A program made the position numbers and the translations under genes. A DNA stretch of 59,515 bases, filler included. It is 5 parts of 5 records of this genome, joined end to end, with 100 filler letters (N's around TTAATTAATTAA, not from the genome) between each part and the next. Parts side by side here need not be neighbours in the genome. Positions count along the whole stretch, not along the records: positions 15,918 to 31,903 come from SRR31156797_5184; 4 more parts are not named here. One strand, 5' to 3'. The first letter of the stretch is position 1; every line of letters starts with the position of its first letter. The notes under the pieces were generated by a model that was given only the letters and a program-made list of their open reading frames with translations, ran no database searches and was not told where the DNA came from. Positions 1 through 59,515 of the stretch are shown piece after piece.

Positions 1-453
1 GGCCCGGATAATGGAGTTGTGGTTAAGCTGATCCCCGATCCAATAGGTTTTTTTGTTTGAGATGGACAGAGCCAGGCCACAGTTTGATGTATAGGCCGAG
101 TTGAAAATTTTGGCAGCCGGTTTTTTGACAAAGGCGGCGATCCGCTGTTCAAGCCGGATATGCGGGGTAAAGGTGCCGTCAATGAATCGGACCGCACCCG
201 GCCCCGCGCCAAATGCCGCTGTGGCCTGGTCGGCGGCATTGATCACCTGGGGGGCAAAGGACAGGGAAAGATAGGAATTCGAATTCAGGCGGATAAACGC
301 ATTGTCGCTGCCCTGCAACCGATACCGGGGGCCGAATTTCCCCTTGGGCGGGATGAATTCCCTGATGACCCGTTCGGCATTTTTAGCACGCCCTTCTTTT
401 TTTAATCCTTGGATCTCATGAAATAAACTGGTGTCAAGTTTGTCTAAGGACAT
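1..453 (-). CDS. kbl: Glycine C-acetyltransferase / 2-amino-3-ketobutyrate CoA ligase family (PLP class II), N-terminal part, runs off the window
   Basis: Absent from the ORF track. Manual translation from ATG 453 (RBS GAGGA) gives MSLDKLD...RLNSNSYLSL...FGAGPGAVRFIDGT...FNSAY...DQLNHNSII, matching Kbl/BioF motifs. Lies directly downstream of tdh. Confidence 0.85.
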   Translation of the reverse strand, partial: MSLDKLDTSLFHEIQGLKKEGRAKNAERVIREFIPPKGKFGPRYRLQGSDNAFIRLNSNSYLSLSFAPQVINAADQATAAFGAGPGAVRFIDGTFTPHIRLEQRIAAFVKKPAAKIFNSAYTSNCGLALSISNKKTYWIGDQLNHNSIIRA

Positions 454-476
454 ATATTTTTTCCTCTTGTTTTTTG

Positions 477-1526
477 TCAAATCCATTTTGTTGGCGCCCA
501 ATCCAGAATTACTTTTCCCGAATTCCCCGATTGCATGGCCTCAAACCCTTTTTCAAATTCTGTATAGTGGAAGCAATGGGTGATCAAGGGGCCGATGTCC
601 AGGCCGGTTTGGATCATGGCGGTCATTTTGTACCAGGTCTCATACATCTGTCTGCCGTAAATGCCTTTGATGGTCAGCATATTAAAGACCACCTTGTTCC
701 AGTCAATCTGCGTATGGTCCGGCATGATACCCAGCATGGCTATTTTGCCGCCGTGGCAGATGTTGTCCAGGATATCGTTCAGGGCCGCAGGGTTTCCCGA
801 CATCTCCATGGCCACGTCAAACCCTTCTTTCATATTCAGCTGTTTTTGGGCATCTTTCAGGGTCTGCTTTGACACATCCACAGCCAGGGTGGCGCCTGCA
901 TTCTTGGCCAGGTTCAAACGGTAGGGATTAACGTCGGTGACCACCACGGACCGGGCCCCGGCATGGCGGGCAATGGCGGCTGCCATACAGCCGATGGGAC
1001 CCGCCCCTGTGATGAGCACGTCTTCTCCGAGCAGGTCAAAGGAGAGGGCCGTATGGGTTGCATTGCCCAGTGGGTCAAAACAGGCCAGAACGTCCAGGGG
1101 GATCGACGGGTCACAAAACCAGACATTGGTCACGGGAATGGCCAGGTATTCGGCAAACGCCCCTGGCCGGTTAACCCCCACACCCCTGGTGTTTTTGCAA
1201 AGGTGTCGACGGCCTGCCAGGCAGTTGCGACAATGCCCGCAAACAATATGACCTTCCCCGGATACCAGGTCCCCGGGTTTGAAGTCGGTGACATGGGAGC
1301 CGACTGCGGCAATGGTTCCCACAAATTCATGGCCCACATGCACGGGCACGGGAATTGTCCGCCGGGACCAGGCATCCCAGTTGTAAATATGAACATCAGT
1401 ACCGCAGATCGCGGTTTTTAAAATTTGAATCAGCACTTCATTGTGTGAAATCTCAGGCACCGGCACCTCGTCCAGAACAAGGCCTTGTTCTGGAGCTGCT
1501 TTTACCAGGGCTTTCATGGTTTTCAT
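477..1526 (-). CDS. tdh: L-threonine 3-dehydrogenase
   Basis: [18 protein letters not shown], structural Zn motif CGHCRNC...[15 protein letters not shown]; adjacent to kbl. Confidence 0.95.
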
Positions 1527-1569
1527 AAAAAAACTCCTCGCCGTTCACCAAAAAATAAACAGATACTTA

Positions 1570-1618
1570 AAGAAAATTCCTTTGCCCGGATTGTCTGAAG
1601 AATTCAGGCAAAGGAATT
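1570..1618 (-). terminator. Intrinsic terminator after the cysteine-synthase-family gene
   Basis: Perfect 12-bp inverted repeat AATTCCTTTGCC (1575-1586) / GGCAAAGGAATT (1607-1618), followed by a T-rich tract on the minus strand. Confidence 0.7.
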
Positions 1619-1631
1619 GAAATTTTGAACT

Positions 1632-2549
1632 TTAGGACTTAAACAGCCCTTCAACGCTCAGGTACCGCTCTCCGGAATCTGCAAATATCCCCACCAGGGT
1701 TTTGCCCCTGTATTCAGGCAGCTCGCCCATTCGTTTCAGGACACATGCAACAGCACCGGAGGTGATCCCCACCAGAATGCCGCTGTCGCCGGCCAATTGC
1801 CTGCACATGGCAAAGGCATCCTCTTCCGTGACCAGTGCAATTTCGTCTATCACGTCTTTGTCCAAGGTGCCCGGCACAAATCCCGGTGCCGTTCCCATCA
1901 TACGATGGGGGGTAAAAATACTTTTGGAAATAAAAGGGGCGTTCTCGGGTTCAATGGCCACCAGGCGGATATCCGGATTTTGTTCTTTAAGGTATTTACC
2001 TGCGCCGCAAATGGTCCCCCCCGTACCCAGGCCTGCCACCAGGACGTCAATTTTCCCTTCGGTATCCTTCCACAATTCCGGACCCGTGGTTTTGTAGTGG
2101 GCATCGGGGTTATCCATATTGATATGCTGTCCCACATAAAAATATTCCGGATGCTCTTTTCTGATTTCATTCATCCGTTCCTTTGCCCCCTTGGTCCCAA
2201 GGGCGGCATCGGTCAGCTCAAGCTCGGCCCCAAGGGCTTTCATTACCTTACGCCGTTCAACGCTCTGGATTGCCGACATACAAAGAATAATCTTATACCC
2301 TTTAAGCGCTGCTATATAGGCCAGTGCCATGCCTGTGTTTCCGCTGGTCATTTCAATCAGGGTATCCCCGGGTTTGATTTTACCGGTTTTTTCTGCCTGA
2401 TTGATGATGTTGAACATGGGCCGGTCTTTCACGCTGAACGGGTTCATAAATTCACATTTGGCCAAAAGCGTTGCCTTGTCTGATAATTGGCCCAGCTTTA
2501 CAAGGGGGGTATTGCCGATAAGATCGAGCATTGAATTGGAATAGCGCAT
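1632..2549 (-). CDS. cysK: PLP-dependent cysteine synthase family protein (CysK-like, divergent active site)
   Basis: IGNTPLV, SVKDR (PLP lysine), TSGNTG, GLGTGGT, DSGERYLS. Confidence 0.85.
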   Translation of the reverse strand: MRYSNSMLDLIGNTPLVKLGQLSDKATLLAKCEFMNPFSVKDRPMFNIINQAEKTGKIKPGDTLIEMTSGNTGMALAYIAALKGYKIILCMSAIQSVERRKVMKALGAELELTDAALGTKGAKERMNEIRKEHPEYFYVGQHINMDNPDAHYKTTGPELWKDTEGKIDVLVAGLGTGGTICGAGKYLKEQNPDIRLVAIEPENAPFISKSIFTPHRMMGTAPGFVPGTLDKDVIDEIALVTEEDAFAMCRQLAGDSGILVGITSGAVACVLKRMGELPEYRGKTLVGIFADSGERYLSVEGLFKS

Positions 2550-2601
2550 GATATATTCTTCCTTTTATAATTAAATGTTGCCTAAAAGCGTAAAAAACAG
2601 A

Positions 2602-3837
2602 TTATTTTTGCCAGCATTTGGATGTTTTGCCGTCAAATAAATTTTCCAATTTTGATACAAGGGTGGCTCCGGCAATATCTCCGACCATGTTGGTTGCGGT
2701 GATTCCCATATCCAGGATTCGGAACAAGCCGATCATCATGGCACCCGCCTCAATGGGAAGGCCGAATGAGGACAAAAATATGGTGGTGGAAACAAAAATC
2801 CCCCCGGGAATCCCCGGGCTGCCCAGGGTCAGAATCACGCCCATAAAGGAAAATTGTAAAATAGTATTAAATGTAATATCCAGCCCGACAATCTGGGAGG
2901 CAAAAACTCCCATAATGCCGAACCAGATCGCATTCCCGTCCATATTCATGGTTGCGCCCAGGGGAATTGAAAAGTTTGTGATTTTAGTGGGCAGGCCAAG
3001 GTCCTCTTCGGTGACCCGCAGGGACACAGGTATGGTCGCAGCACTGGAGCAAAGGGTAAATGCCGTCAGCCAGACCGGTTTGACCTTTTTAAGAAAGGTC
3101 AAAGGATTGAGCCTGACAAAAAAGACAACCACCCCGACATAGACACAAACAACCTGAAGGATCAATGCCATGTATACACTGCCGAAAAATTTGGCAAAGG
3201 GTCCGAAGATATCAGCACCGAACTTTCCGGCTGTCCAGGCCATTAGAGCTGCAATGCCGTAAGGCGCCAATTCCATCACCATCATAATAATTTTCAGCAT
3301 CAGGGTGGAAATATCATGAAAGGCCCCGGTCAACCTTGTCTTTGTCCCGCCACCGATCAATAAAATTGCGATTCCTGTAAAGATTGCAAATAGGATAACC
3401 TGGGGAAGTGAGCCAGTTGCCATGGCATTTATAATATTGCCCGGTACAAATGAGGTCAGGGTCTGCCAGAAACCCGACATGGTCTGCACTTTGGCTTCTG
3501 CTGCTCCAGAATCGAGAACTATGCCTGTTCCCGGTTTGAACAATAAGCCGATTGAGGCCCCGATCGAGGCCGCGACAAATGTGGACAGCATGTAATAAAC
3601 CATTAATTTGGAGCCGGCTTTCCCAAAATTGCGTGCATCATCCATCTGGCCGATGCCGTAGACTACATTGGCGAAAATTAAAGGAACAACCGCCATTTTA
3701 AGTAGCTTCATAAACAGCATGCCAATGGGACGAAGTGAAATTCCAAACTCCGGCCAGATAAACCCGATACACAACCCAGCGATCATCCCTATGAAAATTT
3801 TGTTTGCAAGCCCGATCTTTTTTTTGCCGATACCCAT
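2602..3837 (-). CDS. Dicarboxylate/amino acid:cation symporter (DAACS/SDF family)
   Basis: Multi-TM protein with SSAATIP, PLGATMNMDG and DMGITATNMVGD signatures. Confidence 0.92.
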   Translation of the reverse strand: MGIGKKKIGLANKIFIGMIAGLCIGFIWPEFGISLRPIGMLFMKLLKMAVVPLIFANVVYGIGQMDDARNFGKAGSKLMVYYMLSTFVAASIGASIGLLFKPGTGIVLDSGAAEAKVQTMSGFWQTLTSFVPGNIINAMATGSLPQVILFAIFTGIAILLIGGGTKTRLTGAFHDISTLMLKIIMMVMELAPYGIAALMAWTAGKFGADIFGPFAKFFGSVYMALILQVVCVYVGVVVFFVRLNPLTFLKKVKPVWLTAFTLCSSAATIPVSLRVTEEDLGLPTKITNFSIPLGATMNMDGNAIWFGIMGVFASQIVGLDITFNTILQFSFMGVILTLGSPGIPGGIFVSTTIFLSSFGLPIEAGAMMIGLFRILDMGITATNMVGDIAGATLVSKLENLFDGKTSKCWQK

Positions 3838-3938
3838 TACATCCCTCCGTGTAAAAGTTAACCACCTAAATATGCTTCACTTTTCTTGGGCAAAGGGATA
3901 TCACAAAAAAAAGTAAAAAACCCATTCAAAATCCAACT

Positions 3939-4006
3939 TTTCATACAAAACCTATGTAAAAATATCAGTGGTATATTCGTTTTTATCCGTATTATTTCAT
4001 ACAAAA
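3939..4006. promoter_or_regulatory. Direct repeat pair, candidate AraC-family operator
   Basis: TTTCATACAAAA at 3939-3950 and 3995-4006, in the divergent intergenic region between the symporter and araC. Confidence 0.35.
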
Positions 4007-4285
4007 AATGAATTTATTGTAATTAGACTATACATCTATATACCGGCTAACTTATTGGGGCGATTTGAAACCAAGGGGAAAATTTATCTTTACTATAATC
4101 CGGTCAACCTTGTCATTTTAAAATAAAATCATAGTCTGAGCTGTTGTTTTCAAGGGTTGACTTTAGCGGTGTTCATGGATTATGGTAAATAAACCGGCTG
4201 TTGATTAAAAGGAGGATTCATATATAAACTGCTATATAATCGTATGAATCGTATAATATAATGTATCTTAGGTTTAATATATATC

Positions 4286-5131
4286 ATGGCTCAGATTATA
4301 TCCGATGAAACCTTAGAGATTGATATCGCCCATAAAATATCAAGAAAGCAATATCCCAAGAAGGTAAAAATGGTGTCTGAAGTGTCACCATCCCATGAAG
4401 ATCAAATTATATTCAGCTATCCGTTTTATCGCTTGGTATTCTGTACGTCCGGAAACGCTGAATTTGAAATTATTAAAAAGAAACGGCGAATTAAGCTTGA
4501 AGTCCTTAAAGGGGAGGCCATGTTTATCAAACCAGGGGCCTTTATAAAAAGCATCAATCAAAAACCATATGAGACATGTGGTATCCTGTTAAGAAATACG
4601 TCCATTGACTTTTTCACGAATGATCATTTATGCCGTCACCGGCATCGGTTCCTGTTGCCCATACGCAATGTACGAAATGAATTGTATATCCTTTTTGAAC
4701 AATGCCTTGGGTTTTCAAAAAATGAGCGCCTACGGCAGCAATACGCAAGATTGATCTGGACCCATATTGATGAAATGATTGAAAAACAAAGCCAGTCAAA
4801 AGGGTCCCATATTACATTTGTTAAAGCCAAATCCTATGTGAATAAACACTTTCAACATGGGATAAACAGGAAACTTGTTGCGACAGAACTGGGATTAAAT
4901 CAAGATTATTTAAATACGCTGTTCCAACGGTTTTCAGGGCTCAACTTCACCCAATATCTTCTGAAACTTAAATTGGAAAAAGCAAATGAACTTTTGTACG
5001 ACAGGAATTTGTCCATTTCGCAGATCTCCAAATTATCAGGGTTCAACTCAAACACCTACTTTGGGCGCCAATTTAAAAAGCATTATAATATGACACCATT
5101 GAATTATCGAAAAACATTAAATAGACTATAG
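4286..5131 (+). CDS. AraC family transcriptional regulator
   Basis: N-terminal cupin-like region and C-terminal double HTH (YLNTLF...SISQISKLSGFNSNTYFGRQFKKHYNMTPLNYR). Confidence 0.93.
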   Translation: MAQIISDETLEIDIAHKISRKQYPKKVKMVSEVSPSHEDQIIFSYPFYRLVFCTSGNAEFEIIKKKRRIKLEVLKGEAMFIKPGAFIKSINQKPYETCGILLRNTSIDFFTNDHLCRHRHRFLLPIRNVRNELYILFEQCLGFSKNERLRQQYARLIWTHIDEMIEKQSQSKGSHITFVKAKSYVNKHFQHGINRKLVATELGLNQDYLNTLFQRFSGLNFTQYLLKLKLEKANELLYDRNLSISQISKLSGFNSNTYFGRQFKKHYNMTPLNYRKTLNRL

Positions 5132-5411
5132 GGAGGACCAGGGGGCAAACCCATGCGTATTGAGGCGGTTAATAAGGGCCGCCCCCTGGGGACCCTCCAT
5201 CACTGTTAAAAGCAAAATACGTCAAAAAACGATGTCTCCTTGAATATCTCCGGTATGGCTCCCTTATTTAACCACCGGCTTTTTGTGCCCTTGGGGGATT
5301 TATATTTAAAATCAAAACAGATAGATTCAATTTTTCAGCGGTTAAATCATCGGCCTTGATCCCGAAGGATGTCAACCAAGTTGTCGCCTTTCTGGCCTGG
5401 GTATTGGAAAA

Positions 5412-7004
5412 TCAAATCGGAAATTCGGCATTTATGGTTGTACCAAAACCTTTTTGAGAATTTATTTTGAATTTTCCATTTAATGAAAGAGTTCTTTCTC
5501 TCATTCCTATCAAACCAAAAGAGGAAATTTTACGTTGAGCATTCATATCGCCAATACCAACTCCGTCATCAGTAATTGAAAGCTGAATTATATCAGAATT
5601 AGCAGATATTTTTATTTCCGCATTTTTAGCTTTCGAGTGGCGACTGATATTATTTAGTGCCTCCTGTACAATTCTATATATTGCAGTAGAATAGTCAGAA
5701 TTTGCATTTTTATTTTTTATTTCATATATAAATTTATACTCAGTATTATCTCTGGATTGAAAATCATTAATAAGCCATTTAAGCGCCAACTCTAAACCCA
5801 AATCATCTAAAGGTTCAGGCCGCAGCTTTCTACAGATCCGCTTTATTTTCACACTACCGTCCAGTACCATTTTGCCCATCAACTCCAACTTGTCTTTGCA
5901 GACATTCTGCTTATCACTCTGAGTTATTTTTCTTTTCAGCCAATTAATGTCCATACTTAAAGCGGACAATGTTTGTCCCAGATCATCGTGGATATTTAGT
6001 GCAATTGATTTCCGCTCTTTTTCAATAATTTTATGTAAATGAGAAACAAAATTTCCCAACTCCATACTTAGTTGTTTTATTTCTGATTCACTATTTTGTA
6101 ATGAAATCGTTCTTTGTAAAACCTGTATTTCTAAATAACGCTGTCTACTAAAAAGAAATATGCCCAATGATAATAACAGTATAAGAATGATTCCTGTCAG
6201 GGTTTGGAAAACAACTAACTGATTCTGAATACCGTTTTTCCAACCCCCAATTGGTTCTGCATGGAGGCTCCAATTTCCATCTGTAATTTTTACAGGTAAA
6301 TTAATGGGATCAGCAAAATCACCCTTGCTTGTTGACCAAAAAATAATCCCGGATCGATCCTCAATTTTAATTTTAAACTTATTAATAATTTCTGGAAATC
6401 CAGATATGGTCAATAATGGCGGGATATCTAAAACGATTGTTACTATCCCCCAGAAATAATCATTTATATATATTGCTTTTCTGGCGACAAGGCCTAAACC
6501 ACCCTGCCGTAATTTATAAGGTTTACTTCTGGCCATCGTTTTTGTTTGAATGGTTCGCTGAACGTCATCTCTTACATTAGGTCGCTCATCATTTATTAAG
6601 TTCTGTAAGCACAGACCGATAACAGCTTCATTTCTTTTTTTAGGGTACATAAGTTCAGGTAAATTTTTTGGAAAAATTTGCAACGCTCGAATATCCGATT
6701 TCCCCAAATAAAGTCCGGATGAATAAGTCGTAAACTTTTGTGTTAGTTTTTTGTTATCTAAATTTGTGGAAACAAAGGCCGAGAGGCTGTCCAGTAGTGT
6801 AAAACGCTTATTGACAATTGTTGACAAGGAAGTTGAATATGAGATTAATTCTATTTGGCTTCGTGTTTTGTAATCATTTATCAAAACATTCTGATACCAC
6901 CCTGAAAGAAAAAACCAGGCTCCTAATAAAATTAACGAAGAGATTATTAATAGAAGGATTCTTTTTTTTTGGCCCGGATTCATATGAGAATATTTTCCAC
7001 ACAT
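5412..7004 (-). CDS. Membrane sensor histidine kinase (periplasmic CHASE-like domain, HisKA_3, HATPase)
   Basis: Two TMs; PYKLRQGGLGLVARKAI; H-box ERKSIALNIHDDLGQTL; QEALNNISRHS; DDGVG; GLIGMRER. Confidence 0.9.
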   Translation of the reverse strand: MCGKYSHMNPGQKKRILLLIISSLILLGAWFFLSGWYQNVLINDYKTRSQIELISYSTSLSTIVNKRFTLLDSLSAFVSTNLDNKKLTQKFTTYSSGLYLGKSDIRALQIFPKNLPELMYPKKRNEAVIGLCLQNLINDERPNVRDDVQRTIQTKTMARSKPYKLRQGGLGLVARKAIYINDYFWGIVTIVLDIPPLLTISGFPEIINKFKIKIEDRSGIIFWSTSKGDFADPINLPVKITDGNWSLHAEPIGGWKNGIQNQLVVFQTLTGIILILLLSLGIFLFSRQRYLEIQVLQRTISLQNSESEIKQLSMELGNFVSHLHKIIEKERKSIALNIHDDLGQTLSALSMDINWLKRKITQSDKQNVCKDKLELMGKMVLDGSVKIKRICRKLRPEPLDDLGLELALKWLINDFQSRDNTEYKFIYEIKNKNANSDYSTAIYRIVQEALNNISRHSKAKNAEIKISANSDIIQLSITDDGVGIGDMNAQRKISSFGLIGMRERTLSLNGKFKINSQKGFGTTINAEFPI

Positions 7005-7030
7005 GGATAAAAAATGATACTTATATCAGA

Positions 7031-7459
7031 TTAACTGAGATTCTGGGTCTCAGGTGACTTCCAAGTGGATTCAACATTTTTTGATTGATTCGAATCCCCT
7101 AAAAGCCTATGAACTGCGGTGATAAGGTCCTCAATTATTATCGGTTTTTCCATCACACACTTTACTCCTAAGTTACCAGCCAATTTCAGATATAATTCGG
7201 CTTCATTCACACCCCCTCCAGAAATAGCTATAATATTTGGATCTGAGTACTCTTTTCTCAGTTCACGGATTGTTTCAAGCCCTTCTCTTTCAGGCATTAT
7301 CAAATCAGTAATAACGATTGAATAAGGTTGTTCATTATAAAGCCTAACGCCTTCTCGTCCATTTTCAGCTTCTTTTACCTCAAATCCTTGGGTTTCCATT
7401 ACTCTTCTGATAAGGGTTCTCATCTGCTTGTCGTCGTCTATTACTATGATATTATGCAT
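7031..7459 (-). CDS. Single-domain response regulator
   Basis: VIDDD, ITDLIMP (phosphoacceptor Asp), AISGG, EKP. Confidence 0.92.
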   Translation of the reverse strand: MHNIIVIDDDKQMRTLIRRVMETQGFEVKEAENGREGVRLYNEQPYSIVITDLIMPEREGLETIRELRKEYSDPNIIAISGGGVNEAELYLKLAGNLGVKCVMEKPIIIEDLITAVHRLLGDSNQSKNVESTWKSPETQNLS

Positions 7460-7484
7460 CTCAAACTATTTCCCCTATGAAATT

Positions 7485-8072
7485 ATATTTCTTGAATAAT
7501 CGGCATACTAACATGAAAAAAACTCCTTTCATCTATTGCTGAAACGACTTATAGTCTCCTGTTATGTTTCTTTGTTATTATTGAATGTGAAAGCAAAAGC
7601 CCCTAATCACTTCCTTTGCCTTTATCTTTAGTGTTGAAAATGGTTTAAATATTTTAGGGACTATCTTATCTAATATCCCAGATTATCCCTATCTGATTAA
7701 TATCAGACATTTTTTGTTCTCATTTAAAGGATGAGCAAATTTTTTTATTGATCGGGCAATATTTTGAACCAGAGAGAGTCCATCAATACGCTGGTCAAGT
7801 GTTGGCCTTATTTCTGCAAGAATATCGCCCAAATCTAACAGCCCATAAGATTCGAATATGTTTTTCAATGCCGAACTTTCGTTTTTGCTTTGCTGTCCCT
7901 TAATCGATAAATGAGTCGATTCGATGCATTGATATATATTTTTAAAAAATTTTTTAATAGCAATTAGATTGTCAGAGACATACTGAACCAATGTATTCAT
8001 TTCATGTGATATTCCTGCATATATTTCAAATTTGTCTTTTTTCTATACACGGCCTTTGGTTTTGACATTCAT
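7485..8072 (-). pseudogene. Degraded HisKA/HATPase histidine kinase
   Basis: RBS AAAGGA and ATG at 8072, in-frame TAG at 8045-8043, then H-box AGISHEMNTLVQYVSDNL. Further downstream are frameshifted, stop-interrupted HATPase remnants (KIFKPFST / TKDKGKGSD*GLLLSHSIITKKH). The 3' boundary is approximate. Confidence 0.82.
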
Positions 8073-8102
8073 AATAATTGTCCTTTTTCTAACAGCTATG
8101 GT

Positions 8103-10982
8103 TCAAGGCAATTTTTTTTTACCCAAACACTCTCTAATCTTTATGGCCATTTCCTTCAGGTCGACAGGTTTCTGGAGAACTATAAAGTTTTGATCGTTTC
8201 CAACCCTCAGTTGACTAATTGGTTTTCCTGAACCAGTACAGATTATTATCGGAATTTCAGGGCTTATGTCTCTTACCAATTCCGTCAACTCAGCACCGGA
8301 TATCCCCGGCATTGTCAAATCAGAAATAACCAAGTCAAACTCTCGATGCTTCCTTCTAAACATATCAATAGCGTTTTGGCTGTTTTGAACTGCCGTCACA
8401 GAATAACCCAATGCTTGCAAGGACCTCCCCCAAAGCCTTACAATTGAATTTTCATCATCCACAAACAGGATTCTTTCGTTTCCTTTTGGCAGATTATTTT
8501 TTTTCTTTTTTGGACCGATGAAGGGTTGATCTAAAACAGGGAAGTAAATCATAAATTTTGTTCCCTTATTAAGTTTACTTTCAACTGTAATTTTCCCCTC
8601 CATGCTTTCAACAATGCCATGAACGACTGATAATCCTAAACCAGTCCCTTCATTTTTATCTTTAGTGGTAAAAAAAGGATCAAATATTTTGGTTAGATTG
8701 CGATCTGATATCCCTTGTCCCGTATCCTTTACACTCAAAACCACATACTCTCCCGGTCTGAGATTACTGAATTTTTGATTATCATTGTTCTGAAGGTTTT
8801 TCTTATAAAGTTTAAATTCTAAAGTACCTTGTGATTCTTTCATTGCATGTGAGGCATTGGTTGCCAAATTCATAAGAATCTGATGAAATTGAGAGGGATC
8901 ACCTAAAATATTTGAGCGGGTATCAACAGCACTTTTAATATTGATTGTTGACGGTAAAGAAGCCTTCAACATTTTTAGGACCTCTTTAACGAGCAGATAA
9001 GGTTTAAAAGGCTTTTTCACTTCATTTTCTTGCCTGCTGAACGTCAGAATTTGAGAAACAAGATCCTTTGCACGCTTTCCTGCCGTTACTATTTCTTTTA
9101 TGTCATTTGATAGTTGAGAATTTTCTTCAGCAGTTTCTAAGGCTATTTCAGAAAAGCCAAGTATTACAGAAAGAATATTATTAAAATCATGCGCAATGCC
9201 ACCTGCCAATGTACCAATTGCCTCTAACTTTTGTGTTTGGGCAACCTGTTTTTCCAAAAATTTGACTTCAGACAAATCAATGGCAATACCAAGTGTTGCG
9301 TACATATTCATAGAGCTATCCAATAAAGGATAGGTTGAAAATAACGCAGGAAAGGTTTCGCCTGTTTTTCTGAGTAGCAAGGTTTCAATTTGCACACCTT
9401 TTTGAGTTCCATTTAAATTATCAGGTTTTGAAAAAAAATGTTTGAAATTCGCATCTTTATGGAGCTTGGAAACATGAGTTCCTAAAACTTCGTCTTTGTT
9501 GTATCCAAAGAGTTTTTCAGCCCCAGGACTAAAATCAAGTATAGTTGGGTCCTGACCCAGGGCATCTGTAATATAGAAGGCCACTGAATTGGTCCCATTA
9601 AAAATAGCAGAGAGCTGTGCTTGGGTTTCTTCAATAAATTTTTTTGAATTAACAACGTCACTGATATCTCTAACGACAGCAAAAACTATTTTTTCATCTA
9701 ATTTGGGGTAAGCACTCCAAGACAGCCAGCGATAACTACCATCTTTTGTCTTGAAACGGTGCTTAAATTTGATCAATGGTTTTCCTGCGCTTAAGGTGTT
9801 ATTTGATTGGAGTGTTTTCTCGATGTCGTCTGGGTGAACGAAATCGAGGAGTGATTTACCAATCAGCTCATCTGTAGACCAACCCATTATATTTTTCCAA
9901 GCTGGATTAATTTGCTTGAAAGATCCCTCAAATTTGCAAACTGCAAGCATATCTGGTGATTTGTAGAAAAGATTTTCTCTATCGATCTGCATATTCTTTT
10001 TTTCCGTTTCTTCATTCCAAATCGATACGATCTTGCCAGAAGGGAGCTTAAAACAATTAAACTTGCACCATATATTCTTTTTATTAATTTTCAGTTTTTT
10101 AAATGGGGTGACAAAAGGTACCCCAGATTTTGACACCTTTTTATATACAGAGACGACTTCTTTTGTGGTCATCTCAGGTGCCAGAGTAAATCCGGGAACC
10201 GTTTTTTGTGTATCTTTCAAAACAAGTCCTAGATCCAAGGCAACAGGATTAAAATCTAAAAGATTAAATCTATCTGAACTCTCGTCTGGTTCAAGAATAG
10301 TAACGCCCTCTTGAATGTTTTCAAATAAAGATCTATAAAGATCATCTTTTGATTTTAAATCATGTAGCTTCCTTTCATTACTCAAACAGAGAGAAAAAAG
10401 TTCACTCAAATATATAATCGATTGAAGATCGCTTTCTGTATAGTCTGTTCTTTTGTTTGCCAGGCTGACTTGACCAGCAATTTCCCCTTCAAACCATACA
10501 GGCACGGATAGAAATCTATATATTGGGGTATGTCCTGTGGGGATACTTGTATATGAAGAATGATGTTTAGGATCGTTTGTGAAAAAAGGCCTCCTTGTAT
10601 TCAATGAGTGTCCTCTCAATCCCGAATAATTCCCATTTCGATCCGGTTTTAAACTTATAAAATTGGATTGGTTTTGCGAATTTTTGTTTACGGGTATTTT
10701 GTCCGTGCATGCTGTGTTGATTACATTGCCGTTTGGTCGATTAATCAAAGCCACATACCCGATTTCGCTCCCTGTTAGATCTTTTCCACCATCCAGCATA
10801 ATTTGAGTTAGTTCATCTATCGTAGGATCTGTGGAATTTAACTTTTTTACAATACTATAAACAATTTCATTGAGCTCTTGATTTGATAGGCGTGAATCCT
10901 TTTGCTTTTTAACGAATTTAATGATAAGCCCAACGAGAAATGATGCTGAAATCCCAAAAAAGATTACTTCTAAAGAAGTCAC
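8103..10982 (-). CDS. Hybrid sensor histidine kinase (GAF, PAS domains, HisKA, HATPase, REC)
   Basis: GAF (PTGHTPIYRFLSVP), PAS repeats, QKLEAIGTLAGGIAHDFNNIL, DPFFTTK..EGTGLGL, C-terminal receiver (VDDE, SDLTMP, KP). Confidence 0.95.
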   Translation of the reverse strand: MTSLEVIFFGISASFLVGLIIKFVKKQKDSRLSNQELNEIVYSIVKKLNSTDPTIDELTQIMLDGGKDLTGSEIGYVALINRPNGNVINTACTDKIPVNKNSQNQSNFISLKPDRNGNYSGLRGHSLNTRRPFFTNDPKHHSSYTSIPTGHTPIYRFLSVPVWFEGEIAGQVSLANKRTDYTESDLQSIIYLSELFSLCLSNERKLHDLKSKDDLYRSLFENIQEGVTILEPDESSDRFNLLDFNPVALDLGLVLKDTQKTVPGFTLAPEMTTKEVVSVYKKVSKSGVPFVTPFKKLKINKKNIWCKFNCFKLPSGKIVSIWNEETEKKNMQIDRENLFYKSPDMLAVCKFEGSFKQINPAWKNIMGWSTDELIGKSLLDFVHPDDIEKTLQSNNTLSAGKPLIKFKHRFKTKDGSYRWLSWSAYPKLDEKIVFAVVRDISDVVNSKKFIEETQAQLSAIFNGTNSVAFYITDALGQDPTILDFSPGAEKLFGYNKDEVLGTHVSKLHKDANFKHFFSKPDNLNGTQKGVQIETLLLRKTGETFPALFSTYPLLDSSMNMYATLGIAIDLSEVKFLEKQVAQTQKLEAIGTLAGGIAHDFNNILSVILGFSEIALETAEENSQLSNDIKEIVTAGKRAKDLVSQILTFSRQENEVKKPFKPYLLVKEVLKMLKASLPSTINIKSAVDTRSNILGDPSQFHQILMNLATNASHAMKESQGTLEFKLYKKNLQNNDNQKFSNLRPGEYVVLSVKDTGQGISDRNLTKIFDPFFTTKDKNEGTGLGLSVVHGIVESMEGKITVESKLNKGTKFMIYFPVLDQPFIGPKKKKNNLPKGNERILFVDDENSIVRLWGRSLQALGYSVTAVQNSQNAIDMFRRKHREFDLVISDLTMPGISGAELTELVRDISPEIPIIICTGSGKPISQLRVGNDQNFIVLQKPVDLKEMAIKIRECLGKKKLP

Positions 10983-11404
10983 TCGGCACCTCCTTTTGTC
11001 TCGATTTCATCATCCCAGGTGACACCTAACCCTTTTTCAGATTCTTCCATGGCCAGTTTCTCAATAAGCAGAATCAACTTGTCTGACTCCATTGATTTCT
11101 CAAAAAAATAATCAGCACCCAGGTCACTACATTTGTTTTTATAAAGTAGGTAAGAGTAATTTGAGAAAACGGCTATTTTGATTTTATTGTCTATATTTTT
11201 AATTTTTCTGATCAGATCAAATGAATTGCCTGTGTCCAATCGTAGATCCAGAATCACAAAATCAGGTCGATGTTTTTGAATGCACGAAATTACATCTGAT
11301 TTTTTCCCAGTTTCGCCTGCTATCATGGCACCCGGAATATCGTTTATAATCGTTCTTAGGCTGCCCCTGATTTGTTTTGAATCATCAACTATAAATATAA
11401 CCAT
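10979..11404 (-). CDS. Single-domain response regulator (NarL-type receiver)
   Basis: IVDDS, ILDLRL, GADYFFEK. Start moved to ATG 11404 because of a strong RBS (AAAGGAG). Stop overlaps the start of the hybrid kinase. Confidence 0.88.
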   Translation of the reverse strand: MVIFIVDDSKQIRGSLRTIINDIPGAMIAGETGKKSDVISCIQKHRPDFVILDLRLDTGNSFDLIRKIKNIDNKIKIAVFSNYSYLLYKNKCSDLGADYFFEKSMESDKLILLIEKLAMEESEKGLGVTWDDEIETKGGAE

Positions 11405-11579
11405 CGTAAACTCCTTTGATAGTTTTTTTTGGGAGTTCCCCATGTTGGGAAACATTATAGTTGGCTGGAAAATGATCGGGTATCGGCAAAGATTTGATTA
11501 TGATGTAAAATTTGAATTATGTTTTTGTCGTAAGAATTTTATGCATCAGTCAGAAAATTATCTACAGATAAATGAACGA

Positions 11580-11939
11580 TTATATCTTAATGTGTATTAA
11601 AAGGTCTGATAATTTTGAAGGTTCATCAACTTTTTTGACTACATAGTCGGCACCAGTCTTCCTATAAATTTCTTTATATCCATTTTCAAGGAGGCTCATG
11701 TATAGGATTATAATGGGTGACCTGGTTTGGTTTTTTATAGTTTGGATGGCTTTAATAGAATCTTTATCAACAATACTAATACCCCAAATTACAATATCCG
11801 GACTAACTTGATCGATGCCTTTAATCGCCTCGGGAATGCTGAAAGCAATACCACTGAAATAAATGTCTGGGAGGTCTGACAGATAGTCAATCAAGCTTTT
11901 AATCAGTTTTGTAGAGTTATCCACTACAAATATATTCAT
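11580..11939 (-). CDS. Atypical receiver-domain protein (pseudo-receiver)
   Basis: REC fold pattern, but VVDN and PDIVIWGISI: Gly where the phosphoacceptor Asp normally sits. Confidence 0.8.
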   Translation of the reverse strand: MNIFVVDNSTKLIKSLIDYLSDLPDIYFSGIAFSIPEAIKGIDQVSPDIVIWGISIVDKDSIKAIQTIKNQTRSPIIILYMSLLENGYKEIYRKTGADYVVKKVDEPSKLSDLLIHIKI

Positions 11940-12102
11940 ATAGTTTTAGGGCCTTTTTTTATTGGTTCTTAGAAAAGAGGTTACACGATTTCCTTAAGAG
12001 TTTCAGTCGCTCGATAGACAAATTTTTTGTAGGTTTGTTTCGAGAATGTTGTAGAACAGATTACCACAGAATGAAGAGCTTATTAAACTTGCTCGTTAGA
12101 AG

Positions 12103-12735
12103 TTAATCCAATAGATTATTTTTTATTGCATAATGTGTTATTTCGGAATTATTTTTTAAACCAATCTTGTCAAGAATTCTGCTCCGATATGTGCTTACAG
12201 TGCTTACACCCAAAAACAATTCTTTTGCGATATCACCAGTACTTTTTCCGCTGGCAATAAGCTGCAACACCTGAAATTCTCTATTGGAAAGAAGTTCATG
12301 TGGTTTTTTCTCATGATCAATTTCAACAGCAAAAGCCAACTTCTCGGCAACAGAAGGGGTAATATATTTACCTTTTTTGTGGGCCTTGATTACTGCATCG
12401 ACTATATTCTGTTCATCCGTATCTTTTGTAAGATAGCCAGAAGCACCGGCTTTCATGACTCTCAGGGCGTATTGATCTTCAGAGTGCATACTTAATATCA
12501 AGACAGGCAATTTAGGATAATTGGTTCTAATTTGTTGAAGGGTTTCAAGTCCATTAAGCCCAGGCATTGTTATATCCAGCAACACGACATCATATGTCCT
12601 TTTTGACAATTTTTCCAAAACCTCATTTCCATCAGATGCCTCATCAATTACTTTAATATTGGGAGCATCGTTTATAACCTGCTTCAAGCCTCTTCTAAAT
12701 ATCTTGTGATCATCAGCTATTAATACCTCTATCAT
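12103..12735 (-). CDS. NarL/LuxR family DNA-binding response regulator (UvrY/GacA-like)
   Basis: IADDH, LLDITMP, GASGYLTK, LuxR HTH LSNREFQVL...STVSTYRSRILDK. Confidence 0.95.
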   Translation of the reverse strand: MIEVLIADDHKIFRRGLKQVINDAPNIKVIDEASDGNEVLEKLSKRTYDVVLLDITMPGLNGLETLQQIRTNYPKLPVLILSMHSEDQYALRVMKAGASGYLTKDTDEQNIVDAVIKAHKKGKYITPSVAEKLAFAVEIDHEKKPHELLSNREFQVLQLIASGKSTGDIAKELFLGVSTVSTYRSRILDKIGLKNNSEITHYAIKNNLLD

Positions 12736-12806
12736 CTTATTCCCCTGTTTTTGATTCGACTACATATTGTCTTCAATAAGTATATAGTGTTATGGAATCA
12801 ATTAAT

Positions 12807-15530
12807 TTAATTTTCTACATTGAACACAACCTTAATCATTGTACCATGACCATTTTCTGACACAATGTTTAAATACCCATTCATCGTAGCTGCCCTTTCT
12901 TTGATACCTAAAATTCCAAATGATTTAATGCCGCCTCTGGATGATGCTTTTTGAATACCTATACCATCATCTTGAATTTTTAAGATTATTTCCTTTCCTT
13001 CAGCCCTCAGTTCAATTTCAACATTCCGAGCTTTTGAGTGTCTGCTGATATTTGTTAAGGCTTCCTGAACAATCCTGAACAAAGAGATTGATTGAGTTTT
13101 ATTCAAAATGATCTCATCCAAATTGTGGACAAGATTGACATTAATATCATTGCGGCCCATAAAATTGGAAACGAGCCACTCAAGAGCTGGAATAAGCCCC
13201 ATATCGTCTAAAAGAGCCGGACGAAGTTCAGAGCAGATTTTTTTTACTGTTTGAACACTCTCTTTGATCATTTCTTCCATGTCAGTCATTTTTTCACTTA
13301 AAGTTGATTGGTCTGGAAGCAATCTCTTTTTCATCCATCCAATGTCTAATTTTAACGCAGACAGCGTTTGACCAAAATCATCATGAATTTCTCTTGAGAT
13401 AGCGGTTCTCTCTTTTTCAATTTGATTTTGCAGATGTGATGTAAAACGGCTCAATTCTCTGTTCGCCTGCTTGATTTCAGTCAAGTCAACTGTGACACCA
13501 AGAATTTCATGTAAATCTCCTTTGGTATCAAGCAAAGGGATACATGTTATTTGCAGATATTTTATGTTTCCATCCGGTAGTTTTATCTCAGTTTCAACGG
13601 ATCGTATTGTTTTTGTTTTCTTTGATTCAATCAGTGCCGGCAGATATTTATTATACATCTCAGGCGGCCATAGCTCCTGTTCTGTTTTGTTAATAAAGTC
13701 GGAACTGGGTCTTCCGGTAACAGCCCTTGTCGCTGAATTGATATATTGAATTCTTAAGTTAGTATCGTAAATGACTACAACATCCGGGATATTCTCAAGT
13801 GCTCTCTCAAATCGCTCTTTATTTATTGACAACTCAAGTTCCATTTTCTGTTTTTGGGTAATATCTCTGATAGTAGCCAATAAATGCCCATCAGGAAGCA
13901 TCGTTACTGAGACTTCAGCATCAAATGTTGAGCTGTCTTTTCTGATAAATTTCCACACACGCCAATAATCAGCGATTTCCTTTATTTTGTTTATCTCTGG
14001 TTCAATATTTTGTATTTCTTTCGGTGCAACAATGTCCGAAGCGTGTAACCCAACAAACTCGCTCAGTGAGTATCCCAGCATATTACACAATTTTTGGTTT
14101 GCATTGATGTAGTAGCTTTGTTGATCAGCAACTAAAACCCCATAGGGTGCGTATTCAAAGAGTTTTCGGTAGCTTTCCTCACTGTGCTGTAATTTCTCTT
14201 CAATTTTTTTTCTTTCCGTAATATCAATCATGATCGTTACATGATGAGGTTCTCCTTCGATTTCCATTGGTTCTGAAGAAAAAAGAATTGTGAGAATTTT
14301 ACCGGATTTTGACCGAGCCTTTAATTCCGTCTCTTTTAGTCCTCCTGAATCAAGCTGGGCAGTTATGAGTTTCTTTTTTTGTTCTAAACTGATCATTTTC
14401 AAATCGGTCGAATTAGACCCTAAGACCTCTTCACGGGAATATTCAAACATTTTAAGAAATGATTCATTTACATCTATAAATTTTCCATCTTTAATTCGTG
14501 TGATTGTTAGGCCTGCAGGACTGCTGTGGAATGCATGGGAAAATCTTGTTTCTGAAGAACGAAGGTCCTCTTCTTTTTTTATCTGTTCAGTAACGTCTAT
14601 GATGTTTCCAAACAAACGATATACCCTATTGTGTTTGTATTCGACTTCAGCAATCGTCCGTACCCAAAGTTTATTGCCTAATGCTGTGTTTAGTTTTAAC
14701 GTCAGGTCGTAGGATTTTCCTTCTGATAAAGCCATATCAAAAGCTTTTTGTATTGTCGCCTGGTCATTTTCTTCATAAAATGAAATATTTGTTTCCAGGT
14801 TATTGGGATCGAAAGTATTCATATCCACCTCATGAATACGATATACTTCTTCAGTCCAGTAAATCGTCTGATCTTTTACATCATATTCCCATCCGCCGGA
14901 CTTGGTAATCCTTTGTGTTTGGTTTAAAATTGAGGCACTTTTTTTTAATTGTTCTTTTGTCTTTTCCTGCCTTTCCATACTGTGTAACACAAAACCAAAC
15001 AGCACTGTTGCTAAGGGAAAAATCAATAAAACTGGGAATGAAATCGTTTTCAAAATATTATACGAAATCTCTATGGGGAGTGTAAGCATCCACAATAACA
15101 TGGTGATGTGCACCACGATGCCAAAGAGATAAAGCGGAACAGGTTTATGATAATGTTGGCGGAACCTTTTATTGTGATGAATAATTGCCCCTATCAACCC
15201 GGATGTTACTATAACCCCAATCCCTGTCCACATTCCCGTACCGCCAAGTACAGCTCTATAAACGGATGATATAACAATGCTGACAACTGCAGGCAAAAGA
15301 CCTCCGAAGAGTCCTGCAACACTCACAATCATGGACCGGCCGTCAAATATCACACCAGGTGCATATTCAAACGGAATCATCATGCCAAATACTGCAGAAA
15401 ACCCAAATAAAGAACCCATTAAGAGTTTTCGAGTAGATGGGGCAAACTCCGCTCTACTGATGATGAACCAATAGATTATGCTCATCGATAAGAGTAGAGA
15501 AATGTTGTTGATCAAATCTACAAAAATCAT
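12807..15530 (-). CDS. Sensor histidine kinase (5TM-LytS-type input, about 4 PAS domains, HisKA_3, HATPase)
   Basis: N-terminal GVIFDGRS...GLFGG membrane domain, repeated PAS/PAC (DITERK), EIHDDFGQTL, QEALTNISRHS. Confidence 0.93.
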   Translation of the reverse strand: MIFVDLINNISLLLSMSIIYWFIISRAEFAPSTRKLLMGSLFGFSAVFGMMIPFEYAPGVIFDGRSMIVSVAGLFGGLLPAVVSIVISSVYRAVLGGTGMWTGIGVIVTSGLIGAIIHHNKRFRQHYHKPVPLYLFGIVVHITMLLWMLTLPIEISYNILKTISFPVLLIFPLATVLFGFVLHSMERQEKTKEQLKKSASILNQTQRITKSGGWEYDVKDQTIYWTEEVYRIHEVDMNTFDPNNLETNISFYEENDQATIQKAFDMALSEGKSYDLTLKLNTALGNKLWVRTIAEVEYKHNRVYRLFGNIIDVTEQIKKEEDLRSSETRFSHAFHSSPAGLTITRIKDGKFIDVNESFLKMFEYSREEVLGSNSTDLKMISLEQKKKLITAQLDSGGLKETELKARSKSGKILTILFSSEPMEIEGEPHHVTIMIDITERKKIEEKLQHSEESYRKLFEYAPYGVLVADQQSYYINANQKLCNMLGYSLSEFVGLHASDIVAPKEIQNIEPEINKIKEIADYWRVWKFIRKDSSTFDAEVSVTMLPDGHLLATIRDITQKQKMELELSINKERFERALENIPDVVVIYDTNLRIQYINSATRAVTGRPSSDFINKTEQELWPPEMYNKYLPALIESKKTKTIRSVETEIKLPDGNIKYLQITCIPLLDTKGDLHEILGVTVDLTEIKQANRELSRFTSHLQNQIEKERTAISREIHDDFGQTLSALKLDIGWMKKRLLPDQSTLSEKMTDMEEMIKESVQTVKKICSELRPALLDDMGLIPALEWLVSNFMGRNDINVNLVHNLDEIILNKTQSISLFRIVQEALTNISRHSKARNVEIELRAEGKEIILKIQDDGIGIQKASSRGGIKSFGILGIKERAATMNGYLNIVSENGHGTMIKVVFNVEN

Positions 15531-15817
15531 AATGTACCTACGAAAATCAGTGGAATAAAATGGAAAGAAGTCCTTTAACTATTCAAATTTAGTATTACAA
15601 AAATTTTAAATAGTCAATTTAATGAAGCCGTTCAGGATAATTCAATGGATTTTGCCGGTATCTTCAGGCGTTATCTATAATTGATTTGAACGGCACCGGC
15701 CGTATTCCTGACGAAGGGGACCCGGAAACCTTTAACCATTATGAATAGGGGGCTGCAGAAAACAGATGTAAACGCTGGTGACCCTAACCGGCCTTTTGGA
15801 TAAATAAACATTGCCCG

Positions 15818-15917
15818 NNNNNNNNNNNNNNNNNNNNNNNNNNNNNNNNNNNNNNNNNNNNTTAATTAATTAANNNNNNNNNNNNNNNNNNNNNNNNNNN
15901 NNNNNNNNNNNNNNNNN
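15818..15917. other. Artificial contig linker
   Basis: 44 N + TTAATTAATTAA (stop in all six frames) + 44 N. Confidence 0.99.
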
Positions 15918-16368
15918 ATGTATCTTGCATATCTCTAGCTGGATGATACGCAGGAAGATTAAGAGCTTCAAAGTTATGAAAATCATCTTCAACTAAAGGA
16001 CCATCTTCAACACTAAAGTTTAAGTTTTGAAAGTAAGTTGTAATCTTTGCAAGAGTTGCTGCAACAGGGTGATATGCTCCATTGTTTTTCGATGGCTCAA
16101 ATTTTGTTACATCAATCTTCTCAGCTTCTAATTGTTTCTCTAACTCTTTTGCTAATAAAAGTGTTTTTTGGGTTTCCAGTGCTTCAGTTACTTTTGCTTT
16201 TTGTTGATTAAGATGCTGAGCAAATAGTTTTTTCTCATCACTTGGAATATCTTTCATTTTTGCAAACTCTGTAGTTAAGACACCTTTTTTCCCTAAGATA
16301 TCTACTCTTAAAGATTCTAAAGATTCTAAAGAATCACAGGTTTGTATTTTTTCGATCCACTCTTGCAA
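15918..16368 (-). CDS. pheS: Phenylalanine--tRNA ligase alpha subunit, N-terminal part (truncated by contig end)
   Basis: LGKKG, IDVT, HP, NFEALNLPAYHPARDMQDT. Confidence 0.95.
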
Positions 16369-16470
16369 ATAGCTCTCCTTCTATTTATCTTTACATTTTG
16401 GCTTTGGATTATACTTAAAGATTTATTATAGTTTGGTTATACTTTTGAAAAGTTTGAAAAAGGAAGATAT

Positions 16471-16800
16471 ATGTGTATATTTTGCAAGATAGTTGAAGGG
16501 GAGATCCCAAATAAAACAGTTTTAGAAAATGAAAATTTTTTAGCATTTGAGGATATTAATCCACAAGCAAAAATCCATGTGCTTATAATCCCAAAAGTTC
16601 ATGTTCAGTCTTTCAATGAGATGACACCAAATATTATGTCAGAAATGACACCATTTATCCAAGAAGTTGCTTTGAGCTTAGGAGTAAAAAGTGATGGATA
16701 TAGACTTATAACAAATATTGGACAAAATGGTGGACAAGAGGTTGGTCATATCCACTTTCACCTACTAGCAGGTGAGCAACTAGGACCAATAAATAAATAA
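16471..16800 (+). CDS. hinT: Histidine triad (HIT) nucleotide-binding protein
   Basis: CIFCKI, AFEDINPQA, GGQEVGHIHFH. Confidence 0.93.
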   Translation: MCIFCKIVEGEIPNKTVLENENFLAFEDINPQAKIHVLIIPKVHVQSFNEMTPNIMSEMTPFIQEVALSLGVKSDGYRLITNIGQNGGQEVGHIHFHLLAGEQLGPINK

Positions 16801-16808
16801 AATTTTGT

Positions 16809-17477
16809 ATGGATATTTTTCCATTAAGCAGATTTAATTTAACTTTTCCAGATCCAAAATATGCAAGTGATGAGGGCATCCTTGCGTATGGAGGAGACTT
16901 AAGTCCTAATAGAATTATGTATGGTTACTCCCAAGGAATTTTTCCTTGGTATAATGAGGATGACCCCATTTTATGGTGGTCTCCAAATCCAAGATTTGTT
17001 TTAGAACTAGATGAATTCAAAATCTCAAAAAGCTTATCAAAAACAATTAAAAAAAATATTTTTCAAGTAGAGTTTAATACAAATTTTAAAGAGGTGATTT
17101 CCAATTGTGCAAAAGCTAAAAGAGAAGATCAAGATGGCACTTGGATCACAAATGATATGATTGAAGCCTATTGTGAACTTCATCATTTAGGCCATGCACA
17201 TAGTTTTGAAAGCTATTATCAAGGGCAACTTGTAGGTGGTGGATATGGTGTTGCTATTGGTGATATTTTTTGTGGGGAATCAATGTTTAGTTTAAAAAGT
17301 GATGCGAGCAAAGTTGCTCTTGTAAAACTAGTGGAGCATCTAAAAAAGCAAGGGTTTTGGCTGATTGATTCCCAGATTTACACCAAACACCTGATGAGTT
17401 TTGGAGCAAAAGAGATCCCAAGGGATCAGTATTTGAACTATGTACAAAAAGCATTAGTAAACCCTAAATCTTTTTAA
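16809..17477 (+). CDS. aat: Leucyl/phenylalanyl-tRNA--protein transferase
   Basis: GGDLS, GIFPW, WWSPNPR, GTWIT, FCGESMF, DASKVAL. Confidence 0.96.
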   Translation: MDIFPLSRFNLTFPDPKYASDEGILAYGGDLSPNRIMYGYSQGIFPWYNEDDPILWWSPNPRFVLELDEFKISKSLSKTIKKNIFQVEFNTNFKEVISNCAKAKREDQDGTWITNDMIEAYCELHHLGHAHSFESYYQGQLVGGGYGVAIGDIFCGESMFSLKSDASKVALVKLVEHLKKQGFWLIDSQIYTKHLMSFGAKEIPRDQYLNYVQKALVNPKSF

Positions 17478-17480
17478 AGT

Positions 17481-17535
17481 TGATAATTGTTATTAAACTG
17501 TTATCTAAATATGTCATAATAAAAGAATAACAATT
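17481..17535 (+). promoter_or_regulatory. Promoter of the Mrp-Mbx operon with a Fur/PerR-like box and an inverted repeat
   Basis: TGATAAT-T-GTTATTA (17481-17495) resembles the 7-1-7 Fur/PerR box; extended -10 TGTCATAAT (17512-17520); perfect 10-bp IR AATTGTTATT (17485-17494) / AATAACAATT (17526-17535). Confidence 0.45.
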
Positions 17536-17543
17536 GGAGATAT

Positions 17544-17813
17544 ATGAGTAGTTTTATAGTTTTATTAATAGTTATTGCACTTTTCATAGCCTTTATAAGA
17601 TTTTTAAAAGGCCCAGATCTTTTTAATCGTGTAATATCTTTTGATGTGATGAATATCATTGTAATTTCATTATTAGTGGTATTAAGTATTGAGTTTAAAA
17701 GTAGTTTGTATATAGATATTGCTTTTGTTTTTGGTATTTTAGGCTTTTTAGGAGTGATTCTTTTTGCTAGATTTAGCATAGTAGATAAAGAGGAGGATAA
17801 AAAAGATGATTGA
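17544..17813 (+). CDS. mnhF: Mrp antiporter subunit F (MbxB/MbsB equivalent)
   Basis: 89 aa, 3 TM, RFLKGPDLFNRVISFD, YIDIA. Confidence 0.9.
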   Translation: MSSFIVLLIVIALFIAFIRFLKGPDLFNRVISFDVMNIIVISLLVVLSIEFKSSLYIDIAFVFGILGFLGVILFARFSIVDKEEDKKDD

Positions 17814-18120
17814 TATTCTTGGTTTTATCTTTATGGTGTTAGGGGCACTTTTTTTACTTATTAGTGCATTAGGGCTTTTACGAATGCCTGATCTTCTTTC
17901 TCGTATGCATGCAGGGACAAAATCTTCCACTTTAGGAACGATCTTAGTTCTATTAGGAGCAATTTGTTTAGAGCCTACTTTATGGTTTAAACTCTCCCTA
18001 TTGATTTTATTTGTTTTATTGACCAATCCATTATCCGCTACTATTTTAGGAAGAAGTTCATATTTAAAAAATGGATTTTTAAATAAGAGTGGAATTGATG
18101 AGATGGAGAAAAAACAATGA
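17806..18120 (+). CDS. mnhG: Mrp antiporter subunit G (MbxC equivalent)
   Basis: GLLRMPDLLSRMHAGTKSSTLG, LTNP. Confidence 0.92.
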   Translation: MIDILGFIFMVLGALFLLISALGLLRMPDLLSRMHAGTKSSTLGTILVLLGAICLEPTLWFKLSLLILFVLLTNPLSATILGRSSYLKNGFLNKSGIDEMEKKQ

Positions 18121-18362
18121 CTGGTTTATTGATTATTCTTAGTTTTATTGCATTAATTATCACTACTTTTTTTGTGATCTTTGAAAAAAATCTATCGCAG
18201 AGTGTTATACTGTTTTTAGGTTTTGGATTTGGATCAACGATTCTTTATTTTTTATTTTCAGCTCCAGATGTAGCACTTACAGAAGCAGTGATTGGGACAA
18301 GTTTAAGTGCTATTGTTTTTTTAATCACTATTTTACATACAAAACAAAAAGGGAAAATATGA
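18117..18362 (+). CDS. DUF4040 / MbhD-like membrane subunit (MbxD equivalent)
   Basis: APDVALTEAVIG motif; 81 aa, 3 TM. Confidence 0.88.
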   Translation: MTGLLIILSFIALIITTFFVIFEKNLSQSVILFLGFGFGSTILYFLFSAPDVALTEAVIGTSLSAIVFLITILHTKQKGKI

Positions 18363-19063
18363 ATTTAAAAAAGCAGATCCCTTTAAAAACGATTCTAGTT
18401 TCCCTTTTAGTATCATTTATTATTATCGTTTTAATTCAGGTTTTTCTAGGAATTGAACAGACTAATAACTCTTTAGGTCAATCGCTTTTACAAATGAATC
18501 TAGAACAAACGGGGAGTGCCAATGCCGTAACTTCAGTAGTAACCTATTTTCGAGCTTTAGATACTTTAGGAGAAGTAACCATTTTATTTTTATCAATTTT
18601 TGGAATCTCTTTAACTTTAGAAAATCTCTCAAATAAATCAAATATTTTTGCCTATGAAAATAAGATCTTACAAATTGGAACTAAAGTGATTGCACCACTT
18701 ATTATTCTATTTGGAATCTATATTATTTTACATGGACATCTAAGTCCCGGAGGTGGATTTCAAGGGGGTGTAATAATTGCAAGTGGTTTTCTTTTACACT
18801 TTCTTGCATATGGAGATGGATTTAATCTAAACCATAAAATAGTTACTCTTTTTGAGTCTTTAAGTGGAGCTGGATTTATCATAGCTGGAATCTTATCTTT
18901 TCTTTTAGTGAATCAGTTTTTAGGAAACTTTCTTCCTTTAGGGGAAGTTAGAAACCTTTTTAGCGCAGGTATTATCCCTATCATCTATATTTTTGTAGGG
19001 CTAAAAGTCGCTTCAGAGATCACAGTGATGATCGAATATTTTTTAAAGGGAAAAGATGTTTGA
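18359..19063 (+). CDS. mnhB: Mrp antiporter subunit B (fused MbhE/F type; MbsE equivalent)
   Basis: NAVTSVVTYFRALDTLGE, HGHLSPGGGFQGG. Confidence 0.92.
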   Translation: MNLKKQIPLKTILVSLLVSFIIIVLIQVFLGIEQTNNSLGQSLLQMNLEQTGSANAVTSVVTYFRALDTLGEVTILFLSIFGISLTLENLSNKSNIFAYENKILQIGTKVIAPLIILFGIYIILHGHLSPGGGFQGGVIIASGFLLHFLAYGDGFNLNHKIVTLFESLSGAGFIIAGILSFLLVNQFLGNFLPLGEVRNLFSAGIIPIIYIFVGLKVASEITVMIEYFLKGKDV

Positions 19064-19442
19064 GTTTTTCAATGACCCTAAAATAATCTCTTCAAGTGTT
19101 CTTATAGGATCTTTTATTATCTTTGGAATAGCACTTTTAGGGGTTATGATCCAAAAAAATCTCATCAAGATATTTATCGCTTTATCGATTGCAGAAGCGA
19201 GTCTCTTTTTATATTTTATAGGAAGCCATTTTAGTCATGGAAAGGTTGCTCCGATTGTGACTGACTCAGTAAAAGAGTTTAGTCCACAAATGGCTGATCC
19301 AGTTCCACAAGCGATGATATTAACCACTATCGTAATAGCTATTGCAGTTTTAGCATTAGCATTATCATACATTACTAAGTATTATTCTTTTACAAAGAAT
19401 CTTGATATTTCTAAAATGGATGAGTTAGGAGAGGACAAATGA
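19056..19442 (+). CDS. mnhC: Mrp antiporter subunit C (MbxG equivalent)
   Basis: KNLIKIFI, DPVPQAMILTTIVI. Confidence 0.92.
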   Translation: MFEFFNDPKIISSSVLIGSFIIFGIALLGVMIQKNLIKIFIALSIAEASLFLYFIGSHFSHGKVAPIVTDSVKEFSPQMADPVPQAMILTTIVIAIAVLALALSYITKYYSFTKNLDISKMDELGEDK

Positions 19443-20830
19443 GTTTATCTTTTTTTATTGCTCTTCCTTTATTATTGTCATTTTTAACACCGCTGTATAA
19501 AAATATCCTTGGATTTATCTCCATTACTATGCATTTAGCTTTATTTGGTTTTTTATTTTATTTCTATTCATTATTACCTATAAAAGAGTTTATTAGTTTT
19601 GATTCTCCGTTAGCTATTACTTTTGTGTTGGATCAAACCAATTTTATCCTCTTATCATTATTTATAAGTGTTTCATTTTTTATTACACTATTTTCTTTAA
19701 ACACTGGCATCAATAGAGAAAAATTTATCGCCACTTCTCTTCTTTTAGTAGGAGTAATGGGACTACTTTTAAGTATAGATATTTTTAATATCTATATCTT
19801 TTTTGAGATAGCAAGTATAAGCAGCTATATTTTAAGTTCACTCAATAAAGATAAACAAGCCTATGGAGCTGCTATTCGATATATGATTATTGGAGCAGTT
19901 GCTTCAATATTTTTATTACTTGGAATTATCCTTATCTATTTAAATCTTGGGACGTTAAATCTTTATACGATAGGGGAGATTTTTTATACACTCTCAACTA
20001 GCTTGCAGTTTATTATTTTTATCTCTTTTCTTATTGGTTTTGGGATTAAAAGTGAGATATTCCCTTTAAATTTTTGGGTAGCAGATATCTATCAAGGAAC
20101 TACCTCTTTAAATGCTTCATTTTTTAGTGGAATCGTTTCATCAACTTATATTTTTGTACTTTTTTCAGTATTACGTTTTTTTACTATTGAAGAGAATATC
20201 CTATGGGCTTTAATGCTTATTGGAGGGCTTAGTTTTTTAACAGCTGAACTCTCAGCATTAAAAGCAAAACATCTAAAAAGAATTTTTGCTTTTTCTACCA
20301 TGGGACAATTAGGAGTGATGTTTTTAGCTTTTGCTTCAAATAATCAAACAGTGATAAGTGGAGCACTCTATCTTATGGTGATCCACTCAGTTGCAAAATT
20401 AAGTCTTTTTTTATCTTTAGATATTTTGGAAAAACATTTTGAAAAGCTTTCTATTGATATTTTTCAAAAACTTGAATCACTCTTTTTAATAATAGTTTTT
20501 ACTATAGGCTTTTTATCCATCTTAGGGATTCCACCGTTTGGAGGATTTATTGCAAAACTTACTATTTTACAAGGATTGGGAGAGATACAAGCATATGGTT
20601 TTATTGGCTTGATTCTTATTATTTCTATCATTGAAGCAGTATACTTTTTTAGACTCCTTAGTTTTAATGTAAAAAAAGAAAACCCAATAAAAATTCAAAT
20701 ACCATTTATCCAAAAAATGGTATTGATTATTCTCTCTCTAAGTCTTTTATATCTAGGAATTTTCCCAGATTGTCTAATGGACTTAGTTTATGAAGCAGCA
20801 AATAGTTTTGTAAGGAATACATATGTTTAG
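19439..20830 (+). CDS. mnhD: Proton-translocating antiporter-like subunit (MrpD/MbxH)
   Basis: DIFNIYIFFEI, GIKSEIFPLNFW, KRIFAFST, GIPPFGGFIAK. Confidence 0.9.
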   Translation: MSLSFFIALPLLLSFLTPLYKNILGFISITMHLALFGFLFYFYSLLPIKEFISFDSPLAITFVLDQTNFILLSLFISVSFFITLFSLNTGINREKFIATSLLLVGVMGLLLSIDIFNIYIFFEIASISSYILSSLNKDKQAYGAAIRYMIIGAVASIFLLLGIILIYLNLGTLNLYTIGEIFYTLSTSLQFIIFISFLIGFGIKSEIFPLNFWVADIYQGTTSLNASFFSGIVSSTYIFVLFSVLRFFTIEENILWALMLIGGLSFLTAELSALKAKHLKRIFAFSTMGQLGVMFLAFASNNQTVISGALYLMVIHSVAKLSLFLSLDILEKHFEKLSIDIFQKLESLFLIIVFTIGFLSILGIPPFGGFIAKLTILQGLGEIQAYGFIGLILIISIIEAVYFFRLLSFNVKKENPIKIQIPFIQKMVLIILSLSLLYLGIFPDCLMDLVYEAANSFVRNTYV

Positions 20831-22451
20831 TTTTGAGGTAACAGCTTTAGGAAATCTATTTTTTATTTTACAGCTTTGTGTATTTCTATCCCTTATATTT
20901 TTAATCAATATGAAAAAAGAGATTCTTTTATATACCCTTTTATTTGTCTCCTTTACAATGATCTTTTATGCGGATAACTTTTTAACACTCTTTATCGGAT
21001 GGGAGATTATGGGGTGGAGTAGTTTTTTTCTTATGGGAAAAAATACCCAAGTACAAACCTTACAAAAATATATTGTTTTTAATCTAGCTGGAGCCTTTGC
21101 TTTTTTAGGAGCTATTATCCTTATTTACAGTTTTTGTGGAAGTTTTTCTTATCATCTATTAGAGCTTGCTAAAATCCCGTTAGAGTTTATATTTTTGATC
21201 TCCACTTTATTTATGATAACTATTTTTATAAAATCAGGTGTGGTACCATTTCATTTTTGGATCGTAGATAGTTATAAGGAATCAAATCATACCTTTAGTG
21301 CAATGTTAAGTGCTTTGATCTCTAAAGCTGGGATATTTTTATTTTTACTTGTTTTTTATAAACTCTCTTTTTTAACTCTAAATGATGGAAAATATTTCTT
21401 TACTATTGTAGCATGGCTTGGAGCTATCACTTCAATTATTACAACCTTTAAAGCGATCTATCAAGATGAGATAAAAAAACTTTTAGCCTACTCCTCTATT
21501 GCTCAAATAAGTTATATTATCACTATTTTAGCGATTGTAAGTGATAGTGCTATGGGAGCTGCATTGTATCATACGATTATCCATCTTTTTGTAAAACTTC
21601 TTTTATTTATTAATGTAGCTGCACTTATTGTTATTAGTACCAAAGAGAAGTTTGAAGATTTTGGAGCACTTTTATATAAATATCCAGTGGCATTTATCTC
21701 TTTAGTTATTGGAATCATAGTTCTTGCTGGAATGCCACCACTTGGAGGTTTTAGTAGTAAGTTTTTAATCTATACAACATTACTAGAACAAAAAGAGGGA
21801 TTTTTATTAGCTGCTGTGATGTTTAGCGGTGCCGCTTCATTTCTTTACTGTTATAAATTAGTCTATGGGATCTATTTAGGATCACCTACAAAAAGCTCAC
21901 GTGAAATCACAAAACCGATTCCAAAACGTTTTTATATTCCACAGATACTAGCTGTGATCGTAGTAGTAGTCTTAGGAGTTTTCCCAGCAAGTGTAATTCC
22001 ATATTTTAATACTATTTTAAATGAGATGGGGTATGCTAGCTTAATATATTCAGATATTTTTACACTGGAAAGTCCTTTTGGTTCATTTAATGGTGGAGTG
22101 GTGATTGGAGTATTTGTTGCTTTATTTATCCTAATTTTACTTTTACTTTTAAGATTAAAAAATAAAGTAAGAGCTGTAGATGATCAGTATGATATCAGCT
22201 ACTGTGGAGAGGTGCCGAGTGAGCAAAACAATCTTCACTTTGGGTATGGGATGGCAAAAGAGATACGACGGATCAGTTTTATAAAAGTGATCCTTTTTAA
22301 TAGTTCAAAAAAGTTTTGGGATAATCTGGTGAAGTTTTTCTATGATGCCTCTGATATCTTAAGGTCACTTTATAATATAAGCGTACAAAATAGTGTGTTA
22401 GTGATGGTTGCTGTTTTTGCTATTGCATTAGCCTATGGAGTAACAAAATGA
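20823..22451 (+). CDS. Second proton-translocating antiporter-like subunit (MbxH-prime; NuoL/M family)
   Basis: LFIGWEIMGWSS, KSGVVPFHFW, KKLLAYSSIAQ, GMPPLGGFSSK, C-terminal YCGE extension. Confidence 0.88.
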   Translation: MFSFEVTALGNLFFILQLCVFLSLIFLINMKKEILLYTLLFVSFTMIFYADNFLTLFIGWEIMGWSSFFLMGKNTQVQTLQKYIVFNLAGAFAFLGAIILIYSFCGSFSYHLLELAKIPLEFIFLISTLFMITIFIKSGVVPFHFWIVDSYKESNHTFSAMLSALISKAGIFLFLLVFYKLSFLTLNDGKYFFTIVAWLGAITSIITTFKAIYQDEIKKLLAYSSIAQISYIITILAIVSDSAMGAALYHTIIHLFVKLLLFINVAALIVISTKEKFEDFGALLYKYPVAFISLVIGIIVLAGMPPLGGFSSKFLIYTTLLEQKEGFLLAAVMFSGAASFLYCYKLVYGIYLGSPTKSSREITKPIPKRFYIPQILAVIVVVVLGVFPASVIPYFNTILNEMGYASLIYSDIFTLESPFGSFNGGVVIGVFVALFILILLLLLRLKNKVRAVDDQYDISYCGEVPSEQNNLHFGYGMAKEIRRISFIKVILFNSSKKFWDNLVKFFYDASDILRSLYNISVQNSVLVMVAVFAIALAYGVTK

Positions 22452-23323
22452 TAGATATATTTTTAATGATTCTTATAGCATATGGATTTGGGTTTTTATA
22501 TTCAGGGCTTTATAGAAATATCAGTGCAAGGGTTCATGGAAGATATGGTCCCTCTTTAGCACAATCTTTTTTTGATAGTATCAAGCTTTTTTCCAAAGAA
22601 AACTCTACCAATTTTGGATGGATGTTTTATCTAGGTCCCGTGATTATGGCAAGTGGAGCGATTCTTACAGTTCTTTTTATTCCATTTTTAAATCATGGGG
22701 AGTTCTTAACAGGATTTAGCTCTTACGGAAATCTTATTATCATATTATACTTTATGGTTCTAGGGCCTTTAGGAAATGCTTTAGGAATAGGAAGTAATGG
22801 AAACCCTTTTGGGGTAATGGGAGTTTCACGAGGGCTCACTCGACTCATAGGCTTAGAGCTTCCATTTTATATAGCAATGATTGGTCTAATGATGGCAAAT
22901 GGAACCGCTGATATCTCAGTCATTATGGCAAATCAGCAAGAGGGCTATAACGCCTTTACTTATCCACTTTTATTTATTGCTGCTTTTATTTCATTTTTAG
23001 GTTTTATGGGAAAATCACCTTTTGATGTGGTAGGAGCTCCTCAAGAGGTATATAGTGGACCAGCAAGTGAATTTAGCGGAAAGTTTTTTGCATTAGCGAT
23101 GTCTCAAAGTGCAATGTTCTCTTTTGCTAAACTCTTATTGATGGTCAATCTATTTTTAGGTGGAGCAGATAATATTTTTGATCTAGTTCTTAAGACATTT
23201 ATATTATTTATCGCAGCAGTGTTTACAGGAAATGTATTTGGAAGATTAACAACGATTCAAAGTGTGGAGTTTTTAATAAAAGTTCCTACTGTTATAGCTC
23301 TTATCGGGTTAGCATTTATTTAA
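22448..23323 (+). CDS. nuoH: Complex I subunit 1 family membrane anchor (NuoH-like; MbxM)
   Basis: ARVHGRYGP, DSIKLFSKE, PFDVVGAPQEVYSGPASEFSG. Confidence 0.9.
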   Translation: MIDIFLMILIAYGFGFLYSGLYRNISARVHGRYGPSLAQSFFDSIKLFSKENSTNFGWMFYLGPVIMASGAILTVLFIPFLNHGEFLTGFSSYGNLIIILYFMVLGPLGNALGIGSNGNPFGVMGVSRGLTRLIGLELPFYIAMIGLMMANGTADISVIMANQQEGYNAFTYPLLFIAAFISFLGFMGKSPFDVVGAPQEVYSGPASEFSGKFFALAMSQSAMFSFAKLLLMVNLFLGGADNIFDLVLKTFILFIAAVFTGNVFGRLTTIQSVEFLIKVPTVIALIGLAFI

Positions 23324-23339
23324 AGAAAAAAGAGGAAAT

Positions 23340-24605
23340 ATGAAAAAAATAGTTTTATTATCAACAGTTACAGCCATGACATTATTAGCAACAAACGGAG
23401 ATCAAATGATGGGATATAGTCCTGTATCACGAGCTTTAGGTGGAACTGGAGTTGCTATCTTTAATGGATCATCAAATGCATTAACAAACCCTGCTTTACT
23501 TTCTAAAACAGGTGTAACCAATGAATTTTCATTTGGTGGAACTCTTTTTAGTCCAGATGTTCAGGTATCTACAACGGCAGGAAGTGTTGAAGATCCCACT
23601 GTTGGAGTAGATAAAACAAGTGATCAGGGTATAAGTATGATACCTGTGATTGCACTTTCTCATAGAGTTTCAGATACGACTGTATTTGGTCTTGGGATGT
23701 ATGGAACTGCAGGTATGGGAACAGATTGGAGAGGAAGTGATGTCAATGCTGCTCTTGGTCAAGTTGATCTTTATAATATGAGAAGCTCTTTGATGCTAAT
23801 GCAGTTTGCTCCATCTTTAGCTTATGGAACAGACTCTTTTGGAGTTGGATTTACTGGGATCATTCAATATGGTGCTTTAAGTATCGATTATGATACAGCA
23901 GATTATCTAGGAAATCCAACACATATAGGAAGTGGAGAATCAAATGATTTTGGATTTGGTTTTCAACTTGGAGGATATTATAATCTTACACCATCTTTAA
24001 CTCTAGGAGCAGTGTATAAATCAGCTATTGATATGGAATATAAAGATCAAATTAGTAAAGCTGCTTTGGCGTTTGGATATGGATCAACATCGACTGCATT
24101 AGCTGGCAAATCAGATCATCTTGAACAACCAGCTGAGATTGGGATTGGGATTGCATATGATATGAACAATATTATATATACAGCTGATATCAAAGAGATC
24201 CAATGGGGTGAAGCAAAAGGGTATAAAGATTTTGCTTGGGAAAATCAAACAGTAGTAGCTTTAGGGATTAAATATGTTCAAAAAAGCTATTGGTTAGGAG
24301 TTGGATATAACTATGGTGAAAATCCTATTCCAAATAATACAGATTCTACAAGCGTAGCAGGTGGGATGAATACTAATGGAGACACCATGAATCTTTTTAA
24401 TTATGCAATGTTTCCAGCTACTATCACTTCTGCATACTCTTTAGGTGGTGGATTTGATATGGGAGAAAATATGAGTATGGATCTTGCTTATACCTATGCT
24501 CCAAAAGTAAAAGATACAGTAAGTGGTACAACAGTTGGGGTTGGTGATATTACAACAAGCCATTCACAAAACGCTTTAACATTTGCATTTAACTTTAAAT
24601 TTTAG
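23340..24605 (+). CDS. OmpP1/FadL/TodX family outer-membrane channel
   Basis: Sec signal peptide, mature N-terminus TNG...SRALGGTGVA...NPA hatch motif, amphipathic beta-strands, C-terminal beta-signal FAFNFKF; 421 aa. Confidence 0.9.
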   Translation: MKKIVLLSTVTAMTLLATNGDQMMGYSPVSRALGGTGVAIFNGSSNALTNPALLSKTGVTNEFSFGGTLFSPDVQVSTTAGSVEDPTVGVDKTSDQGISMIPVIALSHRVSDTTVFGLGMYGTAGMGTDWRGSDVNAALGQVDLYNMRSSLMLMQFAPSLAYGTDSFGVGFTGIIQYGALSIDYDTADYLGNPTHIGSGESNDFGFGFQLGGYYNLTPSLTLGAVYKSAIDMEYKDQISKAALAFGYGSTSTALAGKSDHLEQPAEIGIGIAYDMNNIIYTADIKEIQWGEAKGYKDFAWENQTVVALGIKYVQKSYWLGVGYNYGENPIPNNTDSTSVAGGMNTNGDTMNLFNYAMFPATITSAYSLGGGFDMGENMSMDLAYTYAPKVKDTVSGTTVGVGDITTSHSQNALTFAFNFKF

Positions 24606-24624
24606 TAGTGATAAAGGGTCAAAG

Positions 24625-25236
24625 ATGCAAGAAGGTTTTACAAGTTACCAACAAAGTTTAGAAAATGAAGAAGAGTCTTTAAAATCTACCCAAACAGTTA
24701 TCCAAAAAGCGATAGATTGGTTCAGGTCTCGAAGTATGTTCGTTTTAGCCTATGGGACAGGATGTGGGGCAATTGAGATGCCACCTACATTTACAAGTAG
24801 ATATGATATAGAAAGATTAGGAGTAGTAGGAGTTGCTACTCCTAGACAAGCAGATATTTTAATCGTATCAGGGTATTGCTCTCCAAAAACTCTTAAAAGA
24901 GTAATTCGAAGTTATGAACAGATGAATGATCCAAAATATGTGATAGGACTTGGAAGCTGTACTATTAATGGTGGGATGTATTGGGATAGTTATAATACCA
25001 TTAAAAAGCTAGATGATTATATCCCCGTAGATATGTATGTCAATGGATGTATGCCAAGACCTGAAGCTTTGATAGAGGGATTTGTACAGTTACAAAACAA
25101 TATTCGGCATAGTACAAAAAAAGCCGGATATAAAAAATATCAAGATGAGTATACATTTTATCAAGCCAATCAAGAAAAACTTTTTGGAAAAAATAAAGCT
25201 CCAAAGTATCTAGAAAATTTTGCAGGGAATCTATAA
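24625..25236 (+). CDS. nuoB: NuoB-like Fe-S subunit (MbxJ/MbsJ type)
   Basis: GTGCGAIEMPP..SRYDIERLG, TPRQAD, GSCTINGGMYWDSY, GCMPRPE. Start set to ATG 24625 (RBS AAAGGG) to avoid overlap with the OMP gene. Confidence 0.92.
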   Translation: MQEGFTSYQQSLENEEESLKSTQTVIQKAIDWFRSRSMFVLAYGTGCGAIEMPPTFTSRYDIERLGVVGVATPRQADILIVSGYCSPKTLKRVIRSYEQMNDPKYVIGLGSCTINGGMYWDSYNTIKKLDDYIPVDMYVNGCMPRPEALIEGFVQLQNNIRHSTKKAGYKKYQDEYTFYQANQEKLFGKNKAPKYLENFAGNL

Positions 25237-25793
25237 TGTCAATAGAAAAGTTACAAGAGCATTTTGTAGTATGTCAAAAAGAGAGTACTTTATATAAAGT
25301 CTCTTTTTCAAAAAATGAGTTGGTAGAAAAGATAAAACTTCTTGATACTTTAGGGTTTATCACATTATCCATGATTAGCTGTACTGATTGGATAGAAGAG
25401 GAAAAGTTTTGTCTCAATTATATCTTAACGACAGAACAAAGAGATATAAACCTTTTATGCGAAGTAGAATTGGAGCGAGAAAATAGTTCTATACAAAGTA
25501 TAAGTGAGTTGTACCAGCAAGCTGAAATCTTTGAGCGAGATCTTTGGGAGATGTTTGGTATTGATTTTATAGGAAATAAAAATCTTGTAGAATTATCCTT
25601 AGAGGATTGGGAACATATCCCACCACTTCGACGTGAGTTTGATACTTTAGCTTTTGTGAATGAACATTTTGATTTTCGTAATGGAAGAGATGACAATAAA
25701 GATGTAAAAGTGGAACTAAAAAGAAGAAAAGAGGAAGCCAAAAAACTCAAAGAGCAAGAAGAATTGGCAAAAAAGGAAAATGATGGAGAATAA
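25236..25793 (+). CDS. nuoC: NuoC-like subunit (MbxK)
   Basis: CTDWIEE, FERDLWEMFGIDFIG, LEDWEHIPPLRREFDT. Confidence 0.9.
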   Translation: MSIEKLQEHFVVCQKESTLYKVSFSKNELVEKIKLLDTLGFITLSMISCTDWIEEEKFCLNYILTTEQRDINLLCEVELERENSSIQSISELYQQAEIFERDLWEMFGIDFIGNKNLVELSLEDWEHIPPLRREFDTLAFVNEHFDFRNGRDDNKDVKVELKRRKEEAKKLKEQEELAKKENDGE

Positions 25794-26892
25794 TAAACTT
25801 ATTAAGATTTTCCATGGACCACAGCACCCTGGAGTAACAGGAAATATGAGTGTAGAGCTTGATCTTTTAGGGGAAACTATCCAAAAAGCTACTACTCATG
25901 TAGGGTATCTTCATAGAGGTTTTGAAAAACTTGTGGAGAGACGAACAGTTATCCAAGCTTTTACTATCGTTTGTCGTATCTGTGTTCCTGAACCAGACCC
26001 AAATGAAGAGAACTTTGCAAGAGCCATTGAGAGTTTGGCTGGAATTGAGATCAGCGAAAAAGCAAAATATATAAGAGTGATGGTCTTAGAAATGGCACGT
26101 CTTGGAGCACAAATGCTTTGGATGGCTGGACAAAGTGGTAGTATAGGGATGGGAACTGTTGGACAGTGGAGTGTCTATGATAGAGATCTGATCCTTGATC
26201 TTTTTGAAGAGCTTACAGGAGGGAGGGTATATCATATGTATATCTATCCTGGAGGGGTAAGAAGAGAATTACCTGAAGGGTTTTTAGAAAAACTAGAAAC
26301 GTATTTAGATTATCTAGAAAAAAAGTTATCTAAATATGATAAGATCTTTTTTGATAATGTAACTTTTAAAAAAAGAGCTATGGGTGTAGGGATCGTAAAA
26401 GCTGGGCAGGCTTTAAAAAATGGATATGTAGGAGCAGTTCTAAGAGGCTCAGGTATTCAAAGAGATGTACGAAAAGACAATCCATATCTAGTCTATGATA
26501 AATTAGAGTTTGATATCCCAACTGCAAACGAAGGTGATGTATATGCAAGAGCAATGGTACGACGAGAAGAGATGAATCAATCTATCAAAATCTTACGTCA
26601 AGTGATCGCTCAGATGCCAAAAGAGGGTGAGATTATGCAAAAGCTTCCAAAGCATAGAAAATTCACTCTTCCAAAAGATGATGTCTATGTGGCAACAGAA
26701 TCAGCTCGAGGTGAGTTTGGATACTATATAGCAGGTGATGGATCTGAATATATTCGAAGGATGCAGGTAAAAGGACCTTCCATGATTCATGGGTTTCCTT
26801 TACTTGAAAAACTGTTAGTAAATGAAGAGTTGTCCAATGTGGCAATGATCATGAACTCTTTAGGGATATGCCCTCCGGAGATAGAGCGATGA
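25780..26892 (+). CDS. nuoD: NuoD-like large subunit without a NiFe site (MbxL/MbsL type)
   Basis: GPQHPG, GYLHRGFEKL, RICVPEPD, ESARGE, C-terminus CPPEIER. Confidence 0.92.
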   Translation: MMENNKLIKIFHGPQHPGVTGNMSVELDLLGETIQKATTHVGYLHRGFEKLVERRTVIQAFTIVCRICVPEPDPNEENFARAIESLAGIEISEKAKYIRVMVLEMARLGAQMLWMAGQSGSIGMGTVGQWSVYDRDLILDLFEELTGGRVYHMYIYPGGVRRELPEGFLEKLETYLDYLEKKLSKYDKIFFDNVTFKKRAMGVGIVKAGQALKNGYVGAVLRGSGIQRDVRKDNPYLVYDKLEFDIPTANEGDVYARAMVRREEMNQSIKILRQVIAQMPKEGEIMQKLPKHRKFTLPKDDVYVATESARGEFGYYIAGDGSEYIRRMQVKGPSMIHGFPLLEKLLVNEELSNVAMIMNSLGICPPEIER

Positions 26893-27275
26893 AAATAGAT
26901 ATAAAAGGGACAATTAACCCATTTAGTGCTTTAACAAAAGTTTTAGAGCATCCAAATACGGTTTGTTACCCAGAAGAGAAAAAAGCTGAGGTGGCTGGAT
27001 ATAGAGGGTTTCATACAAACCTTTTAGAACTCTGTATTGGGTGTGCAAACTGCCAAGATGTATGTATGAATGAAGCGATTGATATGGTTTTAATCGATGA
27101 GGATAAAAATCCAAAAAATAAAAGTGGCTGTATCCCAAGAATTGATTATGGAAGATGTTGCTGGTGTAGTTTATGTACCGATGTATGTCCTCCTGATTCA
27201 TTAAGATTAGAGAGTGATTGTATCTGGGCAGGTGATGATAGTAATGACTTTTTATATATGCCAAAGGATAAGTAA
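26889..27275 (+). CDS. nuoI: NuoI-like 2x[4Fe-4S] subunit (MbxN)
   Basis: YRGFH, CIGCANCQDVC, DYGRCCWCSLCTDVCP. ATG 26889 overlaps the upstream stop (ATGA). Confidence 0.9.
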   Translation: MKIDIKGTINPFSALTKVLEHPNTVCYPEEKKAEVAGYRGFHTNLLELCIGCANCQDVCMNEAIDMVLIDEDKNPKNKSGCIPRIDYGRCCWCSLCTDVCPPDSLRLESDCIWAGDDSNDFLYMPKDK

Positions 27276-27724
27276 TGATAGGGAAGTTTATTTTACTTTT
27301 TTTAGTATGGATTGGGCTTACAAACTCTTTGGCTGTAGATGAGCTATTAGTAGGGGCGATAGTTTCTTTGATAGTAGTCTATTTTTTTACAGATCGATCA
27401 AAGTTGAATCTTTTAAGTGTGCTTAAAAAATATATCCTTTTTATCCCTTTATTTTTAAAAGAGCTGATCATCTCTAATATAGAAGTAGCAAAAATAGTGT
27501 TAAGTCCAAAGGTAGATATAAAAAGTGGGATTGTGGAGATTCAAACAAAGTTAGAAAATGATTCAGATAAGTTACTTTTGGCAAACTCTATTACTTTGAC
27601 ACCTGGGACTTTAACTTTGGAGCTTAATGAAGATCATTTATATATCCATGTGTTAGATATGGAAAAAAATCCAAAAGCTCAGTTGGAAAAAAATATAGAA
27701 AAGTTTGAAAAAGTTCTTGTATAA
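27275..27724 (+). CDS. mnhE: Mrp antiporter subunit E (MbxA equivalent)
   Basis: SNIEVAKIVL, LANSITLTPGTLT, LYIHVL. Confidence 0.94.
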   Translation: MIGKFILLFLVWIGLTNSLAVDELLVGAIVSLIVVYFFTDRSKLNLLSVLKKYILFIPLFLKELIISNIEVAKIVLSPKVDIKSGIVEIQTKLENDSDKLLLANSITLTPGTLTLELNEDHLYIHVLDMEKNPKAQLEKNIEKFEKVLV

Positions 27725-27735
27725 AAGAACTTCTC

Positions 27736-28731
27736 TTACATCTTTACACGACTTTGAATATCAATTGCTTCAATAGTCGTAAAATCTTTTTGTAAATATT
27801 GCTCAATCGCAACTCGACCTATCATCGCTGCATTATCACTACAGTATTTAAGTTCACTTAAAAGAAGTTCACAGTTAAATTCAGCACATAGTTTTTCAAT
27901 CTGTGAACGCAAAGCTTTATTGGCACTAGCTCCCCCAACTATAGCAAACTGTTTTGGTCTTGCAGTCTTAAAATACTTTTTTACTTTCATCATAATATGT
28001 TTTATAGCTGTTTCTTGAAAAGAAGCGCAGATATTATTGATAGTAGTTTCAGTTAAATTATCTGCATTTTCCTCTTTTTCAATCACAAGCCGCACAGCAT
28101 TTTTTAATCCACTATAACTAAACTCTATTTTCGGACTTTGTCTTAAAGGAATAGGAAGTTCATAACTATTTGGATCACCTTGCAAAGCATGTTTTTCTAC
28201 AATAGGACCACCGGGATATCCAAGTCCAAGCATCTTTGATACTTTATCAAAGCTCTCTCCAAAACTATCATCCATAGTTTCACCGATTATTTTTATATCG
28301 GTTAAATTTTTAGCCTCTAAAATTTGTGTATGTCCACCTGAGACTAAAAGAATAGTCGAAGGAAGTTTGGACTCTCCCTCAATAAAAAGAGAAAAGATAT
28401 GACCTTTTAAATGATTTACGGCAATTAATGGAAGCCCTAAAGAGATACTTAAAGCTTTTGCCATAGTTACTCCTTCCATAAGTGTTACACTTAGTCCTGG
28501 TGCATTTGTCACAGCTATCGCTTTTAAGTCTTTAAAATAAGGTTGACACTCTTTTAATATTTTTGGCAAAGCTTCCGCATGAAGTCTTGCAGCAAGTTCA
28601 GGTACAACTCCTCCATAGATACTATGATCAAGTTCTTGAGATATTTTTTTGTGATAGATCAGTTTTTTAGTTTTAATTTCTGTAATGGCGATAGAGCTAT
28701 CATCACAGCTGGATTCGATACTTAGGATCAT
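27736..28731 (-). CDS. tsaD: tRNA N6-adenosine threonylcarbamoyltransferase
   Basis: [47 protein letters not shown]. Confidence 0.97.
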
Positions 28732-29084
28732 TGATTCTCTTTTAAAATATTATTTACTACATCCAAAAAAGGATTTATCTTATATCTTAAAGTATCTTCA
28801 ATAATTCCTAAACTAACACCATCATAATCATGTGCTATAAAGTTTCTTACAGCAAATATCCCTTTTATATCTGAGGGTTGAAAATGATCTAAAATTTTTG
28901 ATTCCATTTTTTGTAATTTTGCAACTTGTTCAGCTATTGCAACTAAAAGCATTAAAATAGCAGGTTGTCCTTCTAAATCCTTTAATGCTTTTACAATTCC
29001 ATCATGTCTTTGTATAATTGAGTTAATATCATCTAACTTTTTTTTAATAGATTGTAGTTTAATGATCTCTTCATCATTATACAT
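28728..29084 (-). CDS. HEPN (DUF86) ribonuclease toxin, HepT-like
   Basis: RNFIAHDY = RX4HXY motif; follows the MNT gene. Confidence 0.9.
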
Positions 29085-29397
29085 AAATAGCCTTTTTTAA
29101 AATATAGGTATTATTATGTTGTAATAAGCCTTGTTTATCAACAATATCTATATCTTTTTGAAATTGATTTTTTAATAGTTCTCGATAATCTTCCAATCTT
29201 GAAAATGCATCCCATCCTCTATATTTTTTTAAAAATTCAGGTGTAGTTTCAATAAGTATATCAATATCACTATCCTCTTTAGCTTCATCTCTAGCGTATG
29301 AACCAAAAAGTCCTAAAAGCTTTAAATTGTCTTGTTCAAAGGTAGGTTGTAATTGTTTTAATTGAGTTAGTATATCTTCTTTTTTTAGAATTGACAT
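29077..29397 (-). CDS. Minimal nucleotidyltransferase antitoxin, MntA-like
   Basis: LFGSYARDEAKEDSDIDI = GSX10DXD. Confidence 0.92.
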   Translation of the reverse strand: MSILKKEDILTQLKQLQPTFEQDNLKLLGLFGSYARDEAKEDSDIDILIETTPEFLKKYRGWDAFSRLEDYRELLKNQFQKDIDIVDKQGLLQHNNTYILKKAIYV

Positions 29398-29441
29398 TTG
29401 TAACCTCTATTTTAGCTATTTTATATATTCAATATTCATTA

Positions 29442-29450
29442 ATTATAACA
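29442..29450 (-). promoter_or_regulatory. Extended -10 promoter for MNT-HEPN-tsaD
   Basis: TGTTATAAT on the minus strand about 45 nt upstream of the MNT start. Confidence 0.5.
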
Positions 29451-29463
29451 AAATAATATCAAA

Positions 29464-30006
29464 TTATTCCGTATCTTTTGTAAGCCATTCTAAAGCACAA
29501 GAGAGTTCACCATACCCACTATCAGTATTAATATGTCCAGCGTCATCTAGTATCTTTAGACCGATATTAAGCTCACTTTGAAGCTCTATTATCTCTTCAA
29601 CACTCATATAAGGATCATTAGTACTTCCAGCCATGATCACTTCTTTTGCTTTGAGATCTTTTGGCACGGGATAAGGAAAAAATGTTTGAAGTTCTTTTAT
29701 ATCACAGTTTTTTCGTACAGGAGCTACTAGCATCAGTTTTTCAATAGGTTCTATATCAAATTTTTCAACTAAATGAAACCACACAATATTAGCTAAGGAG
29801 TGACATACCACAAAATCAGGTTTAAAGTGATCAAACTCATTTTTTACAAACTCCATCCACTCATTAAATTCAGGAAACTCTTTATCTTGTATTTCTGGAA
29901 AGGAGACAATATAGTTTTTCTTGATAAGTTCACACGCCAACCATGCTTGCCAATGGGGATAGTCACTTCCACCCCAACCATGAAGTATTAAAACTCTTTT
30001 CCCCAT
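29464..30006 (-). CDS. RBBP9/YdeN family alpha/beta hydrolase
   Basis: ILHGWGGS..HWQ.WL, CHSLA nucleophile elbow, STNDPY, AGHIN..SGYG. Start set to ATG 30006. Confidence 0.9.
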   Translation of the reverse strand: MGKRVLILHGWGGSDYPHWQAWLACELIKKNYIVSFPEIQDKEFPEFNEWMEFVKNEFDHFKPDFVVCHSLANIVWFHLVEKFDIEPIEKLMLVAPVRKNCDIKELQTFFPYPVPKDLKAKEVIMAGSTNDPYMSVEEIIELQSELNIGLKILDDAGHINTDSGYGELSCALEWLTKDTE

Positions 30007-30437
30007 TATTTTAGCTTCCTTACACATCGTACAAATTTTTTATAAGTCCTATTTTGATAATAGATCGCACCACTTTTAAAAAATACAAAATACCCATATA
30101 ATCCAAAATTTCTATTCCATGTTCTATCACTTGTCCAGTAATTTTCAGGTAAGATATATTTAAAAGCACGATTGATCATGAGTTCATCTTTTCTTGTTTT
30201 ATCTATAATAGTTAGATACTCTTCTTTCGTTGGAAGATGCCAATCAGTAAAACCTGCAAATGAGAGTTCTTTACAATGTTTAACCGCTTCTTCTTGAGTT
30301 AATCGGATCTTGACTGTATCATAAGTATCTTGCCACATCAGTTTATGCTGATCGTCTATAACATAATCACCACTTTTAGTAAGCTTTGCACTAAAGGCAA
30401 GATTTAAAAATATTAAAAATAAAATGATGATTTTCAT
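30006..30437 (-). CDS. Secreted DUF1566 (Lcl C-terminal) domain protein
   Basis: Signal peptide, KLMWQ, C..L..AGFTDWHLPT..E, YWTS, VRCVR. Confidence 0.88.
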   Translation of the reverse strand: MKIIILFLIFLNLAFSAKLTKSGDYVIDDQHKLMWQDTYDTVKIRLTQEEAVKHCKELSFAGFTDWHLPTKEEYLTIIDKTRKDELMINRAFKYILPENYWTSDRTWNRNFGLYGYFVFFKSGAIYYQNRTYKKFVRCVRKLK

Positions 30438-30712
30438 AGGTTATCCTTAGTCACTATTGTATACTTTTTTCGCTCAATTGGATCTTTTATAGAATCATCA
30501 AAAAGCTCTAGTGAAATGGTATACCCTTGTCTAAAAATAAGACCTTTTAACTCTTTTGGTGGCTCTTTTTCTTCATCAGTTGCATGCTCTTTCCACTCTT
30601 GGAATTTTTTTTCATAAATATCGACTATTTTATCTTCATGGTATTTTCGTTCAAGTAACAATCCAATAGTGATAATTAAAAGCATAATAAAAGGGATCAT
30701 CATACCATCCAT
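30434..30712 (-). CDS. Hypothetical protein with N-terminal TM
   Basis: 92-aa ORF tightly packed between dxr and the DUF1566 gene. Confidence 0.75.
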   Translation of the reverse strand: MDGMMIPFIMLLIITIGLLLERKYHEDKIVDIYEKKFQEWKEHATDEEKEPPKELKGLIFRQGYTISLELFDDSIKDPIERKKYTIVTKDNL

Positions 30713-31786
30713 CTAAAACTCCTGTGCAAAAAATCTAGCTGCTTCATTGGCTGCATAAAGATCATCAACTGAATTGACTGAAATAGAGTGAAAATGGTTT
30801 AAAGCTTGTAGCGATATTTTTGAGATATCCATAAAGTTTATCTCTTTTTTTAAAAATCGTTCAACCGCTACTTCATTGGCTCCATTTAAAATGACACCAA
30901 GGTTTTCATTATGTAAAAGTTCTTTTTTTACTTCCCAAATTGGGTATCTCTCAGTTGCGATCTCTCTAAATTCTAAACTACCAAGAGAAAGTAGATCAAC
31001 AGGTTTTAATATTTGCTCTTCAACACGATCTAAAATTGCATAAGCAATTGGAAGCTGCATATTTGCATGGGCTAAATGAGCAGTAGTACTTCCATCAGTA
31101 AAGTTTATAAGTGCATGGATAATAGATTGTGTCTCAATAATAGCATCACATTGAGTAGTATCAAAAAGCCATTTTGCTTCGATAAGCTCAAAAAGTTTAT
31201 TGGTCATAGTAGCGCTATCTATTGTGATCTTATTTCCCATAGACCAATTTGGATGATTAAGCGCTTGTTCAATAGTGACATTTTGAAGTTCACTTAGAGG
31301 GTAATTTCTAAAGCTACCCCCACTTGCTGTGATCATAAGGTTTTCTATCGGTTTGTTTTTATCTTGTAGATACCAAAGTCCAAAATGTTCACTATCAATT
31401 GGAACGATTTTAGAAGTGTCTAAAAACTGACCTCCAACCACTAAAGATTCTTTATTAGCTAAAGCGACTTTTTTCCCACACTCTATAGCTTTCATAGTTG
31501 GTTCTAATCCAAAAAAACCAACAAGAGCATTAACCACAAGATCTGAATCTGAAGTTTCAATCTCTTCTAAAATAGAGGCTAATCCAAATTTTACATTTGA
31601 ATGGTTGACACGAGGAATATTCTCTTTTAATGCAACGATTACAACTCTAGGTGTAAACTCTTTTAATTGTTCATTTAAAAGTTCAATATTATTTCCAGCA
31701 ACTAGAACATCAATATGGATATTAAATTTTTTAGCAATAGCGAGGGTATTGACCCCAATTGATCCAGTACTCCCTAAAACAATCAA
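30713..31786 (-). CDS. dxr: 1-deoxy-D-xylulose 5-phosphate reductoisomerase
   Basis: LGSTGSIG, LANKESL, PIDSEH, TASGG, HPNWSMGNKITIDSA. Confidence 0.97.
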   Translation of the reverse strand: MIVLGSTGSIGVNTLAIAKKFNIHIDVLVAGNNIELLNEQLKEFTPRVVIVALKENIPRVNHSNVKFGLASILEEIETSDSDLVVNALVGFFGLEPTMKAIECGKKVALANKESLVVGGQFLDTSKIVPIDSEHFGLWYLQDKNKPIENLMITASGGSFRNYPLSELQNVTIEQALNHPNWSMGNKITIDSATMTNKLFELIEAKWLFDTTQCDAIIETQSIIHALINFTDGSTTAHLAHANMQLPIAYAILDRVEEQILKPVDLLSLGSLEFREIATERYPIWEVKKELLHNENLGVILNGANEVAVERFLKKEINFMDISKISLQALNHFHSISVNSVDDLYAANEAARFFAQEF

Positions 31787-31903
31787 CTAAAAAGCCTTAA
31801 AAGGATAAGTAGTGCAACTCCTGCAAAAAGATATCCATCTACACGATCTAGCATTCCCCCATGACCAGGGAGGATATCTCCACTATCTTTTACATCAGCT
31901 TCT
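31783..31903 (-). CDS. cdsA: Phosphatidate cytidylyltransferase, C-terminal fragment
   Basis: Manual translation EADVKDSGDILPGHGGMLDRVDGYLF...FS*; usual position upstream of dxr. Confidence 0.92.
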
Positions 31904-32003
31904 NNNNNNNNNNNNNNNNNNNNNNNNNNNNNNNNNNNNNNNNNNNNTTAATTAATTAANNNNNNNNNNNNNNNNNNNNNNNNNNNNNNNNNNNNNNNNN
32001 NNN
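31904..32003. other. Artificial contig linker
   Basis: 44 N + TTAATTAATTAA + 44 N. Confidence 0.99.
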
Positions 32004-32032
32004 GTCCCTGGTTCGAGCCCAGGTGGGCCCAC
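32004..32032 (+). tRNA. 3' part of a tRNA gene (T-arm and acceptor strand); anticodon outside the contig, possibly Ile
   Basis: GTCCCTGGTTCGAGCCCAGGTGGGCCCAC: T-stem CCTGG/CCAGG, loop TTCGAGC, then a terminator. Could also be a fragment rather than an intact gene. Confidence 0.75.
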
Positions 32033-32035
32033 ATC

Positions 32036-32068
32036 AAGGTCGTCAAATTAATGACGGCCTTTTTTTTT
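32036..32068 (+). terminator. Intrinsic terminator after the tRNA
   Basis: AAGGTCGTCA-AATTAA-TGACGGCCTT followed by a T-run. Confidence 0.85.
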
Positions 32069-32074
32069 GAATTA

Positions 32075-32328
32075 GTCCCTGGTGCCGAAAAAATAGAAAT
32101 CTTTGATTTCTTCTTTTTTCGAGCATCCACGTAAATCTAAAAATTCGAAGAATTTAAGATTTTCGGGATTCGAACCCAGGTGAGCCCACAGTTAAAAGGA
32201 GATGCTTCAAAAGTGTCTCCTTTTTTTATTGTATAAACCATAGGGCGAGAAGTTTATCCCGATGTCAATCGGGAAGCCCAGGTGGGCTCAAAATTAATAG
32301 GTCGTCATTTAAAGTGACGACCTATTTT
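32075..32328 (+). repeat. Two degenerate tRNA-3'-end copies, each with palindromes and its own terminator
   Basis: TTCGAACCCAGGTGAGCCCACA (32169-32190) plus hairpin 32194-32227; AGCCCAGGTGGGCTCA (32275-32290) plus hairpin 32296-32326; REP-like palindromes precede each copy. Confidence 0.75.
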
Positions 32329-32373
32329 ATACAAGTTCCTAATGATTAAAAACCTACGATCATTAAACTAATA

Positions 32374-34371
32374 TTATCGTACAATCAACTCACTTGGAAT
32401 AGGCGTTTTATTTATGGTATACTTATCTTTTGAAGCATTAATTAATTGAATCTCAACACGGCGATTTATGCGTCGTCCGTCAGGACTATCCTTGCCGTTC
32501 AGTTCGTTTTTAGCCAATGGTTTGTCTTCTCCTTCTGATGATATAGTAATTCGATCCCTATTGATTCCTTCATACTCCAGGTAATCTGCGATAAAATCAG
32601 CACGCTTTTTACCTAATCTTTTATTATACCAACTTGGACCTTTTGAGTCTGTATGACCAATCAGGTTAACTTTTACATCTGGAAATTTCAACAAAAATGC
32701 AGGCAAAAGCTCATATGTTGACATCTCAATCTTAAACTCATCAAAAGGCATGAATATATAATCCGGTATGGCATACAACATTTCCATTGTGGCATCTTTC
32801 ATTGCAACCTCTGGAACAAGTTCGTTTTTCTCTTCTGATCCCACTTTAATATTCCGGGTGAATGTTTTATAACCCTTAGCTTCAAAAACTAATTGTAATA
32901 TCTGACCCTGTCTGGCAGCAATTACAAATTTACCTGTTCTTGGATTGGGTTCATATACTCCAAACATTTCTCCGGTTGCGAAATCATAAGCGGTTACTCC
33001 AGCGCCAAGAATAACCTGACCCTCATCATCTTTCGCATACCCTGTAAATACCATTAAATCAGTATACACAATATCCGGCATATCAATCATAAATAAGTCG
33101 GTTTCACCCAAACTTTTTTCATTGTATGATGCATAGTAACCTCTTTTACCATCAACAGAAATAGAAAACCCAACTTCATCTCCAGTTGTATTAATGGGAT
33201 ACCCAATGTTTGAAGGCACTTCCCATTCGTTACCTTCTTTAAGTCTTGTAAAGAAAACATCTAGTCCTCCCATTGTATTGTGGCCGGCTGATGAAAAAAA
33301 CAGTCGCTCATTATCAGGGTGCATAAATGGAGATTCTTCATCGTATGGAGTGTTAATTACTGGACCCAGGTTTGAGGCAGCACTCCACATTCCATTTGGC
33401 ATTTTTTGCGTTACATAAATATCCAGACCACCAAAACCTTCTGGTCTGTCACTGGTAAAATAAAATGATGACTTATCCGGGGAATAACATCCGTATGTTT
33501 CAAGATCAGGGCCATTTATAGGAAATGGCATTTCCTCCGGTTCACTCCAGGTGTCACCATCTTTTTGACTTTCATATAATGCGCCATTCTCATCCACATT
33601 CACATACAAAATGAGTGTGTTTCCATCAAATGATAAACTGGCACTTGATTCATTTACCGGCAATGATACTTCTTCAAGTTTTTTAGGAACTCCCCATTTA
33701 TCATTTTCCTTTGACACTATATAAATATCATCCGGATCATTTATGGATGCAGTACCGTTATCAATTCTATTACTGGTAAAAATTAAGGTTTTTTCATCTC
33801 CTGAAATAACCGGTGCGTATTCAATAGCAGGAGTATTAATGCCTTTGGGAAATGGATTTACTTTTATTTTCAATGGCTTACTAACTAACTCCCTTGCATT
33901 CTCATTAATTTCGATCAAACGATCAATTTCGGCTATTAATTCCGGTGAAGCTTCAGGACCAATATCTGCTTTAAATGATTCATACAAGTTTTTTGCCCTG
34001 TCAAATTGATGATTATGGTAACAAGCCTGTGCTAGAAAAAAAGGTGTTTCATATGGTGCTTTAGTTTCTTTTACACTTTCAGGATCGTAATTAAGATCTG
34101 TATTTTCTGCTGCCATTTCCAAATACGTAATGGCCTTTTTCTTATAAAGATTACTTTTTAAATAGCAAAACCCCAATTTAAATTGAAGATTCGCATTTTC
34201 AGGATTTTGACTAACTAATTCTTCCAAAATTTCAGCCGCCTTATTAAATTCCATGTTCTGAATATACTCTTCAGCTTGCATAAACTGGCTTCTGAAATCA
34301 TCTTTAGAATGACTACCCAAAAGTGATAAGTTAAATGTAAAGACTACAATTAATAAAAATACAGCACGCAT
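32374..34371 (-). CDS. OmpA family peptidoglycan-binding protein with TPR and PD40 repeats (PorE-like)
   Basis: TPR N-terminus, PD40 repeats (FTSDRPEGFGGLDIY, NLGPVINTPYDEESPF), GHTDSKG...N..L...RA, NRRVEI. Start ATG 34371 lies downstream of a TAAATTTG -7 box at 34396-34403. Confidence 0.9.
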   Translation of the reverse strand: MRAVFLLIVVFTFNLSLLGSHSKDDFRSQFMQAEEYIQNMEFNKAAEILEELVSQNPENANLQFKLGFCYLKSNLYKKKAITYLEMAAENTDLNYDPESVKETKAPYETPFFLAQACYHNHQFDRAKNLYESFKADIGPEASPELIAEIDRLIEINENARELVSKPLKIKVNPFPKGINTPAIEYAPVISGDEKTLIFTSNRIDNGTASINDPDDIYIVSKENDKWGVPKKLEEVSLPVNESSASLSFDGNTLILYVNVDENGALYESQKDGDTWSEPEEMPFPINGPDLETYGCYSPDKSSFYFTSDRPEGFGGLDIYVTQKMPNGMWSAASNLGPVINTPYDEESPFMHPDNERLFFSSAGHNTMGGLDVFFTRLKEGNEWEVPSNIGYPINTTGDEVGFSISVDGKRGYYASYNEKSLGETDLFMIDMPDIVYTDLMVFTGYAKDDEGQVILGAGVTAYDFATGEMFGVYEPNPRTGKFVIAARQGQILQLVFEAKGYKTFTRNIKVGSEEKNELVPEVAMKDATMEMLYAIPDYIFMPFDEFKIEMSTYELLPAFLLKFPDVKVNLIGHTDSKGPSWYNKRLGKKRADFIADYLEYEGINRDRITISSEGEDKPLAKNELNGKDSPDGRRINRRVEIQLINASKDKYTINKTPIPSELIVR

Positions 34372-34541
34372 ATAGTTGGTTTTAGTTAACAGAAGCAAAT
34401 TTAAACACAAAAAGCTGGCAAAAGCATTGAAAATTAAACTGTTTTGTTAATGATATTTTAATAGAGCAATATTTTTATTAACACCTGTTTTTTCAATAAG
34501 ATTTGTAAATTTACAGTCCCAATTCTGAAAAATAAATTATT

Positions 34542-36710
34542 ATGAAACACATATTTTTTTTATTGCTATTTGCAATTAGCACAACTCTAAGTGCCCAAAC
34601 TATTTACGAAATTCAAGGCCAAACAGCAAATTCACCTTATGATGGCTCTGAAGTAACTGTTAAGGGAATTGTTACAGCTACTTATACTACCGGATATTTT
34701 ATTCAGGATGGCGATACAGCCTGGACAGGAATTTACATTTATGATCAGGGGAACTCACCTGCTCTAGGTGATTCAGTTACTTTGTCTGGAACAGTAGATG
34801 AGTATTATAACATGACAGAAATTATCAACCTAACAGGATTTGCTACAATTAATTCCGGGAATCCTTTACCTGAGCCTATTACGATTACTTCAGGTGAGGC
34901 TACTGAAGCCTATGAAAGTGTATTGATTCGAGTGGAAGAAGCAGAATGCACAAACCCGGATTTAGGATACGGAGAATGGGAGATTAATGATGGTTCAGGT
35001 CCGGTAGCTGTAGACGATATGGGTATTGCATTTGCTCCAACAATTGGTGTTTCATATACCGTTACTGGCCCATTAAATTATTCCTTTAGCGCATACAAAA
35101 TTGAACCCAGAGATGAAAACGACATTCAGGTAGCTGAAGCACTTTTCTTTACCAGTCCTCTTAGTATTAGCAATATTGAAGAGACCAGTGTAACACTCTC
35201 ATGGGAAACAAATGCAGCTTCATCAACACATTTAGCCATTGGAACATCTGAAGGTTTAGAAATGGACACCATAATAGATGCTACTGAAACTACAGAGCAT
35301 GAAGTTGTTCTTGAAGGGTTAACGGCTAATTCATTTTACTATATCAAACCTTTTTCAGTGAGTGGAGAAGATACTACCATAAGTCTTATTTCAATGATTG
35401 CTACAAAGTCAACCTCGTCAGGTGAAATGAAAGTATATTTCAACCATTCAATTGACAGCACTGTAGCGTGGGAAAACTATGCCGTTTCTATTCCAAATGA
35501 CTTTACTGATACGATTATTTCATACATCGATATGGCTCAAACAACGCTGGATATTACCATGTATGACATTGTGGATACCACTGATGGTCAGGTAATCAGA
35601 ATTATGCATGCCATAAATGATGCTTACGACAGAGGTGTTGATATTCGCTACATTACAGATGACGAACCCGAAAATCCACTATTAGATAGTTTAAATGCCA
35701 ACATCAATATTTTAGCTGGAAATACAGAAGCTATTATGCATGATAAATTCATGATCATTGATCGTGATGATATCCAAAACAGCTGGGTGCTGACAGGCTC
35801 AACTAACCACACGATTGCTAACTTAAGAAAAGATTACAACAACATAATTTGCATTCAGGACTATCAATTGGCACAAGCCTATACCCTAGAATTCAATGAA
35901 ATGTGGGGAAGTGAAACGTTAACACCTGATCCAGGAGTAGCGCTGTTTGGAGCTGATAAAACAGACAATACTCCTCACTTTTTCAATGTAGCAGGAATTG
36001 ATGTTCAATTATATTTTTCACCTTCAGACAAAACAACCTCAAAAATCATTGAAGTTATTGACAATGCCCAGGAATCACTTGAATTTGCATTGTTAGTATT
36101 CACAGAAAACACGCTAGGCACAGAAGTTTTAGATGCCCATAACCGTGGAGTTGATGTCCGTGGAATTGTCGATTATACGGATTATTCTGGAGATGAGTAT
36201 CACTATTTATTAGATAATGGAGTTAACGTGCTTGAATATGAAAATGAAGATGGTTCTCAGTGGCCTATTGGTGCTACATTGCACCACAAATATGCTGTAA
36301 TTGATCAAAATACTGATAATGCAGTATTAATTACCGGTTCTCACAACTGGTCGGCCTCAGGTGAAAGTCGTAACGATGAAAATACTTTAATCATCCATGA
36401 TCGAAATATGGCTAACCTCTACTACCAGGAATTTTCAAAAAGGTTTGATGAGTTGTTAGCCCTCTCAACTAACGATATAGTAATTGGAAATGAACTTAAG
36501 ATTTATCCAAATCCTACTCAAGAATTAGTCAACATTGATGCTGAAGGAAACGGAACTTATCGTATTTTCAATTTACAGGGCAAAATAGAAAATGTTGGAA
36601 AAATTAAACAAGGAACTAATCAACTAAATATTGAGTTGGTTGATGGATTATACATTATAGAAGTACAAACAAATAATCAGATATTTAGATCAAAATTAAT
36701 TGTTGAGTAA
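34542..36710 (+). CDS. T9SS-secreted phospholipase D/nuclease family protein with OB-folds and an FN3 domain
   Basis: Signal peptide; TIYEIQG...GYFIQD OB-fold; FN3-like segment; two HKD motifs (HDKFMIID, HHKYAVID) with GSxN; C-terminal IYPNP...GLYII...KLIVE sorting domain. Confidence 0.88.
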   Translation: MKHIFFLLLFAISTTLSAQTIYEIQGQTANSPYDGSEVTVKGIVTATYTTGYFIQDGDTAWTGIYIYDQGNSPALGDSVTLSGTVDEYYNMTEIINLTGFATINSGNPLPEPITITSGEATEAYESVLIRVEEAECTNPDLGYGEWEINDGSGPVAVDDMGIAFAPTIGVSYTVTGPLNYSFSAYKIEPRDENDIQVAEALFFTSPLSISNIEETSVTLSWETNAASSTHLAIGTSEGLEMDTIIDATETTEHEVVLEGLTANSFYYIKPFSVSGEDTTISLISMIATKSTSSGEMKVYFNHSIDSTVAWENYAVSIPNDFTDTIISYIDMAQTTLDITMYDIVDTTDGQVIRIMHAINDAYDRGVDIRYITDDEPENPLLDSLNANINILAGNTEAIMHDKFMIIDRDDIQNSWVLTGSTNHTIANLRKDYNNIICIQDYQLAQAYTLEFNEMWGSETLTPDPGVALFGADKTDNTPHFFNVAGIDVQLYFSPSDKTTSKIIEVIDNAQESLEFALLVFTENTLGTEVLDAHNRGVDVRGIVDYTDYSGDEYHYLLDNGVNVLEYENEDGSQWPIGATLHHKYAVIDQNTDNAVLITGSHNWSASGESRNDENTLIIHDRNMANLYYQEFSKRFDELLALSTNDIVIGNELKIYPNPTQELVNIDAEGNGTYRIFNLQGKIENVGKIKQGTNQLNIELVDGLYIIEVQTNNQIFRSKLIVE

Positions 36711-36726
36711 ACGAGCACAATAAAAC

Positions 36727-36756
36727 AAAAAAGCTACTTACGAGTAGCTTTTTTTT
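36727..36756. terminator. Bidirectional intrinsic terminator
   Basis: AAAAAAGCTACT-TACG-AGTAGCTTTTTT between convergent genes. Confidence 0.85.
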
Positions 36757-37447
36757 ATTTCAATATGCTGAGTAAATCAGTCAAGCGGTTTCCTTTAAAA
36801 TAATTCTCCATTTCGGAAGGTTCACGGGCCTCTTCGTGCAACCATGTAGTGTGATAAGGAACATGCATCGCATAGCCACCCAACTCAAGCACCGGTAAAA
36901 CATCAGAGCGAAGTGAATTGCCAGTCATGAAAAAATTAGAAGGGTCAGTCTGAATGATATGCAATAGATTTTGGTAATCCGTAATTTGTTTATCGGTCAT
37001 TATCTCAACATGATCAAAATATCCGGCTAATCCCGATTTCTTAAGCTTACGTTGTTGATCCAATAAATCTCCTTTTGTGGCCACAATCATTTTATATTGT
37101 CCTGCCAATGCATCCAGCGTTTCTTCTACACCATCTAAAAGCTCCACTGGTTTATTTAACATCCGTTTACCGATATCTAGAATTTGATCTGTAATATTTC
37201 CGGGAAGGTTATGATTGGCCACTTCTGATGCTGTTTCAATCATTGATAAAATAAAACTCTTTATTCCATATCCATAGATAGTGATATTACCAACTTCAAT
37301 GTCATATAATCTTGACCGAAGGGTATCTGCATCCATGTAATCCTTCATAATGACAAAAAACTCTTTTTCGGCTTCCCGAAAAAAAGTTTCATTGTTCCAT
37401 AATGTATCATCGGCATCAAATGCCAGTATCTTAATATTTCTAACCAT
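36755..37447 (-). CDS. HAD family hydrolase
   Basis: AFDADDTLW, ATKGDLLDQ, GNSLRSDVLP. Confidence 0.92.
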   Translation of the reverse strand: MVRNIKILAFDADDTLWNNETFFREAEKEFFVIMKDYMDADTLRSRLYDIEVGNITIYGYGIKSFILSMIETASEVANHNLPGNITDQILDIGKRMLNKPVELLDGVEETLDALAGQYKMIVATKGDLLDQQRKLKKSGLAGYFDHVEIMTDKQITDYQNLLHIIQTDPSNFFMTGNSLRSDVLPVLELGGYAMHVPYHTTWLHEEAREPSEMENYFKGNRLTDLLSILK

Positions 37448-37904
37448 TTGCAACTACTTCTGCCATTGATTCGTCGAAAAAAGGATTTAATGCATCATAT
37501 AAGCCTGCTGATTGTATTGATTTAATAATATCATCAGAAAACCTCAATTTCCATAAAAGTTTTAGTTTCTTTTTCTCTGCAAGTTCATGAAAAGCTAAAA
37601 TCATTTGAACAAATGATAGGTCGAGTTCTGTTACCTCATCTGATACTATATCAATTTCTGTAGTTTGGTTTAATGCTTCATTGAACTTTTCCATTGCTGA
37701 AGCAGATTCTTGCACTACAAAACGGCTTCCCAGATTATATTCATTATGCTCCTTTTTAGCAGGGGCCTTCTTTACTGGTTTCGAGCCAGCAGGTTTCCTT
37801 TTTGGCTGAGCAGCCTTAGGGGCAGAAGCTTTTGGTTGCTTCTTATCGTTATCGATAGAGTCAATTACATTTCTAACTCCTTTTTTAAAACTCTTTCTGG
37901 CCAT
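37440..37904 (-). CDS. Hypothetical protein: basic N-terminal peptide, K/A/P-rich linker, STAS-like C-terminal domain
   Basis: MARKSFKKGVRNVI..., linker KQPKASAPKAAQPKRKPAGSKPVKKAPAKK, then DEVTELDLSFVQMILA resembling the STAS DxS motif; starts 1 nt after the parA stop. Confidence 0.7.
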   Translation of the reverse strand: MARKSFKKGVRNVIDSIDNDKKQPKASAPKAAQPKRKPAGSKPVKKAPAKKEHNEYNLGSRFVVQESASAMEKFNEALNQTTEIDIVSDEVTELDLSFVQMILAFHELAEKKKLKLLWKLRFSDDIIKSIQSAGLYDALNPFFDESMAEVVANG

Positions 37905-37905
37905 A

Positions 37906-38661
37906 TTAAGACATATTTTTTTGTAAAATTTCTTTTGTCAATGCTGCATAATCTTTAGCTCCTGCACTATCTTTTTTATAGGTGTAAATATCTTCTTTTA
38001 CTACCGGAGCTTCAGCCAATGCGATATTATTGCGAATCACTGTGTCATAAATATGATCGCTAAAAGCTTCCGAAACTGTTTCTCTAATATCTCGGTTTAA
38101 TACTTTTCGTTTGTCATATTGCGTTAAAAATAATCCACCCAAATGCAACTTCGGGTTAAGTCGGGATTTTACGATATCAATAGTTTCCATTATTTTCTTT
38201 AATCCATGTACCGCCAAATATTCTGATTGCACAGGTATAATTACGCTATCAGATGCAGCTAATGCATTTAAAGTTAGCAGCCCCAATGATGGTGGACAAT
38301 CCAGCAAAGTTATATCAAATGATTCGTCAATTTTATCGAGCATATCTTTAAGGAGCAGCTCACGCGCCGGAACAGCCGCTAACTCCATTTCGGCTCCCGA
38401 TAAATCAAGTACGGCAGGAATAACACTTAAATTTTTATTGACCTTAATCGGTTTTGGAACATATTCATTTTTCAACCCACCATAAATGTTATTCTCAAAA
38501 ACGCTGTCTAACCCCAAAGACTGCGAAAGGTTTGACTGTGGATCAAGATCAACTAAAAGTGTTTTCTTTTTCCTACGACTAAATCCTACACCCAGATTAA
38601 TAACTGATGTAGTTTTTCCAACACCACCTTTGTGGTTACAAATTGCAAAAGTTTTGCCCAT
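37906..38661 (-). CDS. parA: ParA/Soj family ATPase
   Basis: Deviant Walker A KGGVGKTT, VDLDPQSN, LDCPPSLG, IRNNIALAEAP. Confidence 0.93.
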   Translation of the reverse strand: MGKTFAICNHKGGVGKTTSVINLGVGFSRRKKKTLLVDLDPQSNLSQSLGLDSVFENNIYGGLKNEYVPKPIKVNKNLSVIPAVLDLSGAEMELAAVPARELLLKDMLDKIDESFDITLLDCPPSLGLLTLNALAASDSVIIPVQSEYLAVHGLKKIMETIDIVKSRLNPKLHLGGLFLTQYDKRKVLNRDIRETVSEAFSDHIYDTVIRNNIALAEAPVVKEDIYTYKKDSAGAKDYAALTKEILQKNMS

Positions 38662-38747
38662 ATCAAATTTGATTTGCTGATATACCGCAAATTACAAAAA
38701 AATAAGAGAAAAGAAGCAGGTGTTTTTATGTGATTTAAAATAAGTGC

Positions 38748-39662
38748 CTATCTGTTTTTAGGGCCAAGATTTTTCAAAAAATCATTCATTTTTGCCTGAA
38801 TATCATTGATTTCCCGCATCTTTGAATCCAACGAGTTATTAAACTCGGAAATTTGCTTGCGTAATTCCGCAACTTGTAGATCCATTAATGATAGCTTTTT
38901 CTCATCTGATGCATTCTTGGTTTCTTCAATTTTAACTTTGATGAAATCCATGAAATCATACAAGTAATTTTCAACTCCTACCTTAACATCAATATCACTT
39001 CCAAAGTCCTCATGTTTAATAAATTTCAGATCAAACATTACCTCTTTTTCATTCACATTTGTAACCAGATCGTTGAAGTAAGATAGATATTGGGTAAAAG
39101 GTGCCTGCAATGCCTGTGGCATATTAAAAACCTGCAACATTACCTTAGCAGCATCTGACCTTTTCTTTTCAGTAGCCAAATAATGCATGGTAGCGTAAAG
39201 GCCTCTTTTAATGACCTTTTGAGGTGGGAACTCAAAATCGTTTTCTTCTAAATAAAGTTCCTTTAGACTCAATAGGTCTATAAACTCAAGTGGAAGTGTT
39301 TTTAATTTACCATAACTGGCATCCAGTGATTTTAAGTTATACAATGAGCCTATTTCTTTGGGAAAGGTTGTAAACTCATTATGACTCATGTCAATTAGGC
39401 AAAGTGATTTGAGATGTCCTATTTCCGGAGGAAGCTCGTTAACTTTGTTTTTCAATAATAACAAAGTCTTCAATTTAACCAATTTACCTATTTCACGGGG
39501 AATTTTCTCAAGATAATTATAGCTTAAATCAAGGTGTTCCAAATGGGTAAGCTCGCCAATCTCTGGTGGGAGTTCGGTAAGGTCACGATTTGAAAGGTCG
39601 AGACTTTTGGATTTTTTATCCTTGGCTTTCTTAATGAAAAAAATTAACTCTTCCTTATCCAT
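38748..39662 (-). CDS. Leucine-rich repeat protein with C-terminal coiled coil
   Basis: About five 23-aa LRRs (LDLSxNxLxxLPxEIGxL), PP..V...G cap, helical C-terminus. Confidence 0.9.
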   Translation of the reverse strand: MDKEELIFFIKKAKDKKSKSLDLSNRDLTELPPEIGELTHLEHLDLSYNYLEKIPREIGKLVKLKTLLLLKNKVNELPPEIGHLKSLCLIDMSHNEFTTFPKEIGSLYNLKSLDASYGKLKTLPLEFIDLLSLKELYLEENDFEFPPQKVIKRGLYATMHYLATEKKRSDAAKVMLQVFNMPQALQAPFTQYLSYFNDLVTNVNEKEVMFDLKFIKHEDFGSDIDVKVGVENYLYDFMDFIKVKIEETKNASDEKKLSLMDLQVAELRKQISEFNNSLDSKMREINDIQAKMNDFLKNLGPKNR

Positions 39663-39745
39663 ACAGGTGGTAATTTACAGATGCTCAAATTTACTAATAA
39701 TTTGTTAATAATTGCATGTGTGCAATCTTTTTCACCAATCCTGAA

Positions 39746-40513
39746 CTACCCTCGGGTAAATACCCACTGATTATCTTTCGATTGGTTTACATCAAACATG
39801 TACCCTTCTTCATCGAAATTTTTGAGTTGCTCAGGTTCTGTAATTCTATTTCGAATTGCATAAGCTGTCATTAATCCGCGTGCTTTCTTAGCATACACCG
39901 CAACAACCTTGTACTGATTGTTCTTTAGTTCTTTAAAAACCGGTGTAATAACGTTTACCGACAATGCTTTCACATTCACAGCTTTAAAGTACTCATTTGA
40001 AGCAAGATTAATTAGGGTATTACTACCTGATTTTTCAGTATCTCGATTTATTTTTCGAGCAATTTTCTCACCCCAAAACTCATAGAGATTATTTGTTTTT
40101 CCAAGTTCAAGTTTGGTTGCCATTTCAAGACGATAAGGCTGTATTAGGTCAAGGGGTCTTAAAAATCCATATAGACCTGAAATAATTTTAAGATGCTCCT
40201 GTGCATAAGCCATGGCATCCTCATCAAATTGGGATATATTCAATCCATTATAAGCCTCTCCATTGAATGCATAAATACATTGCTTACTGTTTTTATTATT
40301 GTGGTTTTTCTCCCAGGCCTTATGTCTAATAGTATTTAACTCTGCCAGGTTGGAGCTTATGTTCATTAGTTTTCCCAATTCATTGGAAGTATATTGTTTA
40401 AGCTTACCTATAATCACTTCAGCCTCAGAAGTAAATTCAGGCATTGAATAAGTGTCAACTTTTGATTTTTCCTCAAAATTTAATGTCTTAGCAGGGGATA
40501 GTATGATTTGCAT
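39746..40513 (-). CDS. yaaA: Peroxide stress protein YaaA
   Basis: LSPAKTL, SGLYGFLRPLDLIQPYRLEM, INLASNEY, AKKARGLM. Confidence 0.96.
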   Translation of the reverse strand: MQIILSPAKTLNFEEKSKVDTYSMPEFTSEAEVIIGKLKQYTSNELGKLMNISSNLAELNTIRHKAWEKNHNNKNSKQCIYAFNGEAYNGLNISQFDEDAMAYAQEHLKIISGLYGFLRPLDLIQPYRLEMATKLELGKTNNLYEFWGEKIARKINRDTEKSGSNTLINLASNEYFKAVNVKALSVNVITPVFKELKNNQYKVVAVYAKKARGLMTAYAIRNRITEPEQLKNFDEEGYMFDVNQSKDNQWVFTRG

Positions 40514-40524
40514 TTTTTATTTTC

Positions 40525-41118
40525 TTAGACACCTGAAGTCACAAATTGTTTGATGATGCGAGGATAATGAACATATTCCAATTCATGTACTTTGGCAGCT
40601 ATTGTTTCAGGTGTATCATCTCTTGATAAAATAACTTTTTCCTGAAAAACAATATCTCCATCATCATATTTTTCATTCACCTTGTGAATAGTTATGCCTG
40701 TTTCAGATTCTCCATTTTCCCAAACAGCTTTATGTACGTTTTCTCCGTACATTCCTTTTCCACCATAATCAGGCAAGAGAGCCGGATGGATATTTAAAAT
40801 TCTGTTCTCGAAAGCTTTGACAATATGCGAAGGCACTAACCATAGAAATCCGGCTAAAACTACATAATCTGCTTTCTGCTCTAGTAAAATATCTAAAACG
40901 CGGTTAGTTTTATATAAATCATCTCTGTTAAAAGTAAAAACAGGTATATAATGATTCTTAGCTCTCGTAATTACATAAGCTTTTGGATTGTTTGTAAATA
41001 CGCTACCTATTATGATTCTTTCATCATTTTTAAAAAATTGAATAATTTTTTCAGTATTCGTTCCTGACCCACTGGCGAAAATTGCAATTCTAATTTTTGG
41101 AATGCTAGATGATGTCAT
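40525..41118 (-). CDS. purN: Phosphoribosylglycinamide formyltransferase
   Basis: FASGSGTN, LAGFL, NIHPALLP.YGG.GMYG, YDDG. Confidence 0.96.
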   Translation of the reverse strand: MTSSSIPKIRIAIFASGSGTNTEKIIQFFKNDERIIIGSVFTNNPKAYVITRAKNHYIPVFTFNRDDLYKTNRVLDILLEQKADYVVLAGFLWLVPSHIVKAFENRILNIHPALLPDYGGKGMYGENVHKAVWENGESETGITIHKVNEKYDDGDIVFQEKVILSRDDTPETIAAKVHELEYVHYPRIIKQFVTSGV

Positions 41119-41125
41119 ATTTGTG

Positions 41126-41605
41126 CTAATTAAATAGTGTATTTTCGGGATTTTCGTAGCCTATATCTACTTTCAAATTTGGAGATTTAGATGCATCAAC
41201 AGCCAATTGGTCTGCCCTGTTATTCAACGCATCGTTTGCATGACCCTTTACCCAATTAAATTTTATATCAGGGAAGTTTTTATAAATTTTTAAAAACCTG
41301 ATCCACAAGTCGGGATTTTTAGTTTTTTTAAAGCTCTTTCTCTCCCAGTTTTGCAGCCATCCTTGTTCTATGGCGTCTACTACATATTTGCTGTCGGAAT
41401 AAATTCGAATGGGTAGATTGGGTGTTTTCATAGATTCTAGAGCAACTATAACTGCAAGTAATTCCATGCGATTATTTGTAGTACGTTGAAAGCCCTCAGC
41501 AATTGTTTTTTCATGTCCCTTATACAACATTACTACACCATAGCCCCCGGGGCCGGGATTTCCGCTAGCTGCTCCATCGGTGTATATAATTACTTCCTTT
41601 CCCAT
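41126..41605 (-). CDS. rnhA: Ribonuclease HI
   Basis: YTDGA..GNPGPGGYG, TTNNRMEL, SDSKY, NPDLW, WVKGH. Confidence 0.97.
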   Translation of the reverse strand: MGKEVIIYTDGAASGNPGPGGYGVVMLYKGHEKTIAEGFQRTTNNRMELLAVIVALESMKTPNLPIRIYSDSKYVVDAIEQGWLQNWERKSFKKTKNPDLWIRFLKIYKNFPDIKFNWVKGHANDALNNRADQLAVDASKSPNLKVDIGYENPENTLFN

Positions 41606-41609
41606 GCTG

Positions 41610-41617
41610 CAAAAGTA
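41610..41617 (-). promoter_or_regulatory. Bacteroidota -7 promoter element of rnhA
   Basis: TACTTTTG matches TAnnTTTG; 4 nt upstream of the ATG. Confidence 0.6.
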
Positions 41618-41725
41618 ACTAAAATGCAGCAGTAAGCCTTAGATAAATATTGCAAAAATATTAGCTACTGTCACTTTCTGCTTAAGAAACAAGCTAAAAA
41701 ATTGCAACCATTTATTTTTAAATGT

Positions 41726-41825
41726 NNNNNNNNNNNNNNNNNNNNNNNNNNNNNNNNNNNNNNNNNNNNTTAATTAATTAANNNNNNNNNNNNNNNNNNN
41801 NNNNNNNNNNNNNNNNNNNNNNNNN
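41726..41825. other. Artificial contig linker
   Basis: 44 N + TTAATTAATTAA + 44 N. Confidence 0.99.
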
Positions 41826-41826
41826 C

Positions 41827-42714
41827 TTGTATTCAGGAGTATTGTTTCATGCTTTATCCGATATCGTTGCGCAAGTGTACTCAAAAGCAGACTTAATTCT
41901 TGGAGTAGGCTACGATCCCGTTGAACTCAACTACGAAAACTGGATGCCGGAGATCCCATTAATTCATATGGATTCGAAACCGGCAGATATTGATAATGAA
42001 AAAATTCCGGAGGTATTAAATATCGTTGGGAATTTAGAAAATACATTAAAAGAATTGTTAAAAACAGAGACTCCATCAAAGAATTGGAATCCTGAATTTT
42101 TAAAGGAAAATAAGAATGAGCTTATTCAAAAACTAACTCCCGAGCCTGGTTCATTTGGACCTTTGACTGTTGTTTCCGAATTAAGAAAAGCATTACCAGA
42201 GAATGGAATTTTGTCTGTTGATGTTGGTGCTCACCTGCATTTGATTGGGCAATATTGGACAACACCAGAACCCGGCAAATTGTTAATGACAAATGGCTGG
42301 TCGGGAATGGGATATGCCATACCCGCTGCAATGGCTGCCAAACTTTGTTATCCCGAGTTACCGGTAGTGGCTGTGATGGGGGATGGTGGCTTTTTAATGA
42401 TGGTAGGAGAATTGGCAACAGCTAAGCGTCTTAACCTAAAAATTGTTTTTATTGTAATTTGCGATAATAGTCTTTCATTAATTAGAATAAAACAAGAAAA
42501 AAAGAATTATCATTCAAACTATGGAACCGATTTGGAAATTCACGCTTTGGAGCCAACAAACCATTATTTTGGTGTACCTGTACTTCGGGCCACAAATAAA
42601 CAATCCTTTGTGGACTCCCTTTCCGAAGCTTTTAATTTTGAGGGTTCGGTTGTTATTGAAGCAGTTGTTGAGGGGAGTGAATATAATGAGTTGGTCTTAA
42701 ATGCAAATAAATAG
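41827..42714 (+). CDS. Thiamine diphosphate-binding enzyme (acetolactate synthase-like), 5'-truncated
   Basis: DVGAH, NGWSGMGYAIPAA, ThDP motif GDGGFLM...CDN. Confidence 0.88.
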   Translation: MYSGVLFHALSDIVAQVYSKADLILGVGYDPVELNYENWMPEIPLIHMDSKPADIDNEKIPEVLNIVGNLENTLKELLKTETPSKNWNPEFLKENKNELIQKLTPEPGSFGPLTVVSELRKALPENGILSVDVGAHLHLIGQYWTTPEPGKLLMTNGWSGMGYAIPAAMAAKLCYPELPVVAVMGDGGFLMMVGELATAKRLNLKIVFIVICDNSLSLIRIKQEKKNYHSNYGTDLEIHALEPTNHYFGVPVLRATNKQSFVDSLSEAFNFEGSVVIEAVVEGSEYNELVLNANK

Positions 42715-42738
42715 TATTTTAGGAGATTTATATCAATT

Positions 42739-45183
42739 ATGCAAACCAACAAGCAACTGGAATTAGCTTATGATTTTGTTCAATACACCGGACAAAATAT
42801 TTTTTTAACCGGTAAAGCCGGAACAGGGAAAACTACCTTTTTAAAAAGTTTAAAGGAACGTTTGCCAAAACGTATGATTGTGGTGGCACCAACGGGAGTA
42901 GCTGCAATTAACGCGGGAGGAGTAACCATTCATTCCTTTTTTCAACTATCATTTTCCCCTCAAATTGGCAAGATTGGAGAACACGACAGCGGGCAGCGTT
43001 TTAATAAAGAAAAAATCAATATTATGCGTACCCTCGACCTGCTGGTTATAGATGAAATTAGTATGGTGCGGGCTGATATTTTAGATGCTATTGACCGCAC
43101 CCTGCGTCGTTTTAAAAACCGGTTGAAACCATTTGGAGGGGCGCAGGTATTAATGATTGGCGATTTGCAGCAGCTGGCACCAGTGGTAAAAAGTGAAGAA
43201 TGGGGTTTGCTTCGCAGAGAATATGATACTCCTTTCTTTTTTAGCAGCAAGGCTTTAAAACAATTTCCTTACGTAAGCATTGAACTTACCCAGGTTTTTC
43301 GCCAACAAGACGAAAGATTCATTTCCTTGCTAAATAAAGTTCGCGAGAACAAACTGGATGATGACGCTTTAAATGCCTTAAATTCAAGGTATATTCCCGA
43401 TTATGCCCCAGATGAAGAAGAAGGTTACATTACGCTTTGTACGCATAATTTTAGTGCACAACGCATTAATGAAACAAAGTTGAGTGAAATTCCAGGGGCT
43501 AAAAAGAAGTTTAAAGCTGTGGTTCAAGGCAAGTTCCCGGAATATTCATATCCTACTGATTTTGAGTTGGAGTTAAAAACAGGGGCACAGGTAATGTTTG
43601 TTAAAAACGATTCAAATCCGGAGAAAAGATTTTATAACGGTAAAATTGGCCAGATTCAAAAGATAGATGAAAAAACAGTTCATGTTTTATGTCCGGGTGA
43701 AGAAGAGGAAATAGTTCTGGAAGCACAAACCTGGGAAAATTATAAGTATAGCATCGATAAAGAAAACGGCGAAATTAGAGAAAAGTTGGAAGGAGCTTTT
43801 ACACAAGTGCCGCTAAAACTGGCTTGGGCAATAACCATTCATAAAAGCCAGGGATTAACTTTTGAAAAAGCAATTATCGATGCCGAGGCTTCTTTTGCTC
43901 ACGGACAGGTGTATGTTGCGCTTAGTCGTTGTAAAACATTGGAAGGCATGGTTTTATCATCAAAAATAGCCGGCAGTAGTATTGTTAACGATCGCACGGT
44001 AAATGGTTTTATAAAAGATGTGGAAGAAAACCAGCCAGGTAACAAAGAGTTAACTGAAGCAAAATTGGCTTTTCAGAAAGAGCAACTTACAGAGTTATTC
44101 CGGTTTTATCGTGCCGAATACCTGCTACGTTCTATTGCGAAACTTTTTGCTGAAAATAAAGGTGCTTTTCCTGAACTAACAATTACCTGGTTTGAGAAAA
44201 TAAGAAATGATTTGGAAACCGGAGTAATTGAGGTGGCTGGGAAATTTCATAACCAAATAATAGAACTATTGCGCCGACAGGCTGATGTATCTAAAAATGC
44301 AAGGCTTCAGGAAAGGGTTCAAAAAGCGGCAACCTACTTTGGCGAAAAAATAGAAGGTTTTCTGGCAGAATTAAAAACTGTGGACCTGGACATCGATAAT
44401 AAAAAAGTAAAAAGCCAATTTAAAAAATATGTAACCGATTTTAAAGAGGATGCAAGTATGAAACTACTGGCCTTTAGTGAATGTGTTGAAGGATTTGATG
44501 TAAAACGCATTATGGATGCCCGTGCCAGGGCTTTGGTTTCCAAGAGTAAAACAAGCGGGAAACTTAAGGCCAAAGAAGTTACTGATTTTTCCAGTGTGCC
44601 ACATCCCGAAGTTTTTAACCAGTTACGTGCTTATCGTCACGAAAAGGCAAGTGAATCTGATGTTCCGGCTTACATGATTTTTTCTCAGAAAGTGCTGTAC
44701 GAATTGGTAAATTACCTGCCTGTGGATTCTGTGTCGCTAAAAATGATAAATGGATTAGGTAGTAAAAAAATAGAAAAGTTTGGAGCAGATATTATTGGGA
44801 TAATTCAACATTATTGCAACGATAACAATATTGAAAAAGGAGAAATCCCGCTTAGTGAGGAAAAAGAAAAGAAACCAAAGGTTGATACAAAAAAGATTAG
44901 TTTCGAACAGTTTCAGGCTGGGAAAACCATTGAAGAGATTGCCAGGGAAAGAGCCTTAACGATAAATACCATCGAAAATCATCTGGCACATTTTGTAAAG
45001 TTAGGAGATCTGGATATTACATCAATAATGGCGGAAGACAAGCTCGGAAAGATTTTGGATTACTTTGAAAGAAACGAAAGCAAAAGTTTTGGAGAGGCTA
45101 AAATTCATTTTGGTAACGAGGTAAGTTATGGTGAACTGAGGCTAGGACTAAGCCACTGGGAAAGCACAAAGCACAATAAATAA
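42739..45183 (+). CDS. Pif1-family DNA helicase with HRDC and C-terminal HTH domains
   Basis: GKAGTGKT, APTGVAA, IDEISMV, GDLQQL, AWAITIHKSQGLT, YVALSR; HRDC (VPAYMIF), HTH (TIENHL). Confidence 0.93.
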   Translation: MQTNKQLELAYDFVQYTGQNIFLTGKAGTGKTTFLKSLKERLPKRMIVVAPTGVAAINAGGVTIHSFFQLSFSPQIGKIGEHDSGQRFNKEKINIMRTLDLLVIDEISMVRADILDAIDRTLRRFKNRLKPFGGAQVLMIGDLQQLAPVVKSEEWGLLRREYDTPFFFSSKALKQFPYVSIELTQVFRQQDERFISLLNKVRENKLDDDALNALNSRYIPDYAPDEEEGYITLCTHNFSAQRINETKLSEIPGAKKKFKAVVQGKFPEYSYPTDFELELKTGAQVMFVKNDSNPEKRFYNGKIGQIQKIDEKTVHVLCPGEEEEIVLEAQTWENYKYSIDKENGEIREKLEGAFTQVPLKLAWAITIHKSQGLTFEKAIIDAEASFAHGQVYVALSRCKTLEGMVLSSKIAGSSIVNDRTVNGFIKDVEENQPGNKELTEAKLAFQKEQLTELFRFYRAEYLLRSIAKLFAENKGAFPELTITWFEKIRNDLETGVIEVAGKFHNQIIELLRRQADVSKNARLQERVQKAATYFGEKIEGFLAELKTVDLDIDNKKVKSQFKKYVTDFKEDASMKLLAFSECVEGFDVKRIMDARARALVSKSKTSGKLKAKEVTDFSSVPHPEVFNQLRAYRHEKASESDVPAYMIFSQKVLYELVNYLPVDSVSLKMINGLGSKKIEKFGADIIGIIQHYCNDNNIEKGEIPLSEEKEKKPKVDTKKISFEQFQAGKTIEEIARERALTINTIENHLAHFVKLGDLDITSIMAEDKLGKILDYFERNESKSFGEAKIHFGNEVSYGELRLGLSHWESTKHNK

Positions 45184-45200
45184 TGTCAATTCGATTATAA

Positions 45201-45231
45201 AATGCCGCATTGGATGCGGCAATTATTTTTT
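45201..45231 (+). terminator. Probable intrinsic terminator
   Basis: TGCCGCAT-TGG-ATGCGGCA followed by ATTATTTTTT. Confidence 0.65.
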
Positions 45232-45638
45232 GATTTATCAAGGCGGAAAATTTTAGCATAGCCTTAGCTACATTATAATTTTTCAACAAAGAGAAATCGA
45301 AAAAGAATAAGCTTATATGCGGCATCTTGTGGTTAATTTGGTATAATGCCATAAAGAGTTTAATAGTTTGAACAAACCAAAACGAATTAATAATAATTGG
45401 ATTTTAGATTGCTGAGCTGTAATAACTTTGACAACACGAAGACCTATGCTGAATAAAACTTTTATGCCATTGATGAAAATGATTACGCTATTTTGAGCTA
45501 TTTTTGACCAGGATTTTGTCGGGAAGGAATTTGTAAAATTAAAATGAACGACAAGAAATTGTAGCTTATAAAGATTCACACCTGGTATTACATACTTCTG
45601 ATTGCGCTGAGTTATTAAGAGATAAACTTAATTAGACA

Positions 45639-48600
45639 ATGAAACTATTGTGCTGTTTTTTGGTTCTCTGCTTTGCGCTGAATATAAAAATATATTCACA
45701 GCAATATAATTTTACAAACTATACTATTAACGATGGTTTACCGCAAAGTGTAGTTAATTGCCTTTTTCAGGATTCTCAAGGATTTATTTGGGTAGGTACC
45801 CAAAACGGACTTAGCCGGTTCGACGGCGAAAATTTCATAAACTATCGCTTTAATCCTTCCGATCCTAATTCCATTTCAAATAACTGGGTTTACGCCATAT
45901 CAGAGGATTCTGACGGTAACTTGTGGATAGGAACAAAGGGAGGGTTAGACAAGTTTCTGAGAAAAGAGAATCACTTCTTACGCTTATATTATGATACCGG
46001 TTTTTCTCATGATGTTACATTACATAGCTACAATAATATTTGTCGGGAGAATGGAGATATTCTGGTTCATACTCCCCCGGTACTTTCCAGCTTCAATTTA
46101 GAGAAACAGGAATTTGTTCATTACTTCAGTAACATGGATTACGACGCGGCAGTAAAAGATGTTAAGCTGCCAATTCTGGAAGATAAAAATGGAAGGATAT
46201 GGTTGGGGTGCACAAAAGGATTGAGGATTTTTTCTTTTGAAAACAAAGAGTTTGTTCAACCATCCTTTGTTTCTGTTCAGGGTGACTCTTTACTTGAAGT
46301 TAATGTAACAGCCATTTATCAAGACAACGAAGAAAATGTTTGGGTAGGAACAACAAATGGATTGTTCTTGTACAACCAGGAGAGAAATAGTTTCGAAGAG
46401 ATTGAATTTTTATTGCAATCAGGAGAGTATTTTTCATTTGATATTTGTATTCGTGGAATTATAAAAGATAAGTCGGGAAAACTTTTTATTGGAACGGAGG
46501 GACGTGGCTTGTTCATCATTTCGGGTAATCCGGGAGAAAAATATGTGATTAGGGATTACACCTCTGAAAACAGCTCTATTAGCCACGATATTGTTCAAAC
46601 CCTGTACATTGATAAATCTGAGAATTTATGGATAGGTACGATATCAGGAATTAGTAAGGTTGATTTAAAACGAAACAAGTTTGATTTGTATAGAAAGGAT
46701 AATTCTCCTAACTCTGTTAATCTGCTGGGTAATGTTATTGCCGGAATGTATAAAGATGAAAATGGATTGTTTTGGGTTGGAAACTGGGGGCAGGGATTAA
46801 ATCTTGTAAATCCGGTAACAAAGGAGGTTGAGCATTTTTCATCGCAACAAACAGGAAACAATTTTATTCCTAACGATTTTGTACATGTAATTTTTAAAGA
46901 TGCCAGCGATAATGTTTTGCTTGGTACCCGAAATGGGATATATGTATACCAGAAAGAAAAGCGTCGCTTTGAAGAATGGACAAGATTTTTTAACGATCCA
47001 AATTTGCCCGTTTTTGAAAATACCCGAATTTACCAAATCATTCAGGATCGTTTGGGTAATTATTGGATTGGAACCTCAAATGGCCTCTACAAGGTAAATC
47101 TTGAGAAGTCGGTTGTAGATATTTTTCAGCAGCATTTAAATGATGATCGAAAAGTTAGCGCAAACCTGGTTTACAGCCTGCTGGAAGATAGCGATGGCTT
47201 AATATGGATTGCTACTATAAGTGGCCTTGACGTTTATAATCCATTAACAAACAACATAACACACCATTATAAAACCGAAGGGGGATTAACCAGTAATTTT
47301 GTGATTACGCTGTGCGAAGACAGCCTTAAGCGTATTTGGATTGGAACCAATGCAGCGATAAATATCTTTGATAAACAAGCGTTGGAGTTTACTTATTTTG
47401 GCGAAGAAAACGGATTACCGAGTAATTATATTTATGAGATTGTTGAAGACAAAAATAACGATCTTTGGCTGGCAACCGGGAATGGTCTTTGCCGGTATGG
47501 AATTTCTACCAACCGACTCCAGGTGTATACTTCCGATAATGGTTTACAAAGTTCTGAGTTTAATTTGAGGGCAGCTTATGCAAGTACCGATGGACAACTA
47601 ATGTTTGGCGGGATGAATGGATTTAATACTTTTTATCCCGATTCCATAGAGTCTAATCCTTATATTCCCAACCTTGTAGTCACCTCTTTTAAAACAACAA
47701 CAAACGAATCAACACAAGAGCTTAATCTTGCATATACAAACAAGGTTGTTTTACGGCACAATATTCAATCTTTTTCAATCGAGTTTGCAGCTTTGGAGTT
47801 CACTAATCCCGAAGAAAACAATTTTGCCTATAAAATGGAAGGTGTGTCAGATGAATGGATTCAAATTGGGAATCGGAAATTTGTTCCGTTTTATGCACTT
47901 CCTCCAGGTAGATATAAGTTTTATGTAAAAGCATCGAATAATGATGGCTTATGGAATAATAAAGGCGTTTCTCTCGATATAATCGTTCTGCCTCCCTGGC
48001 GCAGAAGTATTTATGCTTATATAAGCTATGTAGTGTTACTTGGTTTGGGGATTTTGGCTTATGTGAAATTACGCGAGCGACGTCTGAGACTTGATAAACT
48101 TCGTTTGGAAAAAATGGTATTGGAGCGAACAATACAGATTAAAAACCAAAACAAGGTAATAACCGCTAAAAATGAAGAGTTAAACGATTTGAACAAGGCA
48201 AAAGATAAGTTCTTCTCGATTATCGGACACGATTTGCTGAATCAGTTCAATATTATCATTGGTTTTTCGGAAGGTCTTTTACACAATTCGAAAAAAATGG
48301 ACAATAAAAAACGGGAGCATTATATTTCTAATATTTATAAATCGTCGATGCTGGCACAGGATTTATTGGGGAATTTGCTTACCTGGGCAAGACTCCAGCA
48401 AAATGCCATAGTTTTTAAACCGGAAAGAATTGAAGCAGCTGCCAAGATCAGAGACCTAATCCGTTTTCATGAAGAGGTGGCTTTAAAGAAAAACATATTG
48501 ATAGAAGTTTTTACAAAGGAGGAAATAAATATTAAAGCCGATGTAAATATGTTCGCTACCATTGTGCGGAATTTGTTGGCCAATGCCTTAAAATTTACCC

Positions 48601-48794
48601 AGCCCGATGGGGAGGTATCCATTCATTTAATACGAACAAATGGAGTTTGTAAGATTAAGGTCAGGGATAATGGAGTTGGTATTCCTGCCGAAAATCTTGA
48701 TAAGATATTTAACCTGGATGGCAACGTAAGCACTCGTGGAACTGAAGGGCAAAAAGGTACCGGATTGGGGTTGGTACTCTGTAAAGAATTTGTA
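45639..48794 (+). CDS. Beta-propeller/Y_Y_Y sensor histidine kinase, 3'-truncated
   Basis: Repeated Reg_prop motifs (D..G.LWIGT..GL), Y_Y_Y domain, PPW + TM, KFFSIIGHDL, NLLANALKFT, DNGVG, GTGLGL. Confidence 0.93.
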
Positions 48795-48894
48795 NNNNNN
48801 NNNNNNNNNNNNNNNNNNNNNNNNNNNNNNNNNNNNNNTTAATTAATTAANNNNNNNNNNNNNNNNNNNNNNNNNNNNNNNNNNNNNNNNNNNN
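48795..48894. other. Artificial contig linker
   Basis: 44 N + TTAATTAATTAA + 44 N. Confidence 0.99.
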
Positions 48895-48924
48895 AAGAGA
48901 CGCTATATTTGTATTGATTCTCAT
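48895..48924 (-). CDS. Flagellin, first 10 codons (truncated by contig end)
   Basis: RBS AAGGGG then MRINTNIASL, the typical flagellin N-terminus. Confidence 0.78.
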
Positions 48925-49215
48925 TTACTTTTCCCCTTTTAGTTTCATTTGTATGTCATTTATAGAGGCATTATAATTGAACAAATCTTAATTAAAGCTT
49001 AAATATTAGCTCTTTCAGAAGCTAAAAAGCCTTTACTTGTGGGATTTGATAGACAATTCTTTTATATAGTTTAAGAATAATCTTAAATTAAGAATTGGAT
49101 ATAAATTAGTGATAAGAATTATTTTTAATTATACATAATAAAAGTCAATTTGTACTTTAATAGATTCTTAGATACAATTTACCTTATTTTTAAACAAAAC
49201 AAGGTAACTACAATT

Positions 49216-49827
49216 ATGATAAAATTAGCACTTACTTCAATTACTCTATCAACTTTTTTATTAGGGTCGACTACAATGTGTTTTAAAAAAGATCATTTAG
49301 ATCCAAGCAGTATTGAATCTATCGCACTTGATGGTGGAGAGTGTCAAGGGAAGTTCTCAGTAGAGGATATGAAAAAGCAAGGATACGATGTAAAAGATAT
49401 CAAGATCACTTTAGGTGAGAATGGTATGAACTATATGTATATTTTTTCAAAAGAGAAAATAGTTTTAGGTGGGCAAAATACTACTGGTGGAAAGGCTTTA
49501 ACAAAAGAGCAGTTAAAAGCATATTTATATGAGATAAACGAAGAGGAAAAACAAAAACAAGAGCAAGAGGAACTTCATGGAAGTTTAACTGAGGGAAAAG
49601 AGATCTATGAATCAAAATGTTTTCAATGCCATGGAGATGGAAAAGAGAGATATGGGAGAGCAAGAGCTTTAAGTACTTTAAGTGTTGATGAGATCGAATC
49701 TAAGATCAAAGATTATGAATATGATCGAGTAAAGAGTATCACTGCTATGGTTATGAAGCCTTATGCTGTAGGGTTAACAAATAAAACAGTAAAAAGTGTT
49801 GCAAGCTATATACAAACTTTAAAATAA
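49216..49827 (+). CDS. Exported monoheme c-type cytochrome with an extra N-terminal domain
   Basis: Signal peptide from ATG 49216 (RBS AAGG); CFQCH heme motif; distal Met (VMKPYA); c553-like C-terminal domain. Confidence 0.85.
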   Translation: MIKLALTSITLSTFLLGSTTMCFKKDHLDPSSIESIALDGGECQGKFSVEDMKKQGYDVKDIKITLGENGMNYMYIFSKEKIVLGGQNTTGGKALTKEQLKAYLYEINEEEKQKQEQEELHGSLTEGKEIYESKCFQCHGDGKERYGRARALSTLSVDEIESKIKDYEYDRVKSITAMVMKPYAVGLTNKTVKSVASYIQTLK

Positions 49828-49845
49828 TTTTAGAGTTTGTGTAGG

Positions 49846-50037
49846 TTACGCAGTAATTACTTTTGCTAAAACTCCAATCATAATTACCATGAATATTGCA
49901 AGTTGCCAATTCATTTGGGCATTTATACGTGATTCAAATCGTACCATTCTCTCTTCACTTTTAGTCTCAATATTTTCAATAGCTTCAAATAATTTTTTAT
50001 TTATATCATTCTGAGTGATAGTTTGTCCAACTTCCAT
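49846..50037 (-). CDS. Small coiled-coil protein with C-terminal TM anchor
   Basis: 63 aa; RBS AAAGGG; has its own consensus promoter. Confidence 0.75.
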   Translation of the reverse strand: MEVGQTITQNDINKKLFEAIENIETKSEERMVRFESRINAQMNWQLAIFMVIMIGVLAKVITA

Positions 50038-50064
50038 TGTAAAACCCTTTTAATATTTGAAATC

Positions 50065-50093
50065 ATTATATAAATTTTTATGTAAAAAGTCAA
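50065..50093 (-). promoter_or_regulatory. Sigma70 promoter of the 63-aa gene
   Basis: TTGACT-17 nt-TATAAT on the minus strand. Confidence 0.75.
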
Positions 50094-50108
50094 TAGAACT
50101 TTACCCAT

Positions 50109-50138
50109 AAAAAAAGGCTGGGATAAACCCAACCTTTT
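50109..50138 (-). terminator. Intrinsic terminator of the MOMP gene
   Basis: Minus strand AAAAGGTTGGG-TTTAT-CCCAGCCTTTTTTT. Confidence 0.85.
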
Positions 50139-50168
50139 AAAGTCATTTGTAACTAATTTAGTGACTGA

Positions 50169-51254
50169 TTAGAATTTGTATTCAATCTCTAAGTTAACTT
50201 GATCATTTTCAGCACCAAATGCTTCATAATCAGAGTAGAATACTTCGATATCTAGGTTTTTTCCCCAGTCATATTTAGCAGATACTAAAAGCTCAGAAGC
50301 TTCATCATCACCAGCTTTATCACCTTCAGCCCATGCATAATCGATTCCAAAGCTATAGTCACCCATAGACATACCAGCACCGATTAAGAATGCATTGATA
50401 TCTTCTGCAGCAGCACTTGCAGCATCTAAAGATAATTGCTCTAAGTAAAAGTCAGACTCAGCATCACCATCTTCGAAAGAAACACCAGCTCCTACAGAAT
50501 CTGTAGTCCACGCATATGCACCATGTACATTAAATGCATCGATGTCAGCACCAACAATGATTTTACCTAAAGTTGCAGTGTCATCACCAGCTGCATCGTA
50601 TTCGATTGCAGAGTATCTTGCAGCAACAGATACGATATCAAATTTAGCATCAGCAGCAAGTGAGTAAGCATTTTCAACACCAGCATCTTCAGCAGTTGCA
50701 TACCATAAAGAAGCGTTAACTGGTCCAAAAGATCCGATTACAGCAGCAGCAGAAATTTCATTTTCTCCACCGATTCTTTTAACGTTTACTCTGTGAGCAG
50801 CCGCTAAAGTAACAGGTCCTACGTTATATAATGCAGTAATACCATCAGCTTTATCATCATCAAACATTGGAGTTCCAACATTTTGCTTTCCTAATAATAC
50901 TGTAGCTCCACCATTAACATATTGGAAATACATAGCAGATACAGTGATCTCATCAGAATCACCAGTGTTTGTATTGTCTGTAGAGTTAGCTACTGTTTCG
51001 TTATCAGCTTGTAATCCTAAAACTGCAGTTACATTATCATTAACTGGAGCTTTGAATTTGATATCTAAATCATACTCAACTTGAGTAGTATCATTGTTAC
51101 TTCCATCAGGGATATCATTTTGGATATCTAATTGGAATTGTCCAGATACATCTACACCTTTGATAGCTTCAGATAAATCTTTTGCAGATGCAGTAGAAGA
51201 AAGACTAGCTACAGCTAAAGCAGCTACAAGTGACATTTTGATTGTGTTTTTCAT
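50169..51254 (-). CDS. porA: Major outer membrane protein (Campylobacterota MOMP porin)
   Basis: MKNTIKMSLVAALAVA signal, L.EAIKGVDVSG N-terminal motif, terminal YKF, strongly biased codons. Start ATG 51254 with RBS AAAGGA. Confidence 0.88.
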   Translation of the reverse strand: MKNTIKMSLVAALAVASLSSTASAKDLSEAIKGVDVSGQFQLDIQNDIPDGSNNDTTQVEYDLDIKFKAPVNDNVTAVLGLQADNETVANSTDNTNTGDSDEITVSAMYFQYVNGGATVLLGKQNVGTPMFDDDKADGITALYNVGPVTLAAAHRVNVKRIGGENEISAAAVIGSFGPVNASLWYATAEDAGVENAYSLAADAKFDIVSVAARYSAIEYDAAGDDTATLGKIIVGADIDAFNVHGAYAWTTDSVGAGVSFEDGDAESDFYLEQLSLDAASAAAEDINAFLIGAGMSMGDYSFGIDYAWAEGDKAGDDEASELLVSAKYDWGKNLDIEVFYSDYEAFGAENDQVNLEIEYKF

Positions 51255-51573
51255 TTGTTTCCTTTGTTTGTAAATTTCGAAATTTAACAATTGCGTACAA
51301 CAAGTTATAAGTTGACTATAGCCTATCTACAGTAACTCACGCAACGTTACTGGCAATTTTCACATTAGAAAGCTTATATACTGCTTAAAAATTTATCAAA
51401 AAGGTGACAAAAGTGTAATTTTAAGTAATATTTAAGCTAGTAAAGCAGGAGTGTATAACTTATAATAGGTATAAGTGAAAGTTAGGATTTAAAAATATTT
51501 TAGTATACTTCGGTTTTAAAAGTAGCTAATGGTTTAACATAATAATCAAAAAAAAATTCAAGAGTGTAGATTT

Positions 51574-53190
51574 ATGACGAAATATATATTTGTAACAGGT
51601 GGAGTATTAAGTAGTTTAGGAAAAGGGATCACAAGTGCATCGATTGCTGCCCTTTTAAAACAAAGTGGATTTAATGTAAGTATGTTAAAGATTGATCCCT
51701 ATTTAAATGTGGACCCAGGGACTATGAGTCCTTTGGAGCATGGAGAGGTTTTTGTAACAGCAGATGGAGCAGAAACAGATCTTGATATCGGGCATTATGA
51801 GAGATTTATCTCTAAAACTTTAAGTAGTGCAAATAACTTTACTACTGGGCAAGTGTATAGCTCAGTGATCCAAAGAGAGCGTGAGGGTGGATATCTTGGA
51901 CAAACTATTCAGGTGATTCCTCATATTGTAGATGAGATCAAAAGTAGAATTTATGCTGCTGGGAAAGGGCATGACTTTTTAATTGTTGAGCTTGGTGGAA
52001 CAGTGGGAGATATTGAAGGGTTGCCATTTTTAGAAGCAGTTAGGGAAGTAAGACATGAGAATCCAAAAACTACAACTATGAATATTCATGTAACCCTTAT
52101 ACCTTATATAGCCGCAGCAGGAGAGCTTAAAACAAAACCTACACAACACTCAGTTACTGAACTTAGACGTATTGGTATTATGCCACATATGCTTGTTTGT
52201 AGAACAGAACAAAGGTTACCAAGTGATCTAAAAAGGAAACTTGCTTATAGCTGTGATGTGGATGAAGATGCAGTGATTGAAGCAGGGGATGCAGGGACTA
52301 TTTATCAAGTTCCTATGAACTTTTTAAAAGAGGATATCTTAAAACCGATTGCAAAACATTTTGAGATCGAAAAGATTGACCCAGATATGGATCAATGGGA
52401 TCATTTAGTAAAACATATTTTAGCACCTAAAGATGAGATCAATATCGCTTTTGTAGGAAAATATCTTGAACTAAAAGAGTCATATAAGTCATTAATAGAG
52501 GCTTTAACTCATGCAGGAGCTCATTTAAATGCAAAAATCTCTATCAATTGGTGTGATAGTGAAAAGATAGAACAACAAGGTGCAGAAAAGATCATAGCTG
52601 ATAGCTCATGCGTTTTAGTTGCTGGTGGTTTTGGAGAAAGAGGAGTTGAGGGAAAAATTGAAGCGATTCATTATGCTCGAACCAATAAACTTCCATATCT
52701 TGGGATATGTCTTGGGATGCAGTTAAGTATCATTGAGTTTTTACGAAATGTTGTGGGGATTGATGAAGCAAATAGTGTGGAGTTTGATAAAGATACAAAA
52801 GAACCAGCTATCTATTTGATAGAACAGTTTTTAGATACTACAGGAGATACACAGCTTCGAACTCATGAGTCACCAATGGGTGGAACACTCAGACTTGGTG
52901 AGTATCCATTTAAACCAAAAAAAGGTAGCCATTTAGAGGCTGCATATGGAAGTGGAATATCACATGAAAGACATAGACATAGATATGAGGCAAACCCAGC
53001 ATATAAAACTATCTTAGAGAAAAACGGGATGAAAATCACTGGTGAATCTAATGGCTTAATTGAAGTTGTTGAGATTCCTGAACATCCATGGTTTGTAGGA
53101 GTTCAGTTCCATCCTGAGTTTACAAGTAGTCTTCAAAAACCAAATCCTATTATTTTTGATTTTGTAAAAAATGGGCTAGAGAAAAAGTAG
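51574..53190 (+). CDS. pyrG: CTP synthase
   Basis: [48 protein letters not shown]. Confidence 0.98.
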
Positions 53191-53197
53191 AATAAAC

Positions 53198-53659
53198 GTG
53201 ACTAGAAAAGAGAAAATAGAACATAACCAAGAGGAACTAAAACAAAATCCAGAGTTAGATAAAATCTCAGCTGAAGTATTGGATCATATGATGAATCCAA
53301 GAAACTACGGTGAGATGGCACACCCAAGTGGTGTAGGACAGGCTGTTAGTCCAAAGTCAAATGAATTTGCTAATGTATATATTAGAGTTGAAGATGATAT
53401 GATCACAGATATCTCTTTTGGATGTAGATCTTGTCAAGATACCACAGTAGCTGGATCAATTTTTACTACAATGGTAAAAGGGATCAGCGTAAAAGAATCG
53501 CTGGAGATTATGAAGCAAATGGAAGAACAGATTCAAATCGCTCCTAAAAAACAGCAACTTGCTTCTAGGATGATTCTAAAAGCTTTTGAGTCAGCTGTAC
53601 AAAATATGGAAAATAGAAAAACGATTGTAGATCAAGAGATAGTGAGTGTAGAGCTTTAA
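53198..53659 (+). CDS. IscU/NifU N-terminal-like scaffold protein, atypical Cys pattern
   Basis: DHMMNPRNYG, ITDISFGCRSC..T..AGS. Confidence 0.8.
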   Translation: MTRKEKIEHNQEELKQNPELDKISAEVLDHMMNPRNYGEMAHPSGVGQAVSPKSNEFANVYIRVEDDMITDISFGCRSCQDTTVAGSIFTTMVKGISVKESLEIMKQMEEQIQIAPKKQQLASRMILKAFESAVQNMENRKTIVDQEIVSVEL

Positions 53660-53665
53660 AGTCTA

Positions 53666-53694
53666 TTGACTTTGGATTTTTGTTTTGTTATAAT
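53666..53694 (+). promoter_or_regulatory. Strong sigma70 promoter; predicted TSS near 53701
   Basis: TTGACT (53666-53671), 17-nt spacer, TG-n-TATAAT (53686-53694). Confidence 0.85.
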
Positions 53695-53700
53695 CTACTT

Positions 53701-53841
53701 GAAAAAACAATTTAGTCATACTCTATCGTGATGAAAGGGTGTATAGATTAGGTGAAGGAAGTCATGAACCTTCACCTTTTTTTATGTCTGTACATCCAAA
53801 GTCACGATAGAAGGAGGTTAAAGTGACTAGATTGTTTTTCA
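53701..53841 (+). ncRNA. Long rod-like RNA leader (or about 83-nt terminated sRNA) that occludes the toxin start codon
   Basis: Nested helices 53701-53719/53823-53840, 53722-53732/53801-53811, 53737-53747/53787-53797, 53750-53758/53769-53777, with several G-U pairs valid only on the + strand. Confidence 0.7.
53750..53783 (+). terminator. Intrinsic terminator/attenuator inside the leader
   Basis: AGGTGAAGG-10 nt-CCTTCACCT followed by a T-run. Confidence 0.75.
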
Positions 53842-53921
53842 TAATACTTTTGGTAACTATTATAGTTACTAAGCTGTATTAAAAGACTTTGGGAAGTAGT
53901 CTTAAAATACTTCCTCCTCCT
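53780..53921 (-). ncRNA. Candidate Sib-like antisense antitoxin RNA (3' end uncertain)
   Basis: Minus-strand -10 TAAAAT (53931-53926); 5' purine run and hairpin AGGAAGTA/TACTTCCC; would cover the whole peptide ORF and SD. Confidence 0.5.
53823..53882 (+). CDS. Ibs-like type I toxin peptide, 19 aa (MTRLFFIILLVTIIVTKLY)
   Basis: Perfect SD AAGGAGG (53811-53817), GTG start, single hydrophobic helix ending in Tyr; length and pattern resemble E. coli Ibs toxins. Below the ORF-track cutoff. Confidence 0.75.
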   Translation: MTRLFFIILLVTIIVTKLY

Positions 53922-53945
53922 TATTATTTTAGAAGTTAATAGAAA

Positions 53946-55136
53946 ATGAATAGAGAAAATATCAATTTTACCCACGCTCAAACACAAATCCTAGAAAATA
54001 TAAAAAAAGACTTTTCTATGTGGAATGAGTCCTCTTTTGAAGAGGTTTTTCCACATCATTTAGAAGAGAAATATTCTGGGAAGCAACTTTCCAAAAAAAT
54101 TTTTGAATTTTTTGTAGCAAAACACAAAGCGTTAAAAGAGCAACAAAACGATTATAGTAGCTTTGAAAATATAAAGTATGAACCAAGAAAATATAGCTTC
54201 CAAACAATTGAAAAACAAGGGTTTGGCCTTGGATCTTGCCCAGTTGCAAGTGAGTCTACAAGGTGTTGTAATCTTCTAACCTTAGATGCAGTAGAATCTT
54301 GTGGTTTTGATTGTTCTTATTGCTCTATTCAAAGCTTTTATAATCAAAATAAAATAGGTTTTGATAAGGACTTTACTAAAAAATTAGAAGCTCTTGAACT
54401 TGATCCTCATCAAACCTATCATATAGGAACAGGTCAAAGCTCAGATTCTTTGATGTGGGGAAATCGAGAGGGAGTTTTAGATGCTCTTTTTGCTTTTGCT
54501 AAAAAATATCCAAATGTAATTTTAGAATTCAAAACAAAATCAAATAATATTAAGTATTTTTTAGATCATGTTGTACCTAAAAATATTATTGTGACATGGT
54601 CTTTAAATACACAAACAATTATTGATAACGAAGAGCATCTTACAGCGAGTTTAGAAGAGCGTATAAAAAGTGCAAGAGCTTTAGCCGATATTGGGGTACT
54701 TGTAGGATTTCATTTTCATCCAATAGTGGTGTATAAAAACTATTTAATGGAGTATAAAGAGGTTTATGATACTTTATTGAAAACTTTTTCTTTTGAAGAA
54801 GTAGTACTGATCTCTATGGGAACACTTACTTTTATAAAGCCTGTTATGAAAAAATTGCGGATGCGGGGAATGAAAACAAAAATACTTCAAATGCCTTTTG
54901 AGGAGATTGCGGGAAAACAATCGTATCCAATGGAGCTAAAAAAAGAGATGTTTGAACACTGTTATAAAAGCTTTGAACCATGGCATGGGAAGGTATATTT
55001 TTATATGTGCATGGAAGCACACTCTTTATGGAAAGAGGTCTTTGGATATGAATACTCTTCAAATAATCAAATGGAAGAGTTTATGAAAAATTCCTATTTT
55101 GAAAAAATTCATAAGAAGAGATATAAAGAGTTTTAA
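53946..55136 (+). CDS. Radical SAM protein, spore photoproduct lyase-like family
   Basis: CGFDCSYC (CX3CX2C), SDSL, LEFKTKS, WSLN, ASLEERI..AR, FHFHPI. Confidence 0.85.
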   Translation: MNRENINFTHAQTQILENIKKDFSMWNESSFEEVFPHHLEEKYSGKQLSKKIFEFFVAKHKALKEQQNDYSSFENIKYEPRKYSFQTIEKQGFGLGSCPVASESTRCCNLLTLDAVESCGFDCSYCSIQSFYNQNKIGFDKDFTKKLEALELDPHQTYHIGTGQSSDSLMWGNREGVLDALFAFAKKYPNVILEFKTKSNNIKYFLDHVVPKNIIVTWSLNTQTIIDNEEHLTASLEERIKSARALADIGVLVGFHFHPIVVYKNYLMEYKEVYDTLLKTFSFEEVVLISMGTLTFIKPVMKKLRMRGMKTKILQMPFEEIAGKQSYPMELKKEMFEHCYKSFEPWHGKVYFYMCMEAHSLWKEVFGYEYSSNNQMEEFMKNSYFEKIHKKRYKEF

Positions 55137-55257
55137 CATATAAAAAAGTAAAAAGTGTTACAATATAGAAAGTAAACTAATAAGAAATAAAATATTTATT
55201 GAAAAAAATGTCGTCTTATTTAAAATTAGACAAAATTATATTGAAACATTTTAGGAT

Positions 55258-55650
55258 TTGAAATTGGAACTCGAAAAAAAAGATGCAACAAAAAGTACCC
55301 CAGAAATAGAGTTTGACAACTCAAAAGGGGTTCTTAATATCATAGGAAATTCATATCCAGAAAATTCATATGAATTTTATGATTTTTTATTAAAATGGGT
55401 TGATGAGTATCTCAATACTTCTTCAGATACACTGCAATTGGATATGGAGATTATCTATATGAACTCTGGTACTTCAAAAGTTTTTTATGATCTTTTTTCC
55501 TTATTAGTAGAGTTGAAACAAAGTGGTAAAAATATTATAATTCGTTGGATATATGATGAAGAGAACTCTTCTGCTTTAGAGAATGGGGAAGATTACCAAG
55601 AAGACTTTGAAGAGTTAGAGATTCAACTTGTTGAAAAAGATACTGATTAA
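55258..55650 (+). CDS. siaC: SiaC / DUF1987 family phosphoprotein
   Basis: TKSTPEIEFD, GNSYPEN..EFY, YMNSGTSK, WIYDEEN...GEDY. Confidence 0.88.
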   Translation: MKLELEKKDATKSTPEIEFDNSKGVLNIIGNSYPENSYEFYDFLLKWVDEYLNTSSDTLQLDMEIIYMNSGTSKVFYDLFSLLVELKQSGKNIIIRWIYDEENSSALENGEDYQEDFEELEIQLVEKDTD

Positions 55651-55655
55651 ATTTT

Positions 55656-57809
55656 ATGAAATATAAATGGCTAGTAGTTTCATGTATAGGGATTGTAGTC
55701 TTTCAAGTACTTATTTATACTACTAATATCACTACCCGTATTAATTGGTTAGTATATGATTATTTTGTACAATACACTTCTAAAGAAAATCTTCAAAAAA
55801 CTCAGCATATTGCAATAGTAGAGATAGATGAAAAAAGTCTAAAACTTGTTGGTCAATGGCCTTGGCCAAGGGTTATGACAGCTCAACTTTTAAAAAAAAT
55901 AGCTGAATATAAACCCCAAAGTATTACCATGGATGTGTTATTTGTAGAGAGTGATAGAACATCTTTAACACAAATTAAAAATTTTTATTTGAATTTTTTT
56001 AATGTGGATATTGGAATCAGTGGGCTACCTGAGGTATTTTTAGATAATGATGCAATTTTAGCAGATGCTATTTCAAGAACAAATACTATTTTACCAATCT
56101 ACTTAACCTATCATAATGATCCAAATAAGCAATGTGAAGTGTCAAAATTAAAATTTAATACACAAAATAAAATCGATGGTTTTAATAGATACCAAGGAGT
56201 AGTCTGTAGTTTACCACAGCTTGAGAAAAGTAGTATTTATAAAGGGTTTATGAACTCCTATTTAGATTCGGATGGAAGATATAGAAGAGTACCTTTGATC
56301 GTTGATTATAATGGAAGTTTTATTCCATCTCTTTCTTTAAGTCCATTGGTCAAATCATTTCCTCATATTACTCTAGAACCAGCAAAGCTATTTTTAGGTG
56401 ATTATGTTTTACAGATACTTGATAAAAAAGTAGTTTTAGATAGTAATGCAAATGTTCTTTTAAATTTTTATCCAAGAGAGTCGTATACATCAGTATCTGC
56501 CTTTGATCTTTTAAGTGGAAATGTTGATCCCAACCTTCTTCTTGGTAAACATATTTTTGTAGGAACTACAGCAGAAGGTATTCAAAATCTTTATAATGTT
56601 GCTGAAGACAAAAAACTTCCAGGTATCCATACCCATGCAACATTTATTGAAAACTTTTTTAATAATGAGCTTAGAATAGAACCATCTTCTATGAAAATAC
56701 TCATGCTAATAGTAAGTATTATTTTATCTCTTAGTATGTTACTTTTATTGTTTTCAAGTAAGTTCCTATACGCAATTGTCACATTTTTATTTTCATTTAT
56801 TGCTATTTTCTTTGTGGCGTATATTTTGATGAGTTATGGTGTTTATATTTCATTTGGATATTTTTTATTCCCTTACATAAGTACATTTATACTTTTAATC
56901 TTTTTATATACGATTATAAATTTTGTAGAGCAAAAAAACTTTTATAAAAACTTAAGTAATATGTTAGAGAAAAAAGTAAAAGAGCGGACACAAGATTTAA
57001 AAGAAGCAAAAGAGAGAGTGGAACTCCTTCATCAAGAGACACAAGATTCGATAAATTTTGCTTTATTTATCCAAAAGGCTATCTTACCTGATGAAGCACT
57101 TTTTAAAAAGTACTTCCAAGAATATTTTGTTTTATGGCAACCTAGAGATACCATTGGTGGAGATATCTATTTTTTAGAAGAGCTGAAAAAAGATGAAGAG
57201 GTTGTTTTATTTGTGATAGATTGTACGAGTCATGGAGTTCCTGGTGCTTTGGTTACTATTTTAGTAAAAGCAGTTGAGCAGCAGATCGTTGCTGAATTGT
57301 TAAAACATCCGCAGAAGATAGATCCCTCGTATATTTTACAAGAATTTAATAAAAATGTGAAAAAGCTTTTAAATCAGTATGATAAAGATTCTGTCTCAGA
57401 TGTGGGGTTTGATGGTGGAATTGTGTGCTATAATAAAAAAAGCGGAAGAGTTTTATATGCAGGTGCAAACACAACCTTATATACAATACAAGAGGATAAA
57501 GTGAAAACTTATAAAGGGGATCGTCACCCAATAGGCTATATACGATCAAATCCAGAGTTTATTTTTAAAGTATTTGAACTTGATAGTAAAACTGTTGAGT
57601 CTTTATATTTAAGTACCGATGGATATTTAGATCAAAAAGGTGGTGAGAAAGGGTTTCCTTTAGGGAGAAAACATTTTACAAGTTTTGTTGAGTCTAATTA
57701 TTCAAAACCTTTTGATGAGCAGTATACCTCTTTTTCACAAATGATCAAAGATTATAAAGGTGATCATGAAAATACGGATGATATGACCCTGGTTGGACTA
57801 AAGTTTTAA
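55656..57809 (+). CDS. CHASE2 domain sensor with SpoIIE/PP2C phosphatase output (SiaA-like)
   Basis: IVEIDEKSL..VGQWPWPR, D.DG..RRVPL, PGIHTHA, 3 TMs, PRDTIGGDIY, IDCTSHGVPGA, TDGYLDQ.GG, DDMT. Confidence 0.92.
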   Translation: MKYKWLVVSCIGIVVFQVLIYTTNITTRINWLVYDYFVQYTSKENLQKTQHIAIVEIDEKSLKLVGQWPWPRVMTAQLLKKIAEYKPQSITMDVLFVESDRTSLTQIKNFYLNFFNVDIGISGLPEVFLDNDAILADAISRTNTILPIYLTYHNDPNKQCEVSKLKFNTQNKIDGFNRYQGVVCSLPQLEKSSIYKGFMNSYLDSDGRYRRVPLIVDYNGSFIPSLSLSPLVKSFPHITLEPAKLFLGDYVLQILDKKVVLDSNANVLLNFYPRESYTSVSAFDLLSGNVDPNLLLGKHIFVGTTAEGIQNLYNVAEDKKLPGIHTHATFIENFFNNELRIEPSSMKILMLIVSIILSLSMLLLLFSSKFLYAIVTFLFSFIAIFFVAYILMSYGVYISFGYFLFPYISTFILLIFLYTIINFVEQKNFYKNLSNMLEKKVKERTQDLKEAKERVELLHQETQDSINFALFIQKAILPDEALFKKYFQEYFVLWQPRDTIGGDIYFLEELKKDEEVVLFVIDCTSHGVPGALVTILVKAVEQQIVAELLKHPQKIDPSYILQEFNKNVKKLLNQYDKDSVSDVGFDGGIVCYNKKSGRVLYAGANTTLYTIQEDKVKTYKGDRHPIGYIRSNPEFIFKVFELDSKTVESLYLSTDGYLDQKGGEKGFPLGRKHFTSFVESNYSKPFDEQYTSFSQMIKDYKGDHENTDDMTLVGLKF

Positions 57810-57830
57810 TATAGAAAAAGGAGAAAAAGT

Positions 57831-58262
57831 ATGAAAAAATGTTATTTACTTGGATTGTTATTAATAATTCAAACAAGTGTATTTGCTGAAAATGCAGCTA
57901 TAGTAAAGAGTGTTTCAGGGGAAGCTAACTTGATTAGACAAGGTAAAGAGAGTACTATTAAGATCGCTGATGGTTTATTATCAGGAGATGTGATAAAAAC
58001 AAATCAAAAAAGTAATATAGGGATCCTTTTTCATGATGGTACAGCATTATCTGTAGGACCAAAAAGTTATATATCTATTGATAAATATATGTTTAAACCA
58101 GCACAATCAAAGTATGACTTACAACTCAATATGAAAAAAGGAACAGCAAGTTTTGAATCTGGGAAGATCGCTAAAATAGCACCAGAATCAGTAAAGTTTA
58201 GAGTCCCAGATGGTGTTATTGGTGTAAGAGGTACCAAGTTTTATGTTGAGGTGAAGGAGTAG
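57831..58262 (+). CDS. Exported FecR domain protein
   Basis: Signal peptide, GDVIKT, F.DGT.LSVGPKS, IGVRGTKF. Confidence 0.9.
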   Translation: MKKCYLLGLLLIIQTSVFAENAAIVKSVSGEANLIRQGKESTIKIADGLLSGDVIKTNQKSNIGILFHDGTALSVGPKSYISIDKYMFKPAQSKYDLQLNMKKGTASFESGKIAKIAPESVKFRVPDGVIGVRGTKFYVEVKE

Positions 58263-58264
58263 TT

Positions 58265-58870
58265 ATGGAGTTAATCAGTGCAATATGGCTTGTGGTTATC
58301 TTAGTAGGAGCATCTATTTATGATAAACCTAAAACAACAGTTGTTTTAGGAGATACAGGAGAGAAGAAAAGTGCCGTTGTGATCCAATCTAAAGATGGAG
58401 AAGTTGTTTTAGATAAACCTTATCAAGTAGCATCTGTAGGTGGTGATAAACCTAAGATTGAAAAATCTCTCTCTAAAGATGAAGTACAAGTAAGGTTTAA
58501 GTATGTTGAGGAGGCTCTTCCTGAAAAACCTGTACAAATATTACTCTATTTTAAAACTGGAGGCTCAGAACTTACTGAAGAGTCTAAAGAAAAATTACCA
58601 CAGATTATCGAAGCGATCAACAAAAGAGTCCCTTGTGATGTAAATATTATTGGACATGCTGATCGTCAGGGTTCTGATGAGGTGAATATAAAGATATCAT
58701 TACAAAGAGCACAAGTGATCAATAAATGGTTAGTAAAAGAGAAAGAGAAACAAAATATTTTGATCAATTCCATAAATGTAGAATCATATGGTGAAAATGA
58801 TCCTCTTATAAAAACAGAAGATGGTGTAGCTGAAGCTAAAAATAGAAGAGTAGAGGTTATGGTAAGATAA
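58265..58870 (+). CDS. OmpA family protein
   Basis: LYFKTG...LT, IGHADRQGS..N..ISLQRA, SYGE..P, NRRVEV. Confidence 0.92.
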   Translation: MELISAIWLVVILVGASIYDKPKTTVVLGDTGEKKSAVVIQSKDGEVVLDKPYQVASVGGDKPKIEKSLSKDEVQVRFKYVEEALPEKPVQILLYFKTGGSELTEESKEKLPQIIEAINKRVPCDVNIIGHADRQGSDEVNIKISLQRAQVINKWLVKEKEKQNILINSINVESYGENDPLIKTEDGVAEAKNRRVEVMVR

Positions 58871-58872
58871 TA

Positions 58873-59515
58873 TTATCTTACCATAAATCGAAGCCAAAAA
58901 TACCCAAATAGTCCAGCAAACAATGAAGCACTCAAAATCCCTACTTTTGCTTGAAAGATAAGTTCAGGATTATTGATAAAAGCAAGATCAGCTACAAAAA
59001 TAGACATAGTAAATCCGATTCCACCTAAAAATGCCACACCAAAGATTTGACTTATACTACTATTTGATGGAAGCTTTGCAAGACCTGTTTTTATTGCTAT
59101 CCATGAGACTCCAAAGATCCCAAGAACTTTTCCAAAGATAAGTCCAAAGATAATACCTAAAGAGACTGGCTCCATAATAGTATCTCCTATTGAGCTAAAA
59201 TCTATACTAATTCCTGCATTAGCAAAAGCAAAAAGAGGGATCACTATCAATGCAACGGGAAGGTCTAGCTCATGTTCTAATCTTGAAGCAGGAGTTCCCA
59301 CTTCATCTATTCTATCTTTGATATTTAAAAGGATCGCTTTTTGTTTCTCATGCATAACATGATCTGTAGTGACTGGGTATTTTACATATTGATCTAAAAG
59401 ACCTTTTGTCTCTTCAGCAAAAGTAACGGGAGTTCGTTTGGGTTTTGAGGGAATAGTTAAAGCTGCAATAACCCCAGCAATTGTTGCATGAACTCCAGAT
59501 TCAAGCATAAAAAAC
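58873..59515 (-). CDS. nhaA: Na+/H+ antiporter NhaA, C-terminal part (start lies outside the window)
   Basis: SGVHATIAGV, PLFAFANAG, GLIFGKVLGI, GIGFTMSIF, AKVGIL. Confidence 0.95.
   Translation of the reverse strand, partial: FFMLESGVHATIAGVIAALTIPSKPKRTPVTFAEETKGLLDQYVKYPVTTDHVMHEKQKAILLNIKDRIDEVGTPASRLEHELDLPVALIVIPLFAFANAGISIDFSSIGDTIMEPVSLGIIFGLIFGKVLGIFGVSWIAIKTGLAKLPSNSSISQIFGVAFLGGIGFTMSIFVADLAFINNPELIFQAKVGILSASLFAGLFGYFWLRFMVR

Follow-up and report, generated by a model that had tools for sequence, protein, structure and literature searches.

The locus at 17544-27724 of the window (the whole stretch of DNA analysed, 59,515 nucleotides with filler, joined from five parts of five records of one genome) raises the question of why a gene for an outer-membrane channel lies inside an operon for a respiratory complex. 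The original prediction, made from the sequence alone, was that a FadL-type channel had been recruited to deliver hydrophobic S8 or organic polysulfides to an ion-pumping sulfane reductase. The host is a marine, low-GC Campylobacterales bacterium, probably of the family Arcobacteraceae, and the arrangement itself, an Mbx operon with a FadL-type gene inside it, is both real and new.

Layout of the operon and the complex it encodes

ORF listing and Pfam searches confirmed the predicted layout of 14 tightly packed, co-oriented genes on the + strand with the barrel gene between NuoH-like and NuoB-like genes. The order opens with small membrane subunits resembling MrpF/PhaF of the Na+/H+ module (17544..17813; PF04066, E 8e-14) and MrpG/PhaG (17806..18120; PF03334, E 2e-24), followed by MbhD-like (18117..18362; PF13244, E 1e-18), MnhB/MbhE-like (18359..19063; PF04039, E 2e-24, with a weak match to PF20501) and NuoK/MrpC-like (19056..19442; PF00420, E 7e-20) membrane subunits. 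Two antiporter-type subunits of the Proton_antipo_M family (PF00361) come next, the first MrpD/NuoN-like (463 aa; 19439..20830; E 3e-46) and the second MrpD-like (542 aa; 20823..22451; E 4e-45), and then the NuoH-like membrane anchor, equivalent to MbsM (22448..23323; NADHdh, PF00146, E 2e-50; 6u8y_M E 3e-40). The barrel gene (23340..24605; Toluene_X, PF03349) is followed by genes for the NuoB-like MbsJ equivalent (24625..25236; PF01058; 6u8y_J E 4e-60), the NuoC-like MbsK equivalent (25236..25793; PF00329, E 4e-22), the NuoD-like catalytic-arm subunit equivalent to MbsL (25780..26892), the short, two-cluster ferredoxin-type NuoI-like subunit equivalent to MbsN (26868..27275; Fer4 families; 6u8y_N E 6e-17) and, last, the MrpE-like subunit equivalent to MbsA (27275..27724; MNHE, PF01899, E 2e-41; 6u8y_A E 2e-28).

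Neighbouring genes overlap by 1-25 nt throughout, except at the two insertion junctions: a 16-nt spacer 5' of the barrel gene (23324..23339), which holds its ribosome-binding site as an AGAGGA motif 5 nt upstream of the ATG, and a 19-nt spacer 3' of it (24606..24624). The latter length requires that the NuoB-like gene start at ATG 24625; a longer frame is possible from TTG 24583, but alignment with five congeneric operons favours the ATG. Because both spacers are too short for a terminator, we infer that transcription from the Mbx promoter continues through the barrel gene. A + strand scan of 23200-24700 found no terminator-like site, and promoter-like matches across the region stood at shuffle level (51 observed, 49.2 expected). 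The barrel gene is thus almost certainly co-transcribed with the Mbx genes, as had been predicted.

A separate genome, G001, has the same layout, with each gene 93-99% identical in nucleotide sequence. In another study, a 2691-nt contig (X2) covers 22900-24971, including both junctions, with 65 differences, and contigs from two more studies (X3 record 7 and X5 record 16) bridge the NuoH-barrel junction at ~88-89% identity, while X5 record 17 runs from the barrel to 46 nt beyond its stop codon. Misassembly, against which the original prediction had cautioned, is contradicted by this recurrence in G001 and in contigs of three further metagenome studies, and the insertion is kept across populations up to about 12% nucleotide divergence.

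The identity of the complex was also borne out. All 13 MBS/Mbx subunit types (A, B, C, D, E, G, H and H' of Mrp origin, M as the anchor, and J, K, L and N at the periphery) are present with one gene each, the assignment of letters to the small subunits being in part provisional, and the Pyrococcus furiosus MBS structure 6U8Y was the best PDB match for each of the five subunits checked (L, J, A, N and M). It was the sole PDB match of the NuoH-like protein at E<=1e-25 (6u8y_M) and of the NuoI-like protein at E<=1e-12 (6u8y_N); the NuoD-like protein matched 6u8y_L at E 1e-92, complex I at 4e-66 and MBH (6cfw_L) at 3e-37. According to PMC7684303, of the four cysteines that ligate [NiFe], MbsL retains just C85 and C385, and MbsJ C28, C93 and C123 hold the proximal [4Fe-4S] cluster, leaving one Fe free. 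The NuoD-like protein has cysteines aligned with both of the former, C68 (RICVPEPD) and C364 (CPPEIER), each invariant in our alignment (A2), and the NuoB-like protein keeps the three cluster cysteines and has Gly where MbsJ has the non-ligating C25 (alignment with 6u8y_J). The residues that bind the quinone headgroup in complex I, Nqo4 H38 and Y87, correspond to T20 and V69 in an ungapped alignment with 2fug_4. By its gene content, 17544-27724 encodes a complete MBS/Mbx-type complex that is predicted to be ferredoxin-oxidising, ion-translocating and Mrp-linked, a type which in Pyrococcus reduces sulfane sulfur. The defining reaction of the type is reduction of polysulfide or dimethyl trisulfide with ferredoxin, linked to the movement of ions.

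The barrel gene and its distribution

The inserted gene encodes a protein of 421 aa with a signal peptide, and its placement in the FadL/TodX family was upheld by several lines of evidence. It scored 84.6 bits against Toluene_X (cut-off 29.7), and its PDB sequence matches were TodX, TbuX and CymD (TodX/TbuX at E 4e-16), with E. coli FadL not among the matches at E<=0.01. An NPA motif lies at residues 50-52, of which N50 and P51 do not vary across the 53 sequences of alignment A3. The AlphaFold2 model is confident (pLDDT 90.9, pTM 0.87), and a Foldseek search with it returned E. coli FadL and TodX at the top (TM 0.66-0.72), the FadL and TodX matches together spanning E 1e-23 to 1e-20 and TM 0.60-0.72. 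The protein is a FadL/TodX-family barrel with the predicted fold of the family, a monomeric beta-barrel closed by an N-terminal hatch that carries the NPA motif. Compared with G001, the gene has a pN/pS of 0.062 (33 synonymous and 7 non-synonymous differences), similar to its neighbours; it is intact, functional and under purifying selection.

The barrel had been described as built in to such operons, a view that the survey did not sustain, since it lies inside 0 of the 85 other Mbx operons whose junction could be read (5 from the same genus, 12 from the same order and 68 from other phyla). Mbx genes were likewise absent from all 74 metagenome loci that encode a related barrel (33-68% identity), 50 of which extend 700 nt or more beyond the barrel gene on at least one side. 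The search for Toluene_X genes around Mbx operons in diderms, which had been proposed as a check, found no barrel inside a related operon outside one shallow lineage; absence from all related operons had been named beforehand as grounds for refutation. The NuoH-like gene is followed directly by the NuoB-like gene in 5/5 congeneric operons with a visible junction, whose alignment marks the insertion point, in 12/12 further Campylobacterales operons and in 67/68 operons from other phyla, the exception (L171) being rearranged and likewise without a barrel. Inside 80 surveyed Mbx operons we found no unlabelled ORF of at least 150 aa except one antisense frame.

Each partner also occurs alone. Three Mbx-positive congeners, G019, G022 and G011 (97-99% complete), gave no PF03349 match, and in another congener, G023, a 63%-identical barrel orthologue adjoins fabI-like, pgsA-like, rseP-like and dnaG genes in a genome with no MbxL match. 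Judged from these sequence comparisons, the barrel is a recent, lineage-specific insertion, a single evolutionary event confined to one shallow lineage.

Explanations for the insertion

The explanation that we prefer, with somewhat less than even confidence, treats the barrel as an accessory passenger that captured a promoter rather than as a functional component of the Mbx complex. In one shallow lineage, a clean insertion placed a FadL/TodX-family gene between the NuoH-like gene and its NuoB-like neighbour, where it would be transcribed by read-through from the Mbx promoter; its product would go to the outer membrane and admit an uncharged, hydrophobic compound of small size by lateral diffusion, which in this family proceeds through an opening in the barrel wall (S3 kink). 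It would retain the job of its orthologues in Mbx-less relatives, the insertion serving mainly as an expression signal that ties uptake to Mbx-expressing conditions without direct hand-over of substrate. Consistent with this are the barrels without Mbx (G023 and the 74 loci) and the Mbx operons without barrel (G019, G022 and G011). On the other hand, a mid-operon insertion that persists across diverged populations would be easier to keep if it were useful there, and the passenger explanation leaves its own cargo unnamed. Also against it are the status of the barrel as sole FadL gene in G001, the lack of an acyl-CoA dehydrogenase match in that genome, the two FadL-adjacent Mbx operons described below and the precedent of characterised family members such as TodX, TbuX and CymD, whose genes usually accompany those of the enzymes consuming their cargo.

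It is plausible, though less likely than not, that the barrel is one of a FadL subfamily by which hydrophobic zero-valent sulfur (S8) or organic polysulfanes cross the outer membrane of sulfur bacteria, and that in this lineage it has been wired into the Mbx operon, with uptake and sulfane reduction on the cytoplasmic side made together; this is a weaker, accessory version of the original proposal. The cargo would then partition into membranes and reach the hydrophobic chamber of the L, J and M subunits; according to PMC7684303, the MBS active site is such a chamber, accessible to hydrophobic substrates, and MBS reduces dimethyl trisulfide, and the window complex keeps the MBS hallmarks. The barrel being the sole FadL-family gene in G001, where no acyl-CoA dehydrogenase was found, also favours this. 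So do its named relatives, which among the best 120 matches all represent lineages of sulfur oxidisers or taxa of wider scope (Sulfurimonas, Sulfuricurvum, Campylobacterales, Thiomicrospira, a tubeworm endosymbiont and Gammaproteobacteria MAGs), and the usual downstream neighbours of the subfamily, periplasmic DUF302-like proteins; DUF302 genes lie within sox clusters of several sulfur oxidisers (PMC5037610). A proposed case of sulfur transport in the family is Chlorobaculum tepidum CT2230, a FadL-family member of a sulfide-repressed regulon suggested to move hydrophobic sulfur chains (bioRxiv 10.1101/172254). Lastly, a FadL gene lies one gene downstream of the Mbx operon in 2 of 98 loci surveyed, both among the 80 distant Mbx loci, compared with roughly 0.15-0.33 expected in 367 kb of flanks from the densities of those two genomes (rough Poisson p 0.01-0.04, post hoc).

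Both of these cases, however, involve other FadL subfamilies and another kind of Mbx, in which a GltD-like NAD(P)H module is fused to MbxN, and one of the hosts (G045) has 17 acyl-CoA dehydrogenase matches, so that fatty acids fit there. We know of no FadL-family protein shown to carry sulfur. Further evidence against the sulfur explanation comes from the single evolutionary event, with the barrel in none of the 85 other Mbx operons, the three Mbx-positive congeners that lack a FadL-family gene and the orthologous barrels present without Mbx. It presumes a sulfane substrate for bacterial Mbx-type complexes, and it names no route for S8 across the periplasm. The S0-uptake candidates already proposed in Campylobacterota, from Sulfurovum and Sulfurimonas, are OprD-like porins of another family (PMC10045233).

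Import of long-chain fatty acids or a lipid-like nutrient, for membranes or as a source of electrons and carbon, paired with anaerobic, ferredoxin-dependent Mbx respiration, is unlikely. The fold of the model is closest to E. coli FadL, relatives are annotated in their source records as long-chain fatty acid transporters, and in a Tropicimonas genome the Mbx-adjacent FadL gene shares its contig with many acyl-CoA dehydrogenase genes. Those annotations are automatic, however, and by sequence the barrel matches TodX, TbuX and CymD and not E. coli FadL (E<=0.01). A cargo for fatty-acid catabolism is improbable because in G001 (95% complete), as in G023 and G019, nothing matched acyl-CoA dehydrogenase and the thiolase family was represented by a single weak match, probably to a KAS-type enzyme. 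A chimeric assembly or dead passenger gene is highly improbable: although the assembly behind the window is of metagenome type and the run that best covers it (X1) may be its own source, the G001 layout and the junction-spanning X2, X3 and X5 contigs contradict an artefact, and the intact frame, confident model and low pN/pS contradict a dead gene.

Comparison with known systems

The window complex shares with P. furiosus MBS (formerly MBX) the 13 subunit types, the MbsL and MbsJ cysteines, a short MbsN and the lack of the complex I quinone His and Tyr. In contrast to the archaeal complex, it belongs to a diderm bacterium, has a gene order that closes with the MrpE-like gene and is encoded by an operon broken by an outer-membrane barrel gene, with L-subunit identity in the 40s per cent (alignment, by eye). 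Bacterial Mbx operons of Bacteroidales, Cloacimonadota, Spirochaetes, sulfur-oxidising Gammaproteobacteria and others have the same Mrp-plus-NuoHBCDI set, with L subunits 43-62% identical. Unlike the window operon, they mostly place the MrpE-like gene first, have no barrel inside, and encode an MbxN of ~600 aa with GltD-like Fer4_20 and Pyr_redox_2 domains (checked in two).

As candidate outer-membrane sulfur routes in Campylobacterota, the OprD-like porins of PMC10045233 and the window barrel are both putative; the porins belong to another family, and that source reports S8-induced transcripts for them, whereas for the barrel the link is gene position. CT2230 is, like the window barrel, a FadL-family protein tied to zero-valent sulfur by regulation or gene context, with a hypothetical role in both, although its host is a sulfur oxidiser and the link there is at the level of a regulon. 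With E. coli FadL and with TodX, TbuX and CymD, the window barrel has in common the Toluene_X match, signal peptide, NPA motif and a superposable predicted barrel, at 14-19% identity to the solved members. It differs from them in a host without detectable beta-oxidation and in its position, inside the operon of a respiratory complex rather than that of a catabolic pathway.

Layout, integrity and host of the operon

The ORF listing places 14 co-oriented ORFs on the + strand at 17544-27724 and, together with the Pfam assignments, bears out the layout with an internal barrel gene that the original prediction described. Genes 1-5 match MrpF-, MrpG-, MbhD-, MnhB/MbhE-, and NuoK-like small membrane subunits in Pfam, genes 6-8 are two MrpD-type antiporter subunits followed by a NuoH-like anchor, and genes 10-14 are NuoB-, NuoC-, NuoD-, and NuoI-like, the last being MrpE-like. 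The ninth gene (23340-24605, + strand) encodes a Toluene_X (OMPP1/FadL/TodX) protein, hereafter the barrel (Pfam 84.6 bits; cut-off 29.7). Neighbouring ORFs overlap by 1-25 nt, the exceptions being a 16-nt gap before and a 19-nt gap after the barrel gene. The ORF listing offers an alternative NuoB-like start at TTG 24583; the alignment with congeneric operons agrees with ATG 24625, the start proposed earlier, which is most likely the correct one. A terminator scan near the barrel detected none on the + strand, again as first described, and promoter-like sites numbered 51, against 49.2 in shuffles. From the spacing, we infer that the barrel is co-transcribed with the Mbx genes.

In the nearest comparison genome, G001, the NuoH-barrel-NuoB-C-D-I-MrpE layout recurs with protein identities of 94-99%. 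From another study, a contig of 2691 nt (public run X2) covers 22900-24971 with 65 differences, and therefore spans both barrel junctions. The NuoH-barrel junction is also bridged at ~88-89% identity by record 7 of run X3 (22900-23423, 62 differences) and record 16 of run X5 (23250-23635, 43 differences), and record 17 of X5 (23627-24651) continues 46 nt beyond the barrel stop; run X1, which may be where the window itself comes from, was not counted as independent support. None of the public-run contigs compared with the window joins NuoH directly to NuoB, skipping the barrel. The misassembly around 23323-24625 that the original prediction had considered is ruled out by the junctions in G001 and in contigs of three other studies, leaving an artefactual layout a negligible probability, and the same junctions show the arrangement to persist in several natural populations that are up to ~12% diverged.

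The best named matches of the CTP synthase in the window are to Campylobacterales, Arcobacteraceae, and Arcobacter sp. (84-88%), and the G+C content of ~30% agrees with the host that these suggest. Two proteins are of kinds seen more often in Bacteroidota than in Campylobacterales, namely a PLD-like protein bearing a Por_Secre_tail domain for type IX secretion sorting (34542-36710) and a 1067-aa Reg_prop/Y_Y_Y sensor kinase (45639-48842); the Bacteroidota origin that they raise is contradicted by the CTP synthase matches. The Sulfurovum or Nitratifractor labels on the nearest loci of MbxL, the NuoD-like subunit, were not accepted as host identity. Elsewhere in the window, a 168-aa pheS-like ORF (15862-16368, - strand), comprising the N-terminal domain and the first 69 of 246 catalytic-core positions, adjoins a 907-aa PAS/5TMR-LYT histidine kinase gene (12807-15530) with a G+C of 0.37-0.41 vs ~0.30 in its surroundings; the short ORF may have been cut off by inserted DNA or by a join made in assembly. 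A HepT-like RNase gene (28728-29084, - strand) just downstream of tsaD overlaps a 106-aa upstream ORF (29077-29397), and the two probably form a HepT/MNT-type toxin-antitoxin pair.

The complex and the barrel protein

For the NuoD-like protein, the match to P. furiosus MbsL (6u8y_L) has an E-value of 1e-92, compared with 4e-66 for complex I subunits and 3e-37 for the membrane-bound hydrogenase subunit MbhL, while the NuoB-, MrpE-, NuoI-, and NuoH-like proteins find their best matches in chains J, A, N, and M of 6U8Y, respectively. Sections of PMC7684303 define the MBS type as one in which only two of the four [NiFe] cysteines, MbsL C85 and C385, are left, give MbsJ C28, C93, and C123 as proximal cluster ligands (C25 being non-ligating), and describe MBS as lacking the quinone-binding H38 and Y87 of Nqo4. 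C68 and C364 in the window are the counterparts of MbsL C85 and C385 and are invariant in our alignment of L subunits (A2), the three ligating cysteines are kept in the NuoB-like protein, which has Gly at the C25 position, and the quinone-residue positions of the NuoD-like protein are T20 and V69. These five best matches and the kept hallmark residues uphold the earlier assignment of the 13 flanking genes, which by sequence criteria form an MBS/Mbx-type complex with a predicted activity.

The N-terminus of the barrel resembles a signal peptide, and N50 and P51 of its NPA motif are invariant across 53 aligned relatives. Its sequence matches in the PDB are TodX, TbuX, and CymD (E 4e-16 to 8e-12), with no match to E. 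coli FadL at E<=0.01. Foldseek ranked E. coli FadL, TodX, a P. aeruginosa FadL homologue, TbuX, and CymD at the top (TM 0.60-0.72) for the AlphaFold model of the barrel (pLDDT 90.9, pTM 0.87), so that Pfam, PDB sequence matches, and Foldseek all agree with the FadL/TodX-type barrel first proposed for the extra gene. Its location would be the outer membrane and its cargo hydrophobic, and contact with the complex in the inner membrane is not expected. The barrel is under constraint: it differs from that of G001 by 33 synonymous and 7 non-synonymous changes, and its pN/pS of 0.062 falls among the values of the neighbouring genes (0.04-0.10; MrpE 0.35).

Within the genus, MbxL at >=80% identity is found in 7 of 28 genomes. 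The NuoB-like gene directly follows the NuoH-like gene, with a short spacer, in all five congeneric operons that have this junction on a contig, and DNA alignment with these operons delimits a clean insertion of the barrel in the window and G001 only. Among the matches listed, the best barrel relatives after G001 are metagenomic (60-74% identity), the named ones come from Sulfuricurvum, Sulfurimonas, and Campylobacterales (58-65%), and the next named ones from Gammaproteobacteria, a tubeworm endosymbiont, and Thiomicrospira (46-49%). No Mbx gene was found outside G001 in the available flanking DNA of 7 genome and 74 metagenome barrel loci, with at least 700 nt of flank on one or both sides in 50 of the 74 metagenome loci and on both sides in 19. 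The congener G023 carries a 63% barrel orthologue beside fabI-, pgsA-, rseP-, and dnaG-like genes and has no MbxL match. As Mbx exists without the barrel and the barrel without Mbx, the barrel is an accessory. By the Pfam model, the barrel is the one and only Toluene_X gene in G001; the same model found in each of three Mbx-positive congeners (G017, G042, G025) one gene that belongs to a separate FadL subfamily and lies on another contig, missed by the single-protein query, and gave no match to the FadL family in three others (G019, G022, G011).

Downstream of many barrel relatives lie one or two secreted-protein genes and then a MarR gene. At L022, L023, L036, L051, L083, and other metagenome loci, a ~316-aa DUF302-like secreted protein lies downstream of the barrel relative; the second secreted protein (265-306 aa) has no Pfam match, and a DUF4395 membrane protein lies upstream at metagenome loci. 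Together these look like a conserved uptake cassette. In G001, the DUF302-like partner is represented only by a 23%-identical relative elsewhere in the genome.

Possible roles of the barrel

We lean, at somewhat less than an even chance, towards promoter capture, in which the inserted barrel would have acquired the promoter of the operon with no hand-over of substrate to Mbx. If the barrel is only such a passenger, the locus is an example of a foreign gene retained mid-way in a multi-subunit operon.

It is possible, though doubtful, that the barrel is an accessory sulfur/polysulfane channel feeding the Mbx complex. The hydrophobic chamber of MBS and its dimethyl trisulfide activity, described in parts of PMC7684303, favour this role, as do the sulfur-oxidiser taxa of the named barrel relatives, a host with no detected beta-oxidation, the link of DUF302 to sox clusters made in passages of PMC5037610, and the earlier proposal, in parts of bioRxiv 10.1101/172254, that the Chlorobaculum tepidum FadL-family protein CT2230 transports sulfur chains; two points speak against it, namely that the barrel was inserted just once and that FadL-family proteins are not known to carry sulfur. 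A more far-reaching version, which we consider unlikely, would make the barrel's whole FadL subfamily the outer-membrane route, long looked for, of hydrophobic zero-valent sulfur (S8/organic polysulfanes), with its member in an Arcobacteraceae lineage fused transcriptionally to a cytoplasmic-side MBS-type sulfane reductase. Its premise is that the subfamily is widespread among Sulfurimonas, Sulfuricurvum, Thiomicrospira-type, and symbiotic sulfur bacteria, where fatty-acid import would be useless; if true, the locus would unite uptake and respiration of elemental sulfur in one complete module of a diderm.

A role in lipid scavenging or in coupling on the donor side is improbable. No acyl-CoA dehydrogenase was matched in G001, G023, or G019, and the thiolase family was matched only weakly, so fatty-acid import for beta-oxidation is unlikely and catabolism is disfavoured as the fate of the cargo; G001 is 95% complete, and the absence of beta-oxidation genes is accordingly not proven.

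The locus bears on an unsettled problem, the crossing of the outer membrane by insoluble elemental sulfur, for which parts of a 2023 Sulfurovum study (PMC10045233) report no confirmed outer-membrane transport protein in any sulfur bacterium. A channel of a hydrophobic-cargo family in a sulfane-reductase-type operon is a concrete candidate, and directs attention to the entire barrel subfamily of sulfur bacteria. Full-text searches, with subscription journals and supplements outside their reach, returned no relevant paper on FadL combined with Mbx, consistent with the initial view that the combination is undescribed. The locus also records MBS/Mbx-type complexes in Campylobacterales, on which full-text searches gave no paper: those pairing Mbx with Sulfurimonas, Sulfurovum, or Epsilonproteobacteria gave nothing, and those with Arcobacter nothing relevant. 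A single paper mentions membrane-bound sulfane and Campylobacterota together.

Mbx-type operons in other lineages

Across our order-level sample of Campylobacterales, the Mbx type occurs in 14 of 401 genomes (6 of 26 families, 9 of 96 genera), with MbxL identities of 73-83% outside G001, a patchy distribution that points to repeated losses or transfers among its members. The junction is visible in 12 of the 13 new loci and is uninterrupted in every one, and no FadL-like ORF lies in the 3-4 kb flank on either side of these loci. For a wider survey, we used an MbxL alignment and one genome per GTDB species and retained the top 80 of at least 595 matches, among them Bacteroidales, Melioribacter, Cloacimonadota, Spirochaetes, Thiodiazotropha, Sedimenticola, Thermotogae, and others. 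The NuoH- and NuoB-like genes are both visible in 68 of these 80 loci, being adjacent in 67 and rearranged in one (L171), and the surveyed operons contain no extra ORF of >=150 aa, bar one antisense frame. The idea that the barrel is a built-in Mbx component is thus contradicted at the level of the genus, the order, and the wider survey.

In two of the best 80 loci, a single gene separates the Mbx operon from a downstream FadL-family gene on the same strand: in Tropicimonas isoalkanivorans (L136) the FadL-family gene follows a rubrerythrin-like gene (gap ~420 nt), and in a Cloacimonadota MAG (L142) a CBS-pair gene (gap ~120 nt). Toluene_X matches number two in the Tropicimonas genome (5.0 Mb), which also has 17 acyl-CoA dehydrogenase matches, and one strong and two weak in the MAG (3.3 Mb). 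Over the 367 kb of flank surveyed, these two FadL genes compare with ~0.15-0.33 expected (Poisson p of 0.01-0.04, approximate and calculated post hoc); the other Cloacimonadota and alphaproteobacterial loci of the surveyed set lack a downstream FadL gene.

In both operons, MbxN is fused to a GltD-like module. Outside Campylobacterales, the NuoI-like ORF of most bacterial Mbx-type operons (loci L098-L175) is ~600 aa long, and both of those examined (L136:10114-11910 and L142:10086-11930) carry a GltD/NfnB-like fusion (Fer4_20 + Pyr_redox_2), the domain content of which suggests a putative NAD(P)H-linked version of the Mbx complex. The Campylobacterales type differs from these operons in having a short MbxN, compared with ~600 aa in most others, and in gene order, since it closes with MrpE whereas most non-Campylobacterales Mbx operons open with an MrpE-like gene.

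Follow-up and report, generated by a model that had tools for sequence, protein, structure and literature searches.

Organization of the locus

The stretch of DNA analysed here (the window; 59,515 nucleotides) consists of five contigs with runs of N between them, and one of these contigs (positions 15918-31903) carries a 13-gene MBS (Mbx) operon at 17544-27724. Upstream on the same, plus strand is aat (16809-17477) and downstream, convergent on the minus strand, is tsaD (27736-28731). Both were assigned by Pfam and synteny and form the left and right flanks of an insertion site, the position that the sequence-only reading of this DNA had given for the operon. The operon begins with mbsB (MrpF-like, 17544-17813; Pfam MrpF_PhaF, 36% to the Thermococcales-type proxy L190), mbsC (MrpG-like, 17806-18120; Pfam PhaG_MnhG), mbsD (18117-18362; Pfam MbhD), mbsE (a fusion of MbhE and MrpB, 18359-19063) and mbsG (MrpC/NuoK-like, 19056-19442; Pfam Oxidored_q2), followed by the two antiporter-like pumps, mbsH (19439-20830) and mbsH' (20823-22451), and the NuoH-like anchor mbsM (22448-23323). 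After a gene for a FadL/TodX-type channel of the outer membrane (23340-24605) come the catalytic subunits (24625-27275): mbsJ (NuoB-like, 24625-25236), mbsK (NuoC-like, 25236-25793; Pfam Complex1_30kDa), mbsL (NuoD-like, 370 aa, 25780-26892) and mbsN (NuoI-like, with two [4Fe-4S] motifs, 26889-27275; 26889 is the more likely start). The last gene is mbsA (MrpE-like, 27275-27724; Pfam MNHE), which gene-order comparison places last in this lineage and first formerly. Thus subunits A, B, C, D, E, G, H, H', M, J, K, L and N are all present, and the 13 genes of L190 are matched in turn by the 13 window proteins.

The two antiporter-like subunits and the Mrp set reported earlier were recovered by Pfam as two Proton_antipo_M, MrpF, MrpG, MbhD, MnhB, 4L/MrpC and MnhE. 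The Pfam scan covered 23 proteins of this contig and assigned none of them to NuoA, NuoE/F/G or hydrogenase maturation families, again in agreement with that reading. Little can be read from the absence of maturation genes in 16 kb of sequence: NiFe hydrogenases are encoded elsewhere in the nearest genome, including a group 4 enzyme at 32-34% identity; judged from sequence, a hydrogenase identity is excluded by the L motif and the tree, not by the missing maturation genes. The same nearest genome (G001; 96-98% identity over the contig, 95% complete) is the basis for our genome-level statements. The host TsaD is 72% identical to that of an Arcobacteraceae-labelled genome versus 59-66% to those of four other genomes, so the host is likely a member of the Arcobacteraceae, which bears out its earlier assignment to the Campylobacterota.

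Assignment to the MBS family

Eight subunits were searched against the PDB, and the best match was always to Pyrococcus MBS (6U8Y). For L it was 6u8y_L (9.6e-93), ahead of Nqo4 (4.3e-66) and MbhL (3.4e-37), with bit scores of 314 for MbsL versus 132 for MbhL; for J it was 6u8y_J (4.3e-60; next 8.4e-37) and for mbsE 6u8y_E (1.3e-38; next 3.8e-13). The pumps matched 6u8y_H (mbsH, 4.2e-47) and 6u8y_X (mbsH', 3.4e-56). The only match of mbsM at E<=1e-22 was 6u8y_M (3e-40), and the only match of mbsN at E<=1e-10 was 6u8y_N. The hit of mbsC to 6u8y_C (1.1e-14) was only marginally ahead of Mrp G chains.

The large subunit contains RICVPEPD and ends in CPPEIER, as the sequence-only reading had described for this ORF. 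Because P. furiosus MbsL has RICVPEPD...CPPDIDR, each NiFe CxxC motif can be seen to retain its first cysteine only. These two of the four NiFe cysteines, C68 and C364 (C85 and C385 in P. furiosus), are vestigial, and the pattern holds in all 67 full-length rows of the clade, as does an extra cysteine, C65 (67/67). We considered C65-C68 as a NiFe CxxC motif and rejected it, as it is shifted by three positions. T20 and V69 stand where Nqo4 has H38 and Y87, the quinone His/Tyr. In J there are only three cluster cysteines, C47, C112 and C142, with Gly44 at the position of P. furiosus C25 and a single Cys in place of the tandem CC. The cluster-ligand cysteines are invariant across the clade, and glycine occupies the C25 site in all 62 readable J genes. 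The P. furiosus cluster is held by C28, C93 and C123 only, and C25A and C85A/C385A mutants are still active (PMC7684303). That the window J has exactly this trio of ligands supports an MBS-type cluster, predicted here to be a site-differentiated catalytic [4Fe-4S] with three cysteine ligands, and the published C25A result is in line with the clade's own replacement of this Cys by Gly. Among NCBIfam models N matches PRK13984 best, over its first 131 of 611 positions, and both Pfam and NCBIfam show the short form, without a fused NAD(P)H flavoprotein domain.

Rows that were partial or near-duplicate were dropped from the two trees (103 rows in one, 56 in the other), and unnamed representatives stood in for named MbhL, Fpo and Thermotoga sequences. 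L fell with support of 100/100 in a 32-row MbsL clade together with the Thermococcales proxies L122, L172 and L190, to which it is only 40-41% identical by BLASTP; L122 itself matches 6u8y_L at 7e-243. An approximately unbiased (AU) test rejects the grouping of L with NuoD (p 6e-6) and with Ehr/group 4 (p 1.7e-63). The phylogeny of the large subunit thus agrees with the PDB matches and the motifs, and the earlier description of an MBS-like module, neither complex I nor a NiFe hydrogenase, stands.

That the complex might instead be a divergent quinone-reducing complex I, an Ehr complex or a group 4 hydrogenase is already contradicted by the sequence, and we regard it as highly improbable. In its favour, L passes the NCBIfam NuoD model PRK06075 (404 vs 360 bits), J passes the NuoB cut-offs, and the GPQH motif of L is common to NuoD. 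Against complex I stand the missing H38/Y87 equivalents, the missing tandem CC in J, the lack of NuoA, the presence of two pumps rather than three and the AU test; against group 4 hydrogenases (Mbh, Ech, Hyc/Hyf), the incomplete CxxC motifs of L, the lack of a CxxC in the small subunit and the AU test on a tree without named MbhL. The reference operon L231, which we take to be Ehr (defined by six hyf-like genes, a large subunit of about 500 aa in which C and D are fused, and a branch near Hyc/Hyf), falls far from the window L in the tree. The nearest genome, moreover, has its own two nuo operons and the group 4 enzyme. The NuoD score also bears out the expectation that pipelines mislabel this complex as nuo: databases call all orthologues NuoD, and as a result metabolic reconstructions miss MBS.

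Membrane pumps and the question of coupling

The glutamates of mbsD (DVALTE) and mbsG align with those of L190, and mbsC keeps the TNP proline. The N-terminus of H' is about 70 residues shorter than in P. furiosus, and the protein keeps all five charged residues considered (equivalents of E128, K217, K248, H336 and K399). H keeps three of five, lacking equivalents of K250, where it has Ser235, and H330; Lys204 stands at P. furiosus E219. M likewise keeps three of five (D196, E203 and E211), without E104 and E193. With these residues missing from H and M, coupling may differ or be reduced. The H lysine is absent in the window and G001.

These observations bear on the possibility, which we consider unlikely, that the substrate is an organic di- or trisulfide (for instance a thiol persulfide), or that the complex serves chiefly to vent excess reductant and sulfane sulfur, with little energy conserved in this strain. 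All 27 Campylobacterota rows and all 18 Chromatiaceae-type rows keep the H lysine that is lost here, the assay substrate of P. furiosus MBS was itself an organic trisulfide (PMC7684303), and the clade has extra cysteines, L C65 and also J C85 (38 of 38 Campylobacterota rows). In other bacterial Mbx, however, the position of this lysine is variable too, with K in 8 of 31; H' retains its full set of charged residues and H three of five, and the nine membrane genes are all intact and syntenic across the clade.

Distribution and horizontal acquisition

The lineage is patchy, comprising Campylobacterota, Chromatiaceae and a few others. MBS occurs in seven of 28 congeners; in a sample of 400 further Campylobacterota genomes, only four have it. 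Most of the named carriers oxidise or store sulfur, the cultured ones being Sulfurovum sp. CS9, Sulfurospirillum sp. 1612, Allochromatium palmeri and warmingii, Thiocystis violacea and Imhoffiella purpurea. Our literature search found no report of MBS in Campylobacterota, and term searches of PMC12998232, PMC10470523, PMC12403661, PMC11406935 and PMC4288042 turned up no mention of it.

The operon is an insertion, because aat and tsaD adjoin in relatives (the empty site). Together with the rejected monophyly of the Arcobacteraceae, this supports the horizontal acquisition suggested by the sequence-only reading. Composition gives no transfer signal (GC3s 0.20 vs 0.19; codon use p 0.07 against seven flanking genes), so that synteny and the tree carry the argument for transfer. 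The lineage of the window has likely also lost a fused NAD(P)H domain of N: its clade, with N proteins of 128-140 aa, nests among lineages with fused N, and 42 of 66 N genes in the metagenome sample are at least 587 aa long (one checked by Pfam).

Such a scattered operon could be a fading passenger serving only as an Mrp-type Na+/H+ antiporter, and two observations point that way: only a minority of congeners have it, and some Chromatium records contain copies that are frameshifted or incomplete. The redox subunits are nonetheless the most conserved part of the complex (L 60-90% identical across the clade, H and H' 30-57% outside the nearest genome) and the cluster ligands are invariant; we regard this reading as highly improbable.

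Genome context and electron donor

A separate canonical nuo operon was sought in the nearest genome, and two were found. No flavodoxin was found there with two family models, and for that reason ferredoxin is the likelier electron donor; of the ferredoxin/flavodoxin-driven route proposed earlier, the ferredoxin version is favoured. Its Psr-independence holds mechanistically, and no PsrA-like gene was found in G001. Four of the seven MBS-bearing congeners, however, carry a PsrA/PhsA-like enzyme, and MBS is therefore no general replacement for Psr; nor is Psr enriched with MBS in the genus.

We considered partner enzymes as well. In six of 76 loci the operon has as a neighbour a gene for an NAD(P)H-dependent CoA-disulfide/polysulfide-reductase-like flavoprotein, which occurs in seven of seven MBS congeners versus eight of 21 others, these being kin and not independent; in the nearest genome it follows the gene for a 1188-aa pyruvate:ferredoxin oxidoreductase (PFOR) in one run. 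In Thermotoga, nsr and mbxA are both S0-induced. The operon is flanked by glycogen or glycolysis genes in five of 76 loci. An NfnAB/SudAB-like pair lies beside it in a single locus of the 76, and no conserved NAD(P)H input module was thus found there. Neither glycogen phosphorylase (four of seven congeners vs 12 of 21 others) nor homodimeric PFOR (four of seven vs 11 of 21) is enriched with MBS.

A FadL-type channel gene within the operon

The channel gene (421 aa; Pfam Toluene_X, OmpP1/FadL/TodX), on which the sequence-only reading was silent, starts 16 bp after M and ends 19 bp before J. A promoter and terminator scan performed at chance level (53 found vs 52.5 expected, and 4 vs 4.7), leaving spacing as the one argument for its co-transcription. 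The structure model (pLDDT 93.5) is a beta-barrel with an N-terminal hatch domain whose top Foldseek hits are FadL, TodX and TbuX (E 6.6e-24, TM about 0.75); it has the fold and Pfam family of these outer-membrane channels, but only 15-19% identity to them. Named members of its subfamily occur in sulfur oxidisers, and M-fadL-J junctions were found in other samples too. On the other side, fadL lies between M and J in only one of 59 related loci showing both genes, and unrelated passenger genes sit inside the operon in other genomes. We found no report of FadL with sulfur in our literature search. The route of S0 across the outer membrane is stated to be unconfirmed (PMC10045233); this protein is a candidate channel for uptake of hydrophobic sulfur, and the operon-embedded gene offers a specific candidate for that crossing.

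Proposed function and direction

The locus encodes a complete MBS-family complex that is likely a ferredoxin:polysulfide oxidoreductase coupled to ion pumping. We infer sulfane-sulfur reduction, its direction and energy conservation from the sequence. Once oxygen and nitrate are exhausted, ferredoxin reduced by pyruvate:ferredoxin oxidoreductase acting on stored carbon, or by hydrogenases, would dock on N. Two [4Fe-4S] clusters would relay electrons to the J cluster, whose open iron would cut an internal S-S bond of a polysulfide in the J-L-M pocket. H and H' would pump protons, which the Mrp-type module may swap for Na+, and the soluble CoA-disulfide/polysulfide-reductase-like flavoprotein would serve as a parallel outlet for NAD(P)H. 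The weakest step is that at the outer membrane, which hydrophobic S8 or organic polysulfides may cross with the help of the FadL-type channel.

The need of autotrophic hosts for reduced ferredoxin would fit the reverse direction equally well. The same MBS, driven by ion-motive force, would then build longer chains by oxidising sulfide or short polysulfides and so supply the reductive TCA cycle with reduced ferredoxin, an uphill step shorter than that from menaquinol. We think this unlikely, even though carriers are mostly sulfur oxidisers, G001 has ATP citrate lyase, SoxB and SoxC (ATP citrate lyase is present in four of five hosts), and the cost of 27-42 kJ/mol estimated from redox potentials, or about 1.6-2.9 charges at 150-180 mV, is within reach of two pumps. 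A value of 41 kJ/mol has been given for this step. In the Riftia pachyptila symbiont, a sulfur-oxidising autotroph, a putative Mrp-Mbx is co-expressed with rTCA genes, its direction listed as unknown (PMC11636981). Against reversal, our literature search found no MBS shown running this way; the rarity of MBS among other Campylobacterota means that rTCA autotrophs manage without it; the group 4 hydrogenase and two complex I operons of the nearest genome provide other ferredoxin routes; and genes flanking the operon, if metabolic, are catabolic. A broader proposal is similarly unlikely: that ferredoxin-only MBS in sulfur-oxidising Campylobacterota and purple sulfur bacteria is reversible, serving anoxic respiration of stored or external sulfur and, backwards on the ion gradient, sulfide-driven ferredoxin reduction for CO2 fixation, with FadL recruited as a dedicated S0 route.

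Relation to known systems and significance

With P. furiosus MBS the window complex, read as a sulfane reductase, has in common 13 subunit types, two antiporter-like pumps, the MbsE fusion, a stand-alone N, two vestigial cysteines in L, the lack of the quinone His/Tyr and a three-Cys proximal cluster. It differs in its diderm bacterial host, mbsA in last rather than first place, fadL inside the operon, a glycine at the C25 position, a lysine for E219 of H and, in this strain, a serine for K250 of H, shorter H' and N, M without E104 and E193, and extra cysteines in L and J. Operons of Thermotoga maritima, strain 3DAC and 'mbx-like' proteobacteria belong to the same family with the same core gene order, and those of Thermotoga and 3DAC are S0-induced (PMC9431562, PMC10356935, PMC4758237). 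In published Thermotoga and proteobacterial Mbx, a GltD-like NAD(P)H flavoprotein takes the place of NuoI or is fused to it, whereas the window N is short and unfused; the Riftia symbiont is a Gammaproteobacterium. Because these bacterial complexes are already in print, the novelty claimed by the sequence-only reading was overstated. PsrABC of Wolinella and Sulfurovum has the same net role, with sulfur as electron sink, but is a menaquinol-fed molybdoenzyme that releases terminal sulfur as H2S and is unrelated to MBS in sequence (PMC10045233).

MBS has been purified from a hyperthermophilic archaeon, while the bacterial copies in the literature we found have expression or modelling support only. 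A ferredoxin-type MBS in cultured bacteria would open the single-cluster mechanism of S-S cleavage to tests outside thermophiles. Purple sulfur bacteria reduce sulfur in the dark, and MBS is a candidate for that activity, as it is for sulfur reduction in strains without Psr.

Identity of the operon

The finding lies on the contig at 15918-31903 of the five-contig window, where 14 tightly packed plus-strand genes occupy 17544-27724, with aat on one side and a convergent tsaD on the other. The Pfam order along the plus strand is MrpF, MrpG, MbhD, MnhB, 4L/MrpC, two antiporter-like subunits and NuoH-like, followed by an OmpP1/FadL/TodX channel, NuoB-, NuoC-, NuoD- and NuoI-like genes, and then MnhE; that this is an antiporter-only passenger we consider highly improbable. 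The membrane-bound sulfur-reducing complex (MBS, or Mbx) of Pyrococcus furiosus was the first PDB match for all eight subunits searched, with E-values of 4.3e-60 for J, 3.4e-56 for H', 4.2e-47 for H, 3e-40 for M, 1.3e-38 for E, 5.5e-17 for N and 1.1e-14 for C, while L matched MBS at 9.6e-93, Nqo4 at 4.3e-66 and MbhL at 3.4e-37.

Mbx loci for an L tree were pulled from metagenomes by motif pattern (120 matches, with DNA for 80); one Thermococcales-type proxy, L122, is almost identical to 6u8y_L. The window L falls inside a 32-row MbsL clade (support 100/100) in a tree of 56 rows, and the NuoD, Ech/Hyf and Ehr-type rows branch apart from it. A larger version held 103 rows. AU tests rejected grouping the Campylobacterota MbsL with NuoD (p 6e-6) or with Ehr/group 4 (p 1.7e-63), leaving very little probability for a complex I, Ehr or hydrogenase identity. 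The sequence-only reading had called the catalytic module MBS-like; the large-subunit motifs that it quoted are present in the window, and the phylogeny bears it out. By its subunit set, motifs and phylogeny, the operon is, at the level of sequence, a genuine member of the MBS family.

Conserved and divergent residues

According to Yu et al. 2020 (PMC7684303), the proximal cluster in P. furiosus is held by J C28, C93 and C123, J C25 and L C85/C385 are dispensable, and equivalents of Nqo4 H38/Y87 are absent. The window J (24625-25236) has C47, C112 and C142, with Gly at the C25 site. All 62 readable J genes, out of 64 found, share this Gly; all six Thermococcales proxies have Cys there. The window L (25780-26892) has C68 and C364, with T20 replacing Nqo4 H38 and V69 replacing Y87. 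Of 73 readable loci, 72 have RICVPEPDP; CPPE[IM]ER was found in 72 of 76, the other four being cut or frameshifted. Two extra cysteines were also seen: C85 of J (38/38 Campylobacterota rows, 0/22 Chromatiaceae-type rows) and C65 of L (67/67 clade rows).

The membrane residues are kept only in part across H, H' and M. All five surveyed residues are kept in H' (20823-22451), and M is without equivalents of E104 and E193. In H (19439-20830), the position of P. furiosus E219 is taken by Lys clade-wide (45/45 Campylobacterota and Chromatiaceae-type rows), versus Glu in all 36 others. At the K250 position, Ser occurs in the window and its nearest genome, G001, only; Lys is found in 27/27 Campylobacterota and 18/18 Chromatiaceae-type rows. 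An organic sulfane substrate, or a weakly coupled valve, is quite unlikely in our estimation. Most Campylobacterota rows have an H' of 531-551 aa, shortened at the N-terminus; in Chromatiaceae the subunit reaches about 590 aa, and most of the remaining rows have 602-632 aa.

Distribution and transfer

A genome scan gave 76 loci of the window's clade, from Sulfurovum, Sulfurimonas, Sulfuricurvum, Arcobacteraceae and unnamed Campylobacterota, and from Chromatiaceae, Ectothiorhodospiraceae, two Spirochaetales and one Fibrobacter-labelled bin. The clade is rare: we found it in 7 of 28 congeners, in none of 33 other relatives, in 4 of 400 further Campylobacterota genomes and in 14 of 151 Chromatiaceae. 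More distant Mbx matches occur in a further 51 of the 151 Chromatiaceae, all three examined having a long N. In two Chromatiaceae Mbx loci (L335, L336), H and H' are fused (about 1050 aa), N is long, and Tyr occupies the C-terminal vestigial Cys position of L. In six Chromatium and Allochromatium copies (L055, L056, L060, L076, L078, L087), some of them frameshifted, neither an N nor an mbsA gene was detected downstream of L, which may reflect decay or relocation.

In the loci of the clade mbsA comes last in a shared gene order, and N is short. Most other bacterial Mbx sampled have a long N (at least 587 aa in 42 of 66), a fused GltD-like flavoprotein in the single case checked. Since the nearest outgroups (L164, L188, L115) carry the long form, the short N probably arose by loss.

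The host is likely a member of the Arcobacteraceae, judging from a TsaD with 72% identity to an Arcobacteraceae genome and 59-66% to others. G001, our stand-in for the window's own genome, is 96-98% identical along the operon contig; a frameshift in the G001 assembly breaks its aat in two. At 16800-16809 the gene hit directly adjoins aat, and a gene of about 245 aa separates the two in 9 of 10 congeners examined. At 28728-29397 the window has a HepT-like nuclease and nucleotidyltransferase pair of the MNT-HEPN toxin-antitoxin type (GC 25%), where G001 carries a different sequence.

Among the 10 other congeners with the best-matching aat, two have this gene and tsaD directly convergent and three have them one gene apart. 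One of the former two, G011, carries MBS elsewhere, and a contig in sequencing run X3 likewise joins aat to tsaD. Forcing the three Arcobacteraceae-type L rows together was rejected (p 1e-52). The horizontal acquisition proposed earlier thus gains support from an empty site in relatives and from the rejected monophyly. We looked for a compositional difference of the operon and saw none, which is consistent with a compositionally similar donor or an old event.

A fadL gene inside the operon

The fadL gene (23340-24605) begins 16 bp after M and ends 19 bp before J, and its product is predicted to fold as a FadL/TodX barrel. The M-fadL-J arrangement is real, because it is seen in G001 and in contigs of other studies: one contig, 97% identical, spans it, and two further studies have contigs, diverged by about 11-12%, that bridge the fadL junctions. 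Run X1, a possible source of the window, was left out of this tally. The arrangement has a local distribution, occurring in one of the 59 loci that show both M and J; other passenger genes sit inside the MBS operon in other loci. GC3s of fadL is 0.12, versus 0.19-0.20 for the operon and flanks, which may mean either that the gene is strongly codon-biased, perhaps through high expression, or that it has an origin of its own.

In the order, 54 of 301 genomes carry a member of the subfamily, and in the family 7 of 151 do; named relatives include Sulfuricurvum, Sulfurimonas and Thiomicrospira. YeeE-type sulfur transporter genes lie within 1.5 kb in 5 of 35 subfamily loci, three from one genus, as a raw count; soxB is a neighbour in one locus, and a cysK-like gene with ABC permeases in one. 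At L289, L299, L300, L307 and L309 the subfamily gene adjoins YeeE/YedE genes, possibly forming a sulfur-import module; four of these loci also have a MarR regulator. A role for fadL in sulfur uptake is a lead, and a rather doubtful one.

Genome context and proposed function

The separate canonical nuo operon sought after the sequence-only reading is present in G001, as a Campylobacterota-type nuo operon plus a second nuoA-B-CD-E-F run. In the first of these two complex I operons (L088, L089), nuoD and nuoH are separated by large additional redox genes. G001 has one group 4 and one soluble NAD-linked hydrogenase, and also encodes SoxB, SoxC, ATP citrate lyase and NapA, along with glycogen phosphorylase and homodimeric PFOR. 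Forward MBS chemistry is the most probable mechanism: ferredoxin electrons would pass to polysulfide, coupled to ion pumping, during anoxia. Substrate, donor, direction and coupling are what we infer for the window complex; reverse electron flow, with ferredoxin as product, seems unlikely.

The reading of the route as Psr-independent and ferredoxin/flavodoxin-driven held in part. No PsrA-like gene was found in G001 (95% complete assembly) with the family model and a congener's protein as queries, but one occurs in 4 of 7 MBS congeners, and in 8 of 21 others. Neither of two flavodoxin models found a match in G001, and over five genomes they gave 0 and 1 matches; this counts against the flavodoxin part.

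A CoA-disulfide-reductase-like flavoprotein, which we take to be NSR-like, scores below all NCBIfam cut-offs, with NoxA-3 as best PDB match. Its gene comes after that for PFOR in G001 and is found on a flank of the operon at 6 of the 76 loci; it is present in 7/7 MBS congeners versus 8/21 others (Fisher p 0.007, the kin not being independent). Glycogen/glycolysis genes adjoin 5 of 76 loci, with no genome-wide enrichment with MBS. In two Sulfurovum bins (L023, L024) the operon lies within such a cluster on both flanks (GH57 enzymes, PGI, PFK, pyruvate kinase).

In published work, S0 induces Thermotoga mbxA (PMC9431562), 3DAC and the CCTB clade contain MBS (PMC10356935, PMC9772386), mbx-like operons of the GltD type occur in Thermotoga and proteobacteria (PMC4758237), and the Riftia symbiont co-expresses rTCA with a putative Mrp-Mbx (PMC11636981). 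For Sulfurovum, the proposed sulfur reductase is Psr, with S0 transport proteins unconfirmed (PMC10045233). Passages found by term search in PMC8165549 and PMC12724263 gave nothing further on where MBS occurs. We found no report of MBS in Campylobacterota or of the short-N form in the literature searched; an earlier listing elsewhere is possible. That MBS exists as a family and has spread to bacteria is already known; the Campylobacterota MBS is unstudied, and is open to testing in cultured strains.
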